Assembly: GCA_025993875.1 (NCBI GenBank) | Contig: JAMQHH010000014.1 | Span: forward strand, 8,009-72,008 | Direction: 5' to 3' | DNA: 64,000 bases | DNA from: Candidatus Dojkabacteria bacterium | GTDB taxonomy: Bacteria > Patescibacteriota > Dojkabacteria > J137 | In this document: positions 1-64,000 of the stretch, piece by piece | Layout: each line of letters begins with the position of its first letter | Position numbering within the stretch: position 1 is the first letter of the stretch | Notes under the pieces: generated by a model | The model's database searches: none | Told to the model about the DNA's origin: nothing | The model's input: the letters and a program-made list of their open reading frames with translations, nothing else | Translations under genes and position numbers: made by a program

Positions 1-335
1 TCCGAAAGCTGACCTTTATACATTGCTTTTTTAATTTCAGATACTTCTTCTTTACTTCTCTGTACATCGTCTTCGGTTATCTGGGTTTGACTTTGAAATC
101 TGTGAAGTATGGGAATATAGTTTTGTTCTCTTAAAAATCCTTTGTAATCGGCAATAGTCAACTTATCGATTTTTTCAAAAGGAGTTTCTATGTAATATAA
201 ATACGAGGAAAAAATTTCCAGGTCACGTTGATAATTTTCTAAAGTTTCCTTTGAATAATTATTGTTTTTTAGATTTAACAAAAACTCTCTAAATCTGGGT
301 AGCGTGTATTTAAAAGTTGTGTCCATAGTAATCAT
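1..335 (-). CDS. Partial CDS running off the window start: N-terminal part of a tyrosine recombinase/integrase (Xer-like, N-terminal SAM-like domain)
   Basis: Reverse-strand translation from ATG at 335: MITMDTTFKYTLPRFREFLLNLKNNNYSKETLENYQRDLEIFSSYLYY... The block TLENYQRDLEIFSSYL resembles the conserved N-terminal core-binding domain of XerC/XerD/phage integrases. The C-terminal catalytic part lies outside the window. Confidence 0.4.
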   Translation of the reverse strand, partial: MITMDTTFKYTLPRFREFLLNLKNNNYSKETLENYQRDLEIFSSYLYYIETPFEKIDKLTIADYKGFLREQNYIPILHRFQSQTQITEDDVQRSKEEVSEIKKAMYKGQLS

Positions 336-436
336 AAATTCGGTATTTTTATTATATCATTCTTTACTTTACAGAAGTTTGGTTCCTACATTCTAGAAAC
401 AATTGAATTTGCGAGCTTAAAACATTTATTAAACTA

Positions 437-466
437 TTGACAAAATAAATAATATTTTTGTATATT
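437..466 (+). promoter_or_regulatory. Putative sigma70-type promoter for the hsp20 gene
   Basis: TTGACA at 437-442, a spacer of about 18 nt, then TATATT at 461-466, about 55 nt upstream of the ATG at 522. Confidence 0.35.
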
Positions 467-469
467 AAA

Positions 470-496
470 TTAGCAGTCAAAGGCTTGAGCTGCTAA
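470..496 (+). promoter_or_regulatory. CIRCE-like inverted repeat (candidate HrcA operator) between promoter and hsp20 start
   Basis: TTAGCAGTC-N9-AGCTGCTAA, i.e. a perfect 7-bp inverted repeat TTAGCAG/CTGCTAA with 13-nt spacing. It resembles the CIRCE consensus TTAGCACTC-N9-GAGTGCTAA and sits immediately downstream of the -10 box of a heat-shock gene. Confidence 0.35.
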
Positions 497-521
497 TTAT
501 ATTATTTTTTATTTTTATTGT

Positions 522-950
522 ATGCAAAACAGAAGAATAACATTAGTTCGCCCATCGCAGATTTTTGATAGTTTTATGGACGAATTCTTTAACAGCAATA
601 CGGGAGTTAATTCAGTTTATCAAGGAGGAGTAGATGTAGATATGTACGAAGATGATACTCATGTAGTTGTCAGCTTTAAAGCCCCGGGCTTTAAAAAGGA
701 TGATATAAAAATAACGTTAGAGGATAATGTTTTAACAGTTGAAGGAACAGTAAAAAAAGAAAGTGAGGAACAAAGTAAAAAATATTTTCTAAAGGAAGTT
801 GCTTACGAGAATTTTATTAGGTCGGTAAGCTTGCCTGCAAAAGTTAAGCCGGAAGAAGCAGAAGCCAAACTCGAAAACGGAATAATGACAATAAAACTTC
901 CAAAGGCCGAAGAGATAAAGCCTAAAACTATAACAATAAAGGCAGACTAA
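522..950 (+). CDS. Small heat shock protein, Hsp20/alpha-crystallin family
   Basis: 142 aa. The alpha-crystallin domain pattern (DVDMYEDDTHVVVSFKAPGFKKDDIKITLEDNVLTVEG...ENGIMTIKLPK) is typical of IbpA/Hsp20. Followed by a clear terminator. Confidence 0.85.
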   Translation: MQNRRITLVRPSQIFDSFMDEFFNSNTGVNSVYQGGVDVDMYEDDTHVVVSFKAPGFKKDDIKITLEDNVLTVEGTVKKESEEQSKKYFLKEVAYENFIRSVSLPAKVKPEEAEAKLENGIMTIKLPKAEEIKPKTITIKAD

Positions 951-960
951 AAAAAATTAT

Positions 961-994
961 ACAATCCCTTCAAAATGAAGGGATTGTATTTTTT
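961..994 (+). terminator. Rho-independent terminator after hsp20
   Basis: ACAATCCCTT-caaaatg-AAGGGATTGT, a 10-bp perfect stem, followed by ATTTTTT. Confidence 0.6.
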
Positions 995-1024
995 ATAGTG
1001 AATAAGCAAATTGACGTAAACAAA

Positions 1025-1549
1025 CTATAAAATTGCAAAAGCCCTAACAGGACTTCCATCTCCTTTGGATATTCTTAAAGGCATCCCATAAAACATAAAC
1101 TTTTTAGGGAGTATTTCAGTGTTAGCAAGCCTCTCGAAAACCAGTATGTTTTTTGAAAAGAAAAATTTTTCAACATCAACATCCATTTCAAATTTCGATG
1201 AAAGCCCTATAAATTTTGGTAAACGGTGAGCTGCTTTAACAGCGGTTGTCATATCGATATTTGCTTCTCTAAAAATTACTCCTAAATTTTTCTTTATATC
1301 ATCTATTTTTTCAAAAACAACTGCTTTCCCACAAAACTCTTCTAACTTATAATCGTCCAAAGTTCGACCTTTAGACTGTCCGTGAATTTGAGCATTTACA
1401 TGTGTGCCGTCATGACCGTTTATTTCAAGCCTCTTCATATTCCAGCCGTTTTTTTTGTATGTTTGAAAGTTAAAAATATTTATTGGAGGATCTCCCGGGA
1501 AGACCTTCAAATTATTATTTAGAGGAAGGGTAAGATCAATAATTTTCAT
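1025..1549 (-). CDS. Putative cyclase / kynurenine formamidase-like metal hydrolase (cyclase family)
   Basis: 174 aa. The motif HDGTHVNAQIH matches the HxGTHxDxPxH signature of the putative cyclase/arylformamidase family. Confidence 0.5.
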   Translation of the reverse strand: MKIIDLTLPLNNNLKVFPGDPPINIFNFQTYKKNGWNMKRLEINGHDGTHVNAQIHGQSKGRTLDDYKLEEFCGKAVVFEKIDDIKKNLGVIFREANIDMTTAVKAAHRLPKFIGLSSKFEMDVDVEKFFFSKNILVFERLANTEILPKKFMFYGMPLRISKGDGSPVRAFAIL

Positions 1550-1657
1550 ACAGTGTTTTTAAGAGATATAATTGACTGATAACACTTTTATTATTATGTA
1601 TTGTGCATAATAGATTTTCGTATTATCATTACATTACTATATTTTAACGCAAAAATT

Positions 1658-2116
1658 ATGTTTGGAGATTTAAATAGAGTTACATTAATGGGAAATGTTA
1701 CAAAAGATCCTGAACTTAGGTATACTCCGGGAGGTTCTGCAGTACTAAGTTTTTCAATCGCTACAAATAGGCGGTATAAAAAAGGTGAGGAATGGGTAGA
1801 AGAGGTTGCTTTCCATAATATAGTTACATGGAATAGTGCGGAAGAGCTTTCTAAACGGGTAAAAAAAGGTACCAGACTTTACGTTGAAGGCAGACTAAAT
1901 ACAAGAAGTTGGGACGGAGCAGATGGAAAAAAGAATTATAAAACCGAAATTGTAACGGATAAGGTTATCTTAATTGCCCGCTACGAGGGAGCCGGAGAAT
2001 CATTTGGAAATCGTGAAAAATCCGAGCAGGCCCCTGCCGATGAGCTTTCCGGTAACGTTTTGCCCGAGGCGCAATCGGACGATGATTCAATAGATCCAAA
2101 CGATTTGCCTTTTTAA
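1658..2116 (+). CDS. ssb: Single-stranded DNA-binding protein
   Basis: OB-fold core NRVTLMGNVTKDPELRYTPGGSAVLSFSIATN...HNIVTWNSAEE and an acidic C-terminal tail ending DDDSIDPNDLPF. The likely start is the internal Met at 1658 (MFGDLNRV), not the ORF-track start at 1601. Confidence 0.85.
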   Translation: MFGDLNRVTLMGNVTKDPELRYTPGGSAVLSFSIATNRRYKKGEEWVEEVAFHNIVTWNSAEELSKRVKKGTRLYVEGRLNTRSWDGADGKKNYKTEIVTDKVILIARYEGAGESFGNREKSEQAPADELSGNVLPEAQSDDDSIDPNDLPF

Positions 2117-2132
2117 GTTTTTAAACAGTAAT

Positions 2133-3032
2133 TTAAAAAGTTTGGTATAGAGCTTTTTTTAGTTTGTAGTTTCTACCTGCACCTTCAAACCATGTGATCT
2201 GCCTTTTGGCGTATTTAATGTGAGCGGTTTTAACTTTTTTTATAGTTTCGGGTAGTGTTGCTTTGTTGTCTAAATACTCTAGAACCTCTTTATATCCAAT
2301 GCCTTGCAATGCAATAGAATTTTTTGCATACCCCAATTTTAAAACATTTTGTGTTTCTTCAATAAGTCCTTCCTTAAACATCTCCTCTACCCTTATGGCA
2401 ATTTTTTTCTTCAATTCGGATAATTCAAATACAGGGTAGTAAAAATCAATTATATATTTTGTTGAAAATAAATCACTTTTTTCGAGTACACTATTGCTTC
2501 TTAAATTATATTTCTCAATCTGTCTAATAAGGCGCCTTTTATTATTAAAATCAGAGTTATTAAGATAATTTTTTTTATAAAGTTTAAGGTATTCTTTCTG
2601 AAGATTTTCTTTAGAAAATGCTTCGAGTTTAAGTCGAGTTTCTTTGTTATTTAGCCCGCTATTATCGTGATAATCTTTAACAACAGAATCTATATAAAGA
2701 CCTGTCCCACCAACAATAATTGGAGTCTTACCTTTTTTTGATATCTCTAGAATTTTTTCCTCAGCTTCTCTTTTAAAGGTAAACAAATTGTATCTTTTAT
2801 CGGGCTCTAAAAAATCGATAAGATGAATTGGTACCCCCTCTAGAAATTTTTTCCCGAATTTATTTGTAACCAGCTTGCCTTTATTTGTTCCAATATCTAA
2901 ATATTTGTAAATTTGTCTGGAATCGGCATTAATTAGTTCTCCATTTAATTTGTTGGCCAGCTTAAGAGCAAAACCGGTTTTGCCACTCGAAGTTGGACCT
3001 GCAACTACAATAATCTTTATTGGATTTGCCAT
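2133..3032 (-). CDS. miaA: tRNA dimethylallyltransferase
   Basis: P-loop IIVVAGPTSSGKT at the N-terminus, the overall MiaA pattern including ADSRQIYK, and about 300 aa. Confidence 0.85.
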   Translation of the reverse strand: MANPIKIIVVAGPTSSGKTGFALKLANKLNGELINADSRQIYKYLDIGTNKGKLVTNKFGKKFLEGVPIHLIDFLEPDKRYNLFTFKREAEEKILEISKKGKTPIIVGGTGLYIDSVVKDYHDNSGLNNKETRLKLEAFSKENLQKEYLKLYKKNYLNNSDFNNKRRLIRQIEKYNLRSNSVLEKSDLFSTKYIIDFYYPVFELSELKKKIAIRVEEMFKEGLIEETQNVLKLGYAKNSIALQGIGYKEVLEYLDNKATLPETIKKVKTAHIKYAKRQITWFEGAGRNYKLKKALYQTF

Positions 3033-3118
3033 AGCGAATTTTAGCAGAAAAGGTCATTAATTTTGCAAAATTATTTTTAACAATATAAACTATAAATATA
3101 TAAAAAGCTTTAAACAAA

Positions 3119-4477
3119 ATGGAATCGTTTTTATATTTAAGATTTATATTTACAATTGTTATTGGAGCCATTTTAGGACTGGAAACCGAGACAAGGTTAA
3201 ACCAAAGTGCTGCTGTTAGTAAACCTGCTGTAAAGGAAAAATTTTCTTTAGGCGGAGTTAGAACTTATACAATTATCTCTTTATTTGGTGGTGTAGCAGG
3301 TCTTTTTTATCTAAAAAACGAAACAACAATTTCTTACATTCTTGTTTTTGCTACTATGCTTTTGGTGCTTTCGGCTTATGTTTTAAATGTATCACAAAAA
3401 AAAGCGTTTGGAATGACAACCGAACTCGCAGTATTAATTACGTTTATTTTAGGGTTTTTAACTACCTCCTCACTTGTCCCAATAGAGGTGATAATTGTAA
3501 TAACGGTTCTTTTGGCATTTTTTTTATCTAATAAACGAGGTATTTCCATCCTGGTAAATAAAATTGAGCATAAGGAAATCGAAGATCTTTTTAAGTTTGC
3601 CCTTGTTGCCCTTGTTATTTTGCCTGTTTTGCCAAATAAATCAATTTTGTTAAGCGATGCTGCGTTAATTTTTGGTATTACAAAAGACTCTCTTGGCGTG
3701 TTTTCGGAATTTGTTATAGGTAATCCTTTTTCTGTATGGTTACTTGTTGTAGTAATCTCTGGATTTGGTCTTTTAGGATACATGTTGTCTAAATACATTG
3801 GTGAAAAAAAAGGGCTAATTCTTACATCTTTTTTTAGTGGATTTGTGTCTTCGACAGCAGCTTTGGTTAATTTTTCTCACAAGGCAGAAAGCGAAAAAAA
3901 TGATTACAATACCAGGCTATTTGTTAGCGGATTTCTTTTCTCGCATGCAGCCAGCTTTATTTTACTTGGTGTATTAATTGCTCTTAATAACATAAGGCTT
4001 TTTGAACTTCTCTTTCCTTTTTTGCTGTTATTTTTTGTCTCGAGTTTAATAATTGCTTTTTTTCTAACTGGTAAGACTAAACCAAAGATTTTTAAAAACG
4101 ATAACAAAATCAAATACTACCCTTTTTCTATTATTCCTGCTTTAAAATTTGTACTACTTATAACCTTTATTAACATAGCGGTACAGTTTTTAATTTTTCA
4201 AAATATTTCTTCTACTCTTTTAGTAACACTAACATCTTTAGCCGGTCTAACAGGGGTAGACGCACCTTCTATTGCTATCAGTTCGCTTCAGCAAAAGGAG
4301 ATTTTAGCGGTGGCGCCGGCGGTAATAGCAATTGTGGTAACCAACTATATAAATTTTTTAGGAAAAGGCTTTTATGCTTATCTTTCAAAGAATAAGACAT
4401 TTGGCTTATATATTGTTGTTTCGCTTTTTATTATCTTCCTGGTTTCTCTGCCTCTTTTTCTTTTATTTAGAGTATGA
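3119..4477 (+). CDS. MgtC/SapB-family integral membrane protein with a DUF4010-like C-terminal domain
   Basis: 452 aa with about 10 or more predicted TM helices. The N-terminus IGAILGLETETR...GGVRTY resembles the MgtC GLERE / GLRT motifs. Confidence 0.45.
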   Translation: MESFLYLRFIFTIVIGAILGLETETRLNQSAAVSKPAVKEKFSLGGVRTYTIISLFGGVAGLFYLKNETTISYILVFATMLLVLSAYVLNVSQKKAFGMTTELAVLITFILGFLTTSSLVPIEVIIVITVLLAFFLSNKRGISILVNKIEHKEIEDLFKFALVALVILPVLPNKSILLSDAALIFGITKDSLGVFSEFVIGNPFSVWLLVVVISGFGLLGYMLSKYIGEKKGLILTSFFSGFVSSTAALVNFSHKAESEKNDYNTRLFVSGFLFSHAASFILLGVLIALNNIRLFELLFPFLLLFFVSSLIIAFFLTGKTKPKIFKNDNKIKYYPFSIIPALKFVLLITFINIAVQFLIFQNISSTLLVTLTSLAGLTGVDAPSIAISSLQQKEILAVAPAVIAIVVTNYINFLGKGFYAYLSKNKTFGLYIVVSLFIIFLVSLPLFLLFRV

Positions 4478-4782
4478 AAAAGTTTATAAAAAATAACACA
4501 GGGTTTTCTTGTTTAGTTTGCAAAGCAATGGTACCTCCTCACACCAGCAGTTCACGAGATCATTGTAATCATTGTTTATTTGGTTTACATGTAGATAGCT
4601 TTCCGGGAGATAGAGCCAATAATTGCCAGGGAGTATTAGAGCCGGTAGGTCTAAACATTCTAGGAGGTACAAAAACAATAGTATACCGTTGTCAAAAGTG
4701 TGGTAATTCTGTTAGATGTGTAGCTGCGCCAGATGATAACTTTGAAAGGCTAATTGAACTTAGCAAAAAGGTTTATCGCTAA
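4474..4782 (+). CDS. RNHCP-domain zinc-ribbon protein
   Basis: 102 aa. FSCLVCKAMVPP...SRDHCNHCLFGLH plus a second CQKCGNSVRC pair fit the RNHCP domain family. It overlaps the upstream gene by 4 nt (ATGA). Confidence 0.45.
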   Translation: MKKFIKNNTGFSCLVCKAMVPPHTSSSRDHCNHCLFGLHVDSFPGDRANNCQGVLEPVGLNILGGTKTIVYRCQKCGNSVRCVAAPDDNFERLIELSKKVYR

Positions 4783-5546
4783 ACAATTTCTAGATCTTTA
4801 AAGACTTTTAGTCTTCTCAAGCCGTTATCTAAAGGATTTGTTAGATATCCTTCCAGAGTATGATTTACCCCGAACTCATCAATTTCCAGCCATTCCTGTT
4901 TTTCTAATGGTAAATCGGGATGTTTAATTCTTACTACACCTTTTTTTACCCCGCTTAGTTTCCCGTAATATGGTGTTGAGTGTGTGTACTCTATTTCTAA
5001 AACAGCTCCATTCTTATCTCTTTTTATATCTGTAACAAGCATTATATGATCTCCATTGAGTTTTTTTGAAGAACTCCTTATTAAATCAAGAACTCTAGCT
5101 TGGTTAATTGCTACTGTATCAGTATTATTAGCGGATGTTAGTACATGCGCACCTAACTGCTCTACAGGCCTTAAAAAGTATTTTATCCTACCAATAAAAG
5201 AGTTATCTTTTGGTATCAATTCTCTCCAAATTGTTTTCCCGGTAATTTTTTTATAGATAGCGTTGATTATGTGCGATACAAAACCCGAACAATCTATACC
5301 TATTCCTTTTTCCGTTAAAAAATTTTTTATGGATTCTGAATCTAGTTGATCAAAATTTATTCCTTTAATTTTAGCCCATATTTCAGATTCCATTTTTATT
5401 TCGCTTGGAGTGCCTTTCCCTACCATAGCTCTTAAATCGCGTGTATTTTTGCGATTAATAAAATATGGGCAGGAAACTTCCTTGCCTCCCAGTATAATGT
5501 GTGAATATCGGAAAATCTCATTATCCAAAAATTTTTTTAGTTCCAT
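4779..5546 (-). CDS. Hypothetical protein with an NlpC/P60-like (papain-fold cysteine peptidase/amidase) catalytic motif
   Basis: 255 aa. GIGIDCSGFVSHIINAIY resembles the NlpC/P60/CHAP catalytic-cysteine motif (x-DCSGF-V). It is the last gene of the minus-strand operon running from 8466 to 4779. Confidence 0.35.
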   Translation of the reverse strand: MELKKFLDNEIFRYSHIILGGKEVSCPYFINRKNTRDLRAMVGKGTPSEIKMESEIWAKIKGINFDQLDSESIKNFLTEKGIGIDCSGFVSHIINAIYKKITGKTIWRELIPKDNSFIGRIKYFLRPVEQLGAHVLTSANNTDTVAINQARVLDLIRSSSKKLNGDHIMLVTDIKRDKNGAVLEIEYTHSTPYYGKLSGVKKGVVRIKHPDLPLEKQEWLEIDEFGVNHTLEGYLTNPLDNGLRRLKVFKDLEIV

Positions 5547-5558
5547 ACAATTAACGTA

Positions 5559-6983
5559 TTATTTAATAATATGTTCGATTGCTGCAAAAGCTTCTAAAAT
5601 CCATGGCTTAAGACCGTTTCGATCAAAAATTTGTTCTTTAAACTGCATCCTCGAAAGCTCTTCGCCTGTTAATTTAACTTGCCCCGGGGGTTGATTTAGT
5701 AAAACAAAACCTCCATTATCAATTTGCTCAACACTAAATCCATCTTTCTGATAGATTAGCGGCTTGTCCATCTCCTCATCGAGGTAAATAATATTTTCTT
5801 TTCTTTGCAGAGTATCCCAATTTATTGCACTGTTGTCGCTTTGCAATCTGTAAATTCCCGATTTAGCCATGTGATTAATTTTAAAATTTTCTTTGGCTCG
5901 CAAAAAAACCTGAGATCCGAATAAGTTATTTATCTCCTTTTTGGGATCAATATCTATAGGTATTTCTAAAAACTCAGCAAGGTGTAAAAGACTCAAAGGA
6001 GTTTGATTATGTAAAAGTTCAAGTTTTGTTTGCATGGGAATATTGGCTGTTTGCCTCGCGTTAATTTCGATTACAAAAATATCCCCGGATCTGCTTATTA
6101 TAAGATCTATCCCAAATAGACCTCTGTAACCATTGGCTTTTAAAATCTCTCCAACACAGCTTGTTTGATTAAAAACTTTTTGCTTTAAATCATTATCAAG
6201 AGAATTTGCGTAGCTCCAGTCGTTCCCGACCGTAGAACCTTTACCTAAAGTTAGTTCGGGAATTCCGGTAATTTGGTATTGTAATCCCGCAACAAATATT
6301 TTCCCACCGGCAATACATCCGTTAATTGTGTAAGAATCGCCTTTAATATATTCCGAAAATTTTAAAAAATTTCCCGAAAGCTTTTGCATTAAGATATTAA
6401 ATTCTACCTCTCCATCAATAAAATATGTTCCCGCACCAGTATGTGATACATCCATCTGTACAACTATTGTGCTTCCTAATTTAGATTCAGCTTCGGCAAA
6501 AGAAATTTTCCCTGCCTCTGCAATAATTGTTTTAGGAATATTAACTAAGGTTTCCCTTAGCTTTTGGTACTGGCTTATTTTATTTTCAAATATCCTGTTT
6601 AAAGATGAGTGATTGTTTAAAACTTTTCCGCCGGCTTTTTCGACTATTTTATAAGCAGGTTCATTAAACTGAAAAAATTGAGTAAAAAACACTTTCCCCG
6701 ATGCAATACTATTAATCCAGTTTAAACACTCTTTATGTTTTAAAAGATTTAAAGTAGTTTTAGGAGCTACTTTTACATTATTTTTTTCTGCACAAAAAAT
6801 TTTTAGTCCTTTTGCCGATAATTGTTCCTCGATGTAACTATTTTCAATACAAATTGGAAAATAATTCTCGATTAAATTTTCCATTCCTACCGATCTTTCA
6901 ATATCACGGGAAGCATAAAAAAGCGGAAATTCTTTGGTTTTCGCGTTAATTTGGTCTAAAATTTTTTTTGTATCAGAATTCAT
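5559..6983 (-). CDS. ATP-grasp superfamily ligase (unknown substrate) with about 200-aa N-terminal extension
   Basis: 474 aa. The C-terminal ATP-grasp signature GLFGIDLIISRSGDIFVIEINARQTANIP is present. The start overlaps the upstream methyltransferase stop (ATGA). Confidence 0.7.
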   Translation of the reverse strand: MNSDTKKILDQINAKTKEFPLFYASRDIERSVGMENLIENYFPICIENSYIEEQLSAKGLKIFCAEKNNVKVAPKTTLNLLKHKECLNWINSIASGKVFFTQFFQFNEPAYKIVEKAGGKVLNNHSSLNRIFENKISQYQKLRETLVNIPKTIIAEAGKISFAEAESKLGSTIVVQMDVSHTGAGTYFIDGEVEFNILMQKLSGNFLKFSEYIKGDSYTINGCIAGGKIFVAGLQYQITGIPELTLGKGSTVGNDWSYANSLDNDLKQKVFNQTSCVGEILKANGYRGLFGIDLIISRSGDIFVIEINARQTANIPMQTKLELLHNQTPLSLLHLAEFLEIPIDIDPKKEINNLFGSQVFLRAKENFKINHMAKSGIYRLQSDNSAINWDTLQRKENIIYLDEEMDKPLIYQKDGFSVEQIDNGGFVLLNQPPGQVKLTGEELSRMQFKEQIFDRNGLKPWILEAFAAIEHIIK

Positions 6984-7543
6984 TTTACAATTTTGTAAAA
7001 GTAAAATTTATCGACAATCTTATAAGGCTCAACTTCTTCTAATGTAAATGTGTTTGTAATAATAGTGCTTCCGGGCTTTAGCTCCCTAAACAACTTTTCT
7101 TTTAAAATATTCATATGCTCTGGAAAAAGATACATATAAACAATATCGTAATCAGAATAATTGTGATTCTTAAAATCTTTATTAAACACCCTAACCTTTT
7201 TAGATAAACCTTTAAATGCAGTCTTTACCCTTGTAAAAAGCGAAAGAAATGGATTATATTCTATCCCATGAGCCATAGCCCCTTTTTTAGCTGCCCATAT
7301 CATAATTCTACCATCGCCCGAACCGATATCGATAAAATTTGTTGAGCTGTCGATTGGAATCTCCTTCTCGTTAAAAAGTTTATCCAGTTTTTTTAATTGA
7401 GACGGATAAAAAGGTGTTTTAGTAAGCCAAGACCACAAAAGATAAATAGCAAATACTATTAAAATTATTTCAAAAAGAATAATTGCTATAAAAGCCGTAT
7501 TCATATTTTTATTTATATTAAAAAGTATTATCTGCCAGAACAA
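6980..7543 (-). CDS. Membrane-anchored class I SAM-dependent methyltransferase
   Basis: 187 aa. An N-terminal TM helix (FIAIILFEIILIVFAIYLLWSWL) is followed by motif I FIDIGSGDGRIMIWAA and motif post-I/II. It overlaps the upstream PLP gene by 16 nt. Confidence 0.65.
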   Translation of the reverse strand: MFWQIILFNINKNMNTAFIAIILFEIILIVFAIYLLWSWLTKTPFYPSQLKKLDKLFNEKEIPIDSSTNFIDIGSGDGRIMIWAAKKGAMAHGIEYNPFLSLFTRVKTAFKGLSKKVRVFNKDFKNHNYSDYDIVYMYLFPEHMNILKEKLFRELKPGSTIITNTFTLEEVEPYKIVDKFYFYKIVK

Positions 7544-8466
7544 AGAACTATTGATTTATTTACCTTCAAATCGCCTGAGCCTTTAATTGCAGCTGCTAAA
7601 GCTAAAGCCGATGTATAAGAGATGTTAATATTAAATTTATCTAATAGCAAATTTTTAGCTGCAACAATTTCGTCCTCTTTGGGTACTAAAACTGTTCCAT
7701 TAGAATTTGTGATTATTTTTTTTATTCTTTGCTGGTTTTCGCAAAGCTTATCAAAAATTGAATCGGAAACGCTTTTTTCTACCATACTCTTTAATTCGGG
7801 TTTTAATGGGTGTACGGCCTCTGTTTGGCAGGCAATAAGTTTTGGCATATTGTATTCGTCACCTACCTTTTGATTTATACCTAATGCTGCCCCAATAAAT
7901 GCAGTCCCCGAAGAAACAGGCATAAATATAGCAGTTTGACTGTTATCTTCTTTTTTATTTAGTAGCTCTGCTAATTCGAAACCAAGCGAAAGATAGGCAT
8001 TATAAATTAATGGGTCATTTCCTGACCTTAAGTTAATTGCTTTTCTAAGCGAGGCAATTTTTACACCAGTTGCTTTCGGAGTATCCGATAAATACAACTT
8101 GTGGTGGGTATTTGTTAATAACTTCTGAATTACTCCTACTTTTGTAATATTCGCATCATTTTTTAAAACAATATGTAAAACAATTTCGGGGTATAGCTTA
8201 GAATATGTTAGAAAGCTTATAGCAGCATTACCCGAAGAAACCAATACTGCTTCTTTAACTTTCTGAGCTTTTAGCAATGTAAGCTTGTATGCTGCTGCTC
8301 TATCCTTCCACGATCCTGTTGGGTTTAGGTCTTCTCTTTTAAGAAAAATCACTAAGCCGTTAAGTTCTATCTTATTAACCAAAGTATCAGATTCGTTTAA
8401 AGTAAGCAAAAGCACATCGTGTAACGGCAGAGATTTAGTTATTTCTTTGTATCTCCAAATTGACAT
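7528..8466 (-). CDS. PLP-dependent fold-type II enzyme (threonine synthase / cysteine synthase-like)
   Basis: 312 aa. LKREDLNPTGSWKDRAAAY contains the PLP-lysine motif (S/T-x-K-D-R) of tryptophan-synthase-beta-family enzymes, and the glycine-rich loop PVSSGTAFIGAA is present. Confidence 0.7.
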   Translation of the reverse strand: MSIWRYKEITKSLPLHDVLLLTLNESDTLVNKIELNGLVIFLKREDLNPTGSWKDRAAAYKLTLLKAQKVKEAVLVSSGNAAISFLTYSKLYPEIVLHIVLKNDANITKVGVIQKLLTNTHHKLYLSDTPKATGVKIASLRKAINLRSGNDPLIYNAYLSLGFELAELLNKKEDNSQTAIFMPVSSGTAFIGAALGINQKVGDEYNMPKLIACQTEAVHPLKPELKSMVEKSVSDSIFDKLCENQQRIKKIITNSNGTVLVPKEDEIVAAKNLLLDKFNINISYTSALALAAAIKGSGDLKVNKSIVLCSGR

Positions 8467-8532
8467 AATCTGGTATTTGACTATTAAACATAATATTTTA
8501 TAATATAATCATTATAAGTTAAATCTTTTATT

Positions 8533-8961
8533 ATGGAACCGCAAGCAACTTCTCCACAAACAAGCGATAGCCAAAATGTTGGCAATCCAAGTAACGCTAC
8601 TGTTACGCCGACAAGCTCTCAAATTTCTCAGACTGATTATAAAGTAGATCCAAATACTGAGATAATGACCGATGATTTAGCAGGGTTAAGTTCTGATTCG
8701 AAAACTCCGAAAGTTCAGCCCGGTACTTGGATTGAGGTACTGCTTGAAAACTTTATATGTTCAGAGTGCGAAAACTCAAATTACCTTATGGTAAATACAC
8801 CCGACGGCTTGTCCAAGCTAGGCAGAGAAGAAATTATTGCAGATTTAAAAATGTATCCCGCAAAAAAAATTTACACAAGCTGTGAGTTGTGCGGAATGGA
8901 GTATTCTTTTAAAGAATTTGAAAACAGGCTTTATTTGGAACCATCAGATAGAGAAAAATAG
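8533..8961 (+). CDS. Hypothetical protein with an S/T/Q-rich disordered N-terminus and a C-terminal CxxC...CxxC zinc-ribbon
   Basis: 142 aa with CSEC...CELCG. It lies divergent from the ATP-grasp operon. No recognisable family. Confidence 0.4.
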   Translation: MEPQATSPQTSDSQNVGNPSNATVTPTSSQISQTDYKVDPNTEIMTDDLAGLSSDSKTPKVQPGTWIEVLLENFICSECENSNYLMVNTPDGLSKLGREEIIADLKMYPAKKIYTSCELCGMEYSFKEFENRLYLEPSDREK

Positions 8962-9092
8962 GTAATTTACCTTTTTGATCTTTAGATTTATAATTTATAT
9001 GCATACTGGCAGCTCTTTAAAATTCCGGTCAAAGAAAATACTTTAGGTCCAGCAATTCCTGCTCCCCGTGGGGTTCAGGTAAGCTGCGCAAA

Positions 9093-9118
9093 AATGTCTA
9101 TTCTCGGACATTTTTGGG
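9093..9118. terminator. Palindromic hairpin, candidate bidirectional intrinsic terminator
   Basis: AAAAATGTC-tattctcg-GACATTTTT, a 9-bp perfect stem whose arms are themselves A/T runs. It is followed by TGGGG on the + strand. Confidence 0.35.
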
Positions 9119-9176
9119 GCATAAGTCCAGTGTGCGTGTAATCTTCAATATTGTTTCTAATTCAAGATATAAAGCG

Positions 9177-9248
9177 GCAGATGTAGTTCAATGGTAGAAT
9201 GCTTCCTTCCCAAGGAAGAGGTTGCGAGTTCGATCCTCGTCATCTGCT
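9177..9248 (+). tRNA. tRNA-Gly (anticodon CCC)
   Basis: Cloverleaf folded by hand: acceptor GCAGATG/CATCTGC, D-arm GTTC-AATGGTA-GAAT, anticodon stem CTTCC/GGAAG with loop TTCCCAA (CCC), variable AGGTT, T-arm GCGAG-TTCGATC-CTCGT, discriminator T. No CCA is encoded. Confidence 0.85.
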
Positions 9249-9343
9249 AACAGATCTTCGCATTTGTGTTCAATTGGAAGAATGTCTCGAAGCCATAGCT
9301 TGGCATCTAGTCCCTCTGAGGAGGTTGATCCTGCCCGTAGGTA

Positions 9344-9853
9344 TTACGCGAGATTTTTTTTTGCTATTTTAAGCGCTTCACCTTCCAAAGCTACAACGTA
9401 TATTTTCTCATCTTTTGCAAGAATTTTAATAACTGTTTTAAGAAAAAGTTTTGCTTTGCTAAACTTGCGCGGAAGAATAAGAGCAATCCCTTTTGGAGAA
9501 ATACCTTTTAGCTTTTTTAACTTTATTTTTGCCAGGTTAATTATTCTAATATCCGGAATAAATGCAATACCTCTAGACAGATTGATAATGGTAAAAACAC
9601 TTGCGTCGATAAGATTTGTTTTCCTGGAATCGTTAACTATAATTTCCTCACATGCCTTTTGTATTTGGAAAACAATGGAGTAGTTTGATATTTTTATTCT
9701 CTCCAAAAGATATATCATAACTATATAATAAGAGCTGCTTAGACCGTTTTGGCACAACACTATTTTGAAGTAAAAAGCTTTCTCTTGTAAAAATTTTTTG
9801 TAACCCGACTTTAATAGTTTCTCCTCCTCTATTAAATCCTTGTATCGCAGCAT
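9344..9853 (-). CDS. Hypothetical protein
   Basis: 169 aa ORF immediately 3' of tRNA-Gly. No recognisable motif. Confidence 0.35.
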   Translation of the reverse strand: MLRYKDLIEEEKLLKSGYKKFLQEKAFYFKIVLCQNGLSSSYYIVMIYLLERIKISNYSIVFQIQKACEEIIVNDSRKTNLIDASVFTIINLSRGIAFIPDIRIINLAKIKLKKLKGISPKGIALILPRKFSKAKLFLKTVIKILAKDEKIYVVALEGEALKIAKKNLA

Positions 9854-10073
9854 AGAGTTTATTTAACAATGACACTGTATCCACTTTAAACTGACAGATA
9901 AGTTTAATTGTTTTCAATCACAAATGCAATTCCCTGTTTACTTTTATACATTTTAAAAATTTTTAATGTTGTCAATTAATGCCGTTTTCAGTTTTTTTTG
10001 ACACTGTAATATGTTGTTGATAGCATTTTTTATGCAGGGCCCTAGCAGTAAATAATATGCTTTCGAAAGGAGC

Positions 10074-11054
10074 ATGTTTTCTATATCTTATATAAAAAAT
10101 ATGTCTAAAAGAAAAAGGATACTATCAGTTGCTGTCCTTGCATTTGTTTTGGCAGTCACTGGACCTTTAAGTGCGGTTTATGCAACCTTTAGTACATATC
10201 TGCTTTTACCATATTACTACCCAACATGGAGAAGTATGTTAAGGCACGATATCGAACAAGGTGGGGCCGATGTCACTGATTATTTATCTCTATCACTAAG
10301 GCAGATCAATAAAATCTGTACAGTTGAGCAACCTCAATCGCACCCAATAGATAGAGACAGAGTAATGAAGTTTCTTAACTACTTTAGAATTAGACTTACG
10401 CCAGAGGATACTAACAATTGCTACAGTTCGAGTGAAATTTACCTTGGGCAAAGTCATTACTTTGACCAGCAAGGTCTTTTAGATGCAGATGCCAGAGGGG
10501 ATTTAAGAGTCTTTAAGCCTGGAAAAGAGATAACAACAAGGTTAAGATTCTCCGACTCTTATGCTTCGGGTCAGGGAAAAGGCAATGTAGGTTTGGTAGG
10601 ACAGGGGTGGGAATTTACTACATATCCAATGCCAGATGGTACTGAGCTAACAGTGCCTAATTATGTAATTATTGGGATATCTTATGTTTACGAAATGGAA
10701 GCAGGCGGTTTTTCTTTGCCTAGTGGTGTTTACACAGTTGTAGGTGATTTTTCAACTGGTTTTTTTGATATTTATCCGATTAACCAGCAAATAGGTGATA
10801 TAACGAGTTGGCATAATTACGCAACAAAGTGGCACGAGGGAAATATAATTGAATTCTTTGTGGATGGCACTCTTGTTAGAACTGTAGATGCTTCTTCACC
10901 AGCCTCAATGAGAACAGGAGGTGCACCTTTGCATGTTGGAGCATGGCTTGATAATAATGATTTTTCTGCAGGATTTAGTATTCAGGGAACAGGTTGGCCG
11001 TTAACAGAGGAACAGTATATGGATATTCAGTTTGTAAAAGTATCTGAGTTGTAG
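10074..11054 (+). CDS. Secreted protein with a C-terminal GH16/concanavalin-A-like glucanase/lectin-fold signature
   Basis: 326 aa. The N-terminal signal/TM segment is ILSVAVLAFVLAVTGPLSAVYA. The C-terminal block WHNYATKWHEGNIIEFFVDGTLVRTV resembles the GH16 beta-strand W..Y...W....I.FYVDG.LVRT. A strong SD (AAAGGAG) precedes the ATG. Local GC is visibly higher (about 40% or more) than the flanks. Confidence 0.45.
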   Translation: MFSISYIKNMSKRKRILSVAVLAFVLAVTGPLSAVYATFSTYLLLPYYYPTWRSMLRHDIEQGGADVTDYLSLSLRQINKICTVEQPQSHPIDRDRVMKFLNYFRIRLTPEDTNNCYSSSEIYLGQSHYFDQQGLLDADARGDLRVFKPGKEITTRLRFSDSYASGQGKGNVGLVGQGWEFTTYPMPDGTELTVPNYVIIGISYVYEMEAGGFSLPSGVYTVVGDFSTGFFDIYPINQQIGDITSWHNYATKWHEGNIIEFFVDGTLVRTVDASSPASMRTGGAPLHVGAWLDNNDFSAGFSIQGTGWPLTEEQYMDIQFVKVSEL

Positions 11055-11143
11055 TAACATTCTGCAGTAACTCTTAGATACATATATAACCGGTATAGGT
11101 AATGTAGCTTAGGTTACAGCTTATATCGGTTATTTTTTTTGCT

Positions 11144-11824
11144 ATGTCAAATGGAAGTAGTCAACAACCAATGCAACCCGCAGACTATGATAGGAATTTT
11201 AACGATGATCGCCAATATAAAGCACTTTTAGAAAGAGTAAAAACTTCTACCTATGACAACCCTCACAGAATAGTTTTTTTTATTGAGGATAGTGTTAAGC
11301 AATTTCAGGAAAGATTAGACACTACAGCAAAAACAATATCAGGTAGTTTTGAAAATTCGACTAAATTGGCACTTCTACCATTCCAACAAACAAGTAACGA
11401 AATTACTACAATAACTGATTTGAAAGCATTTGCTAGATTTCTTAAATATTACATAGCTTTAAAAAATAGCTTTGGTGAGTCAGTAACTTTTGAGCTTATC
11501 TCCGACCAGGATTTAGGGGGATTTCCTGGCAATTCAGTCATAAGCCAAGGATTTGTAAGTATGTGGACTCATTTATTAAGTCCTGATAATAACTATCTAA
11601 CTTCCGAAGAAATTAAAGCACTTAGTGATTTATTTGAAATCAATTTAATCCTCTATTCAAAGCAAGCTCCCGCAACAGATAGTCAATACTCAAACTTAAG
11701 TGGGGTAAATTATAAAGGAGTTGTTATTAAAACGCCAAATTCGCCAGGTGATGCAACTAAAATAACTAATTTGTTTACTACAATAAATAAAGGGAGAGAA
11801 GGAGAAGGTCCAACAGAAGCTTAA
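11144..11824 (+). CDS. Hypothetical protein
   Basis: 226 aa. No recognisable motif. Co-directional with the upstream GH16-like gene. Confidence 0.4.
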   Translation: MSNGSSQQPMQPADYDRNFNDDRQYKALLERVKTSTYDNPHRIVFFIEDSVKQFQERLDTTAKTISGSFENSTKLALLPFQQTSNEITTITDLKAFARFLKYYIALKNSFGESVTFELISDQDLGGFPGNSVISQGFVSMWTHLLSPDNNYLTSEEIKALSDLFEINLILYSKQAPATDSQYSNLSGVNYKGVVIKTPNSPGDATKITNLFTTINKGREGEGPTEA

Positions 11825-11909
11825 AGGCAAAAATGCCTTTTGTCAAAATTTCGGTAGTAAAAACTTTTGCCTTTTTATGCGTTATAATGGCAAGTAGTTA
11901 GAAAATTCT

Positions 11910-14900
11910 ATGTCTCTCTTTTTAGAAAAGTATAATAAATTAAACAAAGTACAAAAAGAAGCAGTTAATTCTATTTACGGTCCTATTTTAGTTTTAGCGG
12001 GTCCAGGCACAGGTAAAACTGAGATACTATCACTTCGAATTGCAAATATTCTAGAGAAGACTGATGCCAATCCCGAAAACATTTTGTGTATAACATACAC
12101 CGATGTTGGGGCTACCAACATGAGGGAGAGATTAAAAAAATATATCGGTAATTTAGCTTATAAGGTAAATATATTTACCTTTCACGCTCTTTGCAACGAG
12201 ATAATTATTAATAATCCAGAATATTTTGCCGAAAGAAGAGCGTTAACTCAAATTTCGGATATTCAAAAACAAAAAATTTTAAGAACAATATTAGACCAGT
12301 ATGATCGGGAAAAGGAGAAACGTCCATTGGTTCTTTTTAACGATAAGTACAAATATGCAAAAGAAATTTTAGAGCAAATTGGAATTTTAAAAAAAGAAGA
12401 TATTTTACCCGAGGAATTTCTAAAAAAATCACAGCAGCTTTTAGAGGAACATCTAATGGTTCCCAAAATAAATAAAAAAACACAAAGACCAACAGTCGAC
12501 TGGCAAACAAAAACGGACAAACTTCAAAAAATGTGCGATCTAGCCGAAGTTTATCAAAATTACTCGCTTGAACTAAAAAAGAACGGTCTTTACGATTACG
12601 ATGATATGATTTTACAAACAATAAAAGCCTTACAGGAAAACGAAGCACTTTTGGCAAAATATCAGGAACTTTTTCAATTTACATTAATTGACGAATTTCA
12701 GGATACCAATGGGTCTCAGTTTAAAGTAATTGAACTTTTAACCTCTTTTGATAACTCTCCAAATTTATTTGCGGTGGGGGACGATGACCAATCTATCTTT
12801 CGATTTCAGGGTGCTAATCTTTCTAACATTATTAACTTTACTCAAAAGTTTCCAGGTACAAAAACTATTACCGTAACAACAAATTACAGGTCAAATCAAA
12901 GTATTCTTAATTTGGCAGACTCACTTATTTCTAACAATACCGAAAGAATATCGGTAAAAAATAAAGAGGTAAACAAAAAGCTTGTTAAAGGGGTATTAGA
13001 TCTTCCCGAAATTAAACCTAAACTTATTGAATTTGAAAATCAGGATTTAGAATACATATATTTAATAGATAGTGTAAAAGATCTTATTAATAGTGGCGAG
13101 GATCCCGAAGACATTGCCGTTTTATTTTCAAAAAATGTTACAGGAGAGGAAATAGCTGAACTTTTTATAAAATCAAAGATACCGGTAAAACTTAATTCCG
13201 GAAGAAATGCCTTGGACGAGCCATTTGTAAAAACATTCTGGGAGCTGTTAAAAGCTGCTGATGGAGACCCAGTGGGTCAGAATTTAACAGTTTTTACCTT
13301 ACTATTGAACTTTTTATCTAACATCCCTGCCGATGATTTTTATAAACTTTCGGTGGATTATAAAAAAGAAAAAACTTTTAACAGAGAATACAAAGATTTG
13401 GGTTTTATGGAATATCTTTTAAATCCGAAAACATACGAAAAGCTCGATATCAATACAGGAGAATCCATAATTGAATTTTTGAACAAAATAAAAAAATGGC
13501 ATATTAGTTCTTTTAGCCAAAACATTTTGCTTTTAATCCAGGAGATTTTAGAGGATACAGGCTACATTGAGAAGTTTGTAGAAAAAAATAAAGATAATGC
13601 AATAGAGCCTGTAAATTCTTTTCTTTCCTTTTTTGATTATGTAAAGACCCAGGTAAAGGCAATGCCCGATCTAAAGCTTGCCGAATTCTTAAACGAGGTT
13701 AACTTAATGAACGAAACTAAAATCGTTGTACCCGAAAAGGAGCTTAAAACAGACCAAAAGGGAGTAACACTGTCTACTGTACATAGTGCCAAAGGGCTGG
13801 AATTTAAGTATGTATTTTTTGTAGATTTAACAAATAAAGAGTGGGGTGCCATTAAAAAAAGTAATCATTTAGCTATTCCTCCCGAACTTGTATTTAACTC
13901 GAATGCTCTTCCCTCTCGAGAAAGCCAAATTGAAGATAGAAGAAGACTTTTTTTTGTTGCAGTTACACGGGCAAAGCAATATTTAACTCTTATGTATCCG
14001 CTTAAATATTCTGATTCCGAAAAAGAAAAAGAGGAAGTTTCGAGCTTTATAGGCGAAATAGATAAAACGCTTATTGAGGTTACAAATGTAAATACAAACA
14101 ATAAAGCTGTTACAGATTTTGCATTACTTAAATTAAAAAGTGATGCTAAAACCCGAAATGAATCTAAATTTTTAAAACAGATTGTAGAAAATTTTGAACT
14201 TAGTCCTACAAACTTAAACTCGTATATAACTTGTCCGCTGGAATTTAAATACAACTACCTTGTAAAGGTGCCATCTGTTTCTAATCAGGCTACTGCCCTT
14301 GGCACAGCGATACACTCGGCGCTGGAAAAATGGAATAGAAATATAATGGAAAGTAAACCTACCTCGTTTGAGGAACTGGTTAGCCAGTTTAAATTAAAAG
14401 TGAGTAAAGAAATTATCCCTATAGCGATGCAAGATAGCGTTTTAAAGGAAGGCATAAAACTATTGCAAGGATATTTTGATTACTATAAAGGCATTAGCCG
14501 TAAGCCTGTTAAAGTAGAATATAATTTTTCGCAAAGAAATATTTATTTCCCTCTATCGAATGGGGAAAATATTAAGCTTACCGGTAAAATTGATTGTATC
14601 GATTTAATTGATAAAAATACAATAAGTTTAATAGATTATAAGGTTTCTTCTCCCAAATATCCCAAGCTTATTATGGGCAACCCGCCTTATTGGGAAAATA
14701 ATTACCGCCAGCTTTTATTTTACAAATTGCTTATCGATTTAGATACAACTTTTTTTGTTGATAGATCGTTAACTAAACCCGGCGTTTTGGAAGTTATTTT
14801 AAATTATGTTAAGCCTCAAAAACAAAAGTACATACAAAGAGCTTTTGTAATAACAAGTGACGAAACCGATGCCTTTAAGTCTTTAATAAATAAGGTTACT

Positions 14901-14987
14901 TTGAATATAAAAAACCTCGAATTTTACGGGACGAATGAGTTTCCTCTTTGCAAAAAATGTAAATGGTGTCAATTAAACTTGGCATAG
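11910..14987 (+). CDS. UvrD/PcrA-family SF1 helicase fused to a C-terminal PD-(D/E)XK nuclease with Cas4/AddB-like Fe-S cysteines
   Basis: 1025 aa. Walker A LVLAGPGTGKTE, motif III LIDEFQDTNGSQ, motif IV TTNYRSNQSIL, motif V/VI STVHSAKGLEFKYVFF and RRRLFFVAVTRAK are all present. C-terminal nuclease motifs are IDCIDLI...IDYKVS (D..D/ExK) and QLLFYKLL (QxxxY). The Cys quartet is CPLEF (N-terminal of the nuclease domain) plus CKKCKWC at the extreme C-terminus. Confidence 0.8.
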   Translation: MSLFLEKYNKLNKVQKEAVNSIYGPILVLAGPGTGKTEILSLRIANILEKTDANPENILCITYTDVGATNMRERLKKYIGNLAYKVNIFTFHALCNEIIINNPEYFAERRALTQISDIQKQKILRTILDQYDREKEKRPLVLFNDKYKYAKEILEQIGILKKEDILPEEFLKKSQQLLEEHLMVPKINKKTQRPTVDWQTKTDKLQKMCDLAEVYQNYSLELKKNGLYDYDDMILQTIKALQENEALLAKYQELFQFTLIDEFQDTNGSQFKVIELLTSFDNSPNLFAVGDDDQSIFRFQGANLSNIINFTQKFPGTKTITVTTNYRSNQSILNLADSLISNNTERISVKNKEVNKKLVKGVLDLPEIKPKLIEFENQDLEYIYLIDSVKDLINSGEDPEDIAVLFSKNVTGEEIAELFIKSKIPVKLNSGRNALDEPFVKTFWELLKAADGDPVGQNLTVFTLLLNFLSNIPADDFYKLSVDYKKEKTFNREYKDLGFMEYLLNPKTYEKLDINTGESIIEFLNKIKKWHISSFSQNILLLIQEILEDTGYIEKFVEKNKDNAIEPVNSFLSFFDYVKTQVKAMPDLKLAEFLNEVNLMNETKIVVPEKELKTDQKGVTLSTVHSAKGLEFKYVFFVDLTNKEWGAIKKSNHLAIPPELVFNSNALPSRESQIEDRRRLFFVAVTRAKQYLTLMYPLKYSDSEKEKEEVSSFIGEIDKTLIEVTNVNTNNKAVTDFALLKLKSDAKTRNESKFLKQIVENFELSPTNLNSYITCPLEFKYNYLVKVPSVSNQATALGTAIHSALEKWNRNIMESKPTSFEELVSQFKLKVSKEIIPIAMQDSVLKEGIKLLQGYFDYYKGISRKPVKVEYNFSQRNIYFPLSNGENIKLTGKIDCIDLIDKNTISLIDYKVSSPKYPKLIMGNPPYWENNYRQLLFYKLLIDLDTTFFVDRSLTKPGVLEVILNYVKPQKQKYIQRAFVITSDETDAFKSLINKVTLNIKNLEFYGTNEFPLCKKCKWCQLNLA

Positions 14988-15132
14988 CCTTTTTCTTTTT
15001 TTAGATATTATTTAGCTATAAACCTTTTAGAGACAAATTTTGACAACTGAACTTAGACTAATGCTGCCATAATACGATGACAAATCTCTGATTTTGTTAT
15101 ATAATAGTGATATCAATTATTAATAACAAAAT

Positions 15133-15966
15133 ATGTGGGATAGAAAATTAGGTGGCCTTGAGTGTGAAACTTATCGCAAAATAACGATTCCTACAATAGA
15201 AGAGGCAAAAGACACTTTTAAGAGTATAAAGGATGAATGGAGGCCAAAATATAGTTACGACCCTGATGCATTAAAAACAATATGGAGAGAGGTTGAGAGT
15301 GCCTATGGTGTTGTTGTTTCGGAAGGCGATACAGATAAATTGCCTAGTTCTGAAACCTCACGAGGATTTAACCAACTGACAAACCAGGAACTAAATGATC
15401 TTCTTATCGACATTGCAATAGTTAAAGCAGAAATTGATAGGGCGATTGAGGATAAAGATACATTTGACTTATTTGCAGTTGCAAATGCTATTCATAGAAG
15501 ATGGGTTGAAAGTAATAGTAAAGAAGTATTTAACGTTAATCAAGGTGAATTAACTGATTCTGATTCTGAAAAACATAACCCTAAGATCGTTTATCAGGAA
15601 ACGAATAACAGTTACCAATTTTATATTTATGTTGAGTTTGAGGGCAACTTTAGAGAGGTTTATGTAGGTTCGGGAGAGAGTTTAGAACCAATTCCACAAG
15701 CTGTAATAGAAAAAGCTAAAAAAAGACAAGCCCAAATGGTAGATTTTGCAAGATTAAGTAAAAAAGATAAATTGTTCGATTTAATAAGAGGCTTAAGCAT
15801 ACATGCGAATATTAAGCGAAATTCAAGTCGTTTTAATAATGGTGTCATTAATACTATTTGTCGCGTACGCGGAATAGAAGAATATCAGAGATTGTTTCTC
15901 GAAGTCTGTCGTACAAAACCTAAGGAAAAAGAGGGAGCGGGAATATATGATAGCAGAGAAGCTTAA
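15133..15966 (+). CDS. Hypothetical protein
   Basis: 277 aa. No recognisable motif. Sits 145 nt downstream of the helicase-nuclease. Confidence 0.4.
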   Translation: MWDRKLGGLECETYRKITIPTIEEAKDTFKSIKDEWRPKYSYDPDALKTIWREVESAYGVVVSEGDTDKLPSSETSRGFNQLTNQELNDLLIDIAIVKAEIDRAIEDKDTFDLFAVANAIHRRWVESNSKEVFNVNQGELTDSDSEKHNPKIVYQETNNSYQFYIYVEFEGNFREVYVGSGESLEPIPQAVIEKAKKRQAQMVDFARLSKKDKLFDLIRGLSIHANIKRNSSRFNNGVINTICRVRGIEEYQRLFLEVCRTKPKEKEGAGIYDSREA

Positions 15967-15972
15967 GTTAAA

Positions 15973-16968
15973 CTATTCTAAAAAATCCTTTAAAAGAGAA
16001 TTAAAAATCTCTGGCTGTTCTTCCATGGGTAAATGCCCTGCCTCCCTAATAATTTTAAAAACGCTTTTACTAAATCTGGTATTTAGTTCCATTGCTTCAC
16101 GAAGTTTTATCCACTGGTCGTTTTCACCCCAAATTAAAAGTATATTTTTATCTAGTGCTTTTAAATCAAAATTAATCTTATTTAAATAACTATCTCTTGC
16201 CATTCCAATAAGGGCAAGATCCCAGTTTTTAATCTCAAAGGGCAGGTAGTAACCATCAAAATCGGCCTTTGTTAGCTTTTGAACATCAAAATATGCTATT
16301 TTTAAAAGTTCTTCAAATTTAGTGTAACTAAAAATCCTTGTAAAAATCTGCCTCTCAATCTGCCTAAAAAAGTAAAAATCGAAAAGGAAAGAGGCGTTAA
16401 AGCTGTTATTTTCGGAAACAGCAGGTGCAACAAGCACAATTTTTTCGATCGAATCGGGATATTTACTTGCAAAATGCAATACAACGCTGCCTCCCATACT
16501 ATGCCCTACCAAGGTAGCCTTTGAAACTTCGAGCTTTTGCATAATGTTATACAAAAATTCAGCCTGTGAGGTGTGCGAATAATCGGTATCCCAGAGCTTA
16601 TCAGTTAACCCAAAGCCCTTCAGATCTAAAGCTATAATATAATGACCCGCGTCGGCCAGCGGTTTTAAGTTTTTACGCCAAGTAAAGGTACTTCCCCCAA
16701 ATCCGTGAACAAAAATTATTGCCGGATTTGCTTTATCTCCAAGCACCTGAACAAATGCGTTAACATTATCAATCTGCAGGAATTCACCAAATACCGGTTT
16801 TGTGTCGGCTCCACTACCATATCGGGAAGCAGGAAGGGTAATAAAAGTTGGAAGTATTAAAACTAGAAAGGCAATTACACCAAAAGTTATAATAACCCTT
16901 TTTTTCTTATACCATAAGTCTTTTAGCCTGACAATCGGATTTATTATACGAAAATGAATTTTCATCAA
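15973..16968 (-). CDS. Alpha/beta-fold hydrolase (membrane-anchored)
   Basis: 331 aa. N-terminal TM helix, HGFGGS oxyanion region, and the nucleophile elbow VGHSMGGSV. Confidence 0.75.
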   Translation of the reverse strand: MMKIHFRIINPIVRLKDLWYKKKRVIITFGVIAFLVLILPTFITLPASRYGSGADTKPVFGEFLQIDNVNAFVQVLGDKANPAIIFVHGFGGSTFTWRKNLKPLADAGHYIIALDLKGFGLTDKLWDTDYSHTSQAEFLYNIMQKLEVSKATLVGHSMGGSVVLHFASKYPDSIEKIVLVAPAVSENNSFNASFLFDFYFFRQIERQIFTRIFSYTKFEELLKIAYFDVQKLTKADFDGYYLPFEIKNWDLALIGMARDSYLNKINFDLKALDKNILLIWGENDQWIKLREAMELNTRFSKSVFKIIREAGHLPMEEQPEIFNSLLKDFLE

Positions 16969-17061
16969 ATAATTCTAAGCCAAAATTAAATTGGTAGCAA
17001 ATAGAACTAAGTATAAGTGAGGAAAATGGTATAATTCTTACCGGATGTAGTATTTAACACT

Positions 17062-18135
17062 ATGAAGAAAAAGGTTTTTGCCGGGTTATCAGGCGGAGTG
17101 GACAGCTCTTTGTCTGCGTTGCTTTTAAAAGAGGCGGGGTACAATGTTACCGGAGTCTTCTTAAAAAACTGGTCGGGGGACGATTACGGCATACAATCTG
17201 ACTGCCCCTGGGAAAAAGATCAACAAGATGCCGAAAATGTATGCAAGATGATTGGTATTGATTTTATGTCGTACAATTTTGAAAAAGAATACAGAACAAA
17301 AGTTGTCGAGTATTTTTTTAAAGAATATAAAAAAGGTAGAACACCAAACCCCGATGTAATGTGTAACAAGGAGATAAAATTTAAACTTTTTCTGGAAAAA
17401 GCAATGTCGGAAGGCGCAGATTTTATTGCAACCGGTCACTATGCTCAAATAAAAAAAATTGATAATAATAGAATCTCGCTTTTTAAAGGAAGTGATCCAA
17501 AAAAAGATCAAAGCTATTTTTTATACACCTTAAGAAAAGAGCAACTTAAGAAAATAATTTTTCCTGTTGGCAACCTAACAAAAGATCAGGTTAGAAAAAT
17601 TGCCGAACAAAAAAATCTTCCAACTGCCAAAAAACCCGATAGCCAGGGGATCTGTTTTATTGGAGAGATAAATGTTTTAAAATTTTTAATGTCACAGATT
17701 CCAACCAGGAAAGGCGATATTATCGATATAGATTCGGGAAAAACTGTGGGAGAACATAGTGGAGTAGAATTTTACACCATTGGCCAACGTTCAGGTTTAA
17801 AAATTGGTGGTAGTTCTTTGCCGTATTATCTTGCAAAAAAAGATATAGCCAAAAATATTTTGTATGTAGCATTAGGGAGAAATAATCCTGAACTTTTTAC
17901 ACAAGAAGTTATTTTAGAAGAGCTTTTTCTTTCCGCTCGAGATTTTTCTGAACTAAGTTCGCTTACACTATCAGCTTCGATTCGGTACAGGCAAAATCCC
18001 GCCAGGTGCAAAATTTTAAAAGAAAATAATACCGTTAAAGCTGTTTTTACCGAGCCTTTAAAAACACCATCCAGTGGGCAAAGTCTGGTTTTGTACAATA
18101 ATGACGAATGCCTAGGAGGAGGAATAATAAAATAA
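17062..18135 (+). CDS. mnmA: tRNA-specific 2-thiouridylase
   Basis: PP-loop FAGLSGGVDSSLSA and the conserved cysteines/pattern of MnmA (ATGHYA, DQSYFL). 357 aa. Confidence 0.9.
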   Translation: MKKKVFAGLSGGVDSSLSALLLKEAGYNVTGVFLKNWSGDDYGIQSDCPWEKDQQDAENVCKMIGIDFMSYNFEKEYRTKVVEYFFKEYKKGRTPNPDVMCNKEIKFKLFLEKAMSEGADFIATGHYAQIKKIDNNRISLFKGSDPKKDQSYFLYTLRKEQLKKIIFPVGNLTKDQVRKIAEQKNLPTAKKPDSQGICFIGEINVLKFLMSQIPTRKGDIIDIDSGKTVGEHSGVEFYTIGQRSGLKIGGSSLPYYLAKKDIAKNILYVALGRNNPELFTQEVILEELFLSARDFSELSSLTLSASIRYRQNPARCKILKENNTVKAVFTEPLKTPSSGQSLVLYNNDECLGGGIIK

Positions 18136-18206
18136 GGTGTCGGCGGGAATTGCACCCGCGGATAACAGTTTTGCAGACTGTCGCCTTACTACTTGGCCAC
18201 GACACC
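18136..18206 (-). tRNA. tRNA-Cys (anticodon GCA)
   Basis: Reverse complement folds as GGTGTCG-TG-GCC..., anticodon stem ACAGT/ACTGT with loop CTGCAAA (GCA), T-arm GCGGG-TGCAATT-CCCGC, acceptor 3' strand CGACACC. It abuts the mnmA stop codon and lies 2 nt from the stop of the convergent downstream gene. Confidence 0.8.
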
Positions 18207-18207
18207 A

Positions 18208-18843
18208 CTAATTATCTAAAACGAAGCCTGTATTGGTGATATATACAGTGTATTTTTGTTCTGAATCGCTTACAAATTTTCCCGCATCGCTTATTTGCCA
18301 TACATCGACTATCGAATCGTATATTCTTCCTCTTAGATTTTTATTTGAAATATCGTCAAAAAGTTCTTTCCATTCGGCATATGCGCCGTTAATAAAAAAG
18401 TTTGAACCGGATTTAGCTTCTAACTCAGATCTTTCGGGCAAATATCTGCCGTAAATTTCCCCAACTTTATATATAGTTTTAAAATTTATCAAAATAAGGC
18501 CATTATGAAATTTTATAATTGGCCCTCCTATATGCACTATTTCGCCGTAGACTTTTAGTTCTATTGTTTCACCTTTTTCTTCACTTATTTTAGTACTTGG
18601 CGATAAAAACTCGGTTAATGCCGTTGGAATATTAATGGGTGTAAACTTTACTACCGAAAATATTCCACCTTCATCAGAACTTTTGGCCGAAATTGTTATC
18701 TCTCCTACTGCCCGTTTATCTGTAAATACTCTATACGTATGTAACCAAGCAGCAAAATATCCTAAGCTAAGTATTACTATGCAGGCAACAAGAAAAAGAG
18801 CAAAAAGACCCAATGTAACTACAGCTTTAATTAATCCTTTCAT
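18208..18843 (-). CDS. Hypothetical membrane-anchored protein
   Basis: The ORF track gives 18208..18969. The more plausible start is the Met at 18843 (MKGLIKAVVTLGLFALFLVACIV, a TM helix), which avoids overlap with the divergent SpoU gene. Confidence 0.4.
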   Translation of the reverse strand: MKGLIKAVVTLGLFALFLVACIVILSLGYFAAWLHTYRVFTDKRAVGEITISAKSSDEGGIFSVVKFTPINIPTALTEFLSPSTKISEEKGETIELKVYGEIVHIGGPIIKFHNGLILINFKTIYKVGEIYGRYLPERSELEAKSGSNFFINGAYAEWKELFDDISNKNLRGRIYDSIVDVWQISDAGKFVSDSEQKYTVYITNTGFVLDN

Positions 18844-18901
18844 ACGATAATTATACCTAAAATTGCCAAAAAAGGGTGTATAATGTGGTAAAAGAAAAAC
18901 T

Positions 18902-19423
18902 ATGCAAAAGATTAAATTTAACAAAAAAGAGTCAAAAAAATTTATTAATAAAACATCATATAGAGACAAGGAGATAGTATTAATATTGGAAAATATTCAA
19001 TATGCAAGAAATGTAGCAGCAATATTTAGAACAGCGGATGCTGCAGGCGTAAGTAAGATTTTTCTAACAGGGATAAGTAAAACACCTCCATTTGGTAAAG
19101 AACTTATGCAGGTTTCAAGATCCAGAGAAAAATTTTTAACATGGGAATATTTTGAATCTTCCGGCCAGGCAATAAAAAAATTAAAGGAAAACGGGTTTAA
19201 AATAGTAGGGATAGAACTTGCTCATAACAGCATAATGCTCGAAAAACTAAAATCTGCGTTAAAAAATGTAGATAAAGTATGTTTTGTTGCGGGCTCTGAG
19301 GTTTTTGGGGTAAAAGAGTCAACTCTTAACGAATGTGATAACACCGTTATTATTCCAATGTATGGGAAAGGGATAAGTTTAAATGTATCTACCAGTGTAG
19401 GTGTTGTACTCTATTCTTTTTAA
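18902..19423 (+). CDS. SpoU/TrmH-family (SPOUT) RNA 2'-O-methyltransferase
   Basis: 173 aa with the motifs NVAAIFRTADAAGVSKIFL, IELAHNS, and PMYGKGISLNVSTSVGVVLY. Confidence 0.75.
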   Translation: MQKIKFNKKESKKFINKTSYRDKEIVLILENIQYARNVAAIFRTADAAGVSKIFLTGISKTPPFGKELMQVSRSREKFLTWEYFESSGQAIKKLKENGFKIVGIELAHNSIMLEKLKSALKNVDKVCFVAGSEVFGVKESTLNECDNTVIIPMYGKGISLNVSTSVGVVLYSF

Positions 19424-19467
19424 AGGTTTTGGATAAATATTTGAGACAGTAAGAAAATATTTTCAAA

Positions 19468-20427
19468 CTAATCTTTTTTTATGGCTTGCCAAATCTTAAA
19501 TGCTTCTTTACTAACATCTTGGTTAGTAAATAGTTGATTTTGCAAAAGCCCAAAATATAAAACAATAAGTTTTACAACCTCAACCTTTCGGCTTACAATT
19601 ATAAGTTCATTTGGATCGACTTTGTTCATCTCGCTTAAAAAGATTTTTTCGTATTTTCTGCAAACGTAAAGTCCGTTTAGATAAGCTAAATGTTTTTTTT
19701 CATCTTCCATTCTCTTTTTTAAAAGAGAAAACGATTTTCCTCCAAAATGAAAAACATATGAATAGGTTGTAATGCCAATTTCTCCAAAATTTCTAAGATA
19801 GGTACTTAATTCTAAATCGTCCCAGTATCCGTGTGCTATCTGCGGATCTAAAATATATTCCCTCTGTTTTATTGGAGCAGAATTGAATAGTGTGCAAAAT
19901 CCTCCGCAAAAGTCGTAAAAATGAGAAGATGCTTTAAATTTTTCTCTGCTTTTACTTCTTGGTGATAAGTTTAAAATATTTTGATAAATTTGAGCTCTAT
20001 TTAACCCAAAAGGAAGTCTTTTTATTATCTTCCAAAAAACTGTATCTTGATAAAAGCTGTTACAATCGGGCATGATCTGCGAAATTTTAGGGTTGTTATC
20101 CATCTCATCGTTTAATATCTTAAGCCAATCCTTTGTTACAATCGCATCGCTATTTAAGAGGCAAATTCTTTTGTGTTTTACTGCGTCTAGATAACATGTG
20201 TTAACTCCTCCTGTAAGACCGAGATTTTTTTTGTTTTTATATATTTTAATTTTATCTGGATATCTCTTTTTAAAATTTTCTCCTACTTTGTAAGAACCTG
20301 CATCTTGCGAATTATGCACAAGATAAATACAAAAATCTTGTGTGAATTTAAAAATGCTATTTATACATTGTTTTAAATGCCATGGAGTTTTATAGTTAAC
20401 AATAACTATAGCTGTAGAATTTTGCAT
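19468..20427 (-). CDS. Family 2 glycosyltransferase
   Basis: 319 aa. The N-terminus IVIVNYKTPWHLKQCINSI and the NSDAIV (DxD-like) region are typical of GT2 / GT-A fold enzymes. Confidence 0.55.
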   Translation of the reverse strand: MQNSTAIVIVNYKTPWHLKQCINSIFKFTQDFCIYLVHNSQDAGSYKVGENFKKRYPDKIKIYKNKKNLGLTGGVNTCYLDAVKHKRICLLNSDAIVTKDWLKILNDEMDNNPKISQIMPDCNSFYQDTVFWKIIKRLPFGLNRAQIYQNILNLSPRSKSREKFKASSHFYDFCGGFCTLFNSAPIKQREYILDPQIAHGYWDDLELSTYLRNFGEIGITTYSYVFHFGGKSFSLLKKRMEDEKKHLAYLNGLYVCRKYEKIFLSEMNKVDPNELIIVSRKVEVVKLIVLYFGLLQNQLFTNQDVSKEAFKIWQAIKKD

Positions 20428-21180
20428 TTACTTTATCTCTCTTATAATAAGCATTGGTGTATTACCTGATTGGCCTTGCGGATTTCCTTTTAAAATTGTT
20501 GCCAAATCGTTTAAGCTATATTTCTTTTTTACACTTTTACTTACACCACAAATATTGTTATCAATAAAATTACCATCGAGTATTATTGTTGGTATACCTA
20601 GCTTCTCTTCAACCTCATTACAAATTGATTCCGGATTTTTAGGGGCTAAAAAGCCATATCCTCTTAATTTTGGAGGATAAAATTCGGGCGGTAAAAAACC
20701 ATCTATAGCATTTACATTGTTTCCGGCTATTCTATAAAACCAACCTCTAATGCCAACTAACTTTAAAAATCCTCCAATAAATACTGCAAGTGTAAATCTG
20801 AACCAACCGGCTTCCCTTATTGCAAGCTGAATTTTTCGCGGAACTGCAAAACCCGGGTCATCTGGCCACTTTTTTACAAACCGAACAAGAAATTTTGCCA
20901 GCCAACCTACTTTTACCTCGCTTTCTTTAACGTAAAATCCTCTGGTGATACTTACAACTTTTGAAGCAATGCAGAAAAGGTCTCCTTCTTTAAAATGAGG
21001 GCTGGCATATTCCTTTATAATTTTAATTAAATCTTCGTCAAAAAGAATAAGACGGGTCTTTATCGGGTATCGGGCAAATTTTCTACCGTTTAAATCGGTA
21101 AAGATCTCCCTGCCTTCTATGGGACTTGTTTTTAGCCCTTCATCTTCGTGTATTACCTCTTCGACCTCGGCTTTATTCAT
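20428..21180 (-). CDS. Hypothetical protein with weak resemblance to F420-0:gamma-glutamyl ligase (CofE)-like fold
   Basis: 250 aa. GDLFCIASKVVSITRG is loosely like the CofE block G-D-[VI]-x-V-V-S-x-K-V-V-S-K-A-E-G. Low confidence. Its start abuts the stop of the upstream gene, so it lies within the operon 21830-19468. Confidence 0.3.
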   Translation of the reverse strand: MNKAEVEEVIHEDEGLKTSPIEGREIFTDLNGRKFARYPIKTRLILFDEDLIKIIKEYASPHFKEGDLFCIASKVVSITRGFYVKESEVKVGWLAKFLVRFVKKWPDDPGFAVPRKIQLAIREAGWFRFTLAVFIGGFLKLVGIRGWFYRIAGNNVNAIDGFLPPEFYPPKLRGYGFLAPKNPESICNEVEEKLGIPTIILDGNFIDNNICGVSKSVKKKYSLNDLATILKGNPQGQSGNTPMLIIREIK

Positions 21181-21185
21181 ATAAG

Positions 21186-21830
21186 TTATTCGTTTTGATT
21201 AATAAATGAATATACCTGAGAATCCTTCCCTATTTCGGCAATATAAACAATGTTAGATTTTAGTATATAAAATGCACCTTCGGGCTGGTAAACCTCTTCT
21301 TTAGAAGGCTTTGTGACATATATTTTTTCTTCACTTTTTCCATCTGAACCAGCTTCCTTTTTCCTAACAAGATAATATGGATCGTTACATTTAATATACT
21401 CAGAATTTAGGTTTTCAATTTTGCAAAAGTAAAATAGGTTGTTTTGCAAGAAAACAATGTTATATGTATCTGAACCAAACGCATCTAAGAGAGGCAAGCT
21501 CATTTGATTATCTAAGTTTGTTAATACCCTTATACCTAAAAACGAGGCTATCGCAATAAGAATAATAGTAACAAATATGGCTGATTGTTTTACAATTCTG
21601 AAAATTCCTTTAGCTATTATGTAAGAAGTCGCACTATTTTTTGATGTAGCAGATGTGTTTACGCTTGCAACCGATGCCGCAGGAACCTGAGAGCTTGGTA
21701 CAAAATATCCTGCAGTAACATTTTGTACGGGCCTTTGCTGAACTTGCTGGGGAACCGGATTGATATTTTTTTGTGAAGAACTTACCTCCGGTTGATTATT
21801 ATACTGCTGAGTCTGCTGATTGTTGCTCAT
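21186..21830 (-). CDS. Hypothetical membrane protein with a Q/S/P-rich low-complexity N-terminus
   Basis: 214 aa. MSNNQQTQQYNNQPEVSSSQ...QQVQQRPVQ is followed by one TM helix (FVTIILIAIASFLGI). Confidence 0.4.
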   Translation of the reverse strand: MSNNQQTQQYNNQPEVSSSQKNINPVPQQVQQRPVQNVTAGYFVPSSQVPAASVASVNTSATSKNSATSYIIAKGIFRIVKQSAIFVTIILIAIASFLGIRVLTNLDNQMSLPLLDAFGSDTYNIVFLQNNLFYFCKIENLNSEYIKCNDPYYLVRKKEAGSDGKSEEKIYVTKPSKEEVYQPEGAFYILKSNIVYIAEIGKDSQVYSFINQNE

Positions 21831-21856
21831 GTAATAGTTTTAACATTTAAAATGTA

Positions 21857-21891
21857 AAAGGCGCCCCAACAAACATTGTCGGGACGCCTTT
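21857..21891 (-). terminator. Rho-independent terminator after the giant surface-protein gene
   Basis: On the minus strand, TAAAGGCGTCCCGACAATGTTTGTTGGGGCGCCTTT (stem AAAGGCG+CCC) is followed by TACATTTTAAA (T-rich). Confidence 0.5.
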
Positions 21892-21912
21892 ATTATACCT
21901 TATTAATTAGTA

Positions 21913-24792
21913 CTATTGAAGTACTGCTGTCCAAGCTACTCCTGTAACTGTATCTGCACCTGCTCCACCCGGACCTGTAACAATAATTGTTGCTGTATTG
22001 GATCCAGTTGGATCGGAAACTAATGCAACTCTTGTATTTGGTCCAGCCGATGCTGTTATTGGTGTAAATGTTATTGATTGAATCGGTGCACCTACATTAA
22101 TTACGCAAGTAAATCCTGCTGCTGTGGTAACTCCCGCACATGTTAAATCTACGCCTCCTGTTACTACATTTCTTGCCTGTAGTGCTGTTACGTCAGCTTG
22201 AAGGTTTGTAATATCAGTTTGAGCGGTTGTCATAGCAGTTTGCAGATTTGTTACATCTGTTTGTAACAATGTAACCGACGAATTAATATTTGTTAATTCG
22301 GAAGCTACATCTGCGTATCCTGTAATAGAGAGAGTTCCCAAAACATTTAGGTTTCCAGTTAAATCAGCATTACCTAAATAAGCATTTGCCCATCTGTAGG
22401 TTGTATTACCTAAACTGTAAACATTATCAATATCGGGAATTAAATCGCTATCGACTGTACCTAGGAATGTTGCCATGTTGTTTACAACAAGATCATTTAC
22501 TGTGAGTTGAGCATTAATAAACGAATTACTGTCAACTGTTAATGCACCACTAAATGAAGCATCTCCGGACTGTGTAATAGTTGCTCCACCTGCTCCATAA
22601 CCTGCTCCTGTAGCTAAAAATCCATCCATATAGATATCACCTGTATCGGTTAAGGTTAAACCTCCATCAGCATCTCCATAACCACCCGCTACATTCATAT
22701 AACGGTTTGTTCGTAGTGCTCCAAATTCGTCTATAGTTAAACCTCCGTCGGCATCACCAAACCCACCTCCGACTTGCAGAGAGAAATCAACAAAGCTTGT
22801 CTCTGTTGTTGTATTGTCAGAGTAGACATTTGCCCATCTTGTAGTATCTGAGCCTAGGTTGAATAAAGAATCCCACGATGGCATGGCATTGCCAAAGAAT
22901 GTGGTTGTTCCAGCTCCATCTACCCACAAAAGCGTTCTAAACGGATCGTCTCGTCTTGTTATAATCATTCCGCTATTATCTTCGATAGTTAGCGGATCGG
23001 AATCACCGGAACTGATTGGACCGGTTATTACTACTCTGTCGGAGTTTGCATTTCCTAAAAATACATCTCCGGTTGCTCTTAAATTATCGTTTACTACAAC
23101 GGTTCCCGTAGAGTTGTAAATTTCTCCGTTTACATTAAGATTTCCACCAACTGTTGCATTTCCTAAAATATTTGCGTCATCACAGTAGCTTGAGCCTCCC
23201 GTAGTTGTAAAGCAATCTGCAAAGATGTTATCTACAAACAGGTTTGCCCAAGAATGTGCTGCGCTTCCAAGGCTATATATTCCGTCACCATCCGGTAATA
23301 TGTCAGATCTTACCAAAGAATAAAATCTTACTATATCGGCATCGCTATTACCGATTCTAACTTCGCCATTTAAAAACGAAGTTCCATCGGTTGCTATATT
23401 TCCTCTGGTGTACATATCTCCGGTTGAATTTACTACAAAAAGTTCATTATTTGTTAAATCAAAAAGCCTTATTCCGGATGCTGCAGTATGAATTGCTCTT
23501 ATATTTAATTCACTTGCATCTACTGTTCCTTCTACTCTAAGATCTCCGATTAACTTTGCTTCAAAATTTGTTGCTTCGGGAATTTCAAATCCGTTATCAC
23601 CAGTTCTTAAAACGCTAAATACCGGGTCACCGATAGCGGTAAGTCCCACTTCTAGGCTTCCTAATACCTGAGCATTTTCATCTACTGATAGGTTATCAAC
23701 AATATGCGCACTATCGCAGTATGTAGAACCTCCCATTGAAGAAAAACAATCTGCTGAAAGATTTGCAGCATAAATATTTGCCCATCTTAAAGCACTTGTT
23801 CCTAAGCTATAAGTATTATCTACCATTGGCACAAGATCAGAAGTAGCTCTACCTAAAAAGAATAGTGCGTCGGATGCGCTGTTTCCTAAATATGTATCAA
23901 AATTAAAATAACTTGCACCTTCGAAAGTGCTTGTTCCTAAAACTCTTAAAGTTCCATCAAATCTTGTATTTGCAAATCCTACAAGATCATCAACCAAAAT
24001 CGTTTTACCATATACATATAAGTCCTCGCTCAGTCGAGTAAGACCGTTTACTGTTAAAGCAGGTGCCAATGTTGATGCATAGGGAGAATTTATTGTTAGG
24101 GCCCCGCTCATAGTATCTCCCGTAACGTTTACGTAAAGATCATTTGCCTGGCCTTTTAATAAAACGTCTGTATTACTGTTGTTATCAAGGTATCCTTGAT
24201 CGGCTAAATCCGAGTATGCATCAAAATATGTGTTTCCTAATAATCCTGCATTTATGTTACTTGCATTTCTAAAAAATGTTGAGTCAAATCCATCTAGTAA
24301 ATCTGCATTTCTGAAAAAAGACGAATCAAATCCGTCCAATAAATCAGAATTTAATCCAGACCCGTTTCCCTGCAAAAGGTTAAGAGTAACATTTTGTCCC
24401 GATGTGGTAACAGGAAGATTTCCACTTATTGAGGTAATTGTTATATCACCCTCCGAGATGTTATTAATAGAAGTAATGTTTTCAGTGGACCCTATAGGAA
24501 AAGAGAATGGGGTGTCTTCCTCGCCGGGTGCTTTTACAACTAATTCGTCGTTTTCGTTGACCAAAACTTTTAGCTCACCTTCTTTAGTTGTAGCTCCAAG
24601 AACCTGATCGTTCTTTTTTGAATCGAGATCTTCGGTGATCAATTTACCTTTAATAGTTTGACCATCCTTTAATTCAATACCAATTTCTTTATTATTTAGA
24701 TTGATATTGGGGGTAAATAAACCTATTACTGCAATGATTACAGCGATCAGGCTGAATGCTGCAAGTAACCTAACTACATTAGATTTACTCAT
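21913..24792 (-). CDS. Large (959 aa) repeat-containing fibrous secreted/surface protein (tail-fibre-like repeats)
   Basis: N-terminal signal-anchor. G/T/S/N/D-rich. A tandem 14-aa repeat DLLDGFDS(S/T)FFRNA x2. Four copies of a D-[LI]-[VIL]-P-x2-D-x2-Y-S-L-G-x4-[RS]-W-A-N-x-[YF] unit, two followed by ADCF..GGS.YCD. A GYGDADGGLT x2 repeat. A C-terminal coiled-coil-like TNLQ...TNLQADVTALQ. Confidence 0.6.
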   Translation of the reverse strand: MSKSNVVRLLAAFSLIAVIIAVIGLFTPNINLNNKEIGIELKDGQTIKGKLITEDLDSKKNDQVLGATTKEGELKVLVNENDELVVKAPGEEDTPFSFPIGSTENITSINNISEGDITITSISGNLPVTTSGQNVTLNLLQGNGSGLNSDLLDGFDSSFFRNADLLDGFDSTFFRNASNINAGLLGNTYFDAYSDLADQGYLDNNSNTDVLLKGQANDLYVNVTGDTMSGALTINSPYASTLAPALTVNGLTRLSEDLYVYGKTILVDDLVGFANTRFDGTLRVLGTSTFEGASYFNFDTYLGNSASDALFFLGRATSDLVPMVDNTYSLGTSALRWANIYAANLSADCFSSMGGSTYCDSAHIVDNLSVDENAQVLGSLEVGLTAIGDPVFSVLRTGDNGFEIPEATNFEAKLIGDLRVEGTVDASELNIRAIHTAASGIRLFDLTNNELFVVNSTGDMYTRGNIATDGTSFLNGEVRIGNSDADIVRFYSLVRSDILPDGDGIYSLGSAAHSWANLFVDNIFADCFTTTGGSSYCDDANILGNATVGGNLNVNGEIYNSTGTVVVNDNLRATGDVFLGNANSDRVVITGPISSGDSDPLTIEDNSGMIITRRDDPFRTLLWVDGAGTTTFFGNAMPSWDSLFNLGSDTTRWANVYSDNTTTETSFVDFSLQVGGGFGDADGGLTIDEFGALRTNRYMNVAGGYGDADGGLTLTDTGDIYMDGFLATGAGYGAGGATITQSGDASFSGALTVDSNSFINAQLTVNDLVVNNMATFLGTVDSDLIPDIDNVYSLGNTTYRWANAYLGNADLTGNLNVLGTLSITGYADVASELTNINSSVTLLQTDVTNLQTAMTTAQTDITNLQADVTALQARNVVTGGVDLTCAGVTTAAGFTCVINVGAPIQSITFTPITASAGPNTRVALVSDPTGSNTATIIVTGPGGAGADTVTGVAWTAVLQ

Positions 24793-24888
24793 TTAAAATA
24801 ACTAATATATAAAATATATATTTCTAACTATTGACTGATTATAGCACAGAGCTGCCTATTGTGTATAGTAGTTAAGAAAAAGTCGCAA

Positions 24889-26832
24889 TTAGTGATTTTC
24901 TTTTAAGAGCATGTACATGTAACTGTAACTATTAGAAGAATCGAGGTTGATTGTTTTTAGCTTTTCAAAATTTATCTCTTCTATGTTGTTTATTGCTGCC
25001 CAAAAGTATATTTGATCTTCCAGAAAACCGCTTCCCGACATATTATTTATAAAGTATTGATACTGGATTAAAGCATTAGGGTTATTACGTAGGTAAAAAC
25101 TCCCGCGCGAAATCGGCAATATTATTATTCCAAGCTTTGCTTCAATTTCGTTACTAAAAAAGGTAGCGAGTTCGGCTTTTCCTTGCCATAAAAGTGAGAT
25201 AAAGGGAAGGTTTTCGGGTAGAACGCTATTGTAATTCCACCAATACTCTTTTGCAGCCTCAATTTCCATTGTATAAAGGGAAAGCGCGTAGTTTTGCATT
25301 TCCAAATTGTTACTAATTCGCGCGTTAAGGTAAACTGCATACCAAGCATTTATAGCTTCCGAAACTGATTCTTGATTATTCCCGTCTCTAAACTGATCAA
25401 GCCCATTTGCCCATGAATGCCATTCAAAAAGATCGAAATATCTTAAAAATGGGTAGCTTGTGTTATCTAAATTATAATTCATTATATCTAATACAAGTTT
25501 GGTAACAATCCCAGCATACTTTTCTTTAAATTCTGTATCAATTTCTGCAAGTTGTGTGTAAGCATAAATAAAATATCCATAGTGAAAGTGATGATCATTG
25601 TATCTTTCAGATCCAAAATCAGGCTTTTGCGCTAGGATGCCTTTCCCGCTTGTATCGTATGCAAAATATTTATTATTCTCGCCCTTAGTGTATGTAAACC
25701 AGTCTATTAGTTCGCTTTTTAAAACTTCTGAAATTAATTTTGTGCGTTTCCCGCTATCGGTTTTATCCAGCAAGATTGCCGGCTCGAGCATGTTGGCAAG
25801 CCTGAAAAGCTCTTTACCAATAAAATATATTGATGAGCTTTGCACAGATAATGTACTCAGATCGATTTTCATTAGGCTATCTAATTCGGCTAATATATAA
25901 CCTTCCTTGTATGGCGACTTATCGGGTACAGAAAGATCTATTGAAAGTGCTAACTCTTTTCCGATAAAAGTTTCTAACTTACCTCTTATTGTACTGATTG
26001 AAAAGGCAGTATCTACATTTTTTTCTAAAAATTTTTTATGAATTGGGAGAAATCCGATAAATGTGTCTCCTTCATTTTCTGTATAGATTTGATACTCTAA
26101 TCCCAGCTTGCTGTTATCGGCAAATGTAAAGTTTACCTCAGATTTTACAGGAAGGTTTACTGCCGTTTTTTGGTAAAACTCCAAATATATCTCGTTTGGA
26201 ATGTAACCCAAAGCTATGTATTTGCCAGAAATTTTTTTTTGGTCCTGTATTGTTGCACCCTCTAAACTTTCCAAATAAAAAAGTTTTCCTGACTCGCTTA
26301 CAATTACCTTTTCTTCTTTAAAATTTTCAGCCTGTTTTAGTATAAAACTATTTTTGCACTCAGATATATAAATAAGAGGGTTACCTCTAACCAATGTTAA
26401 TTTAAAAAATCCGGTATCATTATAAAATTTATATCTAGCCAAAAGAGCATCAAAATATTCAAGCTCGTAGTTATAGGTATTATCGAATTCTATTGTTAGA
26501 TCGGGAGAAAAACTTTGAAAAACTCCCTGTTCTAATGTAATTTGAGAAGGAATAGAATATGCAATTTGTGTAGCCGAAAGCTCTATAGAATATGGATAAG
26601 GGTAAATTGGATTGTCTTTTTCGCCAAGGCTTCCCGTAAACCACTTATTTGTTGGTAATGGCTGTTTTTGCAAATCTTTAGAGAGTTTTAAAGTGTATGT
26701 GGTGCTTATTTCGGGGGAATTTTCAGAATATACTTCCTCCTCAATGTATAAGGGTTTTAAACCAGAGGAAACGATAATAATTGCAATTCCTGTTGTAAAA
26801 AGTGTAAGAAAGATAAAAAAGGTAGATTTCAT
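24889..26832 (-). CDS. Membrane-anchored glycoside hydrolase, GH81-like endo-beta-1,3-glucanase
   Basis: 647 aa with an N-terminal TM segment. The block YNDHHFHYGYFIYAYTQLAEID matches, as I remember it, the conserved GH81 motif (DHHFHYGY). Its start overlaps the stop of the HlyD-like gene (ATGA). Confidence 0.5.
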   Translation of the reverse strand: MKSTFFIFLTLFTTGIAIIIVSSGLKPLYIEEEVYSENSPEISTTYTLKLSKDLQKQPLPTNKWFTGSLGEKDNPIYPYPYSIELSATQIAYSIPSQITLEQGVFQSFSPDLTIEFDNTYNYELEYFDALLARYKFYNDTGFFKLTLVRGNPLIYISECKNSFILKQAENFKEEKVIVSESGKLFYLESLEGATIQDQKKISGKYIALGYIPNEIYLEFYQKTAVNLPVKSEVNFTFADNSKLGLEYQIYTENEGDTFIGFLPIHKKFLEKNVDTAFSISTIRGKLETFIGKELALSIDLSVPDKSPYKEGYILAELDSLMKIDLSTLSVQSSSIYFIGKELFRLANMLEPAILLDKTDSGKRTKLISEVLKSELIDWFTYTKGENNKYFAYDTSGKGILAQKPDFGSERYNDHHFHYGYFIYAYTQLAEIDTEFKEKYAGIVTKLVLDIMNYNLDNTSYPFLRYFDLFEWHSWANGLDQFRDGNNQESVSEAINAWYAVYLNARISNNLEMQNYALSLYTMEIEAAKEYWWNYNSVLPENLPFISLLWQGKAELATFFSNEIEAKLGIIILPISRGSFYLRNNPNALIQYQYFINNMSGSGFLEDQIYFWAAINNIEEINFEKLKTINLDSSNSYSYMYMLLKENH

Positions 26833-27455
26833 ATTCTAAGTTTTACATCTACAGGTTGCTCAAAAAAAAGCCCATTTGGAACAGGGTCGATTTTAAACAG
26901 AGCTTTTATCTCGCCATCGGTAAGAAATGGATAAAGATATATAAGTTCTGCATTGTGAGGCGATTTGTCTAAAGGATTGATCCACTCTGCGGTTTTTGGC
27001 TGAGTAAAGTCAAAATCAATTGTCCAGTTAAATGGTATCGAGGCTTCAATATAATCCGAATCTACAACTATAATATCTAATATCTTGGCATATAAAGTTA
27101 CTGTATCACCTTTGTTAAGACTTATATTAGTAACCTCTCCTTTAGAAGTTGAATATACACTCGAAATAAATGATTCTTCTGTATTAGTTTGTTCGACCCC
27201 AACAATATTATCTCCTACTCTTCCTAAAAGAGTTTCTATTTCTGCAATTTTTTCACCTTTATCTACAAAATCACCATTTGTTACATACATTTCTTTTATC
27301 TGCCCTATCGAAACTGAATTTATAGTGGCTATTTCGGCCTTTAATTTTCCTTTTAGAGTAATTTCTTTTTTATTGCTAAAAACCTTGTTAAATAATAGAT
27401 AACCAAATCCGAAAATTAAAATTACAAACATTACTGTAAAAATTCTTTTACTCAT
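26829..27455 (-). CDS. HlyD-like membrane-fusion/periplasmic adaptor protein (biotin-lipoyl-like barrel)
   Basis: 208 aa. An N-terminal TM segment, then GQIKEMYVTNGDFVDKGEKIAEIE, a lipoyl-like hairpin typical of HlyD/MFP adaptors. Overlaps the GT2 synthase gene by 8 nt. Confidence 0.45.
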   Translation of the reverse strand: MSKRIFTVMFVILIFGFGYLLFNKVFSNKKEITLKGKLKAEIATINSVSIGQIKEMYVTNGDFVDKGEKIAEIETLLGRVGDNIVGVEQTNTEESFISSVYSTSKGEVTNISLNKGDTVTLYAKILDIIVVDSDYIEASIPFNWTIDFDFTQPKTAEWINPLDKSPHNAELIYLYPFLTDGEIKALFKIDPVPNGLFFEQPVDVKLRI

Positions 27456-29010
27456 TTGTTGCTAAATTAATATGTAATCTCTCTTTTCTGCTTTTTTTTC
27501 GGTAAAATTTAGTAAAAATCATTGTCTTGAGTCCTTTTTCCTTAATAAATTCAAGGATAATTGTGCCAAATAATGCTGAATAAAGGCTTACCCAAAATAT
27601 ACTTAAAACTGTCGACGGAATGTCTCTAGGCTTAATTGCACCAATCACGATGGATGCTATTCCTAGCCCAAAAATAAGAAGGTGCGGATATATTACCGAG
27701 AAATTGGTCTTTGTTGTTTGTATTCCGTTAGTTGCCTGCCATACAAATTTTCTTCCTAAAAGAATTTCAAAAAAACTGCCTATATATATTGGAAAAGTTG
27801 CAATAGAAAGAGCCATAGACTTAAGTTTTAATCCGCCCATTGCATATAGCGTAATAGAAAAGTTTATTATAAAAAAGGGAATATATCTAATCAGCCAATC
27901 GGTTGCATTATTTGTAACTATGGGTCTTTCTCCTGTTAGCAGATAAATCATAGGAAATAAAACATAAGCCATAATTGCAAAGCCCGAAAGATAAAAAGTG
28001 CACGACATATATTGTATTCTTTGATCTAGTGAAAGATTTCTATTAAAAAGGGGAAAATGTTCCAACAACATAGAAAATCCACCTCTGGACCACCTTCTTT
28101 GTTGCTTAAAATATGATTCTATGGTGTCTGGCGCTAGTCCAATCGCCATAACATCCGGAACATAAAGCGTTTTCCATTTTAATTCGTGCAATTTGTACGA
28201 GGTAAATACGTCTTCGGAGTGGCTAACCTGTGCAAGCCCACCCATTTCTTCTAAAGCTTTTCTTCGATATATTACGTTTGTGCCTACGCAAAATGCAGCG
28301 TTAAACGAATTTTTACCTGGCATTATTAGCTCATAAAAAACATTTTGAATCGGTAAAGCTGCTTCTTCAACAAAGGTGGATCCTTTCTTATAGTACTGTG
28401 GAGTTTGTAAAAGAGCCAGATTTTCATCGTCAAAATATGGGAGCAATTTACTTAAAAAATCTTTTCTTGGAACAAAATCGGCATCAAACACAACTATGTA
28501 TTCACCATTTGATTGTTTTATTGCATTATTTACATTGCCCGATTTAAAATTTTCGTTAGTACCTCTATGTATATATTCAACTTTAAGAGTCTTTGCAAGA
28601 GTTTTGAGCTCATCTCTGCCTTTATCGTCCAAAATATATGTTTTGTGATTAAGATCCATACTTTTAACTGCAACAACTGTTTTCTTTATTACACTGAAAG
28701 GTTCGGTTACAACCGGTATAAACACATCTATTGTTGTCTTTTTAAACTTTTTTTGCAGTTCTTCTTTTTTTGCGTGTAAAGGTGTTGGCTCTTTATGGTG
28801 AAGAATTGTCCACCAAACAAAAACTGAGTGGACAATAACATAGGTTTCAACAATTATGTAAAAAATATATAGATAAGGGTTTGAAATAATTGAGGGATTA
28901 ATAATAAAGGAAAAATATAGAAGTGCAAATATTATTGCTAAAAAGGTAAGCAACAAAATTGACTTTTGCGCCTTTTGTAACTTGTTAAGATGTAACTCTT
29001 CTCTAGACAT
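27448..29010 (-). CDS. Processive family-2 beta-glycosyltransferase (cellulose/curdlan/chitin-synthase-like) with multiple TM helices
   Basis: 520 aa. The D, DxD (VVFDADF), TED-like and QQRRWSRG (QxxRW) motifs of processive GT2 polysaccharide synthases are present. TM helices occur at both ends. Confidence 0.75.
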   Translation of the reverse strand: MSREELHLNKLQKAQKSILLLTFLAIIFALLYFSFIINPSIISNPYLYIFYIIVETYVIVHSVFVWWTILHHKEPTPLHAKKEELQKKFKKTTIDVFIPVVTEPFSVIKKTVVAVKSMDLNHKTYILDDKGRDELKTLAKTLKVEYIHRGTNENFKSGNVNNAIKQSNGEYIVVFDADFVPRKDFLSKLLPYFDDENLALLQTPQYYKKGSTFVEEAALPIQNVFYELIMPGKNSFNAAFCVGTNVIYRRKALEEMGGLAQVSHSEDVFTSYKLHELKWKTLYVPDVMAIGLAPDTIESYFKQQRRWSRGGFSMLLEHFPLFNRNLSLDQRIQYMSCTFYLSGFAIMAYVLFPMIYLLTGERPIVTNNATDWLIRYIPFFIINFSITLYAMGGLKLKSMALSIATFPIYIGSFFEILLGRKFVWQATNGIQTTKTNFSVIYPHLLIFGLGIASIVIGAIKPRDIPSTVLSIFWVSLYSALFGTIILEFIKEKGLKTMIFTKFYRKKSRKERLHINLATNE

Positions 29011-29167
29011 TCTGGAGCCTAATTAAACAAGCCATTATAACAGAAAACAATTATTGCAAAAAATTTTTAGTTTTAAATAAAAAATAATCTTCCTAAAATC
29101 GCCGTAAAATAGATTAGAGTATTTAATTTGATATAATATATTAATAAATAATTTTTAACACCATCCT

Positions 29168-30088
29168 ATGGAATACCTATTTTTTATGTGCGGATTTGGA
29201 TTACTTGGAATTATTATTCTGGCAGTAATAGTATCCCCACCAATTTTTATTGTAAAGCAGCAAACAGTTGCAGTAGTGGAACGATTCGGAAAGTTTGCCC
29301 GTATTGCAACTCCTGGACTGCAATTTAAAATTCCAGTAATCGATAACATTAGCGGGAGGCTTTCTCTTAGAGTAAAACAGTTAGATGTCAGAGCCGAAAC
29401 AAAAACTTTAGATAATGTTTTTGTTCATGTTATCGTTTCGGTTCAATTTTATGTTATACCCGAAAAAGTTTACGATGCATTTTACAAGCTTTTAAATGCA
29501 GAAGTACAGATTAATTCATATGTATTTGATGTTGTAAGAGCCAGAGTTCCATCAATAAAACTAGATGATCTTTTCGAAAAAAAGGATGAAATTGCGACTG
29601 CAGTTAAAAACGAACTCAACGAAACAATGACAGGTTTTGGCTTTAACATTTTAAACGCTCTTGTTACCGATATTGAGCCGGACAAAAAAGTTAAGGAAGC
29701 CATGAACGAGATAAACGCAGCTCAAAGGCTAAGGGTTGCTGCAACCGAAAAAGGAGAAGCAGATAGAATTTTAAAGGTAAAAGCAGCTGAAGCCGATGCT
29801 CAGTCTAAAGCTCTTCAGGGTAAGGGGATTGCCGATCAGCGAAAAGCAATTATTGAGGGTCTTAAAGAGTCTGTTGAAGAGTTCCAAAAAGGTGTAGAAG
29901 GATCTACTTCGCAAGATGTTATGAATTTAGTCTTGCTAACACAGTATTTTGATACATTAAAAGAAGTAGGGCAAAACTCGGCTACAAATACAATCCTAAT
30001 CCCGCATAGCCCTGGAGGACTTAATGATCTTGCAGCACAAGTTAGAGACGCAATAATTACCGGAAATCAGGTAACAAAAACAAGGTAG
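29168..30088 (+). CDS. SPFH/band-7 (stomatin/prohibitin-like) membrane protein
   Basis: 306 aa. An N-terminal TM segment, an SPFH core (VVERFGKFARIATPGLQFKIPVIDNI...), and a coiled-coil A/E/K-rich C-terminal half. Confidence 0.8.
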   Translation: MEYLFFMCGFGLLGIIILAVIVSPPIFIVKQQTVAVVERFGKFARIATPGLQFKIPVIDNISGRLSLRVKQLDVRAETKTLDNVFVHVIVSVQFYVIPEKVYDAFYKLLNAEVQINSYVFDVVRARVPSIKLDDLFEKKDEIATAVKNELNETMTGFGFNILNALVTDIEPDKKVKEAMNEINAAQRLRVAATEKGEADRILKVKAAEADAQSKALQGKGIADQRKAIIEGLKESVEEFQKGVEGSTSQDVMNLVLLTQYFDTLKEVGQNSATNTILIPHSPGGLNDLAAQVRDAIITGNQVTKTR

Positions 30089-30092
30089 ATTT

Positions 30093-31280
30093 TTAGTAAA
30101 CATACAGTAGAAGTGACTTTAAATAGTCTATCTCCATGTGGTTAATATTTATTGGATGGTCTGAAGCAAGCCTTTGTCTACTTATAATTCTCACCTCTCT
30201 TTTTGCATCAAAGGCTGCTTTTTTAATAATTTGTTCAAACATCTCCTGGCTTAAATGATACGAACACGAGCATGTTAAAAGAATTGATCCGACAGGCATT
30301 TTAGATAATGAAGTTCTGTTAATTTCGGCATAGCCTTTTACTGCCTTATCCAAGTCGGTCTTCTTCTTGGCAAAAGCAGGTGGATCTAAAATAATTATGT
30401 CGAAATTTAATGGATTGGAACGTAAAAAATCAAAAGCATCTATGGCTAAAAAATCGTCATCTCCTATACTAAAGCTATTTGCTTCATAGTTTAGCTTACA
30501 TTGATTAATTGCCGGCTCCGAAATATCTATGGTAGTTACAGAAAGAGCGTTTCCTGATTTTGCATAAAGGCTAAATCCTCCTGTGTAACCGAAGCAGTTT
30601 AAAACTTTTTTCCCGTTTGAATAAGTTCCAATTAGGTTTCGCATCTCTCTTTGATCCAAGAACAGCCCAGTTTTCTGACTCTCAGTAATATTTACTACAA
30701 ACTTTATTCCATTTTCCTCCACTAAGGTATTCGAGGAGAGATTTCCGTAAAGTAAACCCTCAAATGGCATAAGTCCATCTTTTGATCGAGCACTCATAGT
30801 AGATTTTTCGTAAATTCCCTCTATTTTCAGCCCAATTTTACTTGAAGCATTCTTAATAAATTTAATAATTGTATTCTTTAACTTATCTATCCCAACAGTC
30901 GAAATTTGCAGGACCAAAATATCGTTATATCGATCAACTATTAGGCCGGGAACTAAATCACCTTCACCATTTATTAGCCTATATGCATTTGTGTTTTTAT
31001 CGTTAAATAGGTTTATACGCATTCGAAATGCCTTTTCGACGTTTTTTTCTAGTGATACAAGAGGATTCTCAGTACTGTAGTTAATCATTCTAATTGCTAT
31101 TGTTGTTTTATTGTTGCAGTAGCCGTGACCTAAAAATTCGTTTGAATAAGAATAAATTTCACAAATGTCACCATCGGCGAATTTTGCGCCATGGCTTATT
31201 GCACCACTAAAAATCCAGTGATGCCTTCTTTTTATGGGAATCTCCTTGCTTTGTTTTAAATAAATTGACGGATATTTCAT
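30093..31280 (-). CDS. PUA-domain class I SAM-dependent rRNA (m5C) methyltransferase, RlmI/RlmK-like
   Basis: GFSLYA motif I region, IILDPPAFAKKK (the DPPxF motif of m5C RNA MTases), and an N-terminal PUA-like region. The probable start is MKYPSIY at 31280, adjacent to the upstream stop; the ORF track extends to 31319. Confidence 0.65.
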   Translation of the reverse strand: MKYPSIYLKQSKEIPIKRRHHWIFSGAISHGAKFADGDICEIYSYSNEFLGHGYCNNKTTIAIRMINYSTENPLVSLEKNVEKAFRMRINLFNDKNTNAYRLINGEGDLVPGLIVDRYNDILVLQISTVGIDKLKNTIIKFIKNASSKIGLKIEGIYEKSTMSARSKDGLMPFEGLLYGNLSSNTLVEENGIKFVVNITESQKTGLFLDQREMRNLIGTYSNGKKVLNCFGYTGGFSLYAKSGNALSVTTIDISEPAINQCKLNYEANSFSIGDDDFLAIDAFDFLRSNPLNFDIIILDPPAFAKKKTDLDKAVKGYAEINRTSLSKMPVGSILLTCSCSYHLSQEMFEQIIKKAAFDAKREVRIISRQRLASDHPININHMEIDYLKSLLLYVY

Positions 31281-32125
31281 TGTATTAATAGCTGTTTTAG
31301 GTAATGCATTCCCCCCCATAATGCTCCCAAGTCGCCAAGTTCCGACTTTAAAATTACCGGTTTAACAGGTATTCGATTATATATCAAATTGTATTCTTTT
31401 ATCAGTTTTTCAATAACTATTTTATTGCCGTTAACGAGTCCTCCTCCCAATACTAATGCCTCCGGCGACCAACACATTGTTATATTTGCGAGTCCGATTG
31501 CCAAATAATTATGTACTTTCTCCCATACTGCTATATCGGCAATTTCACTTGGTTGTTTATTATATTGAGCTTTTAACGCGCTACCCGAAACAAGATTTTC
31601 CAATGTATAAAGTTTTTTATCTATTATCAGAATTTGATGTCCGGGTTCAAAGCCGGTGTAGTGTGGTTCAATAGCATTGTTTACTATCTTTACCCCACCT
31701 ACTCCCGTACTTATGGTTATATACCCGTTAATTTTATAATTTTTTGCTGCCCCAAAAACCGATTCTCCCAACCCAACCATTGCCGTATCGTTTTCTAAAT
31801 AGCAGCGCACACTGAGAGCTGCTTCTAATTCATTTTTTAGAAACACACCTTCCCATTCTTTTAAATGTGGGGCTTTTAGTAAAAAACTTTTGGAAGGTTC
31901 AAGTGTTCCGTGTACACCTGCAGCGGCTAATTTTAAAGAGGAACCTGCTGAAAAATCTTTTATATATTTTTTTGCAATTGAGATAAAATCTCTAAAATTT
32001 TTTGGGGTTGAAAATATTAAAGGTTCGGTAAAGCTTTTTAGCTCCGAACTTAGTGCAATCCGAGATTTTGTTCCTCCTATATCTGCTAAAAAATACATAT
32101 TTTTAATCTTTATCATGCCTGCCAA
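31277..32125 (-). CDS. ROK-family glucokinase
   Basis: ADIGGTKSRIAL (N-terminal ATP-binding), ENDTAMVGLGE, and ISTGVGGVKIV ROK motifs are present. The true start may be MYFLADIGG at 32098, which removes the 23-nt overlap with zwf-gnd. Confidence 0.7.
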   Translation of the reverse strand: MAGMIKIKNMYFLADIGGTKSRIALSSELKSFTEPLIFSTPKNFRDFISIAKKYIKDFSAGSSLKLAAAGVHGTLEPSKSFLLKAPHLKEWEGVFLKNELEAALSVRCYLENDTAMVGLGESVFGAAKNYKINGYITISTGVGGVKIVNNAIEPHYTGFEPGHQILIIDKKLYTLENLVSGSALKAQYNKQPSEIADIAVWEKVHNYLAIGLANITMCWSPEALVLGGGLVNGNKIVIEKLIKEYNLIYNRIPVKPVILKSELGDLGALWGGMHYLKQLLIQ

Positions 32126-34295
32126 ACATATGCCTTATTGCGGTAACTATTTTCCCGGCAAACCTTGGATTAGATTTAGCAGTTATCCTAAAATTAAGTG
32201 AATCTTCTATAACTTTAACATCTACTCCAAGTTTTTTACCTGTTTCCACTGTCCAGTCGCCCATACCGGTATGGGGTGTAATGTGTGAAATCGTATCGAG
32301 TTTATTAGAATAGATTAAAAATGCCTGCCATAACCATACAATTAATTTCGATTCTATTATGCTTCCTGAGCTATAGTTTCCAGCAACCTCCAAAAGGTCA
32401 ATTTCGGGACTATACGTATTTATAAGTTCAAAACCCTCTGCGATAGACTCCATCATTCCATATTCTATTCCGTTATGAACCATTTTTACAAAATGCCCTT
32501 CTCCCGGGTTTGAAAAAATTGTGTATCCCCCTGTTTCGCAGATGCTTTCGAAAAGGTATTCGACAGATCTCGTAACATCCGGTTTTCCTCCTACCATTAC
32601 TGTAGCTCCATTTCTAGCGCCGGTTGGCCCTCCCGAGGTTCCCATATCAATAAACTCAATTCCTTTCTCTTCTAAAAGCTTAAATCTTCTTAAAGAGTCT
32701 ATGTAGTTCGAGTTTCCTCCATCGATAATAATATCTCCTGTCTCCAAAAAGTTTATTAAACCATTTTCGCTAAAAATCACCTCTTCAATAGGATCCCCTT
32801 CTGGTAAATATAAAAGTATTGTTCTTGGCTTGGACATTGCGCTACATAAATCCTTAATGCTATTAAATCCATTAGCTTTATTTTTTACAAAATCAGCCAT
32901 TTTTTCGGGGGTCCGGTTGTAAACGAATAGGTTCCAGCCCTTATCTAGTAATTGATAAGCTATCCCGCCCCCCATTTTCCCTAAACCAATTATTCCAACA
33001 GTTTTTTTGTGATTCTCTACATTTTTATGTAACAGAGGATAAGAATAATCGTTATAAGTAACGATCCGATTAGGATCTTTTAATTTGTTAAACACAGGTA
33101 ATATTAAGTTCCAGCAAAATTTGGCTTCGGATACGGTTACTAGTTTCGAAAAATCACTCTTCAATATTATTTCGTTAAATGCTTTGCAGTATTCGGTAAG
33201 ATACGATTCTCCTTCTTCGTTCTCTTTTTCTGAAAAATATGAAATCTCTTTATTATTGATATTTGCAATAATATATTCTGAGTTACGATTAAAGGAGATA
33301 AGTAGAAAGTCCCCATTTTTAAAATTAATTTTTATCTCTTTTTCGACTTTAGAAAGCTTTTTACCACCTTCAATTTTGGCTACTACTCCTCTCCATCTGG
33401 GGGATTTTAGTTTAAGTTCCATTTTAAAAAAAGTTTCAGTACAAGATCTTTCCAGACCTTCTATGGTTTTATAAGAACTATACTGGCCAAGTATTAATGA
33501 TTGGTCAATAACCTCAAACGATTTTATTGCCCACTCTCTTTTTTCGGCAAAACTTACGGGGTTATATTTGTCAAATTTATCCATAGTAACTAAGGCTAGC
33601 ATTTCGAGCGCATGATTTTGCCCTACATCAGTTAAGGCGCCTGTTGAATCGTAAAATATACTGCGTTTTTCTATGCCTGATGTTTCGTTAATTTTTATTT
33701 CTATGCTTTTTACATAATTTTTATTTAGCGCAGACTCAAAAAGAGAAATTTCAAATCTAAATTTTAGAAAAGACTCTACGATTTTTTTGTAAAGGTAGTG
33801 ATCTATAATATAAAAATTACTACTCAAGTTATTAGCTTGTATTGATGTAGCAATTTTATTGGCTTCGGCCGGTGAGTTTCCGAATGGTTTTTCAGATAAA
33901 AAGAATAATTCGACAGAAGTTAAGGCCAACCGGTTAATTTTTACAATAATATCGTTGTAGCCTGTTGGCGGTACACTTAGATGGATAAAAGCTTTTTGTA
34001 TACCGTTTTTAAGAATGTATTCTTCAATTTTGGAGTAAAGTTCATCATTATTAAAATCACCACTTATAAAATCGGTATTTTTTTCAAGTGGCGAAATATC
34101 CTCAGAATTAAAAATCTCAGTTTTTAAAAAACTAAGAAACTCGGTTTTCCCGAATTGTTTTCTGGATATCCCAATAATATCTACATTTAGAAATTCGGGA
34201 TTCTTTTTGCACAGTAACTTAATACCAGGGAAAATTTTTCTTTTTGCCAGGTCTCCAGTTGCTCCAAATATAAATAAAGCTGTTTTCTTTTCCAT
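32103..34295 (-). CDS. zwf-gnd: Fused glucose-6-phosphate 1-dehydrogenase / 6-phosphogluconate dehydrogenase (decarboxylating, short form)
   Basis: 730 aa. N-terminal half carries the G6PD motifs GATGDLAKRK, EKPFG, IIDHYLYKK (RIDHYLGK), and DVGQNHALEM. C-terminal about 300 aa carries the 6PGD motifs IIGLGKMGGG, DGGNS, GTSGG, and HFVKMVHNGIEYG. Confidence 0.85.
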   Translation of the reverse strand: MEKKTALFIFGATGDLAKRKIFPGIKLLCKKNPEFLNVDIIGISRKQFGKTEFLSFLKTEIFNSEDISPLEKNTDFISGDFNNDELYSKIEEYILKNGIQKAFIHLSVPPTGYNDIIVKINRLALTSVELFFLSEKPFGNSPAEANKIATSIQANNLSSNFYIIDHYLYKKIVESFLKFRFEISLFESALNKNYVKSIEIKINETSGIEKRSIFYDSTGALTDVGQNHALEMLALVTMDKFDKYNPVSFAEKREWAIKSFEVIDQSLILGQYSSYKTIEGLERSCTETFFKMELKLKSPRWRGVVAKIEGGKKLSKVEKEIKINFKNGDFLLISFNRNSEYIIANINNKEISYFSEKENEEGESYLTEYCKAFNEIILKSDFSKLVTVSEAKFCWNLILPVFNKLKDPNRIVTYNDYSYPLLHKNVENHKKTVGIIGLGKMGGGIAYQLLDKGWNLFVYNRTPEKMADFVKNKANGFNSIKDLCSAMSKPRTILLYLPEGDPIEEVIFSENGLINFLETGDIIIDGGNSNYIDSLRRFKLLEEKGIEFIDMGTSGGPTGARNGATVMVGGKPDVTRSVEYLFESICETGGYTIFSNPGEGHFVKMVHNGIEYGMMESIAEGFELINTYSPEIDLLEVAGNYSSGSIIESKLIVWLWQAFLIYSNKLDTISHITPHTGMGDWTVETGKKLGVDVKVIEDSLNFRITAKSNPRFAGKIVTAIRHMFGRHDKD

Positions 34296-34424
34296 TCTTA
34301 AAAAGTAACTACATATAACTATAATTTAGCACCAAATTTTTTACAAATGTTTTGAAATTTTTTTTGTAGCTTTCCGTATTATCATTAAAGATATAAAAAT
34401 AAATTTAACTGTTATATTTTTTAT

Positions 34425-34757
34425 ATGCAGCTAGTGTTTTATCATTCGGGCATTTCGAAACCTACAGTTGAGACATTTGAAGAGTATTCCAAGATTAAAT
34501 TTCCAAGGTTACAGAAATTATATGCAAAAAAGGAGGATAGTAATCCTCTTATACAGGTAAGTATAAAAAAAGAACCACACGAGTTTGATATGAGTATTGA
34601 AACTTTTTTTAGAGGTAAAATGTTTGTAGTAAAGGAAAAAGCGGAAAGTGTAAAGGAGGTAATCGATAAATGCTATAAAACTCTTCGTTATGCTCTGAGT
34701 ACATATAAAAAACGCCAGATGGAGCACAAAGCAGAATGGAAAAGCGCAGTGGTATAA
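34425..34757 (+). CDS. hpf: Ribosome hibernation-promoting factor / RaiA (YfiA) family
   Basis: 110 aa. MQL...G...T...E...K...L...V.L and the AESVKEVIDKCYKTLRYAL..YKKR pattern track E. coli HPF ([27 protein letters not shown]). Confidence 0.55.
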   Translation: MQLVFYHSGISKPTVETFEEYSKIKFPRLQKLYAKKEDSNPLIQVSIKKEPHEFDMSIETFFRGKMFVVKEKAESVKEVIDKCYKTLRYALSTYKKRQMEHKAEWKSAVV

Positions 34758-34759
34758 AG

Positions 34760-35797
34760 TTATTCAATAATGTATTTTGTCATTCCGAGCTGTTGAGATA
34801 TTTTTATAACTGAAGTTGTATAGCTTTTAGATGGAAAAATTGCGGTATATGTTTTTCCCTCAAAATCAATATTTTGAATTGAATATGCATTTGGACTTTC
34901 GTTTAGTTGTGCAACATCAAGCTCTCTTATTAAAGCTTGCGGCTCGTCTAAAGCATAATTTTTATCTACATTATTTTCAACTTCTCTTACGGGCCAAAGA
35001 TAGGTTTTTGTACTTATTATTGGAATTAGTAATCCTTTGGGAGCTCCTTTATAAATTAAATAACTCAAAACTTTTTCTGCCCAAGAGATATTGGACACCT
35101 CTGCCGGAAGAATAAAATATTGATTAACTATTCCATAAAGTTCTACTTTATAATAATTTGCAAGAGAAAAAAAGATATCCCAGTTAAGTTTTTCCCCAAA
35201 ATTTACATCAAGCTTTTTGTAATGAAAATAATTAGCGTAATCACTCCAGTAGGGGTACATTCTAAGGTAAAGCGTAAGGTTAGGAAAAAGGCCTTTTAAA
35301 CTTTTTAAAAAATTAATATATTCACCTTGGTTGTTTTGTAAGCCTGCAGAAATTTCTATAGACTTTATTTCAGTAAAAAGTTCTAATTTATTTTTGATCT
35401 CTTCCAGATAAATTTGCGTTTTCTCCGAAGAATTAAATAAATTATTAGAGTCGACGTTTTTGTCGTTTTTAGAAATTACCATGGCTTTTGGTGATTCGCT
35501 TGAGTTTTGAGTTTTAACAGAAAAATCATTTTGAATTACAAAGTACAGCAGGTCTGTTTCTAAACTTGCTTTATCAATAAGGTTTGATGGAGTACTTTGC
35601 ATCCTTACTTGTTCTAGATTTTTTTCTTCTGCGTATTCGTGTGATTTATCTAATAAAGTTTCGGTAGCATATACAGTATAAGTAACGGGAACAGAGATTG
35701 AATAACTATTTTTCAGGAAAACCATCACTCCTGCCGATAATGCAACCAAAATAAAAAGCGAAAGTATTATCAATAAATAGTATTTAAGCTTTAGCAT
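34760..35797 (-). CDS. Hypothetical membrane-anchored/secreted protein
   Basis: 345 aa with an N-terminal TM/signal segment. No recognisable catalytic motif. Overlaps the rnhA start by 14 nt. Confidence 0.4.
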   Translation of the reverse strand: MLKLKYYLLIILSLFILVALSAGVMVFLKNSYSISVPVTYTVYATETLLDKSHEYAEEKNLEQVRMQSTPSNLIDKASLETDLLYFVIQNDFSVKTQNSSESPKAMVISKNDKNVDSNNLFNSSEKTQIYLEEIKNKLELFTEIKSIEISAGLQNNQGEYINFLKSLKGLFPNLTLYLRMYPYWSDYANYFHYKKLDVNFGEKLNWDIFFSLANYYKVELYGIVNQYFILPAEVSNISWAEKVLSYLIYKGAPKGLLIPIISTKTYLWPVREVENNVDKNYALDEPQALIRELDVAQLNESPNAYSIQNIDFEGKTYTAIFPSKSYTTSVIKISQQLGMTKYIIE

Positions 35798-36179
35798 CCA
35801 AAATCAAATTAACAAGTTTATCGGCAATTGCGTTTTGCTCTCTTGGAACATGAGTAAAAGAGATATTACTAAATTTATTAATAAGACTTTTAACTTTATT
35901 ATAAAGCTCTAACACCTTGGATTCCTTTACTTTATAAACACCCGTTAATTGCTTTACAACAAGTTCACTGTCCAAATAACACTCAACTTGTGTTACTCCC
36001 AATTTTAGAGTGTGTGTTAAAGCAAGTATCAGCGCACTATATTCAGCTACATTATTAGTTTGCGTACCTAAAAACTCTCCTCCTAAATCAATTAAGTTGC
36101 CGTCCTTGTATATTGCAAAGGCAGAAGCTGCATTCCCGGGATTTCCCCTCGAGCCCCCATCTGTAAAGATTTTGTGCAT
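35784..36179 (-). CDS. rnhA: Ribonuclease HI
   Basis: 131 aa. The RNase H1 motifs TDGGSRGNPG, TNNVAEYSALILAL, and HVPREQNAIADKL are present. Confidence 0.85.
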   Translation of the reverse strand: MHKIFTDGGSRGNPGNAASAFAIYKDGNLIDLGGEFLGTQTNNVAEYSALILALTHTLKLGVTQVECYLDSELVVKQLTGVYKVKESKVLELYNKVKSLINKFSNISFTHVPREQNAIADKLVNLILDAKA

Positions 36180-36184
36180 ATAAA

Positions 36185-36793
36185 TTATCTAACTTGATTA
36201 ATAAACCATGTAACATTTTTTATCCAAAGATCTTTATCGTCTGCAGGACCCGCGTATTTATTAATAATACAGGTTAAATCGCCTACACATGGAGCAATAA
36301 ATCTTTGCGATATAACACACGAAAGTTTGTTTAGAGATTCTTCCCAACCACTATATTCTATCCCATCTAGATACCCGTACGGATTGTATTTTTTATAGGG
36401 CACTTTTCCCAGCCCAGACTCGTTTCCGGCTATCCCTACTAAAACTGCATAATCTCCGCCACACTCAAGGGCTTTTCTAACAATAATTTCTTCGTATCCT
36501 ACAAGGGGAGAGCTGTAGTTAACAAAAAAAGTATGCACTTTAGCTGTTTGTTCGGCTATTAGTGTTTCTTTTTGCTGCGACTCCAAAAAATCGATAATTT
36601 TCTCAGCGACATCTTTTTGCTGATTCGAAAGAATTTTCCCAAAATTCGGTTCAACAGAATCTTGACTTTCAAAAGATTCTGCAGCAACAAGTTGCTGAAT
36701 GTGGGCTGATACACCCCACTGCAAAATTGAAAATAAAGAGATTAAAACGAGCATTAAGGGCACAAAGCCACTCTTTGCAAATTTATTTTTCAT
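36185..36793 (-). CDS. Hypothetical secreted protein
   Basis: 202 aa with an N-terminal signal peptide (FVPLMLVLISLFSILQWGVSA). No recognisable family. Confidence 0.4.
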   Translation of the reverse strand: MKNKFAKSGFVPLMLVLISLFSILQWGVSAHIQQLVAAESFESQDSVEPNFGKILSNQQKDVAEKIIDFLESQQKETLIAEQTAKVHTFFVNYSSPLVGYEEIIVRKALECGGDYAVLVGIAGNESGLGKVPYKKYNPYGYLDGIEYSGWEESLNKLSCVISQRFIAPCVGDLTCIINKYAGPADDKDLWIKNVTWFINQVR

Positions 36794-36909
36794 AAATAAT
36801 TTTCTATAAAATTTCTTGCACTAACTATTTTAGCAGTAAAATTTTAAATTGTAGAATTTGCTAACAAATTTCTCAGATAGAAGTATTTAGAATTCTCTCG
36901 ACTCATCGT

Positions 36910-38058
36910 CTAAACTTTTAGTGAAGCACAGATAATATTTCCTAACCCTTTTTCTCTTATGTCCAAAGTAGCTATTGCTCTAGAAATGGACTCTCCGATA
37001 AGTATTTTAGAGTCTTTGTGTTTTTGTAAAAAGGAGATCGCGTTTAGTAACGTTTCCATGCTGTTTTTGCCACCTTCATCCTCAAATTTTCCTGTTGCAC
37101 CATATGCAATAATACTTCCCTTATCTTCTAATGCTTTTTTAAACAGTGATACAGAGTGGTTACCTATATCTAAAATACTTTCAGGTTCTATGTTTTGTAA
37201 TTCTTTTACTGTAATAGTTTTTACCTTTTTGTTAGTTTTAACTACAAAATCTGTTGGAAGTATAATTTCTAACTTTTTTTTCTCTAAAGAATATAAAACT
37301 TTTTGTATCTCTTTTTTTGTTTTATCGTCAAAAATTTTGTTCTTGACCTTGTTTGCTACAAGTGTGAGATATACACCCAGCTTGCCTCCTGCTAGTACGA
37401 CACTGTTTTTGTTGGCAAATAACTTTATTACTTTGAGTTTGTTTAAAGCATTATCTCCACCAACCAAAAATATCATCTTATCTTTGGAAGTTTGCATTTT
37501 CTTAAGTTTGCTAGAAATTTCTAACTCGTTAAAATAATTATACCCAAAATATGTAGGAAGTTCTTCGGCTAATATGGAAACGCTTGAAGATTTGGCACTT
37601 AATTCGATAGACTCAATAACAATCAAATCTAGTAATTTTAATAATGGCTTTAGCATCTGCTTGCGTTTTTCACTTGAACCTTTGTTTTCAAATTCTTCAA
37701 AATTAATATTTTCTAGTAATAAGACCTCCCCAAAATCCATAAATTTTATTGAATTCTCACACTGTTTTATATTTGCAAACTTTATTTGTTTTACCAATAT
37801 TCTGCCCAGCAAAAATCTTACCGGCATTAAGGACATCTCATCGTTAAAAGTGCCGTTAGCACTTCCAAGGTGAGAAATTAAAACTACTTTGCACTGGTTT
37901 TTTAGAAGGTAATTTATTGTAGGGATTACAGATTTAATCTTTCTTTCGTCGATTATTTTTCCACCCTGCAAGAAGACATCAAAATCGGCCCTGATTCCGA
38001 CAACTTTACTCTTAATATTTTTATATTCGGTAATATGTCTAACTGTTTTTGCCATCAC
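36910..38058 (-). CDS. pgk: Phosphoglycerate kinase
   Basis: The N-terminus KSKVVGIRADFDVFL...VIPTINYLLKNQCKVVLISHLGSANG parallels PGK (GKRVxxRVDFNVP...PTI.Y......VVLxSHLGRP). C-terminal ILDIGNHSVSLF...AYGATGKFE matches MLDIGPKT...WNGPMGVFE. Confidence 0.8.
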   Translation of the reverse strand: MMAKTVRHITEYKNIKSKVVGIRADFDVFLQGGKIIDERKIKSVIPTINYLLKNQCKVVLISHLGSANGTFNDEMSLMPVRFLLGRILVKQIKFANIKQCENSIKFMDFGEVLLLENINFEEFENKGSSEKRKQMLKPLLKLLDLIVIESIELSAKSSSVSILAEELPTYFGYNYFNELEISSKLKKMQTSKDKMIFLVGGDNALNKLKVIKLFANKNSVVLAGGKLGVYLTLVANKVKNKIFDDKTKKEIQKVLYSLEKKKLEIILPTDFVVKTNKKVKTITVKELQNIEPESILDIGNHSVSLFKKALEDKGSIIAYGATGKFEDEGGKNSMETLLNAISFLQKHKDSKILIGESISRAIATLDIREKGLGNIICASLKV

Positions 38059-38239
38059 TTATTATACCAAAAAAACTGTAAAATCGCCATATTGAGTAAT
38101 GATATTAAGAAGTCTAAAGAGTCAAAATACCTACTACAGAGCATATAAGCCTGAAATTAAATAGGTATCTTTTAAGTACCGCGGTTAAGAAGAAAGATAA
38201 TAATTTGGATACTAAAAAACCTTGTAAGTACTTTGCAGC

Positions 38240-39598
38240 TTATTTTATGTACTCTTTACCCAGGTATTTTACTAATGCTTTCGGTACTTTTACGGAGCCA
38301 TCCGATTGCTGATAGTTATCAATAATGGCTATAATCATTCTACCCATTGCTACACCGGTATCATTAACTGTGTGAGCATAAAGTTTGCTTCCATCTCGTT
38401 TTGCGACCTTAATGTTTAGCCTTCGAGCTTGGAAATCAGTAGTATTTGTATCGGTACCTACCTCCATAAATTCCTGCTGTGCTGGTAGCCAAACCTCAGG
38501 ATCTATCTGCTCGGCGCTAGCCAGATAACCCCCATCCGATGTGCATTTGCGAGCTAGTCTATATGGCAATTCGAGTATTTGTAAAAGCCACTCGTTAATT
38601 GATAGTAGTTCGCTAAACATTTCGGAGGATTGTTTTGGTGTACAAACAATATTCATTTCAATCTTGTCAAATTGGTGTACTCTTTTAATTCCCCTTACAT
38701 CCCTACCCCACGACCCCACCTCGCTTCTAAAACATGAGGTATAAGCAAACAATTTTATCGGCAAATCTTCCTCTTTTATTGTTTTACCCATAAAATATGC
38801 AAAATTGCTAGGTTCCGAAGAGCCAACTAGGTAAAGTTCCTCTGAGTTTTCAGTATTATAAGAGTCTATTTTATATGCCTGATCTATGCCTTCCGGGAAG
38901 TGGCTTGTGCCATACAAAACATCATGCTTAACCAGTAATGGCGGGATTTGGTAGATAAATCCCCTTTTTAATAGTTCACTAAATAATAATTGCTGAATTC
39001 CATATTGAAGTAGCGCTCCATCGCCTCTTATATATGTAAATCGGCTGCCAGATGTTATTGCACTCTGCTCGTTATCGATTATCTTTAAATCTTTCCCAAT
39101 ATCTATGTGGTGTTTGGGATTTTGCAATTTTGAATCCCAGTGGACGGATGATTGGTTAAATTCTTGCAGTTTATCTTTTACCTTGCCAAGTTTATCTTTG
39201 TCTAAATATCCTAAACCTGGAAGCCATGCTTTATCAATTGGATTATCATCTTCAGATTTACCAAGGGGCATAGCAATGTCGCTTACTGGAATATTCGGTA
39301 ACCAATCTAGAATTTCCTGCCATTCTTTTTCAATTGCTTCCAGATCCCGCTTTGCATACTCAAGTTTTTCTTTTAATTCACGGCCTTTTTCCCGTGCTAC
39401 TTCTGGATTTTCTTTTCCCAATTGCGCTACATTATTTCTTTCGCGATTTAGTTCTTCCAACTGTTTTATATGTACACTCCTCTTTTCGTCCAGTTCCAGC
39501 CATCTTTTAACATCAGCTTTTTTTGGGTTTCCTCTTCCCGATTCTATTATTTTAATAATTTGCGCTGGGTTTTCTCGAACATATTTGGGATCTATCAT
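38240..39598 (-). CDS. serS: Seryl-tRNA synthetase
   Basis: 452 aa. An N-terminal coiled-coil arm (IDPKYVRENP...LEELNRERN), then a class II core. Confidence 0.9.
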   Translation of the reverse strand: MIDPKYVRENPAQIIKIIESGRGNPKKADVKRWLELDEKRSVHIKQLEELNRERNNVAQLGKENPEVAREKGRELKEKLEYAKRDLEAIEKEWQEILDWLPNIPVSDIAMPLGKSEDDNPIDKAWLPGLGYLDKDKLGKVKDKLQEFNQSSVHWDSKLQNPKHHIDIGKDLKIIDNEQSAITSGSRFTYIRGDGALLQYGIQQLLFSELLKRGFIYQIPPLLVKHDVLYGTSHFPEGIDQAYKIDSYNTENSEELYLVGSSEPSNFAYFMGKTIKEEDLPIKLFAYTSCFRSEVGSWGRDVRGIKRVHQFDKIEMNIVCTPKQSSEMFSELLSINEWLLQILELPYRLARKCTSDGGYLASAEQIDPEVWLPAQQEFMEVGTDTNTTDFQARRLNIKVAKRDGSKLYAHTVNDTGVAMGRMIIAIIDNYQQSDGSVKVPKALVKYLGKEYIK

Positions 39599-39682
39599 AA
39601 TAGCAATTTATCTAAAAACTATTGAAGTGATTATACAACTTTGTGTCGAAAATGTGATAAAATGGCTGTAATTCTAATATAG

Positions 39683-39816
39683 CGTTGATGGGGTGGCATC
39701 CCTGAGCTAGGAATAAAAAGAGAGCCCGAAATGTTTTCGGGAAGTTGGGTGGAACCGCGATTCAAAATTTGAACCGTCCCATATAAACAATATTTTGTTT
39801 ATTGGACGGTTTTTTT
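39683..39816 (+). promoter_or_regulatory. T-box-like riboswitch leader (glycine-type) with antiterminator/terminator
   Basis: AGTTGGGTGGAACCGCGATT at 39743-39762 matches the T-box consensus AATTAGGGTGGNACCGCG. The UGGA bulge predicts pairing to a tRNA ending UCCA, which is consistent with the tRNA-Gly at 9177. The stem III-like hairpin CCCGAAA-tg-TTTCGGG at 39725-39741 is immediately 5'. A GGC-A candidate specifier is at 39695-39698. An intrinsic terminator at 39774-39816 is immediately 3'. Confidence 0.4.
39774..39816 (+). terminator. Rho-independent terminator (terminator arm of the T-box leader)
   Basis: CCGTCC-cat-ATAAACAA-tatt-TTGTTTAT-tg-GGACGG followed by TTTTTTT. Confidence 0.6.
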
Positions 39817-39828
39817 ATATTTTAAATT

Positions 39829-40385
39829 ATGCTGTTTAATAAAAAATACAGGGTTGAAACAATACGTAAAAAGAATTTTGATTATTCCAGTGCGGGATAT
39901 TATTTTGTTACGATATGCACACGCAATAGACAGAATTTTTTGGTAGAGTAGAAAACGAGGCAATACAATTAACAAAATTAGGTGAAATCGCAAAATTATG
40001 TATAGGAGAAATACCAAAACATTTTCCAAATGTTTTGGTAGATAAATTTGTTGTTATGCCCAACCATGTGCATATTTTGATACAAATTTTGCAAAACAAC
40101 GTTGCAGAGACGCAAAATTTTGAGTCTCTACGAAATGATACAAACGGCAAAACACAATTCGAAAATTTTGCGTCTCTACGGAATAAAAACTGGCATGCAA
40201 ATAAATTTGGGCCACAATCAAAAAATTTGGCATCGATAATCCGTGGTTACAAAATCGGGGTAACAAAATTATCTAAAAAAATAAATATAAATTTTTCCTG
40301 GCAATCGCGGTATTATGAAACTATAATAAAAACAGAACGAGATCTATTTAATGTTAGAAATTATATAGATCAAAACATTGCATGA
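39829..40385 (+). pseudogene. tnpA: IS200/IS605-family Y1 (HUH) transposase of the RAYT/TnpA-REP type, interrupted by a frameshift in a poly-T tract
   Basis: Frame 1 from ATG 39829 gives MLFNKKYRVETIRKKNFDYSSAGYYFVTICTRNRQNFLVE*, a RAYT N-terminus (YR..G.YFFT....R). Frame 0 continues (T)EFFGRVENEAIQ...VDKFVVMPNHVHILIQ (HUH motif)...SWQSRYYETIIKTERDLFNVRNYIDQN (RAYT C-terminal catalytic-Tyr region). Adding one T to the T6 run at 39936-39941 restores a single ORF of about 186 aa. Either a pseudogene or a sequencing error. Confidence 0.6.
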
Positions 40386-40428
40386 TCGAATTTAAATGCA
40401 AATTTTAATATTTTATATTTAGAAATTA

Positions 40429-41874
40429 ATGAATCAGCAAAATGTTACCGAAACAGTTTCACAGTCTAACAGTGTTTTAACCTCGCTTGAACAATTTAAA
40501 TCTTGGGCAAAAGAGAATGGATTTATTTATCCTTCCAGTGAAATTTATGGAGGATTTGCTGCAGTGTACGATTACGGGCATTACGGGATATTACTAAAAA
40601 ATAATATTCAAAGACTGTGGGAAAAATCTATGGTTCAAGAAAGAGAGGACGTATATCTTTTAGATTCGGGAATTTTTATGCACCCAAAAACCTGGGTAGC
40701 ATCGGGGCATGTAGGGGGGTTTGAAGATGTTTTGGTGGAAGATAAAAAGACACATAAAAGATTTAGGGCTGATCACCTTGTTGAAGAATGGTTTGAAAAA
40801 CATGGTAAATCTGTAGATATGGATAAAAAAACTGCCGCAGAGCTTTCGGAACTTATAAAAGCCAATAATATAAAAAGCCCGGACGGTAACGAATTAACTG
40901 AACCCAGAAGCTTTAATCTTCTTGTAAAATCTAACATGGGAACAACTGATGCAAGTTTTAATAACGAAAATGTAACATATTTAAGAGGAGAAACATGTCA
41001 GGGTATTTATTTGGAATACAAAAATTTTAGAGATACTTTGCGCCCAAAACTTCCATTTGGAATTGCTCAGGTAGGCAAGGCATTTAGGAACGAAATTGTA
41101 GCACGCCAGTTTATATTTAGAACAAGAGAGTTTGAGCAAATGGAGATGCAGTATTTCCATAATCCCAAGGATAAAGAGAAATTGTTTGATATGTGGAAAA
41201 ACGAGAGAATGAACTGGCTTGTAAATGTGCTTGGGATTTCCTCGGAAAACCTGCGATTTAAAAAACATGAAAAACTTGTTTTTTATGCAACAGCAGCGTT
41301 TGATATAGAATACAATTTCAAGACCTTGGGAGGTTTTAAAGAACTCGAAGGTATACATGACAGAGGTGACTATGATCTAACGCAGCACTCTAAGTTTTCG
41401 GGTGAAAAACTGGATTATTTTGACCAGGAGAGTGGGGAAAGGTTTACACCTCATATTATGGAAACCTCGGTAGGGCTAAATCGTTTACTTATGATGGTAC
41501 TGGAAGAAGGATGGGTGGTAGAGGAGATAGTAAATGCTAAAGGGGAAAAAGATAAAAGGATTGTTTTAAAAATTAAACCGGAACTTTCGCCAATTAAAAT
41601 TGCAATACTTCCGTTATCTCGAAAAATAGAGCTGCAAACAAAGGCGAAGGAGGTACTAAATATTCTAAAAGGAACTTATCAAACACAATACGATGAGACG
41701 GCTTCGATTGGAAAAAGATATCGAAGACAAGACGAAATTGGTACACCTTATTGTTTAACTGTAGATTTTGATTCTTTGACCGATAATTCTGTTACGGTAA
41801 GGGATAGAGATACAATGAAACAAGAGAGAATAGAAATTTCTCAACTGAAAGATTATTTTAAATTAAAACTTTGA
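40429..41874 (+). CDS. glyQS: Glycyl-tRNA synthetase, dimeric (alpha2, archaeal/eukaryal-like) type
   Basis: 481 aa. NGFIYPSSEIYGGFAAVYDYGHYG, HPKTWVASGHVGGF, and FRNEI class II motifs are present, followed by a C-terminal anticodon-binding domain. Confidence 0.85.
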   Translation: MNQQNVTETVSQSNSVLTSLEQFKSWAKENGFIYPSSEIYGGFAAVYDYGHYGILLKNNIQRLWEKSMVQEREDVYLLDSGIFMHPKTWVASGHVGGFEDVLVEDKKTHKRFRADHLVEEWFEKHGKSVDMDKKTAAELSELIKANNIKSPDGNELTEPRSFNLLVKSNMGTTDASFNNENVTYLRGETCQGIYLEYKNFRDTLRPKLPFGIAQVGKAFRNEIVARQFIFRTREFEQMEMQYFHNPKDKEKLFDMWKNERMNWLVNVLGISSENLRFKKHEKLVFYATAAFDIEYNFKTLGGFKELEGIHDRGDYDLTQHSKFSGEKLDYFDQESGERFTPHIMETSVGLNRLLMMVLEEGWVVEEIVNAKGEKDKRIVLKIKPELSPIKIAILPLSRKIELQTKAKEVLNILKGTYQTQYDETASIGKRYRRQDEIGTPYCLTVDFDSLTDNSVTVRDRDTMKQERIEISQLKDYFKLKL

Positions 41875-42683
41875 ACAAAGAACTTTTAGATGTTTTGGCC
41901 TTGTGGCAATTTGGGAAAGAGGTGGAATTGCCGGAAGGCTTTATTGAAGCCCATGGCGTTTTTAAACCTGGAGAACCATATAATAAGGCTGCACTAGAAA
42001 AAATAATCCCTATTTCTGAGATTTCCGGTTTAATAAGTGAAGCTGTAAAAGCAAAAAAACATGTATTACTTTTATCGGGAAGTTTTGATGTTCTGCATAT
42101 AGGCCATTACTTTTATTTAAATAGTATTAAAAGTTTGGCTAAAGAAGTTTTAAAAGTAGCTGATGATAATATTTTTATCGTTGTAGTTGTAGATTCCGAT
42201 AACATTGTTGCTCAATTAAAGGATAAAAATTGGGCTAGCGCGGGAGGAAATAGATATGGAACAATTCCTATTGATCCTTTAATAGTTCGGGTGTTAAAGC
42301 TTTCGTGTATAAATGTTGTTAATTTAATATCTGTTTTACAGGGCTCTCCTGCCGATATTGAGGCACTTCAATACAATTTTATGAAAAAAATTTCTTTAAG
42401 AAGTGGGGTTGATCTTGGGAGGGTACATCGTGTTATTCCATTAGGGGAATCTTATAGTAACACTTTAAAAGAGATAACATTGGCAGCAGGGCTTGCACCT
42501 TTTTTATGCAATATAAGCACTCTACAAACTACTGCAAATATAATGAGAAGCTTTGCAATAGAATCTGCATCTCAAAACACAAATCCTTATGCCGAGCTCA
42601 AATCTCTAATGGAAATAGTTGCAAGCCCTCTCTCACCATTTTACAAAAGCGCTATAATAAAGCTTTTCGAACAGCAACCTTAA
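41871..42683 (+). CDS. HIGH-motif nucleotidyltransferase (cytidylyl/adenylyl-transferase-like) family protein
   Basis: 270 aa. LLSGSFDVLHIGH is the (T/H)xGH nucleotidyltransferase signature. Overlaps the glyQS stop by 4 nt (ATGA). Confidence 0.5.
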   Translation: MNKELLDVLALWQFGKEVELPEGFIEAHGVFKPGEPYNKAALEKIIPISEISGLISEAVKAKKHVLLLSGSFDVLHIGHYFYLNSIKSLAKEVLKVADDNIFIVVVVDSDNIVAQLKDKNWASAGGNRYGTIPIDPLIVRVLKLSCINVVNLISVLQGSPADIEALQYNFMKKISLRSGVDLGRVHRVIPLGESYSNTLKEITLAAGLAPFLCNISTLQTTANIMRSFAIESASQNTNPYAELKSLMEIVASPLSPFYKSAIIKLFEQQP

Positions 42684-42693
42684 CTTAAAAGTT

Positions 42694-43857
42694 TTACATT
42701 TTTCCCTTACCTGGGGTTATTTTATTTAGAATTTCGGAGCTAAATGTTTTGGTATAACTATTTTTAGAATTATGCGTTTTTAATGCAGTATCTATTAACT
42801 CTTCTAAAAAAACCGAAAATTCTACATTACTTGCCTTCCAAAGATGATGGTAAAGTGTTCCCGGTAATGTGTTAATTTCGTTAGCATAAAACTTTTTATA
42901 AGTTTTATTGTATAAAAAATCAACTCTTGCGGTACCGGTGCACTCAAAGATTTTGTAAATTTCCAGCGCTGTTTCTTTAATTTTATCTGTAATATTTTCC
43001 TCAAGCCTTGCTGGGATTACTATTCTTTTTTGGGCGTTACCAGTTTGGGCTCCACCTTCTTTTAGATATTTATCCTCGTACGAAAAGAAATCAGAGCTAA
43101 AATCGGATTCCTGGATTTCGGATGTTACTGGAGAACTTCCTCCCTTTACCGCAACGGTAATGTCCATTAAATCTTCAACACTTTCTTCTACCAGCACTTT
43201 ACTATCGTAATGTAGCGCTACTTCGATAGAAGTTTCGAGGTCTTTTTCTGTTTTCACTTTTGCTATCCCAATGGAAGAACCAAGTCGTGCCGGTTTAACA
43301 AAAACTGGCCAAGCAAAGTTAGATTTAATTTCCTCAATAATATTTACACTATTTGAAAGCCACTGCTCTTTTGTAAAATTGATAAACTTGGTAGTTGGAA
43401 TATTAAATCTTTGATATATAAGTTTAGTCCAGACTTTATCCATTGTTAAAGCTGAAGATAAAACGCCACAACCAACGTAGGCAATATTAACAAATTCAAA
43501 TAACCCCTGAATTGTTCCGTCTTCGCCATTTTGCCCGTGAAAAGCTGGAAATGCCAGATCGATTGCAACCTTTTCATTTTTAAATAAACCTTTCCTCTCA
43601 AAAACAATCCGCCCGATTGATTTATTTAAGTTTAAAGAATATCCACCAAAATCTTTTAGCTTTTCTTCATAATTGGAAGATTTAAAAAAAGAAAGTTCGG
43701 AAAGTTGGCTAGAAATAAACCATTCACCTTTTTTGGAAATATAAACAGGTATAACGTTATGCCCGCTTTTTACAAGTTCGGTCGCAATAAGGGTACCGGT
43801 GATAATGGAGACGTCGTGTTCCGGTGATTGTGATCCAAAAAAAACCCCAATGTTCAT
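42694..43857 (-). CDS. ddl: D-alanine--D-alanine ligase
   Basis: 387 aa. The N-terminus MNIGVFFGSQSPEHDVSIITG and the ATP-grasp C-terminal pattern (ARVDFLYNK...YANEINTLPG) are present. Confidence 0.85.
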   Translation of the reverse strand: MNIGVFFGSQSPEHDVSIITGTLIATELVKSGHNVIPVYISKKGEWFISSQLSELSFFKSSNYEEKLKDFGGYSLNLNKSIGRIVFERKGLFKNEKVAIDLAFPAFHGQNGEDGTIQGLFEFVNIAYVGCGVLSSALTMDKVWTKLIYQRFNIPTTKFINFTKEQWLSNSVNIIEEIKSNFAWPVFVKPARLGSSIGIAKVKTEKDLETSIEVALHYDSKVLVEESVEDLMDITVAVKGGSSPVTSEIQESDFSSDFFSYEDKYLKEGGAQTGNAQKRIVIPARLEENITDKIKETALEIYKIFECTGTARVDFLYNKTYKKFYANEINTLPGTLYHHLWKASNVEFSVFLEELIDTALKTHNSKNSYTKTFSSEILNKITPGKGKM

Positions 43858-43877
43858 AATAAAATTATAACAAAAAA

Positions 43878-45275
43878 TTAATAGCGGTAGTGTTCTGCTT
43901 TATATGGGCCTTCTATTGGCACATCTAAATAACTGGCTTGTTTTTGAGTTAACTTTTCTAGTTTAACACCAATTTTTTCCAGGTGTAATCTGGCCACTTC
44001 CTCGTCGAGATGTTTTGGCAGTCTGTACACTCCAATAGGATACATTGAGTTTTTGGTAAAGAGTTCAATCTGAGCAAGTACCTGATTTGTAAAGCTGTTA
44101 CTCATAACAAAACTTGGATGGCCGGTTGCATTTCCTAAATTAAACAATCTACCTTCGGACAATAATATTATTCTATTCCCGTTTGGAAGCGTAATTAAAT
44201 CGACTTGTGGCTTTATATTGTCCCATTTATATTTTCGCATTTTAGAAACCTCTATTTCAGAGTCAAAATGTCCTATATTTCCGACAATGGCACAATCTTT
44301 CATTTTTAACATATGTTCTTCCCTAATTACATCAACACAACCTGTTGCCGTAATAAATATATCGCCTATAGAACAAGCTTCGTCCATTGTTATTACCTGA
44401 AACCCTTCCATACTCGCCTGCAAGGCGCAAATTGGGTCGACCTCCGTTACGATTATTCTTGCGCCCTGACCTTTAAATGCCTGCACTGTTCCTTTGCCTA
44501 CATCGCCGTATCCCGCTACAACGACAACCTTTCCGGCTATCATTACATCTGTTGCTCTCATTACACCATCTACTGCAGAGTGTCGACACCCGTATAGATT
44601 ATCAAATTTAGATTTTGTTACTGAGTCATTAACATTAATTGCTGCAAATTTAAGTTCTCCTTGCTTAAACATGTGATAAAGCCTGTGTACTCCAGTTGTT
44701 GTTTCCTCGCTAACACCTTTTACCAATTCAATTCTTTTTGAAAAAAAACTGGGATCTTTTTCCAACGTCTTTTTTATTTGAGCATATAGTATTTTTTCCT
44801 CTTCGCTTTCAAAATCAGTTTTACTTAGCAAGTTGTTATCTTTTTCAACTTTTAACCCGAGGTGTAAAAATAGTGTAGGATCTCCACCATCATCTACTAT
44901 CATATTGGGACCGATATCAGTTCCCCAGTCTAAAATTTTTTCGACATATTCCCAGTACTCCTCCAATGTTTCTCCTTTATAAGCGTAAACAGGAATTCCG
45001 GCTTTGGCAATTGCTGCTGCAGCATGATCCTGTGTAGAAAAAATGTTACAAGTAGCCCATTTTACTTTTGCACCTAATTCAACTAGAGTTTCAATTAAAA
45101 CAGCTGTTTGGATTGTCATGTGCAAAGATCCGGTTATTCGCGCACCGCTTAATGGCTTACTTTGGCCATATTTTTTTCTTAACGCCATTAACCCCGGCAT
45201 CTCTTTTTCGGCCAAAGTTATCTCCATTCTTCCAAATTCCGCAAGCAAAAGATCCTTAACTTTATAATCATCCAT
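43878..45275 (-). CDS. ahcY: Adenosylhomocysteinase
   Basis: 465 aa. [21 protein letters not shown], the NAD-binding GYGDVGKG, and a C-terminal tail typical of SAHH. Confidence 0.9.
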
Positions 45276-45303
45276 TTTTCAATAATTAAAAAATATTTTA
45301 TTT

Positions 45304-46242
45304 TTAAAACTGCAGATCTATTTTATATAATTGTCCGCCATATTCCTCTACTGATTTTGCTCCCATCATAGCACCAATTTTACAGCTTTCATAAATATCT
45401 TTTCCTTTTGATAGTCCGAAAAGTAATCCGGCTCTAAAAGCATCTCCGGCACCGGTTGTTTCTACTATTCTTTTGGGTTTTACCGAGCCGATTTTTCTAT
45501 CTCCGTCTTTTGAATATACAATACTCCCATCCGCTCCTTTAGTTTCAACTACATATTGAACACCGGTTTCTAAAATATTATTGACTGAGTAACCAAAAAT
45601 AGAATTTAACTGTGCTATTTCTGTCTCGTTTCCGATAAAAATATCAGCTAAAGAAAGGCATTCCCTTATGGTTTCTTTATCAAATAAAATTGAAAGAACC
45701 TGACTTGGATCAAATATAATTTTTACTTTATTTCCTAGCTTTTTTCTTAATTCCAGCATATGGTTTCGAGTACTATTACCAGTTCCCGGAGAAAATATTG
45801 CATATTCTATCTTATTGAAATCTTGTTTTGTTAATGTTTCGGAAAGTTTTATCTCGTTAATGAAATCATAATAAACATTTGGTTGAAAAATTCCTATCTG
45901 CTGATATTCTTCGTCGGAAATTCCATAAAAGGTTGAAGTAAATTTGTCTTTAACAACTTTTACTCTTAATTTAACATTGTTGTTTCCTAAATGAGATTTA
46001 TAATCTTGTAAAAAATCTTCGCCAACAACTCCGTGAAGATATACATTACCACCAAGCATACCAATACCGTAAGCAATATTTCCCCCTGTTCCCCCAAAAT
46101 ATTTTTGCTTTTCTTTAGCAGTAAACATTAAATTTACACGCTGAACTTCACCATCCTTAACCATTAATTCGTTTTTTATATTCCCATGAACGGCAAAAAT
46201 AATATCGTATACAATTGACCCTACAACTAAAATACTCATCAC
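45304..46242 (-). CDS. PfkB-family carbohydrate/nucleoside kinase (candidate adenosine kinase)
   Basis: 312 aa. A GG motif (GGTGGN) and the PfkB signature TTGAGDAFRAGLLFGL are present. The position next to ahcY suggests adenosine salvage; this is inference. Confidence 0.7.
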   Translation of the reverse strand: MMSILVVGSIVYDIIFAVHGNIKNELMVKDGEVQRVNLMFTAKEKQKYFGGTGGNIAYGIGMLGGNVYLHGVVGEDFLQDYKSHLGNNNVKLRVKVVKDKFTSTFYGISDEEYQQIGIFQPNVYYDFINEIKLSETLTKQDFNKIEYAIFSPGTGNSTRNHMLELRKKLGNKVKIIFDPSQVLSILFDKETIRECLSLADIFIGNETEIAQLNSIFGYSVNNILETGVQYVVETKGADGSIVYSKDGDRKIGSVKPKRIVETTGAGDAFRAGLLFGLSKGKDIYESCKIGAMMGAKSVEEYGGQLYKIDLQF

Positions 46243-46328
46243 TAAACAAATAAAAACTATTTAGTCACTAAAGTATAGCACCAGGAAATCTTTTTTCCGA
46301 CAAAATTTTTGAAAATATTTCTGTACAC

Positions 46329-47795
46329 CTATGTATAATTATCACTCCAATCATTTTGCATTAAAACAACGTCACCTTCTTTTAAAAATTTTCCAAAACT
46401 TGAATATGCCTCTTTGGCAGAATTGTAAATAACAATATTTTCGTGTTTAAATCCTTTAGAATTTAACCCCTCTTTGATGTAATCGCTCACACTGTTTTTT
46501 ATTAAGATTACAATATCACAAACAGAAGCAAGATCTTTTCCAATTTCTAAATGAATCTCTTTTTCTAGATAACCTGTTTCTACAAGCCCGGGAGTTATGT
46601 AGATTTTTCGCCTATTTTGGAATTGTTTTAAAACATCAATTCCTGCTTTAAACCCTGTGGAATTCCCATTATATGTATCGTCGATTATAACAATCTCGCC
46701 TTTTTTAACAACCTGCATTCTATGATCAAACGGCTTTAACTTAGAGATTCCTAGCCTGATTTGCGGAGTAGAAAGATTTAATGTATCTGCAATAATAACT
46801 GCTGCTGCAATATTGCCAATAATATAATAAGATACAAAAGGTACTTTTATTCCTGTTAATTCTGTTTTTTGAACAGTTAGATCAAAAGACAACCCATTAC
46901 CATTCTGATCAAATAACAAATTCTCTAAAAAAATCTGATTATTTTTATCGGTATCTGATGAATAAAATAGCACCTTTTGATCTGACTTAATAAATCTCTG
47001 GTAACTATCTAAAATGAGCTTATCATCTCCATTTAAAACAACTGTATGGGCAGTATCAACTATTTCAAATTTGGTATCAATTGCATTTTGCATAGTTTTG
47101 TATCTTTCCAGATGAGCTTCGTTTATTCCGGTAATAACTGCAATTTCGGGAGGAGCAATTTGACAGAGCTTTAATACATCTCCTTTTACATATTCGCCCA
47201 TTTCGACAACAAAAACCTCTGTATTCGATTTTAATTTGTTAATAATAGTATTAGAAATTCCAAGGGGGGTATTGTTGTTGCCTTCAGTTTTAACTACTTT
47301 ATATTTTTCCGAAAGAATTCCGGCAATTGTTTCTTTTGTTGTAGTTTTTCCATAACTTCCTGTTACTCCAATTATAATGAGTCCGTTTTTTTTAAGTTCC
47401 AAAATTTTTTGCTTGGCTTTGTTAATTCGTTTTTGTTTTATTACAAATTCTACCGGAAAAAGTAGATCTGCCGATTGAATAATTACAATATAGCTATTTA
47501 TTGAGAGAAGATAAAAAAATAATATCCATAATATTATTCCTGCCCAGATTGATAGTTCAACACCATAAAGAAAAATAAATACAATAAAACTGCTCCAGAA
47601 AATTTGCATACTCAGAGCTGTTAAAAAAATTACTTTGGCTTTAGTTGTCCAGTCAAATTTTTTTCTAAAATCGTCTTTAGGTATAAGACCCTTTTTAAAA
47701 ACAGCTTTTAAAAACCTTTCGGCTATATACTCTTCCAGTTGAAAAATATGTAGCTGGTAAAGTAAAATTTTAAAGGGGATAAATCTTTTAATCAT
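46329..47795 (-). CDS. murF: Mur-ligase family protein (MurF-like) with an about 100-aa N-terminal membrane-spanning extension
   Basis: 488 aa. The Mur ligase P-loop IIGVTGSYGKTTTKE plus central and C-terminal Mur ligase domains are present. The first about 100 residues contain 2-3 hydrophobic helices (ILLYQLHIF..., FLTALSMQIFWSSFIVFIFLYGVELSIWAGIILWILFFYLL). Confidence 0.65.
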   Translation of the reverse strand: MIKRFIPFKILLYQLHIFQLEEYIAERFLKAVFKKGLIPKDDFRKKFDWTTKAKVIFLTALSMQIFWSSFIVFIFLYGVELSIWAGIILWILFFYLLSINSYIVIIQSADLLFPVEFVIKQKRINKAKQKILELKKNGLIIIGVTGSYGKTTTKETIAGILSEKYKVVKTEGNNNTPLGISNTIINKLKSNTEVFVVEMGEYVKGDVLKLCQIAPPEIAVITGINEAHLERYKTMQNAIDTKFEIVDTAHTVVLNGDDKLILDSYQRFIKSDQKVLFYSSDTDKNNQIFLENLLFDQNGNGLSFDLTVQKTELTGIKVPFVSYYIIGNIAAAVIIADTLNLSTPQIRLGISKLKPFDHRMQVVKKGEIVIIDDTYNGNSTGFKAGIDVLKQFQNRRKIYITPGLVETGYLEKEIHLEIGKDLASVCDIVILIKNSVSDYIKEGLNSKGFKHENIVIYNSAKEAYSSFGKFLKEGDVVLMQNDWSDNYT

Positions 47796-47811
47796 ACAAA
47801 AAGTATAATTT

Positions 47812-48432
47812 ATGGAAACAGCTTACGCAATTAAAAAATATAAGTTAGTTAATACAATTTTACATCAATATTTTAAAAATAGAGTAAATGTTTTGGATGT
47901 TGGCTGTGCAACAGGAGAAATTACCGATTATCTTACAGACATAAATTATACAGGAATAGATATTGATAAAAGTAATATTTTAGAGATGAAAAAGCGAAAT
48001 CTGAAGGTAATTGAAGTTGATTTAAGTAAAGAGATTCCTAAAATTAGTAAGAAATTTAATGTAATTTTAATGCTGGATATATTAGAACATCTTCAAAACC
48101 CCGCAACTGTTATAGAAAATTCAAAAAATCTTTTGGAAAAGGAGGGCATTTTATTAATAAGCCTTCCGAACGATTACAACTTTTTTAACAAAATTCGATT
48201 TCTTTTAAATAAAAATATAAACTGGGATCCATTTGATCCGTACGGACATTTACACATTTTCCCGATAAAAACCGGAGAAATGTTTTTAGAACAAACCGGT
48301 ATAAAAATTGTGCAAAGCTTTTTTTTGGAGTCAACTAAACCCGCGTTTTTAGGAAAACATATTTTAAAACTTCTTTCTAAAATAAGCCCTAATAACTTTA
48401 GCCGAGGGGTATTATATATTTGCAAAATATGA
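47812..48432 (+). CDS. Class I SAM-dependent methyltransferase
   Basis: 206 aa. Motif I VLDVGCATGEI, and motif II/III regions (ILMLDILEHL). Confidence 0.6.
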   Translation: METAYAIKKYKLVNTILHQYFKNRVNVLDVGCATGEITDYLTDINYTGIDIDKSNILEMKKRNLKVIEVDLSKEIPKISKKFNVILMLDILEHLQNPATVIENSKNLLEKEGILLISLPNDYNFFNKIRFLLNKNINWDPFDPYGHLHIFPIKTGEMFLEQTGIKIVQSFFLESTKPAFLGKHILKLLSKISPNNFSRGVLYICKI

Positions 48433-48998
48433 AAATTTACACAAAAACCGGTGATAAAGGTGAAACAGGTTTTATTGGCGGAAGAGCTTCTAAATCGAAT
48501 CTTCTATTTGATGTTTTAGGGACACTGGACGAGTTAAATTCGGTACTTGGTATAGCTGTTTCAAAGGCTAATGCAATAGAAGAACTTAAAAATATGATGT
48601 TAAAAATTCAGTCTGCTATCTTAACAATAGGAGGATTTTTTGCAGGTAGTGAATTTACTTATAATTTAAAAAACGAAGTCAATGTTTTGGAACAAAGCAT
48701 TGACTTAATGGAAAAAGATTTAGAACCACTAAAAAATTTTATTCTTCCTGGCAGTAGCAATCTTGGTGCATATTTGCACTATGCTCGCTCAATTTGTAGA
48801 AGAGCCGAAAGGTCAATTATTATATTTGAAGGTTCAAATGATTTAAATGTTTTAAGAAAAACAGGCTATAACCCTCAAAACATTTTATTTAGTGAGGTAA
48901 AAATTTATATAAACAGGCTTTCGGATTGGCTCTTTGTTGCTGCAAGGTGGGAAAATAAAAAAAGAGGTGTAAAAGAGACGTTATGGAATGTTGGGTAA
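48420..48998 (+). CDS. ATP:cob(I)alamin adenosyltransferase, PduO/MMAB type
   Basis: 192 aa. MKIYTKTGDKGETGFIGGRASKSNLLFDVLGTLDELNSVLG matches the PduO-type N-terminus (IYTRTGDKGETSL...R..K.....EA.G..DEL). Confidence 0.75.
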   Translation: MQNMKIYTKTGDKGETGFIGGRASKSNLLFDVLGTLDELNSVLGIAVSKANAIEELKNMMLKIQSAILTIGGFFAGSEFTYNLKNEVNVLEQSIDLMEKDLEPLKNFILPGSSNLGAYLHYARSICRRAERSIIIFEGSNDLNVLRKTGYNPQNILFSEVKIYINRLSDWLFVAARWENKKRGVKETLWNVG

Positions 48999-49595
48999 TT
49001 TTGTTAGCTTAAGTAAACTAAGCATTAATCCTCTTCTTGAAATAATTTCTACGTTAAATCCAAGACGTTGCAGAAAAATTTCAGATACATAAACAGTGTA
49101 TTCTGTATTGTCTTCTATAGCTTTTAAAGTGAAGTGATAATAATGATCACCATCCATGGTTGTAAAAAAAACCTTACAAAGTATTAAAGCCGTTCCGCCC
49201 GGCTTAAGGATTCTAAAAAGCTCAGAAAGCTCCATATTCTTTTCTTCGTTAATCTCTTTAAATCCGTAAAATAGAAATGCATATGTGGAAATAGCCAAAT
49301 CAACAAAGTTACTCGGCAAAGCAATCCCTTTGAACATACATTCAATTTGATATCCGCTACGCGCTACATTTCTTACAGGAAAACCGTCTATTCCCAGTAC
49401 TGTTGTTTGTGGATACAATGTGGTACATTGCTCTACAAATTTACCGTCTCCGCATCCCAAGTCTAAAACAAATCTGGAATTTTCCAATAACTCTCGGAGG
49501 GGTTCACCCAACAACTCAGAGACTATTCGAAAATTTCTCCATCTTGTTTTTCCCATAAAAGGATTTTTACTATTTGGATGTATTTCCGGTTTCAC
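48981..49595 (-). CDS. Class I SAM-dependent methyltransferase
   Basis: 204 aa. Motif I VLDLGCGDGKF. There is an 18-nt convergent overlap with the PduO-type gene. Confidence 0.6.
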   Translation of the reverse strand: MKPEIHPNSKNPFMGKTRWRNFRIVSELLGEPLRELLENSRFVLDLGCGDGKFVEQCTTLYPQTTVLGIDGFPVRNVARSGYQIECMFKGIALPSNFVDLAISTYAFLFYGFKEINEEKNMELSELFRILKPGGTALILCKVFFTTMDGDHYYHFTLKAIEDNTEYTVYVSEIFLQRLGFNVEIISRRGLMLSLLKLTKLPNIP

Positions 49596-49657
49596 AAATC
49601 AATAGAAAATTGATAATATTCTTAATAGTTTTTGATTTTATTTTAATCTAACAAATT

Positions 49658-51193
49658 ATGCAAGACACAAATAATATTCAATCTTCTGATTTAAAAGGTC
49701 AAAGAGCTTTACGTATTGAAAAATTAAAAAAATTACGAAGTCTTGGAATTGATCCGTATCCCGCCAGAACTTACCGAACAAACTCTAACCGTGAAATTGT
49801 AGAAGGCTTTGATAAATTTGAAAACAAAGAGGTAGTTTTGGTTGGAAGGTTACATAATTTCAGAATTCACGGAAAGCTTATTTTTGCGGATCTATACGAT
49901 GATTCGGGTAAAATTCAAATCTATGTTAAAGAAGATGAACTGAAGCCCACACAAATTATTGATAAAGAGAAACAGACATTAGGCTTTGCTGATTTAAATC
50001 TAACTGATATCGGCGATTTTGTAGAGGTTAAAGGGATAATTACCAAAACTCAAAGAGGCGAAATATCAATTCTTACCCACGAATTTAGACTTTTAGCCAA
50101 AGCGTTAAGACCACTTCCTGTAAAACTGGAAGATAAAGAAGAGCGTTTTAGAAGAAGATATGTAGATATGGCAGTAAATACTGAAGTTAGAGAAAGAATG
50201 AAAAGAAGATCTCTCTTTTGGCAGGCACATAGAGAATTTCTAAACAGTAAAGGCTTTTGCGAGGTTAACATTCCTGTTTTGGAACACGTTCCTGGCGGTG
50301 GTGATGCCGTACCTTTTACTACGCACATGAATGCTATAGGTGAAGACTTTTTTTTACGAATTTCACACGAGCTTCCTTTAAAAAGATTAATTGGAGGTGG
50401 TTTCGAAAAAGTGTACGATATAGGTGCCCGTTTTAGAAATGAAGGATTATCAGACGAACATTTGCCTGAACATGTAGCAATGGAATTTTACTGGGCATAT
50501 GCCGACTGGCAAGCTGGAATGAAACTTGTCCAAGAATTAAATAGCTATATTATTGATAAAGTTTATGCCGGCAAAAAGAAGTTTCAGATTAGAGAATTTG
50601 AGGTAGATTTTTCCCACGACTGGGAGGTAATAGATTTTAATGAGGTCTTTAAAAAAACTTACGGTGTTTCGGATGTTTATAATATCACATTAGATGATGT
50701 AAAGGAGCTTTTAACAAAGCATGGAATAAAATTTGAGCGAAGCATAAATGTTGCAAGAGGAGTAGACGCGCTCTGGAAAAAAATTAGAAAAACAATAGCA
50801 GGGCCGGCGTTTCTAATAAATCACCCTAAATTTTTATCGCCACTTCAAAAACCAAGTTTGGATAATCCTAATATGGTCGAAAGATTTCAACCAATTATTG
50901 CAGGTAGCGAATGTGGTAATGGGTGGAGTGAAGTTAACGATGCTATAGATCAGTTTGACAGATTTTTGGAGCAGCAAAAATTAAGAGATTCCGGAGATGC
51001 AGAAGCTCAATGGCTAGATATCGATTACGTAGAGATGCTCGAATACGGCATGCCACCAACATTTGGCTATGGCCATGCAGAAAGAAATTTTTGGTTTTTG
51101 GAAAATGTAACTGCCAGAGAGGGAGTTCCTTTTCCTCAGTTAAAAATGGAAATTGATGAATTAACAAAAGAGATTTATCCTGAAGCGTTTTAA
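49658..51193 (+). CDS. lysS: Lysyl-tRNA synthetase, class II
   Basis: 511 aa. An N-terminal OB anticodon-binding domain, then the class II motifs (FRNEGLSDEHLPEHVAMEFYWAY, GGGFEKVYDIGARFRNE). Confidence 0.9.
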   Translation: MQDTNNIQSSDLKGQRALRIEKLKKLRSLGIDPYPARTYRTNSNREIVEGFDKFENKEVVLVGRLHNFRIHGKLIFADLYDDSGKIQIYVKEDELKPTQIIDKEKQTLGFADLNLTDIGDFVEVKGIITKTQRGEISILTHEFRLLAKALRPLPVKLEDKEERFRRRYVDMAVNTEVRERMKRRSLFWQAHREFLNSKGFCEVNIPVLEHVPGGGDAVPFTTHMNAIGEDFFLRISHELPLKRLIGGGFEKVYDIGARFRNEGLSDEHLPEHVAMEFYWAYADWQAGMKLVQELNSYIIDKVYAGKKKFQIREFEVDFSHDWEVIDFNEVFKKTYGVSDVYNITLDDVKELLTKHGIKFERSINVARGVDALWKKIRKTIAGPAFLINHPKFLSPLQKPSLDNPNMVERFQPIIAGSECGNGWSEVNDAIDQFDRFLEQQKLRDSGDAEAQWLDIDYVEMLEYGMPPTFGYGHAERNFWFLENVTAREGVPFPQLKMEIDELTKEIYPEAF

Positions 51194-51398
51194 AAAATAT
51201 TAAAAACAGAAATATTTATAAATTTATTACTCTGAAAATATTCGAAATAATATTGTGTGGGTAAATAAAAAGCTTAGTAAAACTAGGTATGATTACAATA
51301 GCCTGGAATTATATTTTTTGTAACGATTTGCACTAAACACAAGAAAAATTTGTGGTATATTTATTTTACTCAGAATTTATTAATTTACCTTTACAAAT

Positions 51399-51968
51399 AT
51401 GCTTCCAAATCGTGAACAGGCACAAAGCCTTTTAACCCAACATGTAAAAGATAATTACCAAATTACACATTCCAACATGGTAGCTTTGGCAATGGAAGCA
51501 TGGGCCAAAAAGTTAAATCTAGATACTGAACTTTGGTATATAACCGGGCTTTTGCACGATATAGATTATTTTGAATTTCCTGCCGAGCATCCTAACCAAT
51601 CTTTAGCATGGTTTAAAGAGTGGGGATATCCCGAAGAATTGATTTCGGCCGTTTCGGAGCATGCGTTTATGCGAACAGGAGTGGAAGTTAAATCACTTTT
51701 GGGTTCTGCTTTAATTGCCTGCGATGAGCTTTCGGGCTTTATTTATGCGTACTCTCTAATGCGACCGGGTAAATTTGATGGTATGGACGCAACAGGTGTA
51801 AAGAAAAGGCTTAAGGATAAAGCATTTGCTGCAAAGATAGATAGAAGCGATATTGAATTAGGCATTTTTAAATTTGCAGAGCATTTAGGAAAAAATATAG
51901 AGGAGTTTAAAATAGAGCATATAAATTTGTTAATAGAGGTGTTTAAAAATCTTAAGCTGAATATATGA
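51399..51968 (+). CDS. HD-domain phosphohydrolase
   Basis: 189 aa with H...HD motif (HSNMVALAMEAW...GLLHDIDY). Its stop overlaps the start of the next ORF. Confidence 0.65.
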   Translation: MLPNREQAQSLLTQHVKDNYQITHSNMVALAMEAWAKKLNLDTELWYITGLLHDIDYFEFPAEHPNQSLAWFKEWGYPEELISAVSEHAFMRTGVEVKSLLGSALIACDELSGFIYAYSLMRPGKFDGMDATGVKKRLKDKAFAAKIDRSDIELGIFKFAEHLGKNIEEFKIEHINLLIEVFKNLKLNI

Positions 51969-52363
51969 TATTCAAGGAGACAAAGGATTTGCAACCTCAG
52001 CAAACTTTTTTCAGAGCTATGCAGGAAGCTTTTAGTGAATGCGTCGGAAGAAAAAAAAATACATGTTTTGTTAAATACTATATTGACCAAAACCAGGGCA
52101 TTGTATATTTTTTCGCTGAAAATTTTGTTCATAGTGTTTTGCACAGAAAACAAATTATAAGCGAATATTCACCAACACAGGTTCCAGATATAAATTTACA
52201 GGGTAACCTAATAATTACAAAAGATGAAAATGGAGAGTTCCGGCTTTTTGTCCCGGTTTTTCAAGTTAATCATTATTTTACAAGGGTAAACTCAATACTT
52301 TTAAGTAAGCTTGCTAATGGTTTTACCTTCGAGTATTTGCCATATAGGAGGTTGCAAGGCTAA
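51965..52363 (+). CDS. Hypothetical protein
   Basis: 132 aa. Translationally coupled to the HD-domain gene (ATGA overlap). Confidence 0.4.
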   Translation: MIFKETKDLQPQQTFFRAMQEAFSECVGRKKNTCFVKYYIDQNQGIVYFFAENFVHSVLHRKQIISEYSPTQVPDINLQGNLIITKDENGEFRLFVPVFQVNHYFTRVNSILLSKLANGFTFEYLPYRRLQG

Positions 52364-52468
52364 TAGCCTATATCAGCAATTTCTTAACATACAGACAAAA
52401 GGGCGTTTGCTTAAATATATTAGGTATCTTTTTCTTAGAAAATAATTGCAATCTGCAAAAAAATTTAA

Positions 52469-52729
52469 CTACTGCTCTAAATTTTCTAAAACATCGACTA
52501 GTCGGTTTAGATTATTTGTAGGGGCATATTCTTTATCCAAAAAATTACAAATTACACTCGTTATTTCTAAAACCTGCTGGTCGGTGAGATTACTAATTTT
52601 TAACTCGTATTGACATAACAAGTTAGCCAGAATATTAATGCATTTTGCAAATTTTTCACTGGCATCTGTTATATCAACTGTTTCTGAAAATATTTTCATT
52701 TCTAAAATTTCGATAAACTCTGAAATCAT
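52469..52729 (-). CDS. Hypothetical small protein
   Basis: 86 aa ORF divergent from the ATPase-wHTH gene. No motif. Confidence 0.3.
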   Translation of the reverse strand: MISEFIEILEMKIFSETVDITDASEKFAKCINILANLLCQYELKISNLTDQQVLEITSVICNFLDKEYAPTNNLNRLVDVLENLEQ

Positions 52730-52843
52730 ATATTTAGTTTAAAAATTCATACAAAATTTTACTGTTATCAATAAATAATATCTTGATCCAACAGGTATAA
52801 ATATAGTACAATTACCTGACAAAAATATAATTCTGATAATATT

Positions 52844-54004
52844 ATGATAATTAATGAAGACATAAATACAGAAAAAATTTTACGATCAATAGTATATGGT
52901 ACTTGTTTAACTGTTTTCGGGGTTTCCGGAATGGGTAAATCAAAGATACTAAGGGATTTACTTGCTAAAAGTGAGATAGCTAATTTTGTATATTTGGATT
53001 TACATTCGTTATTTGCATTAGATGAAAACTCAATAATTGTACAGTTTGCTATTGAATTGCTAAATAACCTGACATTAAAAAAAATAATAAGCGAATCAGA
53101 ATGTAAGAACTTTATTGCAATTTTTCAGGCAAATTTACATTTACAGCTTCATTTGAATACGTTAAACACAATAATTAGCTTGCTGCCCGAAAATACCTTT
53201 TTAATCCTAGACCATTTTGAAAAAGTCTTTAACAACATTGAAAAAATAAATACCGATCTTTTTAAGTACATAAGGGATATAAATAAAGGCAAAATACAAT
53301 ATATCTTTGCAATTGGAGACATAAATACTTTGTTTTTGTTAAATCAAAAAAACTTTGGTTCGCTTACAGATTTAGTAAGCCAGAAGATAATATTCTTAAG
53401 TATCTCTAGTAAAGGAGATGAAAGTAAAATCGCTAATCTCATTAACAAAGGTTATGCTCCAAAAGAAATTGAAAGAGTTTCTGGTAACTTTAATGCTTAT
53501 ACGAAAGTTTTAAATTCTTTTGGGACATTGGAAACCAGTAAGCCACTTTCTAGGGAACTAAAAATAGTCTCGCAAAGGCTGCTAAATTCTTTAGCCTTTG
53601 AACAAATTGAGATTTTAAAAATGATAGCGAAAAAGGAGAAAATAGATACAACTAATAATAATGTAAAAATATTACTGCAGCTTGGTGTTATTGATAAAAA
53701 CTTTAAAATCAGACTTCCTATTTTAGAAATTTATTTAATGGAAGATATTGAAAAAAACGGCTACACAAATGATCAATCGCTTACCAAAAACGAGGATTTA
53801 ATTTACTCCCTTTTACTGAAAAATAAAAATGAAATTGTTTCGAAGGAAGAGATAGCAAAAACTATATGGGGGAACTCGGTTCAAAATAAATATTCTGATT
53901 GGGCAATAGATCAAACTTTAAAGAGGCTAAGAGTAAAATTAAAAAAAATAAATCCTGATATAAGAATCGAAACCAAAAGAGGAAGAGGTTTGGTTTTAAG
54001 GTAG
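52844..54004 (+). CDS. P-loop NTPase fused to a C-terminal OmpR/PhoB-type winged-helix DNA-binding domain
   Basis: 386 aa. Walker A VFGVSGMGKSKIL, a Walker B-like FLILDHFE, and a C-terminal SKEEIAKTIWG...DQTLKRLRVKL...ETKRGRGLVL typical of the Trans_reg_C domain. Confidence 0.55.
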   Translation: MIINEDINTEKILRSIVYGTCLTVFGVSGMGKSKILRDLLAKSEIANFVYLDLHSLFALDENSIIVQFAIELLNNLTLKKIISESECKNFIAIFQANLHLQLHLNTLNTIISLLPENTFLILDHFEKVFNNIEKINTDLFKYIRDINKGKIQYIFAIGDINTLFLLNQKNFGSLTDLVSQKIIFLSISSKGDESKIANLINKGYAPKEIERVSGNFNAYTKVLNSFGTLETSKPLSRELKIVSQRLLNSLAFEQIEILKMIAKKEKIDTTNNNVKILLQLGVIDKNFKIRLPILEIYLMEDIEKNGYTNDQSLTKNEDLIYSLLLKNKNEIVSKEEIAKTIWGNSVQNKYSDWAIDQTLKRLRVKLKKINPDIRIETKRGRGLVLR

Positions 54005-54008
54005 AAAT

Positions 54009-54800
54009 TTACTGCTCCCTTTCCACAATTCGTTGCACAAACAAAATTAGTTCTTTGGTTTGTCCGACTAGAGCGCTTATAACATCACTTGTAGGTAATA
54101 CAGCTAATTCTCTTAAGATCGATGTAAGCTCGGTAATAAGCTTTTTAAATGCTTGTCCGCTCTCTAGAACTTCTAGGTCGCTGTTTTCATCAAAATACCT
54201 AAACATTATATTGGCTTTACTAGCATCTTTTCTTCTAACAAAACTTATAAAAGCAATCAGTTCTGCCTTAACATCCAATGTTAGATTCCCGCATCTCAGT
54301 TGTATTGTTTGGTCTTCCGGTTTATGGTATTTTACTAAAGCAGTTTGAAATTGGTTCGAATAATTGGGCCAGTTTTCAAAATTTATTGTTTCTCTTTCCG
54401 CTAATTTTGGAGCTACATTTTGTTTTCTTTCTAAATATGCTCTTTCTTTTATAATGTTGTAAATTGTTTCTTTAAATAAATTTAAAAGATCTAAAAATTG
54501 CGTAAAACCCAATTTATTTTCCTCTCTAAATGTTTTGATCATGTTATCTAATTGTCCAATTTTGGTTGCTACATCTCGAAGTAGTCTATCTGTAACACTA
54601 TCTGGCTCAGTCTCAAATAGAGCCTTTAATCTTGTGATTAGTGTTAAAAGATCATTAATGTTGTTAGCTAATTTCGGAATATATGCGGAAACCACACTAA
54701 TTTGGTCATCCAGTTTTTTAAAATTATCACCAAGATAGCTTAAAATATTTGCAATTGCTGTAAGGCATTTATCTTTAGTTGTAAGTTTTTCTGTTTCCAT
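54009..54800 (-). CDS. Hypothetical protein, paralog A of a tandem pair
   Basis: 263 aa. Shares with the next gene the blocks WPNYSNQFQTAL / WPDYKQGFKNAL, then I.L..GN.T...ELI.(F/Y)I(S/A)F(V/I)R, and a similar N-terminal helical region. Confidence 0.45.
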   Translation of the reverse strand: METEKLTTKDKCLTAIANILSYLGDNFKKLDDQISVVSAYIPKLANNINDLLTLITRLKALFETEPDSVTDRLLRDVATKIGQLDNMIKTFREENKLGFTQFLDLLNLFKETIYNIIKERAYLERKQNVAPKLAERETINFENWPNYSNQFQTALVKYHKPEDQTIQLRCGNLTLDVKAELIAFISFVRRKDASKANIMFRYFDENSDLEVLESGQAFKKLITELTSILRELAVLPTSDVISALVGQTKELILFVQRIVEREQ

Positions 54801-54845
54801 AATTTTTAATTATAGAACTAACAAATGTATTTTATTCAAAAGCTT

Positions 54846-55661
54846 TTATTGTTCACCCTGTCGCTGTGGTGATAAAAATCTCTTTAACATTATAAGTTCC
54901 TGTGCGAGTGCACTTAATTCGTGGTCGCTTTCGAACATAAACTCAGTTAAACCAATTATTTGATTAATAAGATAGCTGGGATCCTCGTTAGAAATTTTTC
55001 GTTTTAGAGCACGCCAAAACGAGGTATAGTTGCCGTTAGCATATCTTAAAGTAATACCTCTAATAAAAGCAATGTATGTAATCAGTTCAATTGAAGCAGT
55101 AAATGTATTCTTCCCTATTTCGAGTGTTATTGGTGCAGGTTTTTCGCGTTTTATTGTGCTATCAAGTGCATTTTTAAAGCCTTGTTTATAATCCGGCCAT
55201 TTTCTCCAATCGGGTTCGGCCTCATTTTTATTATTAATATTTGTTAAATTTGGAATTGGTTCTGGATGGATAACCTGAAATATCCATAAATATACATTGC
55301 GTAAAATATTCAGAAATTTTGATAAAGAAGGGGGGTAACCCTGGTTTATTTCCGGTGCTACCGTATCCTTTAACATTGATTCGAAATCATCTATTTGCTT
55401 AATAAATTTAAATAGCGCACTTGAAGATAGACTTGCAAAATCCTGTTTTGTAACAGTACTGTGCAAAGCATTGATATTGTTTATTATTGCATTTAAATAT
55501 ATGTTTAGAATTTGGTTATTGGGCTCTATTGTTTTAAATTCACATTCTAATTGAGTTCTTTCACTCTCCAAAAAATCGGTAAAATTCTTGTAAAGTTCCT
55601 GTAATGAACATACATCCTCTTGCGTAGGGGTTGTTAATTCTTTAAGCTGTGTTTTCGGCAC
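54846..55661 (-). CDS. Hypothetical protein, paralog B of a tandem pair
   Basis: 271 aa. Co-linear similarity to 54009..54800 (see above). Confidence 0.45.
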   Translation of the reverse strand: MPKTQLKELTTPTQEDVCSLQELYKNFTDFLESERTQLECEFKTIEPNNQILNIYLNAIINNINALHSTVTKQDFASLSSSALFKFIKQIDDFESMLKDTVAPEINQGYPPSLSKFLNILRNVYLWIFQVIHPEPIPNLTNINNKNEAEPDWRKWPDYKQGFKNALDSTIKREKPAPITLEIGKNTFTASIELITYIAFIRGITLRYANGNYTSFWRALKRKISNEDPSYLINQIIGLTEFMFESDHELSALAQELIMLKRFLSPQRQGEQ

Positions 55662-55720
55662 AAATGCTATAATTAAAGGTTATTATAAACAAGTTACTTA
55701 ATTTTTTCACCTGCTATTAA

Positions 55721-58702
55721 ATGGCAACAGATTATATCAAAATTAGGGGAGCCAGGACAAACAATTTAAAGAATATCGATTTGGATATTCCGAAAGAAGA
55801 ATTAACCGTAATAACAGGGCTATCCGGCTCGGGAAAATCCTCACTTGCATTCGACACACTGTATGCCGAAGGTCAAAGAAGATACGTAGAGTCACTTTCC
55901 TCCTATGCAAGGCAGTTTTTAGGGCTTATGGATAAACCCGATGTTGATTTAATTGAAGGACTCTCCCCTGCTATTTCGATCGATCAAAAAAGTGCGGGCC
56001 ACAATCCTCGCTCTACTGTTGGGACCGTTACCGAAATTTACGACTATCTAAGGCTTTTGTATGCAAGGGTAGGACATCCTAGAAGTACCTTTAACGGAAA
56101 TCTTTTACAAAAGCAAACACCGCAGCAAATTGTCGATTCACTTTTTGATCTTCCAAAGGAGTTTAGTACATCCGAACTCAAAATTATTATTTTGGCTCCA
56201 ATAATAAAAAATCGTAAAGGAACATACGAAGAGCTATTTGCAAGATATTTATCGCAGGGATATGTTAGAGCAAGAGTCGATGGTGAGATTTTTAATTTAG
56301 AAGAGGAAATTAAACTTGAGAAATTTAAAAAACATAATATCGATTTAGTTGTAGACAGGCTTGTTTTAAAGACCGATAAAACAAAAGAACAGCTTAAAAG
56401 AGTTACCGATTCTATTGAGCTCGCACTTAATATGGGTCAGGGAGAGATACTTGTAAATTTTCCGGACTTAAAAGAGACAAAGGATAAGTTTTATTCCGAA
56501 AAATTGGTTGACCCCGAAACAGGAGAATCTTTTTTGGAAGTAGAACCTCATTCATTTTCTTTTAATTCGCCGCATGGAGCGTGCCCAAACTGTAATGGTC
56601 TTGGAACAATTAAAGAGATAGACGAAACAAATATTTATAATCCAAGATTAACAATTTTAGAAGGCGGCATTTACCCATGGGCAAGAGTTATAGAATCTAC
56701 CGACTCTATGACCTATAAAATTTTAGAAATATTTGCCAGAGAAGAAAATATCTCCCTTAAATCGCCAATTAGAGAGCTTCCTAAAAGTGATTTGGAAAAA
56801 GTTTTGTATGGAAATGGTGATAAAAAATATACCTGGGAGTTTTTAGACTCTTACGGACAGCCAAAAAAATGGAGTTCGATCTTTGAAGGTGTAATTCCAA
56901 ACCTGGAAAGAAGATATAAAGAAACAGATTCGGAATACATAAGATCCGAAATTGAGCAGTACATGGTAGAGAAGGTTTGCAATGTTTGCAATGGTTTTAG
57001 ACTTAAAAGAGAATCTCTGGCTGTTACAATAAAAGGTAAAAATATAGCGGATGTTTGCGAGCTTAGTATAAACGAACTTTTTCTTTGGATAAACCAATTG
57101 GATAGTAGTTCGATCAAAATTCCAGACAATAAAACATCTATTTATTTTAAAACTTTTGGATTTATACCGCCTTTAATCGAAAAAGATATTTTATCTAACC
57201 AGGAGCTGACTATTTCCAAACAGATAGTTAAAGAAATCTCTACAAGATTAAATTTTTTGCTTTCCGTGGGGCTAAATTATCTTACATTAAGTAGAACTGC
57301 CAGAACATTATCGGGAGGCGAAGCTCAAAGAATTAGGCTTGCCTCTCAAATAGGAACAGGTTTAACAGGAGTTTTGTATGTACTTGATGAACCGTCAATT
57401 GGGCTGCACCAGCGAGACAACAGCAAATTAATATCAACTCTTTTTAAATTAAAGGAATTAGGAAACACAGTTGTAGTTGTTGAACACGATGAGGATACAA
57501 TAAAAAATGCCGATTACATAGTCGATATAGGTCCCGGAGCCGGCGAACATGGAGGTAACGTTGTTGCTGTTGGTAGTTTGGACGAGGTAAAAAAGTCCAA
57601 AGAGTCTTTAACTGCAAAATATTTAACAGGTAAGCTAAAAATTGATAGAGATGAAATTTATAAGGAGATACAAAAAATAGATTCAATAAAAGCCGGCTCT
57701 ATTAAGAATACGGGGAAAATTGTTTTAAGAGGTGTAAAACATCATAATTTAAAAAATGTTGATTTAGAAGTTCCGCTTGGTAAAATGGTTTGCGTTACAG
57801 GTGTTTCGGGTTCGGGGAAATCGTCTTTAATAAACGAAGTTTTGTACCGGATTTTAAGTAAAGAACTTTACGGTAGCAAGGAAATTCCCGGTGAATATAC
57901 CGAGTTTCGCGGAATTGAAAATATAGATAAGGTAATAGATATTGATCAGTCTCCAATCGGAAGAACTCCTAGGTCTAATCCGGCAACATATACTGGGGTA
58001 TTTAATATTATTCGCGAAATCTTTGCGCAAACAAAAGAATCTAAAGTGCGAGGATATAATGCCGGAAGATTTAGCTTTAACGTAAAGGGTGGACGGTGCG
58101 AAAAATGTCAAGGTGCAGGGGTAAACAGAATTTCAATGCAATTTTTACCGGATGTTTATGTTACATGTGATGAGTGTGAAGGCCATAGATATAACAGGGA
58201 AACACTTCAAATCGATTATAAAGGGAAAAATATTTATGATGTTTTAAATATGACAGTTGAAGAAGGGGTTGAATTTTTTAGTAACATTTCAGCAATAGGA
58301 AACAAGCTAAAAACATTAATGGATGTTGGACTTGGGTATATTAAACTTGGACAGGGTGCTACTACATTATCGGGTGGAGAATCACAGAGAGTAAAACTTG
58401 CTTCTGAACTTGCAAAAAGGCAAACAGGAAAAACATTTTACATTTTAGACGAACCTACCACGGGACTGCATTTTGAAGATGTGCGAAAACTTTTAGTAGT
58501 TCTTCATGGTCTGGTTTTAAAAGGCAATTCTGTTTTAGTAATAGAACATAATTTAGATGTGATAAAAACCGCCGACTGGATAATAGATTTAGGGCCTGAA
58601 GGTGGCGAAAAAGGCGGCTATATTATTGCCGAAGGAACGCCAAAAGATATTTCAGAAAATAAAGATAGCTTTACCGGCGAATGGTTAAAAAAACTACTGT
58701 AG
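55721..58702 (+). CDS. uvrA: Excinuclease ABC subunit A
   Basis: 993 aa. Two ABC modules (GLSGSGKSSLAFDT; GVSGSGKSSLINEV), the signature LSGGEAQRIRLA / LSGGESQRVKLA, and zinc-finger cysteines (CPNCNG, CEKCQG, CDEC). Confidence 0.95.
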   Translation: MATDYIKIRGARTNNLKNIDLDIPKEELTVITGLSGSGKSSLAFDTLYAEGQRRYVESLSSYARQFLGLMDKPDVDLIEGLSPAISIDQKSAGHNPRSTVGTVTEIYDYLRLLYARVGHPRSTFNGNLLQKQTPQQIVDSLFDLPKEFSTSELKIIILAPIIKNRKGTYEELFARYLSQGYVRARVDGEIFNLEEEIKLEKFKKHNIDLVVDRLVLKTDKTKEQLKRVTDSIELALNMGQGEILVNFPDLKETKDKFYSEKLVDPETGESFLEVEPHSFSFNSPHGACPNCNGLGTIKEIDETNIYNPRLTILEGGIYPWARVIESTDSMTYKILEIFAREENISLKSPIRELPKSDLEKVLYGNGDKKYTWEFLDSYGQPKKWSSIFEGVIPNLERRYKETDSEYIRSEIEQYMVEKVCNVCNGFRLKRESLAVTIKGKNIADVCELSINELFLWINQLDSSSIKIPDNKTSIYFKTFGFIPPLIEKDILSNQELTISKQIVKEISTRLNFLLSVGLNYLTLSRTARTLSGGEAQRIRLASQIGTGLTGVLYVLDEPSIGLHQRDNSKLISTLFKLKELGNTVVVVEHDEDTIKNADYIVDIGPGAGEHGGNVVAVGSLDEVKKSKESLTAKYLTGKLKIDRDEIYKEIQKIDSIKAGSIKNTGKIVLRGVKHHNLKNVDLEVPLGKMVCVTGVSGSGKSSLINEVLYRILSKELYGSKEIPGEYTEFRGIENIDKVIDIDQSPIGRTPRSNPATYTGVFNIIREIFAQTKESKVRGYNAGRFSFNVKGGRCEKCQGAGVNRISMQFLPDVYVTCDECEGHRYNRETLQIDYKGKNIYDVLNMTVEEGVEFFSNISAIGNKLKTLMDVGLGYIKLGQGATTLSGGESQRVKLASELAKRQTGKTFYILDEPTTGLHFEDVRKLLVVLHGLVLKGNSVLVIEHNLDVIKTADWIIDLGPEGGEKGGYIIAEGTPKDISENKDSFTGEWLKKLL

Positions 58703-58706
58703 TTTA

Positions 58707-60203
58707 TTATTCTAAAGTATTGATTACCCAATCTAGTAGAATTTGATCAGTTTGATCGGGTTTTGAAATATTCTTAATCATAGCACTCAATAAGAGGTTA
58801 AAATTTTCTTGTGCAAGTTTTAGAATTAGCTCAATAACATCCTGGAATGGGCGCATTTGATCTGGTTTATCTGCCTGCAGATGTGGGGTTTGTGTTGGGA
58901 GTTTCAAAAATGGGTATAGTAGATTATCGTGTTGCTGCAGAGGTGTAAAAAAACCGTGGCAAAACCATACTTTATATTTAACAAAAAGCTGGATAAAAAC
59001 CAGTTTACGGCAAAACATTGTTAGCTTATTTATACTGCGGTTAACAAAGTATAAATCAAATCCCGAACGGCCATTAGCGGATTTTGTTGAGATTGCTTCA
59101 TTAGAGTTAATAACAACCACACTTCCTCCCATGTATGTTTTAAATTCTAAAATATATTCCAGAATTTTAGGGCGAATATTAAGAGAAAAGTTTTGGAGTA
59201 ACAAATCAAATGTATCTCTATAGGTAGTCAGTATAATAAATAATGCTACTCTCGGGCTATGGCTTGGGACTATTTTCCCGTTTTCGTAAACAACAATAAA
59301 TTCCCCTTTCTCTATTTGTTCTAACTTTTCCTCAATTGATTTTCGAAGGTATGCAATTTTGCTTGGCGAGGATTCGTTATCCGGCCAACATGTTTCCTTT
59401 AAAATTGAGCTAATTGTTACCTCTTCGCCATTATCTTGTAACCTAACAAGTGCAATTGCTAAGCTTTTTTCCTCGGGCGAGAGACACTTTAAAAACTCAT
59501 CAAAAGATGAAAGACCTGTCAACACCTCGGCTTGCTGTGAAAGAAGGCTTTGGCGAGGAGGTTTATCGTTGTCATTATTTGAATATCCGGGATTTGTTAA
59601 TGCTTCTATTATTCTAGAGATCAACTTCGAAAATCGCGTATTTTTCCAGCCAGGCAGCTTTTGTATAATTTCTTTGCTCGAGAGCAATTTGTAACCAGAT
59701 TCGGAGGTGAAGTTTTCAAACACAGCTATTAAAGCTTCGCTTTCGTTCTCCTTTAGATCAACAATGCCTAAAATCCTGTCCAAAAACAATCTTAGTGTAG
59801 CTTGCGTTGGCAAAGTTGCACCGCAAAAATCTAAATAAATTTCTACTAAAGTAAACACGTTGCTCCCTTCTTGTTGCGCATGGTAGAGCTCCCGAAATGC
59901 TCTAAAAATCAGTTCCAGCCTTGTTCTGAAAATTTTATATGGCTCATCATAATGTTTAAATAATTTAGTGACATTTTCTAGTCTGGTAAGTGCCAGCTGC
60001 ACTCTGGTTCTAAAATGCTTTGGATCTAGATTTTCACAGGCAGCATAGAAATTAAAATTGACCGGAAAGCCAAACTGTCTAAATAAATCATATGCAATTG
60101 CTAAAATTATTTGATCTTTAATTCCTACTTTCAAAAACGAAGCTTGAATTTGAGGGTCTCTAAAATCCAATTTATTCTCCGGTATATCAATTGTACTATC
60201 CAT
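58707..60203 (-). CDS. Hypothetical protein (498 aa)
   Basis: A long ORF convergent on uvrA with a 4-nt gap. No recognisable motif. Predominantly helical by composition. Confidence 0.4.
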   Translation of the reverse strand: MDSTIDIPENKLDFRDPQIQASFLKVGIKDQIILAIAYDLFRQFGFPVNFNFYAACENLDPKHFRTRVQLALTRLENVTKLFKHYDEPYKIFRTRLELIFRAFRELYHAQQEGSNVFTLVEIYLDFCGATLPTQATLRLFLDRILGIVDLKENESEALIAVFENFTSESGYKLLSSKEIIQKLPGWKNTRFSKLISRIIEALTNPGYSNNDNDKPPRQSLLSQQAEVLTGLSSFDEFLKCLSPEEKSLAIALVRLQDNGEEVTISSILKETCWPDNESSPSKIAYLRKSIEEKLEQIEKGEFIVVYENGKIVPSHSPRVALFIILTTYRDTFDLLLQNFSLNIRPKILEYILEFKTYMGGSVVVINSNEAISTKSANGRSGFDLYFVNRSINKLTMFCRKLVFIQLFVKYKVWFCHGFFTPLQQHDNLLYPFLKLPTQTPHLQADKPDQMRPFQDVIELILKLAQENFNLLLSAMIKNISKPDQTDQILLDWVINTLE

Positions 60204-60248
60204 CCTTGTATCCTAAAATAGACGCAGGATGTTACCATTTAGTTTGAC

Positions 60249-62144
60249 TTAAGCCAAGCCCATTTTCTGTTTAGCATAGTCCGTTAAGTTTTCTCTTTTA
60301 GACCAGTCTCGCTCTGTTTTCGTTAAATACTGTTTTCTAAGTCTAAGGTTTTTGGGCGTTACTTCTAATATTTCGTCTTTTGCTAAAAAAAGTAAAGCAT
60401 ACTCCAATGTTAAATTTTTTACAGCCTTTAGTATTGTCTGTGTAATTTCATCGTGTTTTATTCTAACGCCACTTTTGTGTCTTTCCTTGCATGGGTTAAC
60501 TTCCAAATCATTTTCATATTTATGGATTCCTATAATCATTCCTTCGTAAACCTCGGCCCCCGGTTCTATAAAAAGTTCTCCTCTTTCCTGAATTGTATTT
60601 AAAGCGTAACCCATAGCCGTCCCTGTTTCGGAAGAGATTAAAACTCCTTTTCTAAAGAGTTCTTCCTGCTCAGTATAAGCTACATATCCTAAAAGGAAAT
60701 TGTTGACAACAGCATTACCTTTGGTAGCAGTTAATAATTGATTTCTTAAGCCTAAAAGATTGCGGGTTAAGATGTTGTAAGTAAAAACAACCTGATTATT
60801 TTCCAAACTCATATCTTTTAGTTCGGCTTTTCTTTCGTTTACAAGCATAGAAACAACACCCTGGTATTCCTCGGGAACATCTATAATCAACTCTTCCAAC
60901 GGCTCTTTTTTTATTCCATCTTCTTCTATAAAAATTACTTCGGGCTTTCTAACCTGAAACTCGTAACCCTCCCTTCTCATTGTTTCAATTAAGATTGAAA
61001 GCTGGAGCTCTCCCCTTCCTGCAACGTAATATGCTCCCCCGTCGGTCTTGTCTATTACTAAACTTATGTTGTTTTCGGCTTCTTTATCTAACCGTTGTTG
61101 TAAAAGTTTGGCCGTAACAAATTTACCTTCTTTCCCGACAAGTGGTGATGTGTTTGCTTCAAATTTTATTTTTACTGACGGGTTAGAAATTTTAATAACG
61201 GGAAGGGCTTCAATATTGGATGGTGAACAAAGTGTTCCCCCAATAGCTTTAGAATCTATTCCCGCAACTGCTACTATTTCGCCAGCTTTGGCGCTTTCTA
61301 CTTCTTTATAGGTTAAACCTTCCCATAAATATAGCTTTTTAATTACACCCGAGTCTTTTGCAGCTCCTATTTCGGGAGAATGCACAACAACTGCAGAACT
61401 CCCTGTGGAAATTTTACCGCGAACTACTTTTCCTACTAAAAGCCTCCCTAAATGAGGATTAAAATCTAAAGAAGAAATTTGCATTTGCAATGATTTATCA
61501 GAATCAAATTTAGGCTCGGGGATATGTTTTATTATCCCTTCCAAAAGTGGCTTTATATTTCCCAGAGTCGAGTTCGGAATTGTTAAATCACCTTCGGGAA
61601 GTTTTTCGAAAGCCTTTCCCTCTCTTCCTATTGCATAGTAAACAGGAAATTCAAGCTGGTTATCTTCTGTTGCTAGATGTAAAAATAAATCACTTACTTT
61701 TTCGAGCGCTTTTTTGGGATTTGCAAATTTTTTATCAATTTTATTGATTACAACTATAACTTTTAGGCCAAGTTCCAAAGCTTTTCTCAAAACAAACTTT
61801 GTTTGAGGCATTGTTCCTTCCTGGGCATCTACTAAAAGCAGGCAGCCTTCGGCCATATTTAACGTTCTTTCAACTTCTCCTCCAAAATCGGCATGCCCTG
61901 GTGTATCTATTATATTTATTTTGTATTCGTTTCCGTCTTGTGCTGTGTATTTTACCGAGATATTCTTAGCTCTTATTGTAATACCTTTTTCCCGCTCCAG
62001 TTCGTCAGAGTCTAAAATCATTTCTTGCTTAAATTCTTCCTGATTTTCTCTAAATACATTTGTCTGTTTTAAAAAGGCATCGACAAGTGTAGTTTTCCCA
62101 TGGTCTACATGGGCGATTATTGCTATGTTTCTTAAATTTTCCAT
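60249..62144 (-). CDS. typA: Translational GTPase TypA/BipA
   Basis: 631 aa. The G-domain NIAIIAHVDHGKTTLVD...DTPGHADFGGEVER...NKID and the EF-G-like domain architecture with a BipA C-terminus. Confidence 0.9.
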   Translation of the reverse strand: MENLRNIAIIAHVDHGKTTLVDAFLKQTNVFRENQEEFKQEMILDSDELEREKGITIRAKNISVKYTAQDGNEYKINIIDTPGHADFGGEVERTLNMAEGCLLLVDAQEGTMPQTKFVLRKALELGLKVIVVINKIDKKFANPKKALEKVSDLFLHLATEDNQLEFPVYYAIGREGKAFEKLPEGDLTIPNSTLGNIKPLLEGIIKHIPEPKFDSDKSLQMQISSLDFNPHLGRLLVGKVVRGKISTGSSAVVVHSPEIGAAKDSGVIKKLYLWEGLTYKEVESAKAGEIVAVAGIDSKAIGGTLCSPSNIEALPVIKISNPSVKIKFEANTSPLVGKEGKFVTAKLLQQRLDKEAENNISLVIDKTDGGAYYVAGRGELQLSILIETMRREGYEFQVRKPEVIFIEEDGIKKEPLEELIIDVPEEYQGVVSMLVNERKAELKDMSLENNQVVFTYNILTRNLLGLRNQLLTATKGNAVVNNFLLGYVAYTEQEELFRKGVLISSETGTAMGYALNTIQERGELFIEPGAEVYEGMIIGIHKYENDLEVNPCKERHKSGVRIKHDEITQTILKAVKNLTLEYALLFLAKDEILEVTPKNLRLRKQYLTKTERDWSKRENLTDYAKQKMGLA

Positions 62145-62153
62145 AGTTTAAAA

Positions 62154-63389
62154 CTAATATCTACCGGAATATCTATGTCCCGCAAAGCCTTCCACAAATG
62201 TTAAAGCTTTTCCTTTTTTATTTGCTCTTCCCGTTCTTCCAATTCGGTGTACGTAATCCTCGTATGTTGCCGGCATATCATAATTAATAACATGCGATAC
62301 TTCCGGGATATCTAATCCTCGAGCTGCAATATCTGTAGCAATTAAAACCTTGCTTACATTATTTTTAAAGTTGTATATCGACCTTTGCCTAATACTTTGG
62401 GGCTTATCACCATGAATAGTCGAAACCTTTACTCCTCTTTTTATTAAATCTCTTTCAAGCCTATCTACACCACTTTTGGTCTTTACAAAAATTAAAACTT
62501 TCGAAAATTCTGCTGTGTTTAACAACTCAGTTAGTTTATCGAGTTTTTCTACAATACTTTGAACCTTAATTACATCCTGGCTTACACTCTTTGCAGTCTC
62601 GCGCGCTTTTACCGAGATGACCTTGTGTTCTCCCAAAAACTCGTTGATTAAACCCTTAACTTCGGAATTAATTGTTGCCGAAAAAAATAGTGTTTGCTTT
62701 TCTTTCGGCATTTTGCCGACAATATATTTTATATCGTCAATAAAACCCATATCCAGCATTCTATCCACTTCGTCCAAGACAAGATACGAAGCGTTATCGA
62801 GTCTTAGTGTTTTTCTAAAAAGAAGATCTTTAATTCTTCCGGGTGTTCCTATAATAAATTGGTGTGGTTTTGTTAAAAAGTGTATCTGTGTTCTAATATT
62901 TGCTCCACCAATGCATAGTACAGAGAAAAGCCCTGTGCCTTTACCAAAACTCTTAAATTCCTCGTTAATTTGTAATGCAAGTTCGCGAGTTGGACAAATT
63001 ACAACTACCTTTTTACTTCGATTTTGCAAAACTTTTTCCAAAAGCGGTATAGCAAATGCTGCGGTTTTCCCTGTTCCTGTATTGGCCAGACCTAAAACAT
63101 TATGTCCCGAAAGAATTTCGGGAATTGCAGCATCCTGAATAGGAGTTGGTTCGCTATATCCTTTTCCCATAACATTCTCCTTTATCCTGCTTGAAACATT
63201 AAAATCGCTAAAAAGATGTTTTGGAGTAAATACTTCTTGTTTTTCCTCCTCTTGCGGCTCATTATTTATTAGTCTAGAAATATCCAACCCTTTTGATTTT
63301 CGTCTAGAAAATCTGTTGCTGGACCTTCTAAATGGAGGTCTGCTGTATCTTCCACTAAACCTGGAATTTGACGGTCTACTAGAAACCAT
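62154..63389 (-). CDS. DEAD-box ATP-dependent RNA helicase
   Basis: The motifs Q, I (ANTGTGKTAAF), Ia (PTRELA), Ib (TPGR), II (DEVD), III (SAT), and VI (HRIGRTGR) are present. An Arg/Ser-rich N-terminal tail. Confidence 0.85.
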   Translation of the reverse strand: MVSSRPSNSRFSGRYSRPPFRRSSNRFSRRKSKGLDISRLINNEPQEEEKQEVFTPKHLFSDFNVSSRIKENVMGKGYSEPTPIQDAAIPEILSGHNVLGLANTGTGKTAAFAIPLLEKVLQNRSKKVVVICPTRELALQINEEFKSFGKGTGLFSVLCIGGANIRTQIHFLTKPHQFIIGTPGRIKDLLFRKTLRLDNASYLVLDEVDRMLDMGFIDDIKYIVGKMPKEKQTLFFSATINSEVKGLINEFLGEHKVISVKARETAKSVSQDVIKVQSIVEKLDKLTELLNTAEFSKVLIFVKTKSGVDRLERDLIKRGVKVSTIHGDKPQSIRQRSIYNFKNNVSKVLIATDIAARGLDIPEVSHVINYDMPATYEDYVHRIGRTGRANKKGKALTFVEGFAGHRYSGRY

Positions 63390-63539
63390 AAGTTTGTTAT
63401 AATAATTACAATGGTTGAAATCTAGAAGTTTTATTTTTACTTCCGGAGTTCAAATACTCCAGAAATAACGCCTTTAACCAAAGGATTCTGGAGACTGAAC
63501 ATTGTAGCATAAAAAGTTTATTTTTTCAAATTCAATGAA

Positions 63540-64000
63540 ATGCTAGAGTCGCAAATTACCGGCAGGCAACTGGTTTTATTAATGCTTATGAGCATGCTTC
63601 CGGATAATAGTGGCTTTGAAAATCGTACAACAGATACATCTAACATTGAGTTTTTAGATACAAGTCGAAAAGCAAAAAGTATATTTGATGACGGTTTTTC
63701 GGGAAGATATAATCAAATAGATTTGGCAGTCGAATTTGATAACCCAGGTAAAAGTATAGAGTTTCCTGCTCTATCAGAAAACATATCGCAAAGAAATATG
63801 GCAGTGCAGTCTATGAGTATTTTGTGGAGAGTCATAGAATTGCGGGATAAACATGTTATAGATAATAAAGCAGACTTCGTAAGAGCTGCAGTAGATAAAT
63901 TTAACTATGAGCTTTCGTTACTATATAGCACTCAAAAATGGAATCGGTTGTTTACTAATATCTTTACCGAGGATGGAATTCCTATTCTTAAATTTGAAAA
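63540..64000 (+). CDS. Partial CDS (5' end) of a hypothetical protein, open to the window edge
   Basis: ATG at 63540 gives MLESQITGRQLVLLMLMSMLPDNSGFENRTT... with no stop before position 64000. Confidence 0.35.
   Translation, partial: MLESQITGRQLVLLMLMSMLPDNSGFENRTTDTSNIEFLDTSRKAKSIFDDGFSGRYNQIDLAVEFDNPGKSIEFPALSENISQRNMAVQSMSILWRVIELRDKHVIDNKADFVRAAVDKFNYELSLLYSTQKWNRLFTNIFTEDGIPILKFE

Follow-up and report, generated by a model that had tools for sequence, protein, structure and literature searches.

A five-gene module of Patescibacteria with a lysine-tailed, LysW-like zinc ribbon: a possible carrier-protein pathway feeding peptidoglycan-precursor synthesis

In the 64,000-nucleotide stretch of Candidatus Dojkabacteria DNA analysed here (henceforth the window), four minus-strand genes occupy positions 4779–8466: a PLP enzyme (PALP, 7528–8466), a methyltransferase (MT, 6980–7543), an ATP-grasp ligase (GRASP, 5559–6983) and an NlpC/P60 protein (NLPC, 4779–5546). 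An earlier note on this DNA had placed these open reading frames and assigned all four families correctly. Co-transcription, which it also proposed, is supported by the overlap of the MT stop and GRASP start as ATGA (6980/6983) and by the 12-nt gap between GRASP and NLPC. The overlap it described between PALP and MT (7543/7528) holds only with a TTG start of MT at 7543; according to a gene caller and the homologues, the ATG at 7504 (174 aa) is the likelier start, which leaves a 23-nt gap. The four-gene composition was real but incomplete, as a fifth gene on the plus strand, ZNR (8533–8961), had been overlooked. An RNHCP gene (4474–4782) does converge on the operon as described; its retention is limited to the closest relatives (8 of 86 sources, namely 85 related loci and the window), and it is a bystander outside the system.

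PALP (312 aa) is a threonine-synthase-like enzyme of fold type II (Pfam PALP, E 1.3e-36) with a GSWKDR motif. Its best NCBIfam matches are archaeal-type threonine synthases, far under the cut-off (95 vs 358 bits), and threonine synthases are also the best PDB matches of its family profile (6cgq, 2.5e-30), which in addition finds fold-II serine and aspartate racemases (6lut, 7e-22; 5ybw, 3.5e-18) and SbnA. Lys53, Asn79 and Ser184-Ser185 are invariant. In the alignments SSGT stands where ThrC has its GNAGN loop, and the NPYR-EGQKT segment of ThrC falls on a non-conserved stretch; with both elements lost and such a low NCBIfam score, a true threonine synthase was rejected. MT is a SAM-dependent, class-I type, aKMT-like enzyme; a single N-terminal TM helix anchors it, and its catalytic domain is predicted to lie in the cytoplasm. 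Protein-lysine N-methyltransferases are its only strong family match (NCBIfam archaeal model, E 6.6e-17, below the cut-off at 61.9 vs 200 bits); its PDB matches are 5bxy (1.5e-12), aKMT4 5fa8 (3.8e-10) and the protein-lysine N-methyltransferase 5jwj (3.7e-9).

GRASP (474 aa; Pfam ATP-grasp_3, E 1.8e-11) is an ATP-grasp amide ligase. Its structural model is one compact ATP-grasp, of which 310–368 residues can be laid over PurK, PylC and enzymes related to them; the folds nearest to it are those of PurK, PylC and L-amino-acid ligases. What had been taken for an N-terminal extension of about 200 aa is the ordinary N-terminal domain of the fold, lying beyond the coverage of the Pfam model. Given these closest folds, a RimK/LysX-like assignment was rejected, as was Ddl, because a canonical Ddl is encoded elsewhere in the window (42694–43857); the view of GRASP as something other than RimK, Ddl or PurK thus stands. 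NLPC (255 aa) is a C40 cysteine amidase with an additional conserved N-terminal domain of about 80 aa; it has no signal peptide and was taken as cytoplasmic. Its fold is closest to the peptidoglycan NlpC/P60 endopeptidases, several of them annotated as the gamma-D-glutamyl-diamino-acid type. The catalytic residues of the module enzymes are intact.

The overlooked gene encodes an acidic zinc ribbon of 142 aa. The window copy is of the long type found in Dojkabacteria: its N-terminus is of low complexity, the stretch between the two CxxC knuckles is longer by about 20 residues, and the tail (...LEPSDREK) ends in the invariant lysine. A Jackhmmer search started from this open reading frame recruited short forms of 54–67 aa, and profile-profile alignment (hhalign) joined long and short forms with a probability of 97% (E 1.1e-10), the alignment reaching the terminal lysine. 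Short forms exceed the gathering score of Pfam Zn_ribbon_LysW (42.3 and 33.1 bits vs 27), the best PDB matches of the short forms are LysW proteins (5k2m_E, 8.4e-7; 3wwl_A, 4.2e-6) and the top NCBIfam matches of ZNR are LysW models. By these sequence matches ZNR belongs to the LysW zinc-ribbon family. The proteins are strongly acidic (median net charge −9, pI 4.2; proteome median 8.6). Lysine is the last residue of every copy shown, from 60 ZNR-bearing loci, and of all 120 listed database homologues (DEGK in 97, EEGK in 12, EEEK in 11).

ZNR and the PLP gene are transcribed divergently in 59 of 59 pairs, with a median gap of 44 nt, and the four exceptions to their co-occurrence all lie at contig ends; in four loci ZNR is co-directional with the ligase, 18–38 nt upstream of it. 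ZNR is genetically tied to the PLP gene and not to the ligase, a link that would suit a mere subunit as well. In the window the two are separated by 66 bp (8467–8532), a region of candidate back-to-back promoters. The plus strand carries TTGACT-16-TATAAT at 8477–8504 (11/12), the best sigma-70-like match on that strand in the scanned 5 kb, and the minus strand a 9/12 match at 8522–8495. In total, such matches are no more numerous in the region than in shuffled sequence, which leaves the promoters only suggestive.

These five genes are the Dojkabacteria form of a module that is conserved across the ultra-small Patescibacteria (CPR). Among 85 related loci sampled from many lineages of the group, the genes of ligase and amidase occur together in 81 and lie adjacent on the same strand in 76 of these (median gap 0.5 nt); in two loci they are fused. 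This association far exceeds chance. The PLP gene was found in 62 of the 85 loci, and in about 25 ligase-amidase loci both it and ZNR are absent within 8 kb, so that the pair may also act without a carrier, or these genes sit elsewhere. MT is a lineage-specific accessory (37/85 loci), present in all 17 loci with long-form ZNR, in 15 of 30 with an EEEK tail and in none of 13 with a GK tail. The four-gene set is a dedicated, non-housekeeping pathway, as the earlier note had proposed: its own test, scattering of the orthologues, does not refute this, since they stay together across Dojkabacteria and other Patescibacteria. We found no account of this module in the literature searched. Outside Dojkabacteria its neighbours include MurB, MraY, a MurC-like ligase and an aminoacyl-transferase-like gene, a setting seen in two independent samplings, one starting from the ligase and one from ZNR. 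The guess of a cell-envelope modification fits the MurB/MraY/MurC neighbourhood of these other lineages.

Our preferred reading, to which we give a probability of roughly 0.4, is that the five genes form a carrier-protein pathway working at the terminal lysine of ZNR and feeding peptidoglycan-precursor synthesis. ZNR would be the carrier or scaffold and its C-terminal lysine the working end; a final residue that never varies is typical of carrier and tag proteins. GRASP, the putative loader, would spend ATP to form an amide at this lysine. Preferably, an amino-acid carboxyl would be activated as an acyl phosphate and joined to the lysine N-epsilon in a PylC-like reaction, though PylC uses free lysine. 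This would be the logic of LysW with its polarity turned round: LysW captures an amino group by means of a glutamate carboxyl. The PLP enzyme would then act on the tethered amino acid, editing it at the alpha-amino-acid end left free, or, alternatively, take the tail of the carrier protein as nucleophile, like CysM and MetM with theirs. In Dojkabacteria the membrane-anchored MT may optionally add an N-methyl group. The cytoplasmic NLPC, the proposed unloader, would finally cleave the amide, which would free the product and restore the carrier. Given the peptidoglycan genes around the module in other lineages, the product most likely feeds precursor synthesis, for instance in the form of a non-standard or D-amino acid. 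Cooperation between a ThrC-like PLP enzyme and a carrier protein has a precedent in MetM/MetO, as cited in bioRxiv 10.1101/2024.10.14.618325. Several observations count against the carrier reading: the tie of ZNR to the PLP gene and not to the ligase, the ligase-amidase loci that lack both genes nearby, the NUDIX domain of some ligases (below), the loss of the ThrC-type elements, which makes the substrate of PALP impossible to guess, and the absence of an adjacent peptidoglycan gene in the window's own lineage.

The same neighbourhood would also suit an unlikely, carrier-free tailoring of peptidoglycan side chains or precursors, in which the PLP enzyme supplies an unusual or a D-amino acid, the ligase attaches it straight to a lipid-linked precursor or a UDP-MurNAc-peptide, in the way of the D-aspartate ligase Aslfm with its aspartate racemase, and NLPC trims or proofreads. 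ZNR would then be a mere subunit or regulator of the PLP enzyme, its tail perhaps mimicking the Lys-COOH end of UDP-MurNAc-tripeptide. The linkage of ZNR to PALP rather than to the ligase, the racemase matches of the PALP profile and the loci in which ligase and amidase lack both genes nearby all favour this. So does NUDIX, as a domain fused to the ligase (L075, L092, L093) and as separate genes in the cluster; the fusion in some lineages hints at a nucleotide-linked substrate (for a tailoring ligase, a nucleoside-diphosphate-linked one), which the carrier model does not require, but the association is seen in only about 10 loci. A structural subunit, moreover, would need neither an invariant last residue nor a conserved acidic tail nor a LysW-like charge, and the nearest relatives of ZNR are true carrier proteins.

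Less probable still is a scaffold pathway of the PEARL/PQQ/mycofactocin kind, with the encoded lysine itself as raw material, modified on the protein. PALP would alkylate its N-epsilon by beta- or gamma-replacement, giving a lysinoalanine-like diamino-dicarboxylic acid, MT would methylate it, NLPC would cut the X-Lys peptide bond and GRASP would re-add a fresh lysine to the shortened scaffold. The invariance of the lysine and the resemblance of MT to lysine methyltransferases suit this scheme, and fold-II PLP enzymes can use amine nucleophiles (compare the SbnA match of the PALP profile). NlpC/P60 DL-endopeptidases, to which the NLPC fold is matched, cleave, at Lys/DAP residues, the amide lying on the amino side, and a ligase and a hydrolase acting on one bond would explain their fusion. 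GRASP, however, resembles free-amino-acid ligases and not C-terminal protein ligases such as RimK or TTL, there is no evidence of truncated ZNR genes, and the chemistry is inferential throughout.

We consider improbable a sulfur carrier analogous to CysO/CysM/Mec+ or MetO/MetM, where GRASP would activate the ZNR C-terminal carboxylate towards a thiocarboxylate, PALP would make cysteine or homocysteine on the carrier and NLPC would release it. All four roles have analogues in those systems, and the pairing of ZNR and PALP is strict. A carrier gene paired with a ThrC-like PLP gene recalls MetO/MetM, as cited in the same preprint (bioRxiv 10.1101/2024.10.14.618325), but ZNR is a zinc ribbon with a terminal lysine and not a beta-grasp protein with a Gly-Gly end, we know of no ATP-grasp enzyme that makes thiocarboxylates, no E1-like or rhodanese gene was seen among the annotated neighbouring genes, and the peptidoglycan context would be left unexplained. 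Highly improbable is a graspetide-type RiPP, with tail Glu/Asp cross-linked by GRASP to the terminal lysine as a small lactam, then methylated and cut out: the gene set resembles a RiPP cluster (small peptide, ATP-grasp, methyltransferase, peptidase) and nearly all tails have an acidic residue 2–3 positions ahead of the lysine, but ZNR, a folded and conserved zinc-ribbon domain that hundreds of reduced genomes encode in one fixed, housekeeping-like setting, is no sporadic, hypervariable precursor.

Among known systems, the module is comparable with the LysW/AmCP pathways (LysW-LysX-LysZ-LysY-LysJ-LysK of Thermus and archaea; Streptomyces AmCP). Both have a small, very acidic zinc ribbon from one Pfam family whose C-terminal tail is conserved and flexible, and in both it is encoded together with a hydrolase and an ATP-grasp ligase able in principle to unload and load it; the putative shared logic is that an amino acid is built or modified while attached to a protein. 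The LysW tail is EDWGE, with a terminal Glu, whereas ZNR ends in D/E-E-G/E-K. The ligase is PurK/PylC/Lal-like rather than RimK/LysX-like, analogues of LysZ, LysY and LysJ are absent, the modifying enzyme is ThrC-like, release would fall to a cysteine amidase in place of LysK, an M20 metallopeptidase, and the context is peptidoglycan rather than lysine/arginine biosynthesis. PylC of pyrrolysine biosynthesis, which acts on free L-lysine, is only 14% identical to GRASP, and its partners PylB and PylD are absent from the module; membership is not claimed. The D-aspartate ligase Aslfm of the Enterococcus peptidoglycan cross-bridge is an ATP-grasp enzyme that acylates the lysine N-epsilon with an amino-acid side-chain carboxyl and is encoded with an aspartate racemase. 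Unlike the module, that system has no carrier protein and no amidase, and its racemase is PLP-independent; as described, it may serve as a lead, combining an ATP-grasp with an amino-acid-preparing enzyme in a peptidoglycan context. CysO-CysM-Mec+ and MetO-MetM differ in having a beta-grasp carrier with a Gly-Gly end, an E1-like adenylyltransferase and a JAMM metalloprotease. The likeness (for MetM, from the preprint cited above) lies in a fold-II PLP enzyme (ThrC-like in MetM) whose gene is paired with a small carrier gene and which uses the carrier C-terminus before a hydrolase frees the amino acid. Finally, the earlier note had drawn an analogy with glutathionylspermidine synthetase/amidase; this system and its trypanothione counterpart likewise pair, and sometimes fuse, an ATP-dependent amide ligase with a papain-like amidase, which undoes bonds of the kind that the ligase makes.

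The window is AT-rich (G+C ~33%). Wherever a homologue of its proteins has a named source, this is Candidatus Dojkabacteria (WS6), a lineage within the Patescibacteria (CPR). The four packed minus-strand genes described in an earlier note are all present: a PLP enzyme (7528-8466; Pfam PALP, E 1.3e-36), a methyltransferase (6980-7543; weak class-I methyltransferase matches in Pfam), an ATP-grasp ligase (5559-6983; Pfam ATP-grasp_3, E 1.8e-11) and a protein with a GIDCSGF motif, henceforth the amidase (4779-5546; only a weak, marginal match to Pfam Amidase_6, E 0.016). As for their spacing, the 6980/6983 overlap and the 12-nt gap hold, but the overlap between the PLP and methyltransferase genes requires a TTG start, and the gene caller and the homologues make an ATG at 7504 the more likely start of the methyltransferase. 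A fifth gene had been overlooked. It encodes an acidic, LysW-like zinc-ribbon protein with a terminal lysine (ZNR; 8533-8961, plus strand) and lies head-to-head with the PLP gene, 66 bp from its start. Of the promoter-like matches in the region, the best on either strand fall in this spacer; they are candidates and suggestive only.

In the window's own sub-lineage, the module of these five genes is flanked by RNHCP, MgtC/DUF4010 and MiaA genes on one side and by a tRNA-Gly and a UvrD-like helicase gene on the other. The RNHCP zinc-ribbon gene (4474-4782, plus) and the MgtC/DUF4010 membrane-protein gene (3119-4477, plus) converge on the operon, with a 4-nt overlap between the RNHCP and amidase stops. 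Since conservation of the pair is limited to 8-9 loci of the nearest Dojkabacteria relatives, both were ruled out as members of the module and are regarded as neighbours. About 215 nt separate the ZNR gene from the tRNA-Gly(CCC) gene (9176-9249, plus) downstream, and a tRNA-Cys(GCA) gene lies farther on, at 18135-18206 (minus). Two ORFs (9222-9683, plus, and 9344-9853, minus) overlap each other; the gene caller takes only the minus-strand one (169 aa), which has no family match.

The same gene set was already present in three homologue loci at 37-49% identity. A scan of species-representative genomes with the ligase alignment gave 366 relatives, from which 80 loci were kept; together with five fetched earlier they make 85 loci (L numbers). 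Dojkabacteria account for roughly half of these, and Magasanikbacteria, Uhrbacteria, Paceibacteria and further Patescibacteria for the remainder; counts among the loci are not phylogenetically independent. The window proteins served as queries for iterative searches of the ORFs called in every locus. The amidase gene lies beside the ligase gene in 81 of the 85 loci, on the same strand in 76 of these 81 and with a median gap of 0.5 nt, and the two form a single ORF in L056 (709 aa) and L076 (666 aa). The PLP gene was found in 62 loci, the methyltransferase gene in 37 and the ZNR gene in 60, the last by a profile search that admitted shorter ORFs. All 59 PLP/ZNR pairs are divergent (median gap 44 nt), and the loci with only one of the two (PLP in three, ZNR in one) are all interrupted by contig ends. 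ZNR is on the same strand as the ligase, 18-38 nt upstream of it, in four loci. The orthologues are thus co-localised and not scattered, which upholds the idea of a dedicated module put forward in the earlier note. The full Patescibacteria-type module also appeared in L064 (DATION010000002.1) and other loci under titles naming Udaeobacter, Gammaproteobacteria or Saccharibacteria. Mislabelling or misbinning of the MAGs is the probable cause, and taxon labels in such collections call for caution.

The common form of ZNR has 54-67 residues, a median net charge of -9, the pattern C-P-E-C-K-N-E ... G-D-V-V-E-C-x-x-C-G-I-E-L-E-V and the tail [IV][IV][DE]-E-[GE]-K. Short members pass Pfam PF21344 (LysW zinc ribbon; 42.3 and 33.1 bits against a gathering threshold of 27), the top NCBIfam matches of the family are LysW models, and in PDB the family comes closest to the LysW proteins of Thermococcus and Thermus. 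The window protein (142 aa) is the Dojkabacteria long form, in which an insertion separates the knuckles and the tail reads LEPS[DE]xxK. Scanned alone against Pfam and NCBIfam it gave no match to any model; long and short forms aligned with hhalign at a probability of 97%, up to and including the terminal lysine. A profile search of a collection of 5.8 billion proteins retrieved 1480 homologues. Lysine is the last residue in all 120 matches listed of these 1480 (DEGK 97, EEGK 12, EEEK 11) and in every locus copy shown, and those with a taxon name, among the matches listed, are all Patescibacteria. In a true LysW the sequence ends in ...EDWGE, and the substrate is attached to the gamma-carboxyl of the final glutamate.

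We also considered whether ZNR might be the N-terminal zinc ribbon of an archaeal-type threonine synthase, split off as a separate protein, an idea drawn from the make-up of those enzymes and from 44-66 N-terminal profile positions that the window PLP enzyme leaves unmatched. The scans (NCBIfam to E = 10, PDB) returned LysW and never threonine synthase, and an evolutionary origin from that ribbon is conceivable but unsupported. The isoelectric points of the partner enzymes, as a sign of LysW-style electrostatic docking, were discarded because the whole proteome is basic and they do not discriminate. Co-variation in length or indels between the ZNR forms and the partner proteins yielded nothing decisive.

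The ligase model (AlphaFold, pLDDT 94.8) is a complete three-domain ATP-grasp enzyme with conserved nucleotide- and Mg-binding residues. In fold comparison PurK, PylC and L-amino-acid ligases ranked ahead of Ddl (~19), LysX/ArgX (17.6-18.3), RimK (17.2) and RiPP ligases (13-15). By this ranking, what had been taken for a 200-aa N-terminal extension is the ordinary ATP-grasp N-domain, and the enzyme is not a canonical one such as RimK, Ddl or PurK, an identity that would have spoken against a dedicated pathway. Its match to the biotin carboxylase-like PRK06524 (NF005096) spans residues 18-395 at 110.9 bits, below the cut-off of 684, and both the ligase and the amidase sequences found only marginal matches in PDB. 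The murB/murC neighbourhood (see below) gave rise to the idea of a non-orthologous D-Ala-D-Ala ligase. We rejected it, as the window also encodes a canonical Ddl (42694-43857, minus; E 5e-36 to E. coli DdlB; Pfam Dala_Dala_lig_N/C) and a MurF-like ligase; the Ddl domains had no Pfam match in the module ligase. These two genes delimit a minus-strand run (42694-47795), the MurF-like ligase gene being at 46329-47795. A SAM-recycling pair, S-adenosylhomocysteine hydrolase (43878-45275) with a PfkB-family kinase (45304-46242), thus has a peptidoglycan gene on either side.

For the PLP enzyme, the best NCBIfam matches are archaeal-type threonine synthases (NF006205, 95.4 bits against a cut-off of 358). 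The family profile (46 members) likewise finds threonine synthases first in PDB (E 2.5e-30, full length), followed by serine/aspartate racemases, dehydratases, SbnA and cysteine synthases (E 1e-22 to 1e-12). The motif GSWKDR (S-x-K-D-R type), which holds the PLP-binding lysine, is present, with Lys53 and Arg55 invariant in the 46 sequences. In threonine synthase (ThrC), the arginine of the NPYR-EGQKT segment and the GNAGN loop bind substrate and cofactor phosphate. Profile alignment to 6cgq, 2zsj and 2d1f shows SSGT in place of the loop, and the segment, arginine included, falls on non-conserved positions. Being below the curated cut-offs and devoid of these binding elements, the protein was rejected as a threonine synthase; its reaction is not readable from sequence. 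The one strong family match of the methyltransferase is the NCBIfam archaeal protein-lysine N-methyltransferase NF041081 (E 6.6e-17, 61.9 bits against a cut-off of 200, covering profile positions 14-123 of 142), and among solved structures the protein is nearest to 5bxy and to two aKMT proteins, 5fa8 (aKMT4, E 3.8e-10) and 5jwj. The window protein carries a TM anchor, and we know of none in aKMT.

The amidase model is confident (AlphaFold, pLDDT 92.3, 39 homologues) and has a papain-like NlpC/P60 fold, with weak Foldseek matches to PDB. Across the 39 sequences Cys86 and His167 are invariant, and the third triad position, 189, is His in 31, Asn in five, Glu in two and Gln in one. The orthologues in L092 and L093 pass Pfam NLPC_P60 (PF00877; 24.0 and 25.4 bits against a gathering threshold of 23). 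A secreted cell-wall hydrolase would be expected to have a signal peptide or wall-binding domains, which this protein does not show: its N-terminus (MELKKFLDNEIFRYSH...), read directly from the sequence, is without a hydrophobic signal segment, and its extra, conserved N-terminal domain of ~80 aa looks cytoplasmic.

Outside the Dojkabacteria MurB comes first in the gene order, then ligase, amidase, MraY, a transferase-slot gene and a MurC/Mpl-like ligase, and the divergent ZNR/PLP pair comes last. When loci were sampled starting from ZNR, this peptidoglycan neighbourhood reappeared three times, and many Dojkabacteria have MraY four genes upstream and a MurC-like or ATE-like gene downstream. 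Which gene fills the slot after MraY depends on the lineage: an arginyltransferase/ATE_C-like, a DgcN-like DUF1611 or a GNAT gene. DgcN acts on D-glutamate. The DUF1611/DgcN-like gene (L054 10961-12100, plus; likewise in the slot of L060, L068, L073, L074 and L084) reaches 213.9 bits where the cut-off is 480, and NCBIfam describes DgcN as an N-acetyltransferase. In L055 two MurC-like paralogues (5326-6762 and 13917-15323, both plus) fall within 10 kb. One occupies the canonical place in an FtsW-MurG-MurC row; its counterpart is separated from ZNR by 92 nt and may be an Mpl-like or otherwise specialised ligase. A "missing racemase" was also considered, and no MurI or Alr homologues occur in the window and all locus flanks, an uninformative absence since only ~1.3 Mb of partial genomes are covered. 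Elsewhere in the window, a 730-aa protein (32103-34295, minus) with G6PD_N/C, NAD_binding_2 and 6PGD Pfam domains appears to unite in one chain two enzymes of the oxidative pentose-phosphate pathway, glucose-6-phosphate and 6-phosphogluconate dehydrogenase. A run of large envelope/glycan genes (21913-29010, minus) comprises a 959-aa protein with a faint End_tail_spike (phage tail-spike) match, a 647-aa GH81-like glucanase, a 208-aa ORF and a 520-aa cellulose-synthase-like GT2; together they may form a cluster for beta-glucan synthesis and turnover.

We favour reading the module as a carrier-protein pathway working at the terminal lysine of ZNR, with a chemistry that is wholly our inference. 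The invariant last residue, the acidic conserved tail, the LysW ancestry and the LysW-like charge argue for a carrier or tag and not a structural subunit, as do the strict pairing with the PLP gene and the link to an amidase and an ATP-dependent amide ligase, two enzymes fused in some loci. The ligase would load the carrier, the PLP enzyme would edit the cargo, the methyltransferase (in Dojkabacteria and a few others) would N-methylate and the amidase would unload, with the product going to peptidoglycan-precursor synthesis. As to the lysine atom used, we lean towards N-epsilon on three weak clues: the PylC-like fold of the ligase, the resemblance of the accessory methyltransferase to lysine methyltransferases, and the symmetry with LysW (terminal Glu carboxyl there, terminal Lys amine here). 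Taken to its full extent, ZNR would be the first "reverse-polarity" LysW, i.e. a carrier of carboxyl groups, supplying a D- or non-standard amino acid to Patescibacteria peptidoglycan, a whole reading to which we give a probability of roughly 0.2. The PylC-like ligase would tether an amino acid, e.g. by the side-chain carboxyl of Glu or Asp, to the N-epsilon of the terminal lysine, the ThrC-like PLP enzyme would convert it on the carrier, e.g. by epimerisation to the D-form or by beta/gamma-substitution, and the amidase would set it free for the stem peptide or cross-bridge. If true, genome-reduced Patescibacteria would possess an ATP-driven, carrier-channelled amino-acid supply for peptidoglycan.

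The enzymes may instead tailor UDP-MurNAc-peptides directly, ZNR being a mere subunit or mimic. About 25 ligase-amidase loci have neither ZNR nor the PLP gene within 8 kb, and in some non-Dojkabacteria Patescibacteria the orthologous ligase ends in a NUDIX domain with an intact Nudix box (L092 15122-16765, minus; L093 18118-19731, minus; L075 3384-5105, plus). Stand-alone NUDIX genes adjoin ZNR in some lineages, and this association hints at a nucleoside-diphosphate-linked substrate or by-product. With the carrier-like features of ZNR on the other side, we hold direct tailoring to be doubtful, if a serious contender. A scaffold pathway that consumes and re-adds the ZNR lysine would work at the same invariant residue and appears unlikely. 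Patescibacteria are a large share of bacterial diversity, with tiny genomes and mostly uncultured, and a five-gene module kept so faithfully near cell-wall precursor genes is likely important to their envelope building. It is unannotated today and would offer a testable handle on a step of CPR cell-wall biosynthesis.

All carrier-protein-mediated amino-acid metabolism known to us relies on LysW-type proteins with a terminal glutamate. A large sister family that ends in Lys and works with another ligase, a cysteine amidase and a PLP enzyme would broaden the concept. Among known systems, CysO/CysM combines a fold-II PLP enzyme with a carrier protein whose C-terminus it uses as a reactant. For a ThrC-like fold-II enzyme doing so, MetO/MetM is a precedent (bioRxiv 10.1101/2024.10.14.618325). 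That ZNR might be a thiocarboxylate carrier is nevertheless improbable, given a tail that always ends in lysine. A RiPP is very improbable, for the module has an ATP-dependent ligase as graspetide systems do, but neither their MdnB/MdnC-type ATP-grasp enzyme nor their sporadic, variable precursor. We found no description of the module in the literature searched; it may have been mentioned earlier in the 2009 amidoligase survey (Iyer et al.). The likeness to glutathionylspermidine (Gsp) synthetase/amidase lies only in the pairing of a ligase with a papain-like amidase, and the fusion of an N-terminal CHAP amidase to a C-terminal Gsp-type synthetase is not found here. The module would work like a LysW/AmCP pathway, and of the features that define those systems it has the ribbon domain. 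The tail residue (Lys here, the Glu of an EDWGE-type tail in LysW), the ligase clade, the partner enzymes (RimK/LysX-type ATP-grasp, LysZ, LysY, LysJ and LysK in those systems) and the metabolic context all differ.

Follow-up and report, generated by a model that had tools for sequence, protein, structure and literature searches.

The window, the whole stretch of 64,000 nucleotides analysed, derives from a Candidatus Dojkabacteria bacterium and carries on its minus strand a gene for a long fibrous protein (the fibre) followed by a smaller gene, here termed its partner. The features of this locus, with residues numbered in the fibre protein unless otherwise stated, are as follows.

24838..24867, minus strand: promoter-like site TATACA-18-TATAAT, TG-extended, some 45 nt ahead of the fibre start codon (ATG), a consensus match only
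21913..24792, minus strand: fibre gene, an ORF of 959 aa
24694..24783, minus strand: signal-anchor at the N-terminus (aa 4-33), in which a single hydrophobic helix comes after a short basic tail, predicted N-in/C-out
24493..24693, minus strand: N-domain next to the membrane (aa 34-100), in which the family alignment shows L41 and V64-L65-G66 to be invariant
24073..24357, minus strand: module A (aa 146-240), LDGxDSxFF / NASNINAGxLG..YF.AYSDL..GYLD, containing a 14-aa tandem duplication
23713..23844, minus strand: fibre joint unit 1, D-L-V-P-x2-D-x2-YSLG-x4-RWAN-x-Y with a Cys loop, ADCFSSMGGSTYCD, identified by motif and alignment
23173..23310, minus strand: fibre joint unit 2 with a Cys loop, ADCFTTTGGSSYCD, z = 27.6 against unit 1
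22816..23235, minus strand: shaft module aa 520-659, with joint unit 3 at its end
22813..22878, minus strand: joint unit 3, closing the shaft module aa 520-659
22528..22770, minus strand: three G-rich 27-aa units (GGxGDADGGLT...), recognised by shuffle z scores
22363..22452, minus strand: fibre joint unit 4, directly preceded by the family-wide motif INAQLTVxDLVV
22171..22317, minus strand: coiled-coil neck (aa 826-874) of about six heptads, from the heptad pattern and AF2
21916..22164, minus strand: C-terminal tip domain (aa 877-959, 83 aa), a six-strand beta-sandwich in AF2 with a conserved pair C885/C896 and the end WTAVLQ
21857..21891, minus strand: hairpin with a 16-bp stem, a terminator or attenuator, between the fibre and partner genes
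21186..21830, minus strand: partner gene, 214 aa; its N-tail is rich in Q, N and S, a TM helix covers roughly aa 82-102, and its extracytoplasmic domain, some 95 aa long, is conserved

The first-pass annotation had described a 959-aa ORF of skewed, G/T/S/N/D-rich composition with an N-terminal signal-anchor, a heptad-like C-terminal segment and an intrinsic terminator of its own, and all of these were recovered, the last as a terminator-like hairpin. The protein contains 10.9 % T, 10.8 % G, 10.0 % L, 8.8 % D, 8.7 % N, 8.6 % A and 8.0 % S, with K and R together accounting for only 4.2 %. An identical protein (P0001) was found, as was an ortholog (P0002) that is 75 % identical and has the start MSKSNVVRLL in common. 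The signal-anchor has a Kyte-Doolittle hydrophobicity of 2.76, AF2 predicts a helix at aa 4-25, and a single N-terminal TM helix is also present in all full-length family members. No lipobox, small-x-small cleavage site or second TM segment was found in the fibre, for which a membrane anchor and an extracytoplasmic location are predicted. The alignment of a Dojkabacteria homolog begins at aa 39, within the N-domain. The gene appears to have both a promoter-like site and a hairpin of its own; sites of the former kind are fewer in the region overall than in its shuffles.

In 9/9 loci the partner is the next gene after the fibre, most other neighbours differing from locus to locus, and this constancy suggests that the pair is an undescribed candidate attachment or envelope structure. 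Its ectodomain carries the motif YNIVFL.N.LFYFC...C.(D/E)PYYLV..., of which LFYFC...CxxPYYLV extends across the family. Identity to distant members is 42-51 % over the full length and, in the ectodomain, 49-60 % (73 % to the ortholog). A metagenome scan with the partner confirmed at least one extra locus. No family match was obtained in Pfam, PHROG, NCBIfam or the PDB; a profile similarity to the 9vyg tailspike fragments (E = 0.78) was not significant and was left unused. A strong hairpin occupies the same position in all eight loci with a complete intergenic region (8/8), the hairpin sequences themselves being unrelated. Judged by gene order, the fibre and this small, predicted single-pass membrane protein form a conserved two-gene cassette. 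The partner gene had been overlooked in the first-pass annotation, although it provides the strongest contextual signal at the locus.

Several classes of repeat make up the shaft. The core of the joint, [YF][SN]LGx4[RS]WAN, occurs at aa 328, 506, 644 and 792, in agreement with the nucleotide ranges originally given for four YSLG-x4-RWAN units, and ADCF..GGSxYCD follows copies 1 and 2, as had also been claimed. The GYGDADGGLT pair reported earlier is present as G[FY]GDADGGLT at aa 677 and 704, inside the three 27-aa units (z = 8.0 for units 1-2, 4.7 for 2-3 and only 2.1 for 1-3). The tandem duplication DLLDGFDSxFFRNA (aa 150-163 and 164-177, nt 24262-24345) does exist, but is not 'perfect' as described: the two copies are alike at 13/14 residues but at only 34/42 nucleotides, which argues for an old, conserved duplication. 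The ortholog P0002 has one copy of this 14-aa unit, lacks the shaft module aa 520-659, with the junction in register between joints 2 and 3, and has a neck that is longer by exactly one heptad. Between orthologs, modules, the 14-aa unit and one heptad have thus been gained or lost in register. Modules related to aa 520-659 are present in other family members. Module A is found in CPR, Chloroflexota and other MAGs, its first 24-30 aa (the LDGxxSxxF..NASNI element) occur in 52 viral contigs, and its profile has no PDB relative. The full-length AF2 monomer model (mean pLDDT 43.8) is uninformative for the shaft, where pLDDT is below 50, and lends no support to a beta-helix or triple-beta-spiral there.

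Beyond the shaft, the heptads of the neck (aa 833-874) place L,V,V,M,I,V at a and I,L,L,A,L,L at d, and AF2 predicts a helix at aa 829-872. The coiled coil of T4 fibritin likewise has V/I at a and L at d, the sequence similarity to fibritin 1avy being weak and not significant (E = 0.27); fibritin ends in a foldon, whereas here the coil is followed by a beta-sandwich without one. The tip was modelled with a pLDDT of 90.7 and a pTM of 0.78. Its best fold match in BFVD is the H-type lectin domain of a Siphoviridae sp. (TM 0.68, E = 1.3e-2). Further weak matches are to Helix pomatia agglutinin (2ccv; TM 0.42-0.47, E = 0.06-0.08), gp53-like fibre tips (AP22 gp53, 4mtm), the R1 pyocin fibre (6cl5) and LKA1 gp49 (4ru4). 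The best matches of this kind span TM 0.43-0.68 and Foldseek probabilities of 0.57-1.0, and all have E > 0.01, TM <= 0.68 and a sequence identity of 12-21 %. Like the tip, these H-type lectin and gp53-like domains are small beta-sandwiches at a fibre C-terminus; however, no tip match reached E <= 0.001, no H_lectin sequence profile or Pfam family matched the tip, and the tip profile has no PDB relative. The fold matches point, weakly but consistently, to trimeric lectin-like fibre tips, and the H-type-lectin/gp53-like resemblance of the modelled domain is weakly indicated, as a lead rather than as membership.

The resemblance to tail fibres put forward in the first-pass annotation, which had also proposed searching for phage homologs and using the repeat as a profile, is borne out by profile matches that indicate real homology at the level of modules. 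Pfam PF12219 (End_tail_spike) matches aa 781-809, in joint 4 (E = 3.8e-7; 30.7 bits, the curated cut-off being 25; model positions 128-156/160); the C-terminal element of this model stands at the end of the shaft, just ahead of the site where the chaperone is cleaved off. PHROG tail-fibre families also match, among them phrog_19602 at aa 308-349, in joint 1 (E = 2.3e-10), and so does the tail fibre of Roseobacter phage CRP-212. The repeat profile found gp28 of cyanophage P-SCSP1u (3.5e-11) and the tailspike 6eu4 (4e-5), with only E = 0.24 to T5 pb1. The whole protein gave nothing significant against PDB sequences. The joint P-x2-D-x2-Y-x-L-G-x4-R-W is present in 546 copies in 157 related proteins, with P at 94 % and W at 95 % (the search pattern itself sets G). 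It is common to the fibre, to gp28 and to PF12219-type phage fibres and tailspikes (K1F endosialidase stalk, T5 pb1), which also have a mosaic modular shaft and the same polarity, with the N-terminus on the carrier and the C-terminus distal. The two differ in that the joint recurs four times along the shaft here, whereas in the phage proteins it occurs once before the cleavage site; in that the conserved end is the tip here but only the N-terminus in the phage proteins; and in that a TM helix and a cellular context replace the virion adaptor N-terminus and the phage context.

Relatives were collected by an exhaustive HMMER search (719 representatives, E <= 1e-3), a word-indexed search having returned mostly low-complexity or coiled-coil candidates and few relatives; 10 of the 719 have the C-terminal architecture in common. 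One family member lies in a Dojkabacteria MAG, and the SerRS encoded near the fibre gene has its best matches with a named organism in Candidatus Dojkabacteria (60 and 56 % identity); the Dojkabacteria-like assignment is based on these two observations. A genome scan by N-terminal peptides gave no match, and the C-terminal alignment of the family is too divergent for pattern scans. By alignment, the fibre is one of an uncharacterised family whose modular shaft varies and whose C-terminal part (last joint, coil and tip) is conserved; joint unit 4 is the most conserved stretch, with 41 % identity to the query. All features of the cassette family occur together here: the N-terminal TM anchor, INAQLTVxDLVV with the last joint, the coil, a tip ending (W/Y)(T/V)A(V/T) and the partner downstream. 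Neither Pfam nor NCBIfam has a match for three of the domains (N-domain, tip and partner ectodomain), and no NCBIfam family covers the fibre, the partner or the GH81 protein described below.

We consider it probable, with some reserve, that a tiny-genome, Dojkabacteria-like (CPR/Patescibacteria) bacterium carries the protein on its own surface as a native fibre, trimeric and assembled with the help of its partner, with a lectin-like tip that binds a conserved ligand. On this model, Sec would insert the chains N-in/C-out, and outside the membrane they would form a parallel homotrimer, because the phage fibres to which they are homologous are obligately trimeric and a coiled coil is predicted. 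Folding would be nucleated from the conserved C-terminal part and aided by the partner ectodomain. In phages, genes for tail-fibre assembly proteins lie directly downstream of the fibre gene, and the accessory gene is placed likewise here; by this analogy the partner may be an assembly helper, or alternatively a basal co-anchor. The fibre might extend some tens of nanometres from the cell, its tip binding a conserved ligand, probably a carbohydrate, on some other cell or surface, and the hairpin may cause the fibre to be made in excess over the partner. Such a fibre could serve adhesion or act as an envelope scaffold, and attachment to a host may be among its roles.

A second model keeps the same molecule and gives it a structural role, as an envelope scaffold, spacer or S-layer-like canopy in which trimeric stalks set conserved tips on the cell's own outer layer or polysaccharide; this is a possibility to be taken seriously, although we regard it as the less credible account. 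In support of this model, few parts of the family are as well conserved as the tip and the joint before it, and the shaft varies, also in length. Receptor-binding tips that determine host range are usually not the best-conserved part, and the pattern seen in the alignment is easier to reconcile with a structural role, or with a ligand that is itself conserved, than with adhesion to particular hosts. The ortholog is also as conserved as the neighbouring genes (75 % versus 51-73 %), which gives no sign of diversifying pressure, and both the strength of the promoter-like site and the conservation of the hairpin hint at a structural product made in abundance. In addition, a processive glucan synthase and a GH81 glucanase adjoin the cassette here and in a close relative. 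However, this link to a polysaccharide module, which had been claimed at the outset, holds in the closest relative only (L001/L002) and is lost in the five distant loci with enough readable flanking sequence for comparison (L025, L080, L082, L083 and L084), where the flanks are unrelated. Neither SLH nor any other recognised S-layer anchoring or lattice domain was detected with Pfam or NCBIfam, and the tip has its fold matches among fibre tips of the receptor-binding or lectin type.

It is highly improbable that the gene encodes the receptor-binding tail fibre of a phage or prophage virion, or a decaying remnant of one, even though its shaft modules are common to phage fibres. The neighbours are housekeeping genes (MnmA, SpoU, AddA-type helicase, PGK, SerRS and G6PD-6PGD), no phage gene was found in the Pfam-annotated flanks (about 11.9-39.6 kb of the window), and in other loci with enough flank the cassette stands amid different housekeeping neighbours. 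The GC3 of the fibre gene is 0.237, against 0.20-0.31 in its neighbours; the gene is cellular and chromosomal, with host-like codon usage. Moreover, a TM anchor takes the place of a virion-attachment domain, neither the query nor 10 relatives showed a Peptidase_S74 (PF13884) chaperone domain (E <= 0.01-1), and the partner and tip are absent from the 2.9 million viral contigs of IMG/VR, within the sensitivity of the scan. Recent horizontal transfer, considered for the locally higher GC (0.39), was set aside because the GC3 equals that of the neighbours. A prophage, a DGR target, a lipoprotein, a pilin, a sortase substrate and a toxin-delivery fibre were likewise rejected, since the signals that define them are absent.

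That the repeats are artefacts of composition in a G/T/S/N/D-rich protein of low complexity, with no defined structure, the refutation named in the first-pass annotation, can be dismissed for practical purposes, despite the skewed composition and the low-confidence AF2 shaft, as their spacing is conserved, pairwise local alignments of the four 85-aa units give z = 6.6 to 27.6 against composition-preserving shuffles, the joint is conserved position by position in hundreds of copies elsewhere, curated profiles (PF12219, PHROG) match significantly, and the duplicated 14-mer differs at 8/42 nt but in only one amino acid.

Among cellular fibres, the YadA/BadA trimeric autotransporter adhesins offer a functional analogy only: they too are long, repetitive and probably trimeric, with a coiled coil and a distal binding head. 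Their anchor is a C-terminal outer-membrane beta-barrel, whereas the fibre has an N-terminal TM helix in the cytoplasmic membrane and so the opposite polarity. None of the YadA anchor, head or stalk Pfam domains was found in the fibre, whose sole hydrophobic segment is N-terminal; nor does it carry LPXTG with a hydrophobic C-terminal tail, its C-terminus being ...TGVAWTAVLQ*.

Attachment to other cells is the presumed way of life of CPR/Patescibacteria, and the fibre and partner form a concrete second attachment candidate that is conserved and easily recognised. In the literature searched, no paper brought 'tail fiber-like' and 'candidate phyla radiation' together, and the only attachment apparatus described for the phylum in a review is type IV pili (PMC13293708). 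A bolder proposal, that the cassette is a lineage-specific attachment organelle of Dojkabacteria-like CPR in which phage tail-fibre modules were domesticated on a membrane anchor, with a membrane-bound chaperone and recognition of host glycans, seems to us unlikely; if true, episymbiosis could be reached by a path that does not involve type IV pili. New here are the linkage of the partner and the hairpin to the fibre gene, the restriction of the glucan-gene link to the closest relative, and the finding of neither partner nor tip in viral contigs within the sensitivity of the scan. The locus also shows clearly that phage tail-fibre building blocks are used in a cellular protein with a predicted membrane anchor, in which modules are gained and lost in register at the joints.

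The 959-aa open reading frame (ORF) is best read as a native surface fibre, anchored by its N-terminus, probably a homotrimer and ending in a lectin-like tip. All ORFs read through under the standard genetic code, and the relevant features are as follows, the four fibre motifs having been located by motif search of the protein.

19468-20427 (-), GT2, behind the partner gene and the CofE/F420-ligase-like ORF
20428-21180 (-), CofE/F420-ligase-like protein, far under family cut-offs, behind the partner gene
21186-21830, partner gene (214 aa), directly 3' of the fibre gene
21891..21857 (-), 16-bp hairpin 3' of the fibre stop codon
21913..24792 (-), fibre ORF
24889-26832 (-), TM-anchored GH81 endo-beta-1,3-glucanase
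26829-27455 (-), HlyD/biotin-lipoyl-like protein
27448-29010 (-), cellulose-synthase-like processive GT2
Fibre aa 150-177, DLLDGFDSxFFRNA, two copies
Fibre aa 328, 506, 644 and 792, [YF][SN]LGx4[RS]WAN, four copies
Behind the first two of these YSLG-type units, ADCF..GGSxYCD
Fibre aa 677 and 704, G[FY]GDADGGLT, two copies

The first-pass annotation had described a G/T/S/N/D-rich protein with an N-terminal signal-anchor, several repeat classes, a heptad-like C-terminal segment and its own terminator, and most of this description holds. T, G, L, D, N, A and S account for 8-11 % of residues each and K+R for 4.2 %. The sole hydrophobic segment (aa 4-33) follows a short basic tail, with no lipobox or signal-peptidase-like site found there on sequence inspection. 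Heptads span aa 833-874 (position a V/I/M/L, position d L/I/A), where AF2 predicts a helix (aa 829-872), and the 16-bp hairpin provides the terminator-like element. Every named motif was recovered at its expected position. When aligned, the four 85-aa units surrounding the YSLG motif score z = 6.6-27.6 against composition-preserving shuffles, which upholds the four-fold repetition and leads us to reject a compositional artefact as its source. The G-rich motif is part of three 27-aa units; neighbouring units score z = 8.0 and 4.7, and the first against the third 2.1. The supposedly perfect tandem duplication is indeed present in two copies, but these agree at 13/14 residues and only 34/42 nucleotides, and the ortholog P0002 (75 % identical) has a single copy. 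The duplication is thus specific to this lineage, old, and subject to purifying selection.

The P-x2-D-x2-Y-x-L-G-x4-R-W unit at the centre of the YSLG repeats, here termed the joint, is by sequence comparison a recognised phage-fibre element, in keeping with the tail-fibre likeness first proposed. Pfam PF12219 (End_tail_spike, profile positions 128-156 of 160) matches fibre aa 781-809 above the curated cut-off, and joints 1 and 3 are matched by PHROG tail-fibre and tailspike families. The profile search suggested in that annotation, run against structure sequences with 82 joint copies, matched fibre protein gp28 of cyanophage P-SCSP1u (8i4m_e, E = 3.5e-11), tailspike 6eu4_A (4e-5) and, weakly, T5 pb1 (0.24). 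The P-SCSP1u map resolves the fibre at its N-terminus only (PMC10575957), so the gp28 match is evidence from sequence alone. Among 546 joint copies in 157 related proteins, P at position -6 is conserved in 94 %, Y in 74 %, L in 84 % and W in 95 %. In endosialidase and MYRF-type proteins, a triple beta-helix precedes the intramolecular chaperone. By analogy with this pre-chaperone segment (cf. PMC8326128), the fibre would have a trimeric beta-helical shaft; Bactofilin, LbH and Hexapep beta-helix models also match family members. Some joints are followed by a conserved Cys loop, C-x3-GGS-x-YC-D-(D/S)-A, at fibre aa 347-360 and 525-537 (window 23713-23754 and 23182-23220). The loop is found again in P0015, P0017, P0022, P0026, P0036 and the Dojkabacteria homolog, and might close a disulfide ring within one chain or between chains.

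Another shaft module of wide occurrence, module A (LDGxDSxFF..NASNINAGxLG..AYSDL..GYLD), often in tandem arrays, has no Pfam family or PDB relative. MAGs carrying it belong to WWE3, Woesebacteria, Dojkabacteria, Saccharibacteria, Nomurabacteria, Chloroflexota, Planctomycetota and further groups, and its first 24-30 residues are present in 52 IMG/VR contigs. In Chloroflexota and other phyla, large proteins contain arrays of 2-4 copies (Chloroflexota MAG loci L006, L007, L009, L013, L018 and L022; proteins P0021, P0027 and P0031); partner and tip are absent from these array proteins.

The fibre gene itself is cellular, not viral. A prophage origin is rejected on its housekeeping neighbours (AddA-type helicase, MnmA, SpoU, a G6PD-6PGD fusion, ROK, PGK, SerRS and two tRNAs), the lack of phage genes in these annotated flanks and a native GC3 (0.237; neighbours 0.20-0.31), the raised local GC (0.39) stemming from codon positions 1 and 2. 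Cultured phages gave three matches only, weak and partial. A Dojkabacteria MAG carries a clear family member, and the closest organism-named SerRS relatives are from Candidatus Dojkabacteria (60 % and 56 %) and Peregrinibacteria (57 %). The neighbouring fusion is one 730-aa ORF (32103-34295, (-)) joining glucose-6-phosphate dehydrogenase (N- and C-terminal domains) to 6-phosphogluconate dehydrogenase, and is also kept in the closest relative (L001).

Exhaustive HMMER searching recovered 719 representatives at E <= 1e-3, most sharing only single modules. The entire C-terminal architecture is common to ten (P0012, P0015-P0018, P0022, P0024, P0026, P0036 and P0061) and P0002, and every full-length member of this group has an N-terminal TM helix. 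Against nine distant members, identity to the query is 41 % for INAQLTV plus the last joint, 36 % for the tip domain, 25 % for the coiled coil, 23 % for the membrane-proximal N-domain and 5-20 %, at low occupancy, for most of the shaft. P0002 differs by three in-register indels, namely one 14-aa unit, one heptad and a 140-aa module between joints 2 and 3; joints thus behave as module boundaries. In the Dojkabacteria member, a frameshift at the coiled-coil start (L025 10001-10032) leaves 974-aa and 121-aa ORFs, identically in three assemblies (L025, L026 and L027) whose samples may be related; the split may mark a pseudogene, stem from an assembly error or reflect programmed frameshifting.

A partner homolog lies immediately 3' of the fibre gene in all nine loci examined (window, L001, L025, L080 and L082-L086), while the remaining neighbours vary wherever flanking sequence suffices. 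The partner consists of a tail rich in Q/N/S, a single TM helix and a ~95-aa ectodomain, and is more conserved than the fibre: the ectodomain is 73 % identical to the ortholog's, identity to distant members is 42-51 % (full-length) and 49-60 % (ectodomain), and sixteen columns, including two Cys, are invariant. It has no relative in Pfam, PHROG, NCBIfam or PDB, and neither partner nor tip was found in IMG/VR. Partner profile A7 (aa 57-89) aligns non-significantly (E = 0.78) with tailspike N-terminal fragments of PDB 9vyg, a lead for fold comparison only. At L084 (9335-9922), a divergent second ectodomain copy (30 % identity) sits right behind the first partner gene, which shows that the partner can undergo duplication. 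A perfect hairpin of 10-16 bp separates the two genes in 8/8 loci, its sequences unrelated, and a TATACA-18-TGnTATAAT site lies upstream of the fibre gene. In this reading, a dedicated promoter would drive the fibre gene, with some insulation from a less abundant partner, which might serve as an assembly chaperone or basal co-anchor.

Apart from the C-terminal helix and tip, the AF2 monomer model of the full-length fibre has low confidence (mean pLDDT 43.8). Modelled alone (aa 870-959, 12 aligned sequences), the tip is a six-strand beta-sandwich (pLDDT 90.7, pTM 0.78). Foldseek returned nothing for it at E <= 0.001; the best matches are consistently trimeric lectin-like fibre tips, including the H-type lectin domain of a siphovirus (TM 0.68, weaker than E 0.001) and, weakly, gp53-like tail-fibre C-termini, the R1 pyocin fibre, LKA1 gp49 and Helix pomatia agglutinin. 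The predicted lectin-like identity is a lead only.

For a CPR organism, adhesion to another cell is a plausible role. A serious rival is that the fibre acts as an envelope scaffold, since its conserved tip fits a conserved self or envelope ligand equally well. Trimeric fibrous surface proteins are already known, and so are phage-fibre modules. The novelty of the fibre-partner cassette lies in how the fibre is anchored, in its set of domains and in its obligate partner; neither Pfam nor NCBIfam has a family that matches these, and no matching paper turned up in the literature searched.

Upstream, the GT2, HlyD-like and GH81 genes overlap at their stops and starts (24889-29010, (-)) and resemble a module for making and trimming beta-glucan. 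The reported juxtaposition of fibre and polysaccharide module applies to the window and its closest relative only; the Dojkabacteria cassette follows an ECF sigma factor instead. For the CofE/F420-ligase-like (gamma-glutamyl-ligase-like) gene and GT2 behind the partner, conservation extends no further than the close relative.

Follow-up and report, generated by a model that had tools for sequence, protein, structure and literature searches.

A conserved operon of a processive GT2, a hairpin-less HlyD-family adaptor and a GH81 glucanase homologue: a candidate beta-1,3-glucan module of single-membrane bacteria

In a 64,000-nucleotide stretch of a Candidatus Dojkabacteria contig (JAMQHH010000014.1; hereafter the window), three overlapping genes code for a BcsA-like beta-glucan synthase of the GT2 family, a small membrane-anchored adaptor of the HlyD (MFP) family and a membrane-anchored GH81 endo-beta-1,3-glucanase homologue. 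Many other bacteria with a single membrane have this trio too, and we found neither an earlier description of it nor its link to glucan synthesis described in the searchable literature. The explanation that we favor, with somewhat more confidence than doubt, is that monoderm bacteria use it as a synthase-dependent exopolysaccharide module, which makes and processes a beta-1,3-linked, curdlan-type glucan.

Results

All three genes lie on the minus strand, and the ORF listing of the window places them exactly where the preliminary description had put them: the GT2 at 27448..29010 (520 aa), the adaptor at 26829..27455 (208 aa) and the GH81 protein at 24889..26832 (647 aa). The two stop/start overlaps that it had claimed were also seen when the sequence was read directly. 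The GT2/adaptor junction, AATGAGTAA, is an 8-nt overlap of the adaptor ATG with the GT2 stop, and the adaptor/GH81 junction, ATATGAAA, is an ATGA overlap of 4 nt. The GT2, adaptor and GH81 genes are translationally coupled. The standard genetic code (code 11) was verified for the window. A reduced (CPR) genome is a plausible source.

Read directly from the sequence, a suggestive promoter-like extended -10 element, TGtTATAAT (29034..29042, minus strand), stands 24 nt before the first codon of the GT2 gene, within a 157-bp divergent intergenic region common to the GT2 gene and an SPFH/Band7 gene; it is missing from the consensus promoter scan list because no good -35 is present. Downstream, a 959-aa membrane-anchored repeat/fibre-like protein (21913..24792, minus strand) is possibly co-transcribed with the trio; the terminator scan found no convincing terminator-like site between the GH81 and 959-aa genes, and the first such site downstream of the trio is a strong intrinsic-terminator-like hairpin at 21857..21891 (minus strand; 16-bp stem, 8 GC pairs). 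The 959-aa gene also has its own promoter-like site (24867-24838), and its membership in the module is doubtful because it is kept only in a close relative and not in other trios.

The processive GT2 proposed in the preliminary description was recovered as a BcsA-type synthase. It matches PF00535 (3.8e-24) and Cellulose_synt (5.9e-11) in Pfam, and its closest solved structure is BcsA (PDB 4hg6/5ej1; 8e-49). The D, DxD and QRRWxRG motifs are present as D128/D129, D176-A-D178 and Q303-QRRW-SRG, with S265-E266-D267 in the place of TED; further motifs are K156xGN, QTPQ (202-205), FCVGTN (240-245), SED (265-267), QQRRW (303-307) and WQAT (424-427). Kyte-Doolittle hydropathy places TM helices in all three proteins; in the GT2, two N-terminal helices (18-36 and 47-65) precede a cytosolic GT-A domain at about 90-320, and at least four C-terminal helices follow (337-486). 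The donor sugar is probably UDP-glucose rather than GlcNAc, because the score against NCBIfam CelA (1e-69) is far ahead of those against PgaC (2.5e-20) and NodC (2.8e-13). A PilZ domain, raised earlier as a possibility for the trio partners, was not among the hits: Pfam/NCBIfam searches returned no PilZ or other c-di-GMP domain in the GT2, the adaptor or the GH81 protein, and the GT2 clade has no PilZ.

The small membrane protein had been described as carrying a biotin-lipoyl/HlyD-like hairpin. The HlyD/MFP kinship and the lipoyl domain stand, but the coiled-coil hairpin does not. Alone, the window adaptor gives a weak Pfam match to Biotin_lipoyl/HlyD; when it is aligned with its orthologues, every one of the 25 adaptors matches both HlyD_3 and HlyD_D23 (best E = 7.5e-18). 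One N-terminal TM helix (residues 5-23, Kyte-Doolittle) is followed by a barrel-sandwich (lipoyl-like) domain, whose halves are only ~25 residues apart, and then by a beta-barrel. The best structural match of its AF2 model (pLDDT 83.8) is BesA of Borrelia burgdorferi (4kkt; E = 4e-9, 185 aligned columns), a hairpin-less RND adaptor. As modeled, the trio adaptor is an MFP that lacks the alpha-helical coiled-coil hairpin found in true HlyD proteins. The same hairpin is naturally missing from BesA, which is built of lipoyl and beta-barrel domains together with a membrane-proximal domain. The partner of BesA is the RND efflux pump of a diderm spirochaete, whereas the trio adaptor is shorter, has an N-terminal TM anchor and partners a glycosyltransferase.

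The 647-aa protein is a membrane-anchored GH81 member, as first read from its motif YNDHHFHYGY (residues 411-420). PF17652 (3.7e-51) and PF03639 (3.6e-11) both exceed their gathering cutoffs, PDB 6fop is matched at 6.7e-51 by sequence, and the AF2 model (pLDDT 91) reaches a TM-score of 0.86 when superposed on the same structure. A TM helix (3-21) and a flexible linker (24-36) lead into a beta-sandwich, a helical linker domain and an (alpha/alpha)6 barrel. The protein is a complete GH81 with an intact catalytic Asp/Glu/Glu; D413, E488 and E492 do not vary among the 38 homologues of the family alignment. The solved and characterised GH81 matches are all endo-beta-1,3-glucanases, crystallised with laminari-oligosaccharides.

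The functional link between the three genes was strengthened by their distribution. When the search was begun from GH81, the same GT2 lay upstream in 41/87 loci. In the other direction, a GH81 gene lies downstream of the clade GT2 in 25/25 contigs, counting those with enough downstream DNA, as opposed to 0/27 for other BcsA-like GT2s (Fisher p = 2e-15, for loci that are phylogenetically non-independent). The same gene order was found in the CPR lineages Saccharibacteria, Dojkabacteria, Levyibacteriota and Peribacteria, in Ktedonobacteraceae and in more than 25 actinobacterial genera, and again in two loci that were reached from the adaptor only. The stop/start overlaps persist across phyla ~40 percentage points apart in GC content. 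The GT2 clade, the GH81 clade and the adaptor family are thus strictly co-inherited across phyla.

Discussion

In the mechanism that we propose, the GT2 would polymerise UDP-glucose at the cytoplasmic face and export the growing chain by a transmembrane channel of its own, as in BcsA, but with no c-di-GMP gate, PilZ being absent and the gating loop altered. The hairpin-less MFP would sit at the outer face, held by its N-terminal helix, which probably packs on the synthase so that a short collar forms at the channel exit; this would be the role of BcsB, BgsB or XcsB, cut down to what is needed where no outer membrane exists. Gene order and analogy suggest this adaptor-synthase contact, and the trio partners may all be in physical contact. 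The tethered GH81 could then cleave the emerging or deposited polymer, as BcsZ or XcsC would, whether to release it, to control its length or to remobilise it later as a source of carbon. The polymer itself might serve as a capsule, an adhesin or an external reserve.

The trio is best read as analogous to the XcsABC, BgsBA and BcsABZ systems. PMC12430437, which summarises Maeda et al. 2018, gives cyanobacterial cellulose genes XcsA-XcsB-XcsC (for example SynPCC7942_1398-1400) the same synthase-MFP-glucanase order. As presented there, XcsA includes PilZ, XcsB is a proposed bridge to outer-membrane TolC in a diderm and XcsC is a cellulose endoglucanase, not a GH81; the trio has no PilZ, a hairpin-less MFP in monoderm hosts and a GH81 hydrolase. 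BcsA-BcsB-BcsZ likewise combines a processive synthase, an essential one-TM periplasmic partner and a cognate trimming endoglucanase, but BcsA has four N-terminal TM helices, PilZ, FFCGS, TED and FxVTxK, BcsB is unrelated to MFPs and BcsZ is a GH8 enzyme. That Gram-positive BcsA-like GT2s can work without BcsB, as would the trio synthase, is known from clostridial Ccs and from RiGT2/Cgs of Romboutsia ilealis (PMC10374906). Both belong to other GT2 clades, in Firmicutes, and neither is tied to GH81; for RiGT2, unlike the trio, no MFP or glycanase neighbor is reported. Ccs is said to have a cognate extracellular glycoside hydrolase, CcsZ, a GH5 enzyme.

The preliminary description had derived a beta-1,3-linked product from the GH81 assignment. 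The assignment is confirmed, and we infer the linkage from GH81 specificity and from the acceptor site of the GT2. Three acceptor-site positions discriminate CrdS from BcsA (PMC6821405), and at these reported positions, on which the likeness to CrdS rests, 39/39 clade GT2s have the CrdS/BgsA-type residues Q, Q and K/R (Q205, Q222 and K233 in the window GT2, matching Q237, Q259 and K270 of CrdS). The same residues are common to BgsA, a mixed-linkage synthase, and to a cyanobacterial synthase without known product, and the GT2 sequence by itself does not yet reveal the linkage. Like the trio GT2, CrdS of the Agrobacterium CrdA-CrdS-CrdC system is PilZ-less, and its product is a linear beta-1,3-glucan that forms a capsule (PMC10819609). 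The accessory proteins CrdA and CrdC, functionally unassigned, are described neither as MFPs nor as GH81 enzymes, unlike the trio partners. The host of CrdS is Gram-negative, and the gating loop FxVTxK is fully conserved in BcsA, CrdS and BgsA (PMC6821405), whereas the clade has W-x-[VA]-T-[GN]. Simple orthology to CrdS therefore does not describe the clade, whose behavior could differ.

The acceptor-site residues would also suit a mixed-linkage beta-(1,3;1,4)-glucan, as made by BgsB/BgsA of Sinorhizobium meliloti and other Rhizobiales, with GH81 acting on its beta-1,3 bonds or beta-1,3-rich stretches, a reading that we consider unlikely. BgsA too is a PilZ-less GT2 paired with an HlyD-family protein (PMC10374906). 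Such pairs are the best-scoring plasmid-borne relatives of the trio (tblastn with the GT2, 7e-56 and 1e-51), slightly ahead of true bcsA (2e-46), and the profile built from the adaptors finds its counterpart in BgsB in the C-terminal half (residues 267-393 of 412), and only there. But bgsB comes first in its locus, where GH81 or any other glycanase gene is absent, and BgsA has a C-terminal c-di-GMP-binding extension that the GT2 lacks. Identity in the GT2 core is 31-32% to BgsA versus 37-45% inside the clade, and the clade signature FCVGTN, SED and QQxRW faces FCCGS, TED and QRxRW in BgsA, with Y226 for F and a differing gating loop. The GH81 enzymes characterised so far act specifically on beta-1,3 bonds that follow one another, and the S. 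meliloti polymer has no such runs.

It is improbable that the trio is a monoderm cellulose (beta-1,4) synthase with a recruited glycanase of a different family, in the manner of BcsZ, CcsZ or XcsC. Cellulose synthases do supply the best-scoring curated models and every solved GT2 homologue, and the gene order is that of XcsABC (PMC12430437). Against this, the 235 bits reached with CelA are far from its equivalog cutoff of 699, the clade has non-BcsA residues at the three acceptor-site positions and the locus has no BcsB. A cellulase partner would be expected from GH5, GH8 or GH9, and no GH81 match found here acts on cellulose; the catalytic and substrate-cleft residues are strongly conserved, as would be expected if the substrate is truly beta-1,3-linked.

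That substrate could be foreign (the walls of fungi, oomycetes or algae, or a polymer of the host) and the product of GT2 and adaptor unrelated, their co-location reflecting shared regulation or surface localisation. Actinobacterial GH81s are currently read as enzymes that are secreted for degradation or against fungi (PMC12823222, PMC4780727), and about half of the sampled GH81 loci have no nearby GT2. We give this little credence. Unlinked GH81s form a separate group from linked ones in a rough NJ tree, no carbohydrate-binding modules appear in the Pfam listings of the linked GH81s and the window enzyme is membrane-anchored at its N-terminus. If the substrate were not shared, it would be difficult to account for the 25/25 association with one GT2 clade, together with overlapping codons across phyla.

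Members of the GH81 family are inverting endo-hydrolases and would therefore be poor transglycosylases. This weighs against GH81 as a transglycosylase or remodeller of short or cyclic beta-glucans, or of a glucosylated lipid or wall acceptor, made by the GT2. The gating-loop motif is unlike that of all characterised polymer synthases, and BcsA-like 'orphan' proteins are proposed as cyclic-beta-glucan synthases in the title of PMC10237404, but such a product is very improbable for a GT2 that retains the whole channel-forming architecture, QxxRW, the finger-helix ED and the gating-loop aromatic and Thr.

For a curdlan-type product there is also a circumstantial organism link, a 2/2 gene-count match: Cellulomonas, a known curdlan producer, bears the trio (locus L080, from a MAG and not from C. 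flavigena itself).

Gene organization

The window is bacterial chromosomal DNA of low GC content (~33%). Its housekeeping genes include those for UvrA, a UvrD/AddA-type helicase-nuclease, BipA, several tRNA synthetases, a Mur ligase, Ddl, PGK, and AdoHcyase. Three consecutive minus-strand genes in it, here called the trio, encode a GT2 synthase (27448-29010; 520 aa), an HlyD/MFP-type adaptor (26829-27455; 208 aa), and a GH81 glycoside hydrolase (24889-26832; 647 aa). The stop/start overlaps that the preliminary description had reported are indeed present: read from the sequence, GT2 and adaptor share 8 nt (AATGAGTAA), and adaptor and GH81 share 4 nt (ATGA). An extended -10 element, TGtTATAAT (29042-29034, minus strand), is located 24 nt 5′ of GT2. 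No terminator-like hairpin was seen directly after GH81, and the first strong one, with a 16-bp stem (21891-21857, minus strand), lies 3′ of the gene that follows.

Two contigs of a close relative (the 51% relative), L001 (around 9545) and L002 (8989), carry trio copies with two differences in 2.2 kb, each disrupting a different trio gene: GGA to TGA in the GT2 of L002 and the loss of 1 nt from an A6 run in the adaptor of L001. Each is an assembly error or else a natural allele, inactivating or phase-variable. The GGA-to-TGA difference led us to consider a recoded genome (UGA = Gly, code 25), which we rejected. TGA closes 7 of the 47 long ORFs, coding density is 86% under code 11, and reading through the adaptor stop yields non-homologous sequence, which argues against UGA recoding; the standard genetic code applies in the window.

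The synthase

The GT2 protein matches Glycos_transf_2 (3.8e-24), Cellulose_synt (5.9e-11), the CelA model (1e-69), and solved BcsA structures (8e-49). All the catalytic motifs of processive synthases, those attributed to it beforehand among them, were recovered in alignment with RsBcsA: D128/D129, D176xD178, E266-D267, and Q303xxRW307 (Q303QRRW307). K156-S-G-N and QTPQ (202-205) also align, with the KAG and QxPH/Q motifs, and all of these are invariant in 20 members of the BcsA-like GT2 group linked to GH81, hereafter the clade. The predicted topology, from hydropathy, agrees with a multi-TM protein and comprises two N-terminal and at least four C-terminal TM helices around a cytosolic domain. 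The alignment to BcsA extends through residue 459; by hydropathy and alignment, the helices flanking the GT domain may form a TM channel.

The window GT2 falls below the BcsA equivalog cutoffs of NCBIfam TIGR03030 (235 bits vs 699) and NF008558 (192 bits vs 992). Catalytic-core identity to it is 37-45% for GH81-linked GT2s, 33% for a cyanobacterial synthase, 31-32% for BgsA, and 28-31% for BcsA. The clade has motifs of its own, with FCVGTN at the acceptor site (FFCGS in BcsA and FCCGS in BgsA), SED at the catalytic base (TED in both), QQxRW in place of QRxRW, and a gating loop of consensus W-x-[VA]-T-[GN] in place of FxVTxK. In this loop, which reads F-V-W-Q-A-T-N-G in the window, an aromatic residue and the Thr are retained, but Phe is replaced by Trp and the Lys is gone. 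As FxVTxK is reported to be fully conserved in BcsA, CrdS, and BgsA (PMC6821405), the clade stands apart from the three characterised families of bacterial beta-glucan synthases.

Among the acceptor-site positions listed as separating CrdS from BcsA, H276, N298, and L309 of RsBcsA correspond to Q237, Q259, and K270 of AtumCrdS (PMC6821405), and, the numbering of the BcsA structure 4hg6 being that of RsBcsA, they could be mapped to Q205, Q222, and K233 in the window. In the clade the first two are Q in 39/39 members each and the third is K or R in 39/39. BcsA has H, N/G, and L/T at these positions, whereas BgsA has Q, Q, and R, so that the CrdS-type residues are not unique to CrdS. The clade is thus like CrdS and BgsA and unlike BcsA, and its acceptor site is of the type found in beta-1,3-bond-forming synthases. 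These residues fit curdlan and mixed-linkage glucan alike and do not discriminate between them.

No PilZ domain was found in GT2, which stops 34 residues past its last TM helix. The preliminary description had raised the possibility of PilZ or c-di-GMP-binding domains in the partners; a search of all three trio proteins and their homologues found none.

The putative glucanase and the adaptor

The assignment of the 647-aa membrane-anchored protein to GH81 is supported by domain profiles, catalytic residues, and modelled fold. Both Pfam domains score above the gathering cutoff of 25.6 (PF17652, 174.9 bits, 3.7e-51; PF03639, 43.3 bits, 3.6e-11), and the protein matches the solved endo-beta-1,3-glucanases 6fop (6.7e-51) and BhGH81 (1.5e-36). 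D413 (in NDHHFHYGY) and E488 and E492 (in NNQESxSEA) are invariant in 38 GH81 homologues, and E488 is the counterpart of the position changed in the catalytic mutant E515A of 6fop. The AF2 model (pLDDT 91.2, pTM 0.90) superposes in Foldseek on 6fop (CtLam81A) with a TM-score of 0.86 over 654 columns and on BhGH81 with 0.84, with the three-domain arrangement of beta-sandwich, linker, and (alpha/alpha)6 barrel. By sequence and model, it is a putative endo-beta-1,3-glucanase with the family fold and intact catalytic acids, preceded by a TM helix and a flexible linker at the N-terminus.

The adaptor is less easily recognized. It has one N-terminal TM helix, and the window copy gives weak Biotin_lipoyl/HlyD matches. 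A word-based homology search with this copy alone returned no more than the copy itself and a single relative at 78%; collecting the adaptors of syntenic loci was needed to bring the family to light. HlyD_3 and HlyD_D23 then matched 25/25 orthologues, whose alignment places the two barrel-sandwich half-motifs only ~25 residues apart. In the AF2 model (pLDDT 83.8), the TM helix is followed by an all-beta ectodomain, with the barrel-sandwich hybrid (lipoyl-like) and beta-barrel domains of HlyD/MFP proteins and no helix beyond the anchor; the alpha-helical coiled-coil hairpin is therefore absent. The best Foldseek match to this model is BesA (E = 4e-9), a Borrelia adaptor naturally without alpha-hairpin, followed by ZneB, MacA, CusB, MexA, and AcrA. 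Of the small HlyD-like membrane protein originally described, family and TM anchor stand, whereas the hairpin does not, given the model and the ~25-residue spacing. The family is of modest size (130 50%-identity clusters at E <= 1e-30) and is usually annotated as 'efflux transporter periplasmic adaptor'.

Distribution and linkage of the trio

Homologues of GH81 with a length of ~660 aa occur widely in CPR lineages and Actinomycetota. The best match to the window copy among the GTDB species representatives returned has 31% identity, and in a rough NJ tree the window GH81 groups with a Dojkabacteria MAG. The order GT2-adaptor-GH81 also occurs in the 51% relative, a Saccharibacteria genome, Propioniciclava soli, a Dojkabacteria MAG, and a 1.9-Mb contig.

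Scanning species-representative genomes with a GH81 alignment gave 80 loci, analysed together with 7 fetched earlier. A BcsA-like GT2 lies on the same strand 625-990 bp upstream of GH81, a gap the size of an adaptor gene, in 41 of these 87 loci. The trio is carried by Saccharibacteria, Levyibacteriota, Peribacteria, Ktedonobacteraceae, and more than 25 actinobacterial genera, with Cellulomonas, Microlunatus, Isoptericola, Leifsonia, Nocardioides, and Propionibacterium cyclohexanicum among the actinobacterial carriers. GH81s without a GT2 neighbour were found in Planctomycetota, Verrucomicrobiota, Paenibacillus, Streptomyces, Micromonospora, and Sorangium, and with one exception they stand apart from the linked ones in the rough NJ tree.

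Two other routes led to the same association. Metagenomes scanned with the clade GT2 alignment gave 80 loci with bimodal profile scores, the clade being taken as those with at least 500 bits. GH81 follows 25/25 clade GT2s for which the contig continues 1.5 kb or more downstream, vs 0/27 other BcsA-like GT2s (Fisher p = 2e-15, for loci that are not phylogenetically independent). By the adaptor profile alone, both sampled loci show the trio, one of them in the complete genome of Cryobacterium arcticum. The three genes are coupled and co-inherited, and their loci span phyla that differ in GC content by ~40 percentage points.

Four trio contigs (L038, L065, L050, L099) are binned as Gammaproteobacteria, Dongiaceae, or Acidobacteria. 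Those in Gammaproteobacteria bins have 34-36% GC and group with Levyibacteriota in the GH81 tree and the adaptor alignment; the Dongiaceae-binned contig is 3.9 kb long with a Saccharibacteria-like adaptor, and the Acidobacteria-binned one has 72% GC and an actinobacterial-type 243-aa adaptor. Composition and protein grouping indicate that all four are probably mis-binned, in which case all carriers found belong to lineages generally regarded as monoderm. Within the synthase-linked clade, just one GH81, that of Timonella sp. A28 (L066, NZ_CP195159.1), lacks a BcsA-like GT2 in the 6 kb to each side; its synthase may have been lost or relocated. In a Moraniibacteriota MAG (L008, JAQTRS010000002.1), the clade GT2 is placed on the opposite side of GH81, ~2 kb downstream.

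Relation to known systems

The nearest architecture is the cyanobacterial Xcs operon, formed by XcsA (with PilZ), the HlyD-like XcsB, which is proposed to link to TolC, and the endoglucanase XcsC (PMC12430437). The trio resembles it in outline but is not a member, as it has no PilZ, its adaptor has no hairpin, and its hydrolase is a GH81. Among relatives whose product is known, BgsBA and BcsA are nearest in sequence. BgsA has 664-669 aa and a C-terminal c-di-GMP-binding domain, whereas the 520-aa window GT2 lacks the C-terminal extension. Its partner BgsB is a full-length HlyD protein (412 aa) encoded upstream, whereas the 208-aa adaptor is encoded downstream and its family profile aligns only to BgsB residues 267-393. 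BcsA has a PilZ domain and BcsB as partner, whereas the gene downstream of the trio GT2 encodes an MFP and not BcsB. The closest product analogue is CrdASC: Q205, Q222, and K233 match CrdS, compared solely through the residues quoted in PMC6821405, but CrdS keeps FxVTxK and the clade does not, and the crdA and crdC neighbours are not described as MFP or GH81. Lacking defining features of each of Xcs, Bcs, Bgs, and Crd, the trio appears to be a separate variant of the synthase-dependent beta-glucan systems and a member of none. No description of a GT2-MFP-GH81 module was found in the literature searched.

The plasmid tblastn hits considered as candidates for Agrobacterium CrdS were rejected, since H8, H14, and H11 are HlyD+GT pairs of the bgsBA type and H7 is a bcsA with a large downstream ORF. 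More plasmid pairs of an HlyD protein and a BcsA-like GT were seen in A. fabrum pAtGV3101 (L091) and R. phaseoli pRphaN931b (L088), annotated only as 'efflux adaptor' with 'glycosyltransferase' or 'cellulose synthase'. The pAt copy has 25% identity to the window GT2 core and may represent another product class.

Proposed function and significance

The trio is very probably a synthase-dependent beta-glucan module. The three-gene reading of synthase, partner, and glycanase is strengthened by conservation across phyla, and refined by the hairpin-less adaptor, the absence of a c-di-GMP domain, the distinct GT2 clade, and the wide monoderm distribution. Its product probably contains beta-1,3 bonds, and we lean slightly towards a linear, curdlan-type glucan.

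We infer the following scheme, which takes in the sugar donor, the linkage, contacts between the partners, and the role in the cell. GT2 would polymerise UDP-glucose and translocate the chain as BcsA does, constitutively or under a control other than c-di-GMP. The TM-anchored, hairpin-less MFP would fill the role of BcsB, BgsB, or XcsB where the chain leaves the channel and, having no outer membrane to span towards, would need no hairpin. The tethered GH81 would trim, release, or later remobilise the beta-1,3-glucan.

Cellulomonas flavigena makes a curdlan-type capsule that is consumed again on carbohydrate-free medium (PMC10819609; PMC3035266). A 2013 comparative genome paper assigned its synthesis no further than a pair of GT2s in each genome, 35-39% identical to CrdS. 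It took just GH16, GH55, and GH64 into account as curdlanases and called the re-use of curdlan by C. flavigena unclear; according to its supplement, each of the three cellulomonads has exactly two GH81 genes (PMC3544764). We found the trio in a Cellulomonas MAG (L080). If the trio were the Cellulomonas curdlan system, with GH81 as the remobilising enzyme, two GH81s per cellulomonad and a trio in the MAG would be expected; this link is circumstantial.

Taken jointly, these points allow a tentative reading, somewhat less likely than not. The trio could be the hitherto unassigned machinery for beta-1,3-glucan of the curdlan type in single-membrane bacteria, including that for Cellulomonas curdlan, with GT2 as a fourth, c-di-GMP-free family of bacterial beta-glucan synthases in which the gating loop FxVTxK, universal elsewhere, is replaced. 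In ultra-small CPR bacteria, a tethered GH81 beside glucokinase and pentose-phosphate genes might allow an external glucan coat to serve both as adhesive capsule and as re-usable carbohydrate reserve.

Synthase-dependent polysaccharide secretion is well described in Gram-negatives (Bcs, Pga, Alg, Bgs, Crd), but descriptions are sparse for single-membrane bacteria. Actinobacterial GH81s have been read as degradative or antifungal, and a January 2026 paper describes them as secreted with an undetermined role (PMC12823222). The strict linkage turns the routine mis-annotations 'cellulose synthase', 'efflux transporter adaptor', and 'glycosyl hydrolase' into one testable system, which has many carriers among cultured Actinomycetota as well as among CPR lineages. 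Little is understood of the envelopes of episymbiotic CPR bacteria, and for these the trio suggests a polymer at the surface or in reserve; cultured carriers such as Cryobacterium arcticum and Cellulomonas put a direct test within reach. With CrdS/BgsA-type acceptor residues and a different gating loop, the clade is also a natural experiment on linkage setting and translocation gating.

Neighbouring genes

A ROK-family sugar kinase and a 730-aa fused glucose-6-phosphate dehydrogenase/6-phosphogluconate dehydrogenase (31277-34295, minus strand) adjoin the trio, as they do in the relative's contig L001, and would fit re-use of glucan-derived glucose. Divergent from the trio promoter region is a gene for an SPFH/Band-7 (stomatin/flotillin-like) membrane protein (29168-30088, plus strand), found at the same position in three of four contigs of the window organism; the fourth begins within GT2.

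Directly after GH81, a gene with its own extended -10 promoter-like site and strong terminator encodes a 959-aa membrane-anchored protein (21913-24792, minus strand). This protein has four [YF][SN]LG..RWAN repeats (residues 328, 506, 644, and 792), two LDGFDSxFFRNA repeats, a C-terminal coiled-coil, and a weak match to a phage endosialidase tail-spike (PF12219), and looks like a cell-surface fibre. We rejected it as a fourth component, since outside the 51% relative, where it has 823 aa, it is not conserved in trios. A three-gene block beyond it (19468-21830, minus strand) is also conserved with that relative (L001/L002). Its products, of 214, 250, and 319 aa, are respectively a protein with one TM helix and a Q-rich N-terminus, a CofE/F420-glutamyl-ligase-like protein, and a non-processive GT2. 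The block and the fibre protein may together form a surface-glycosylation neighbourhood.
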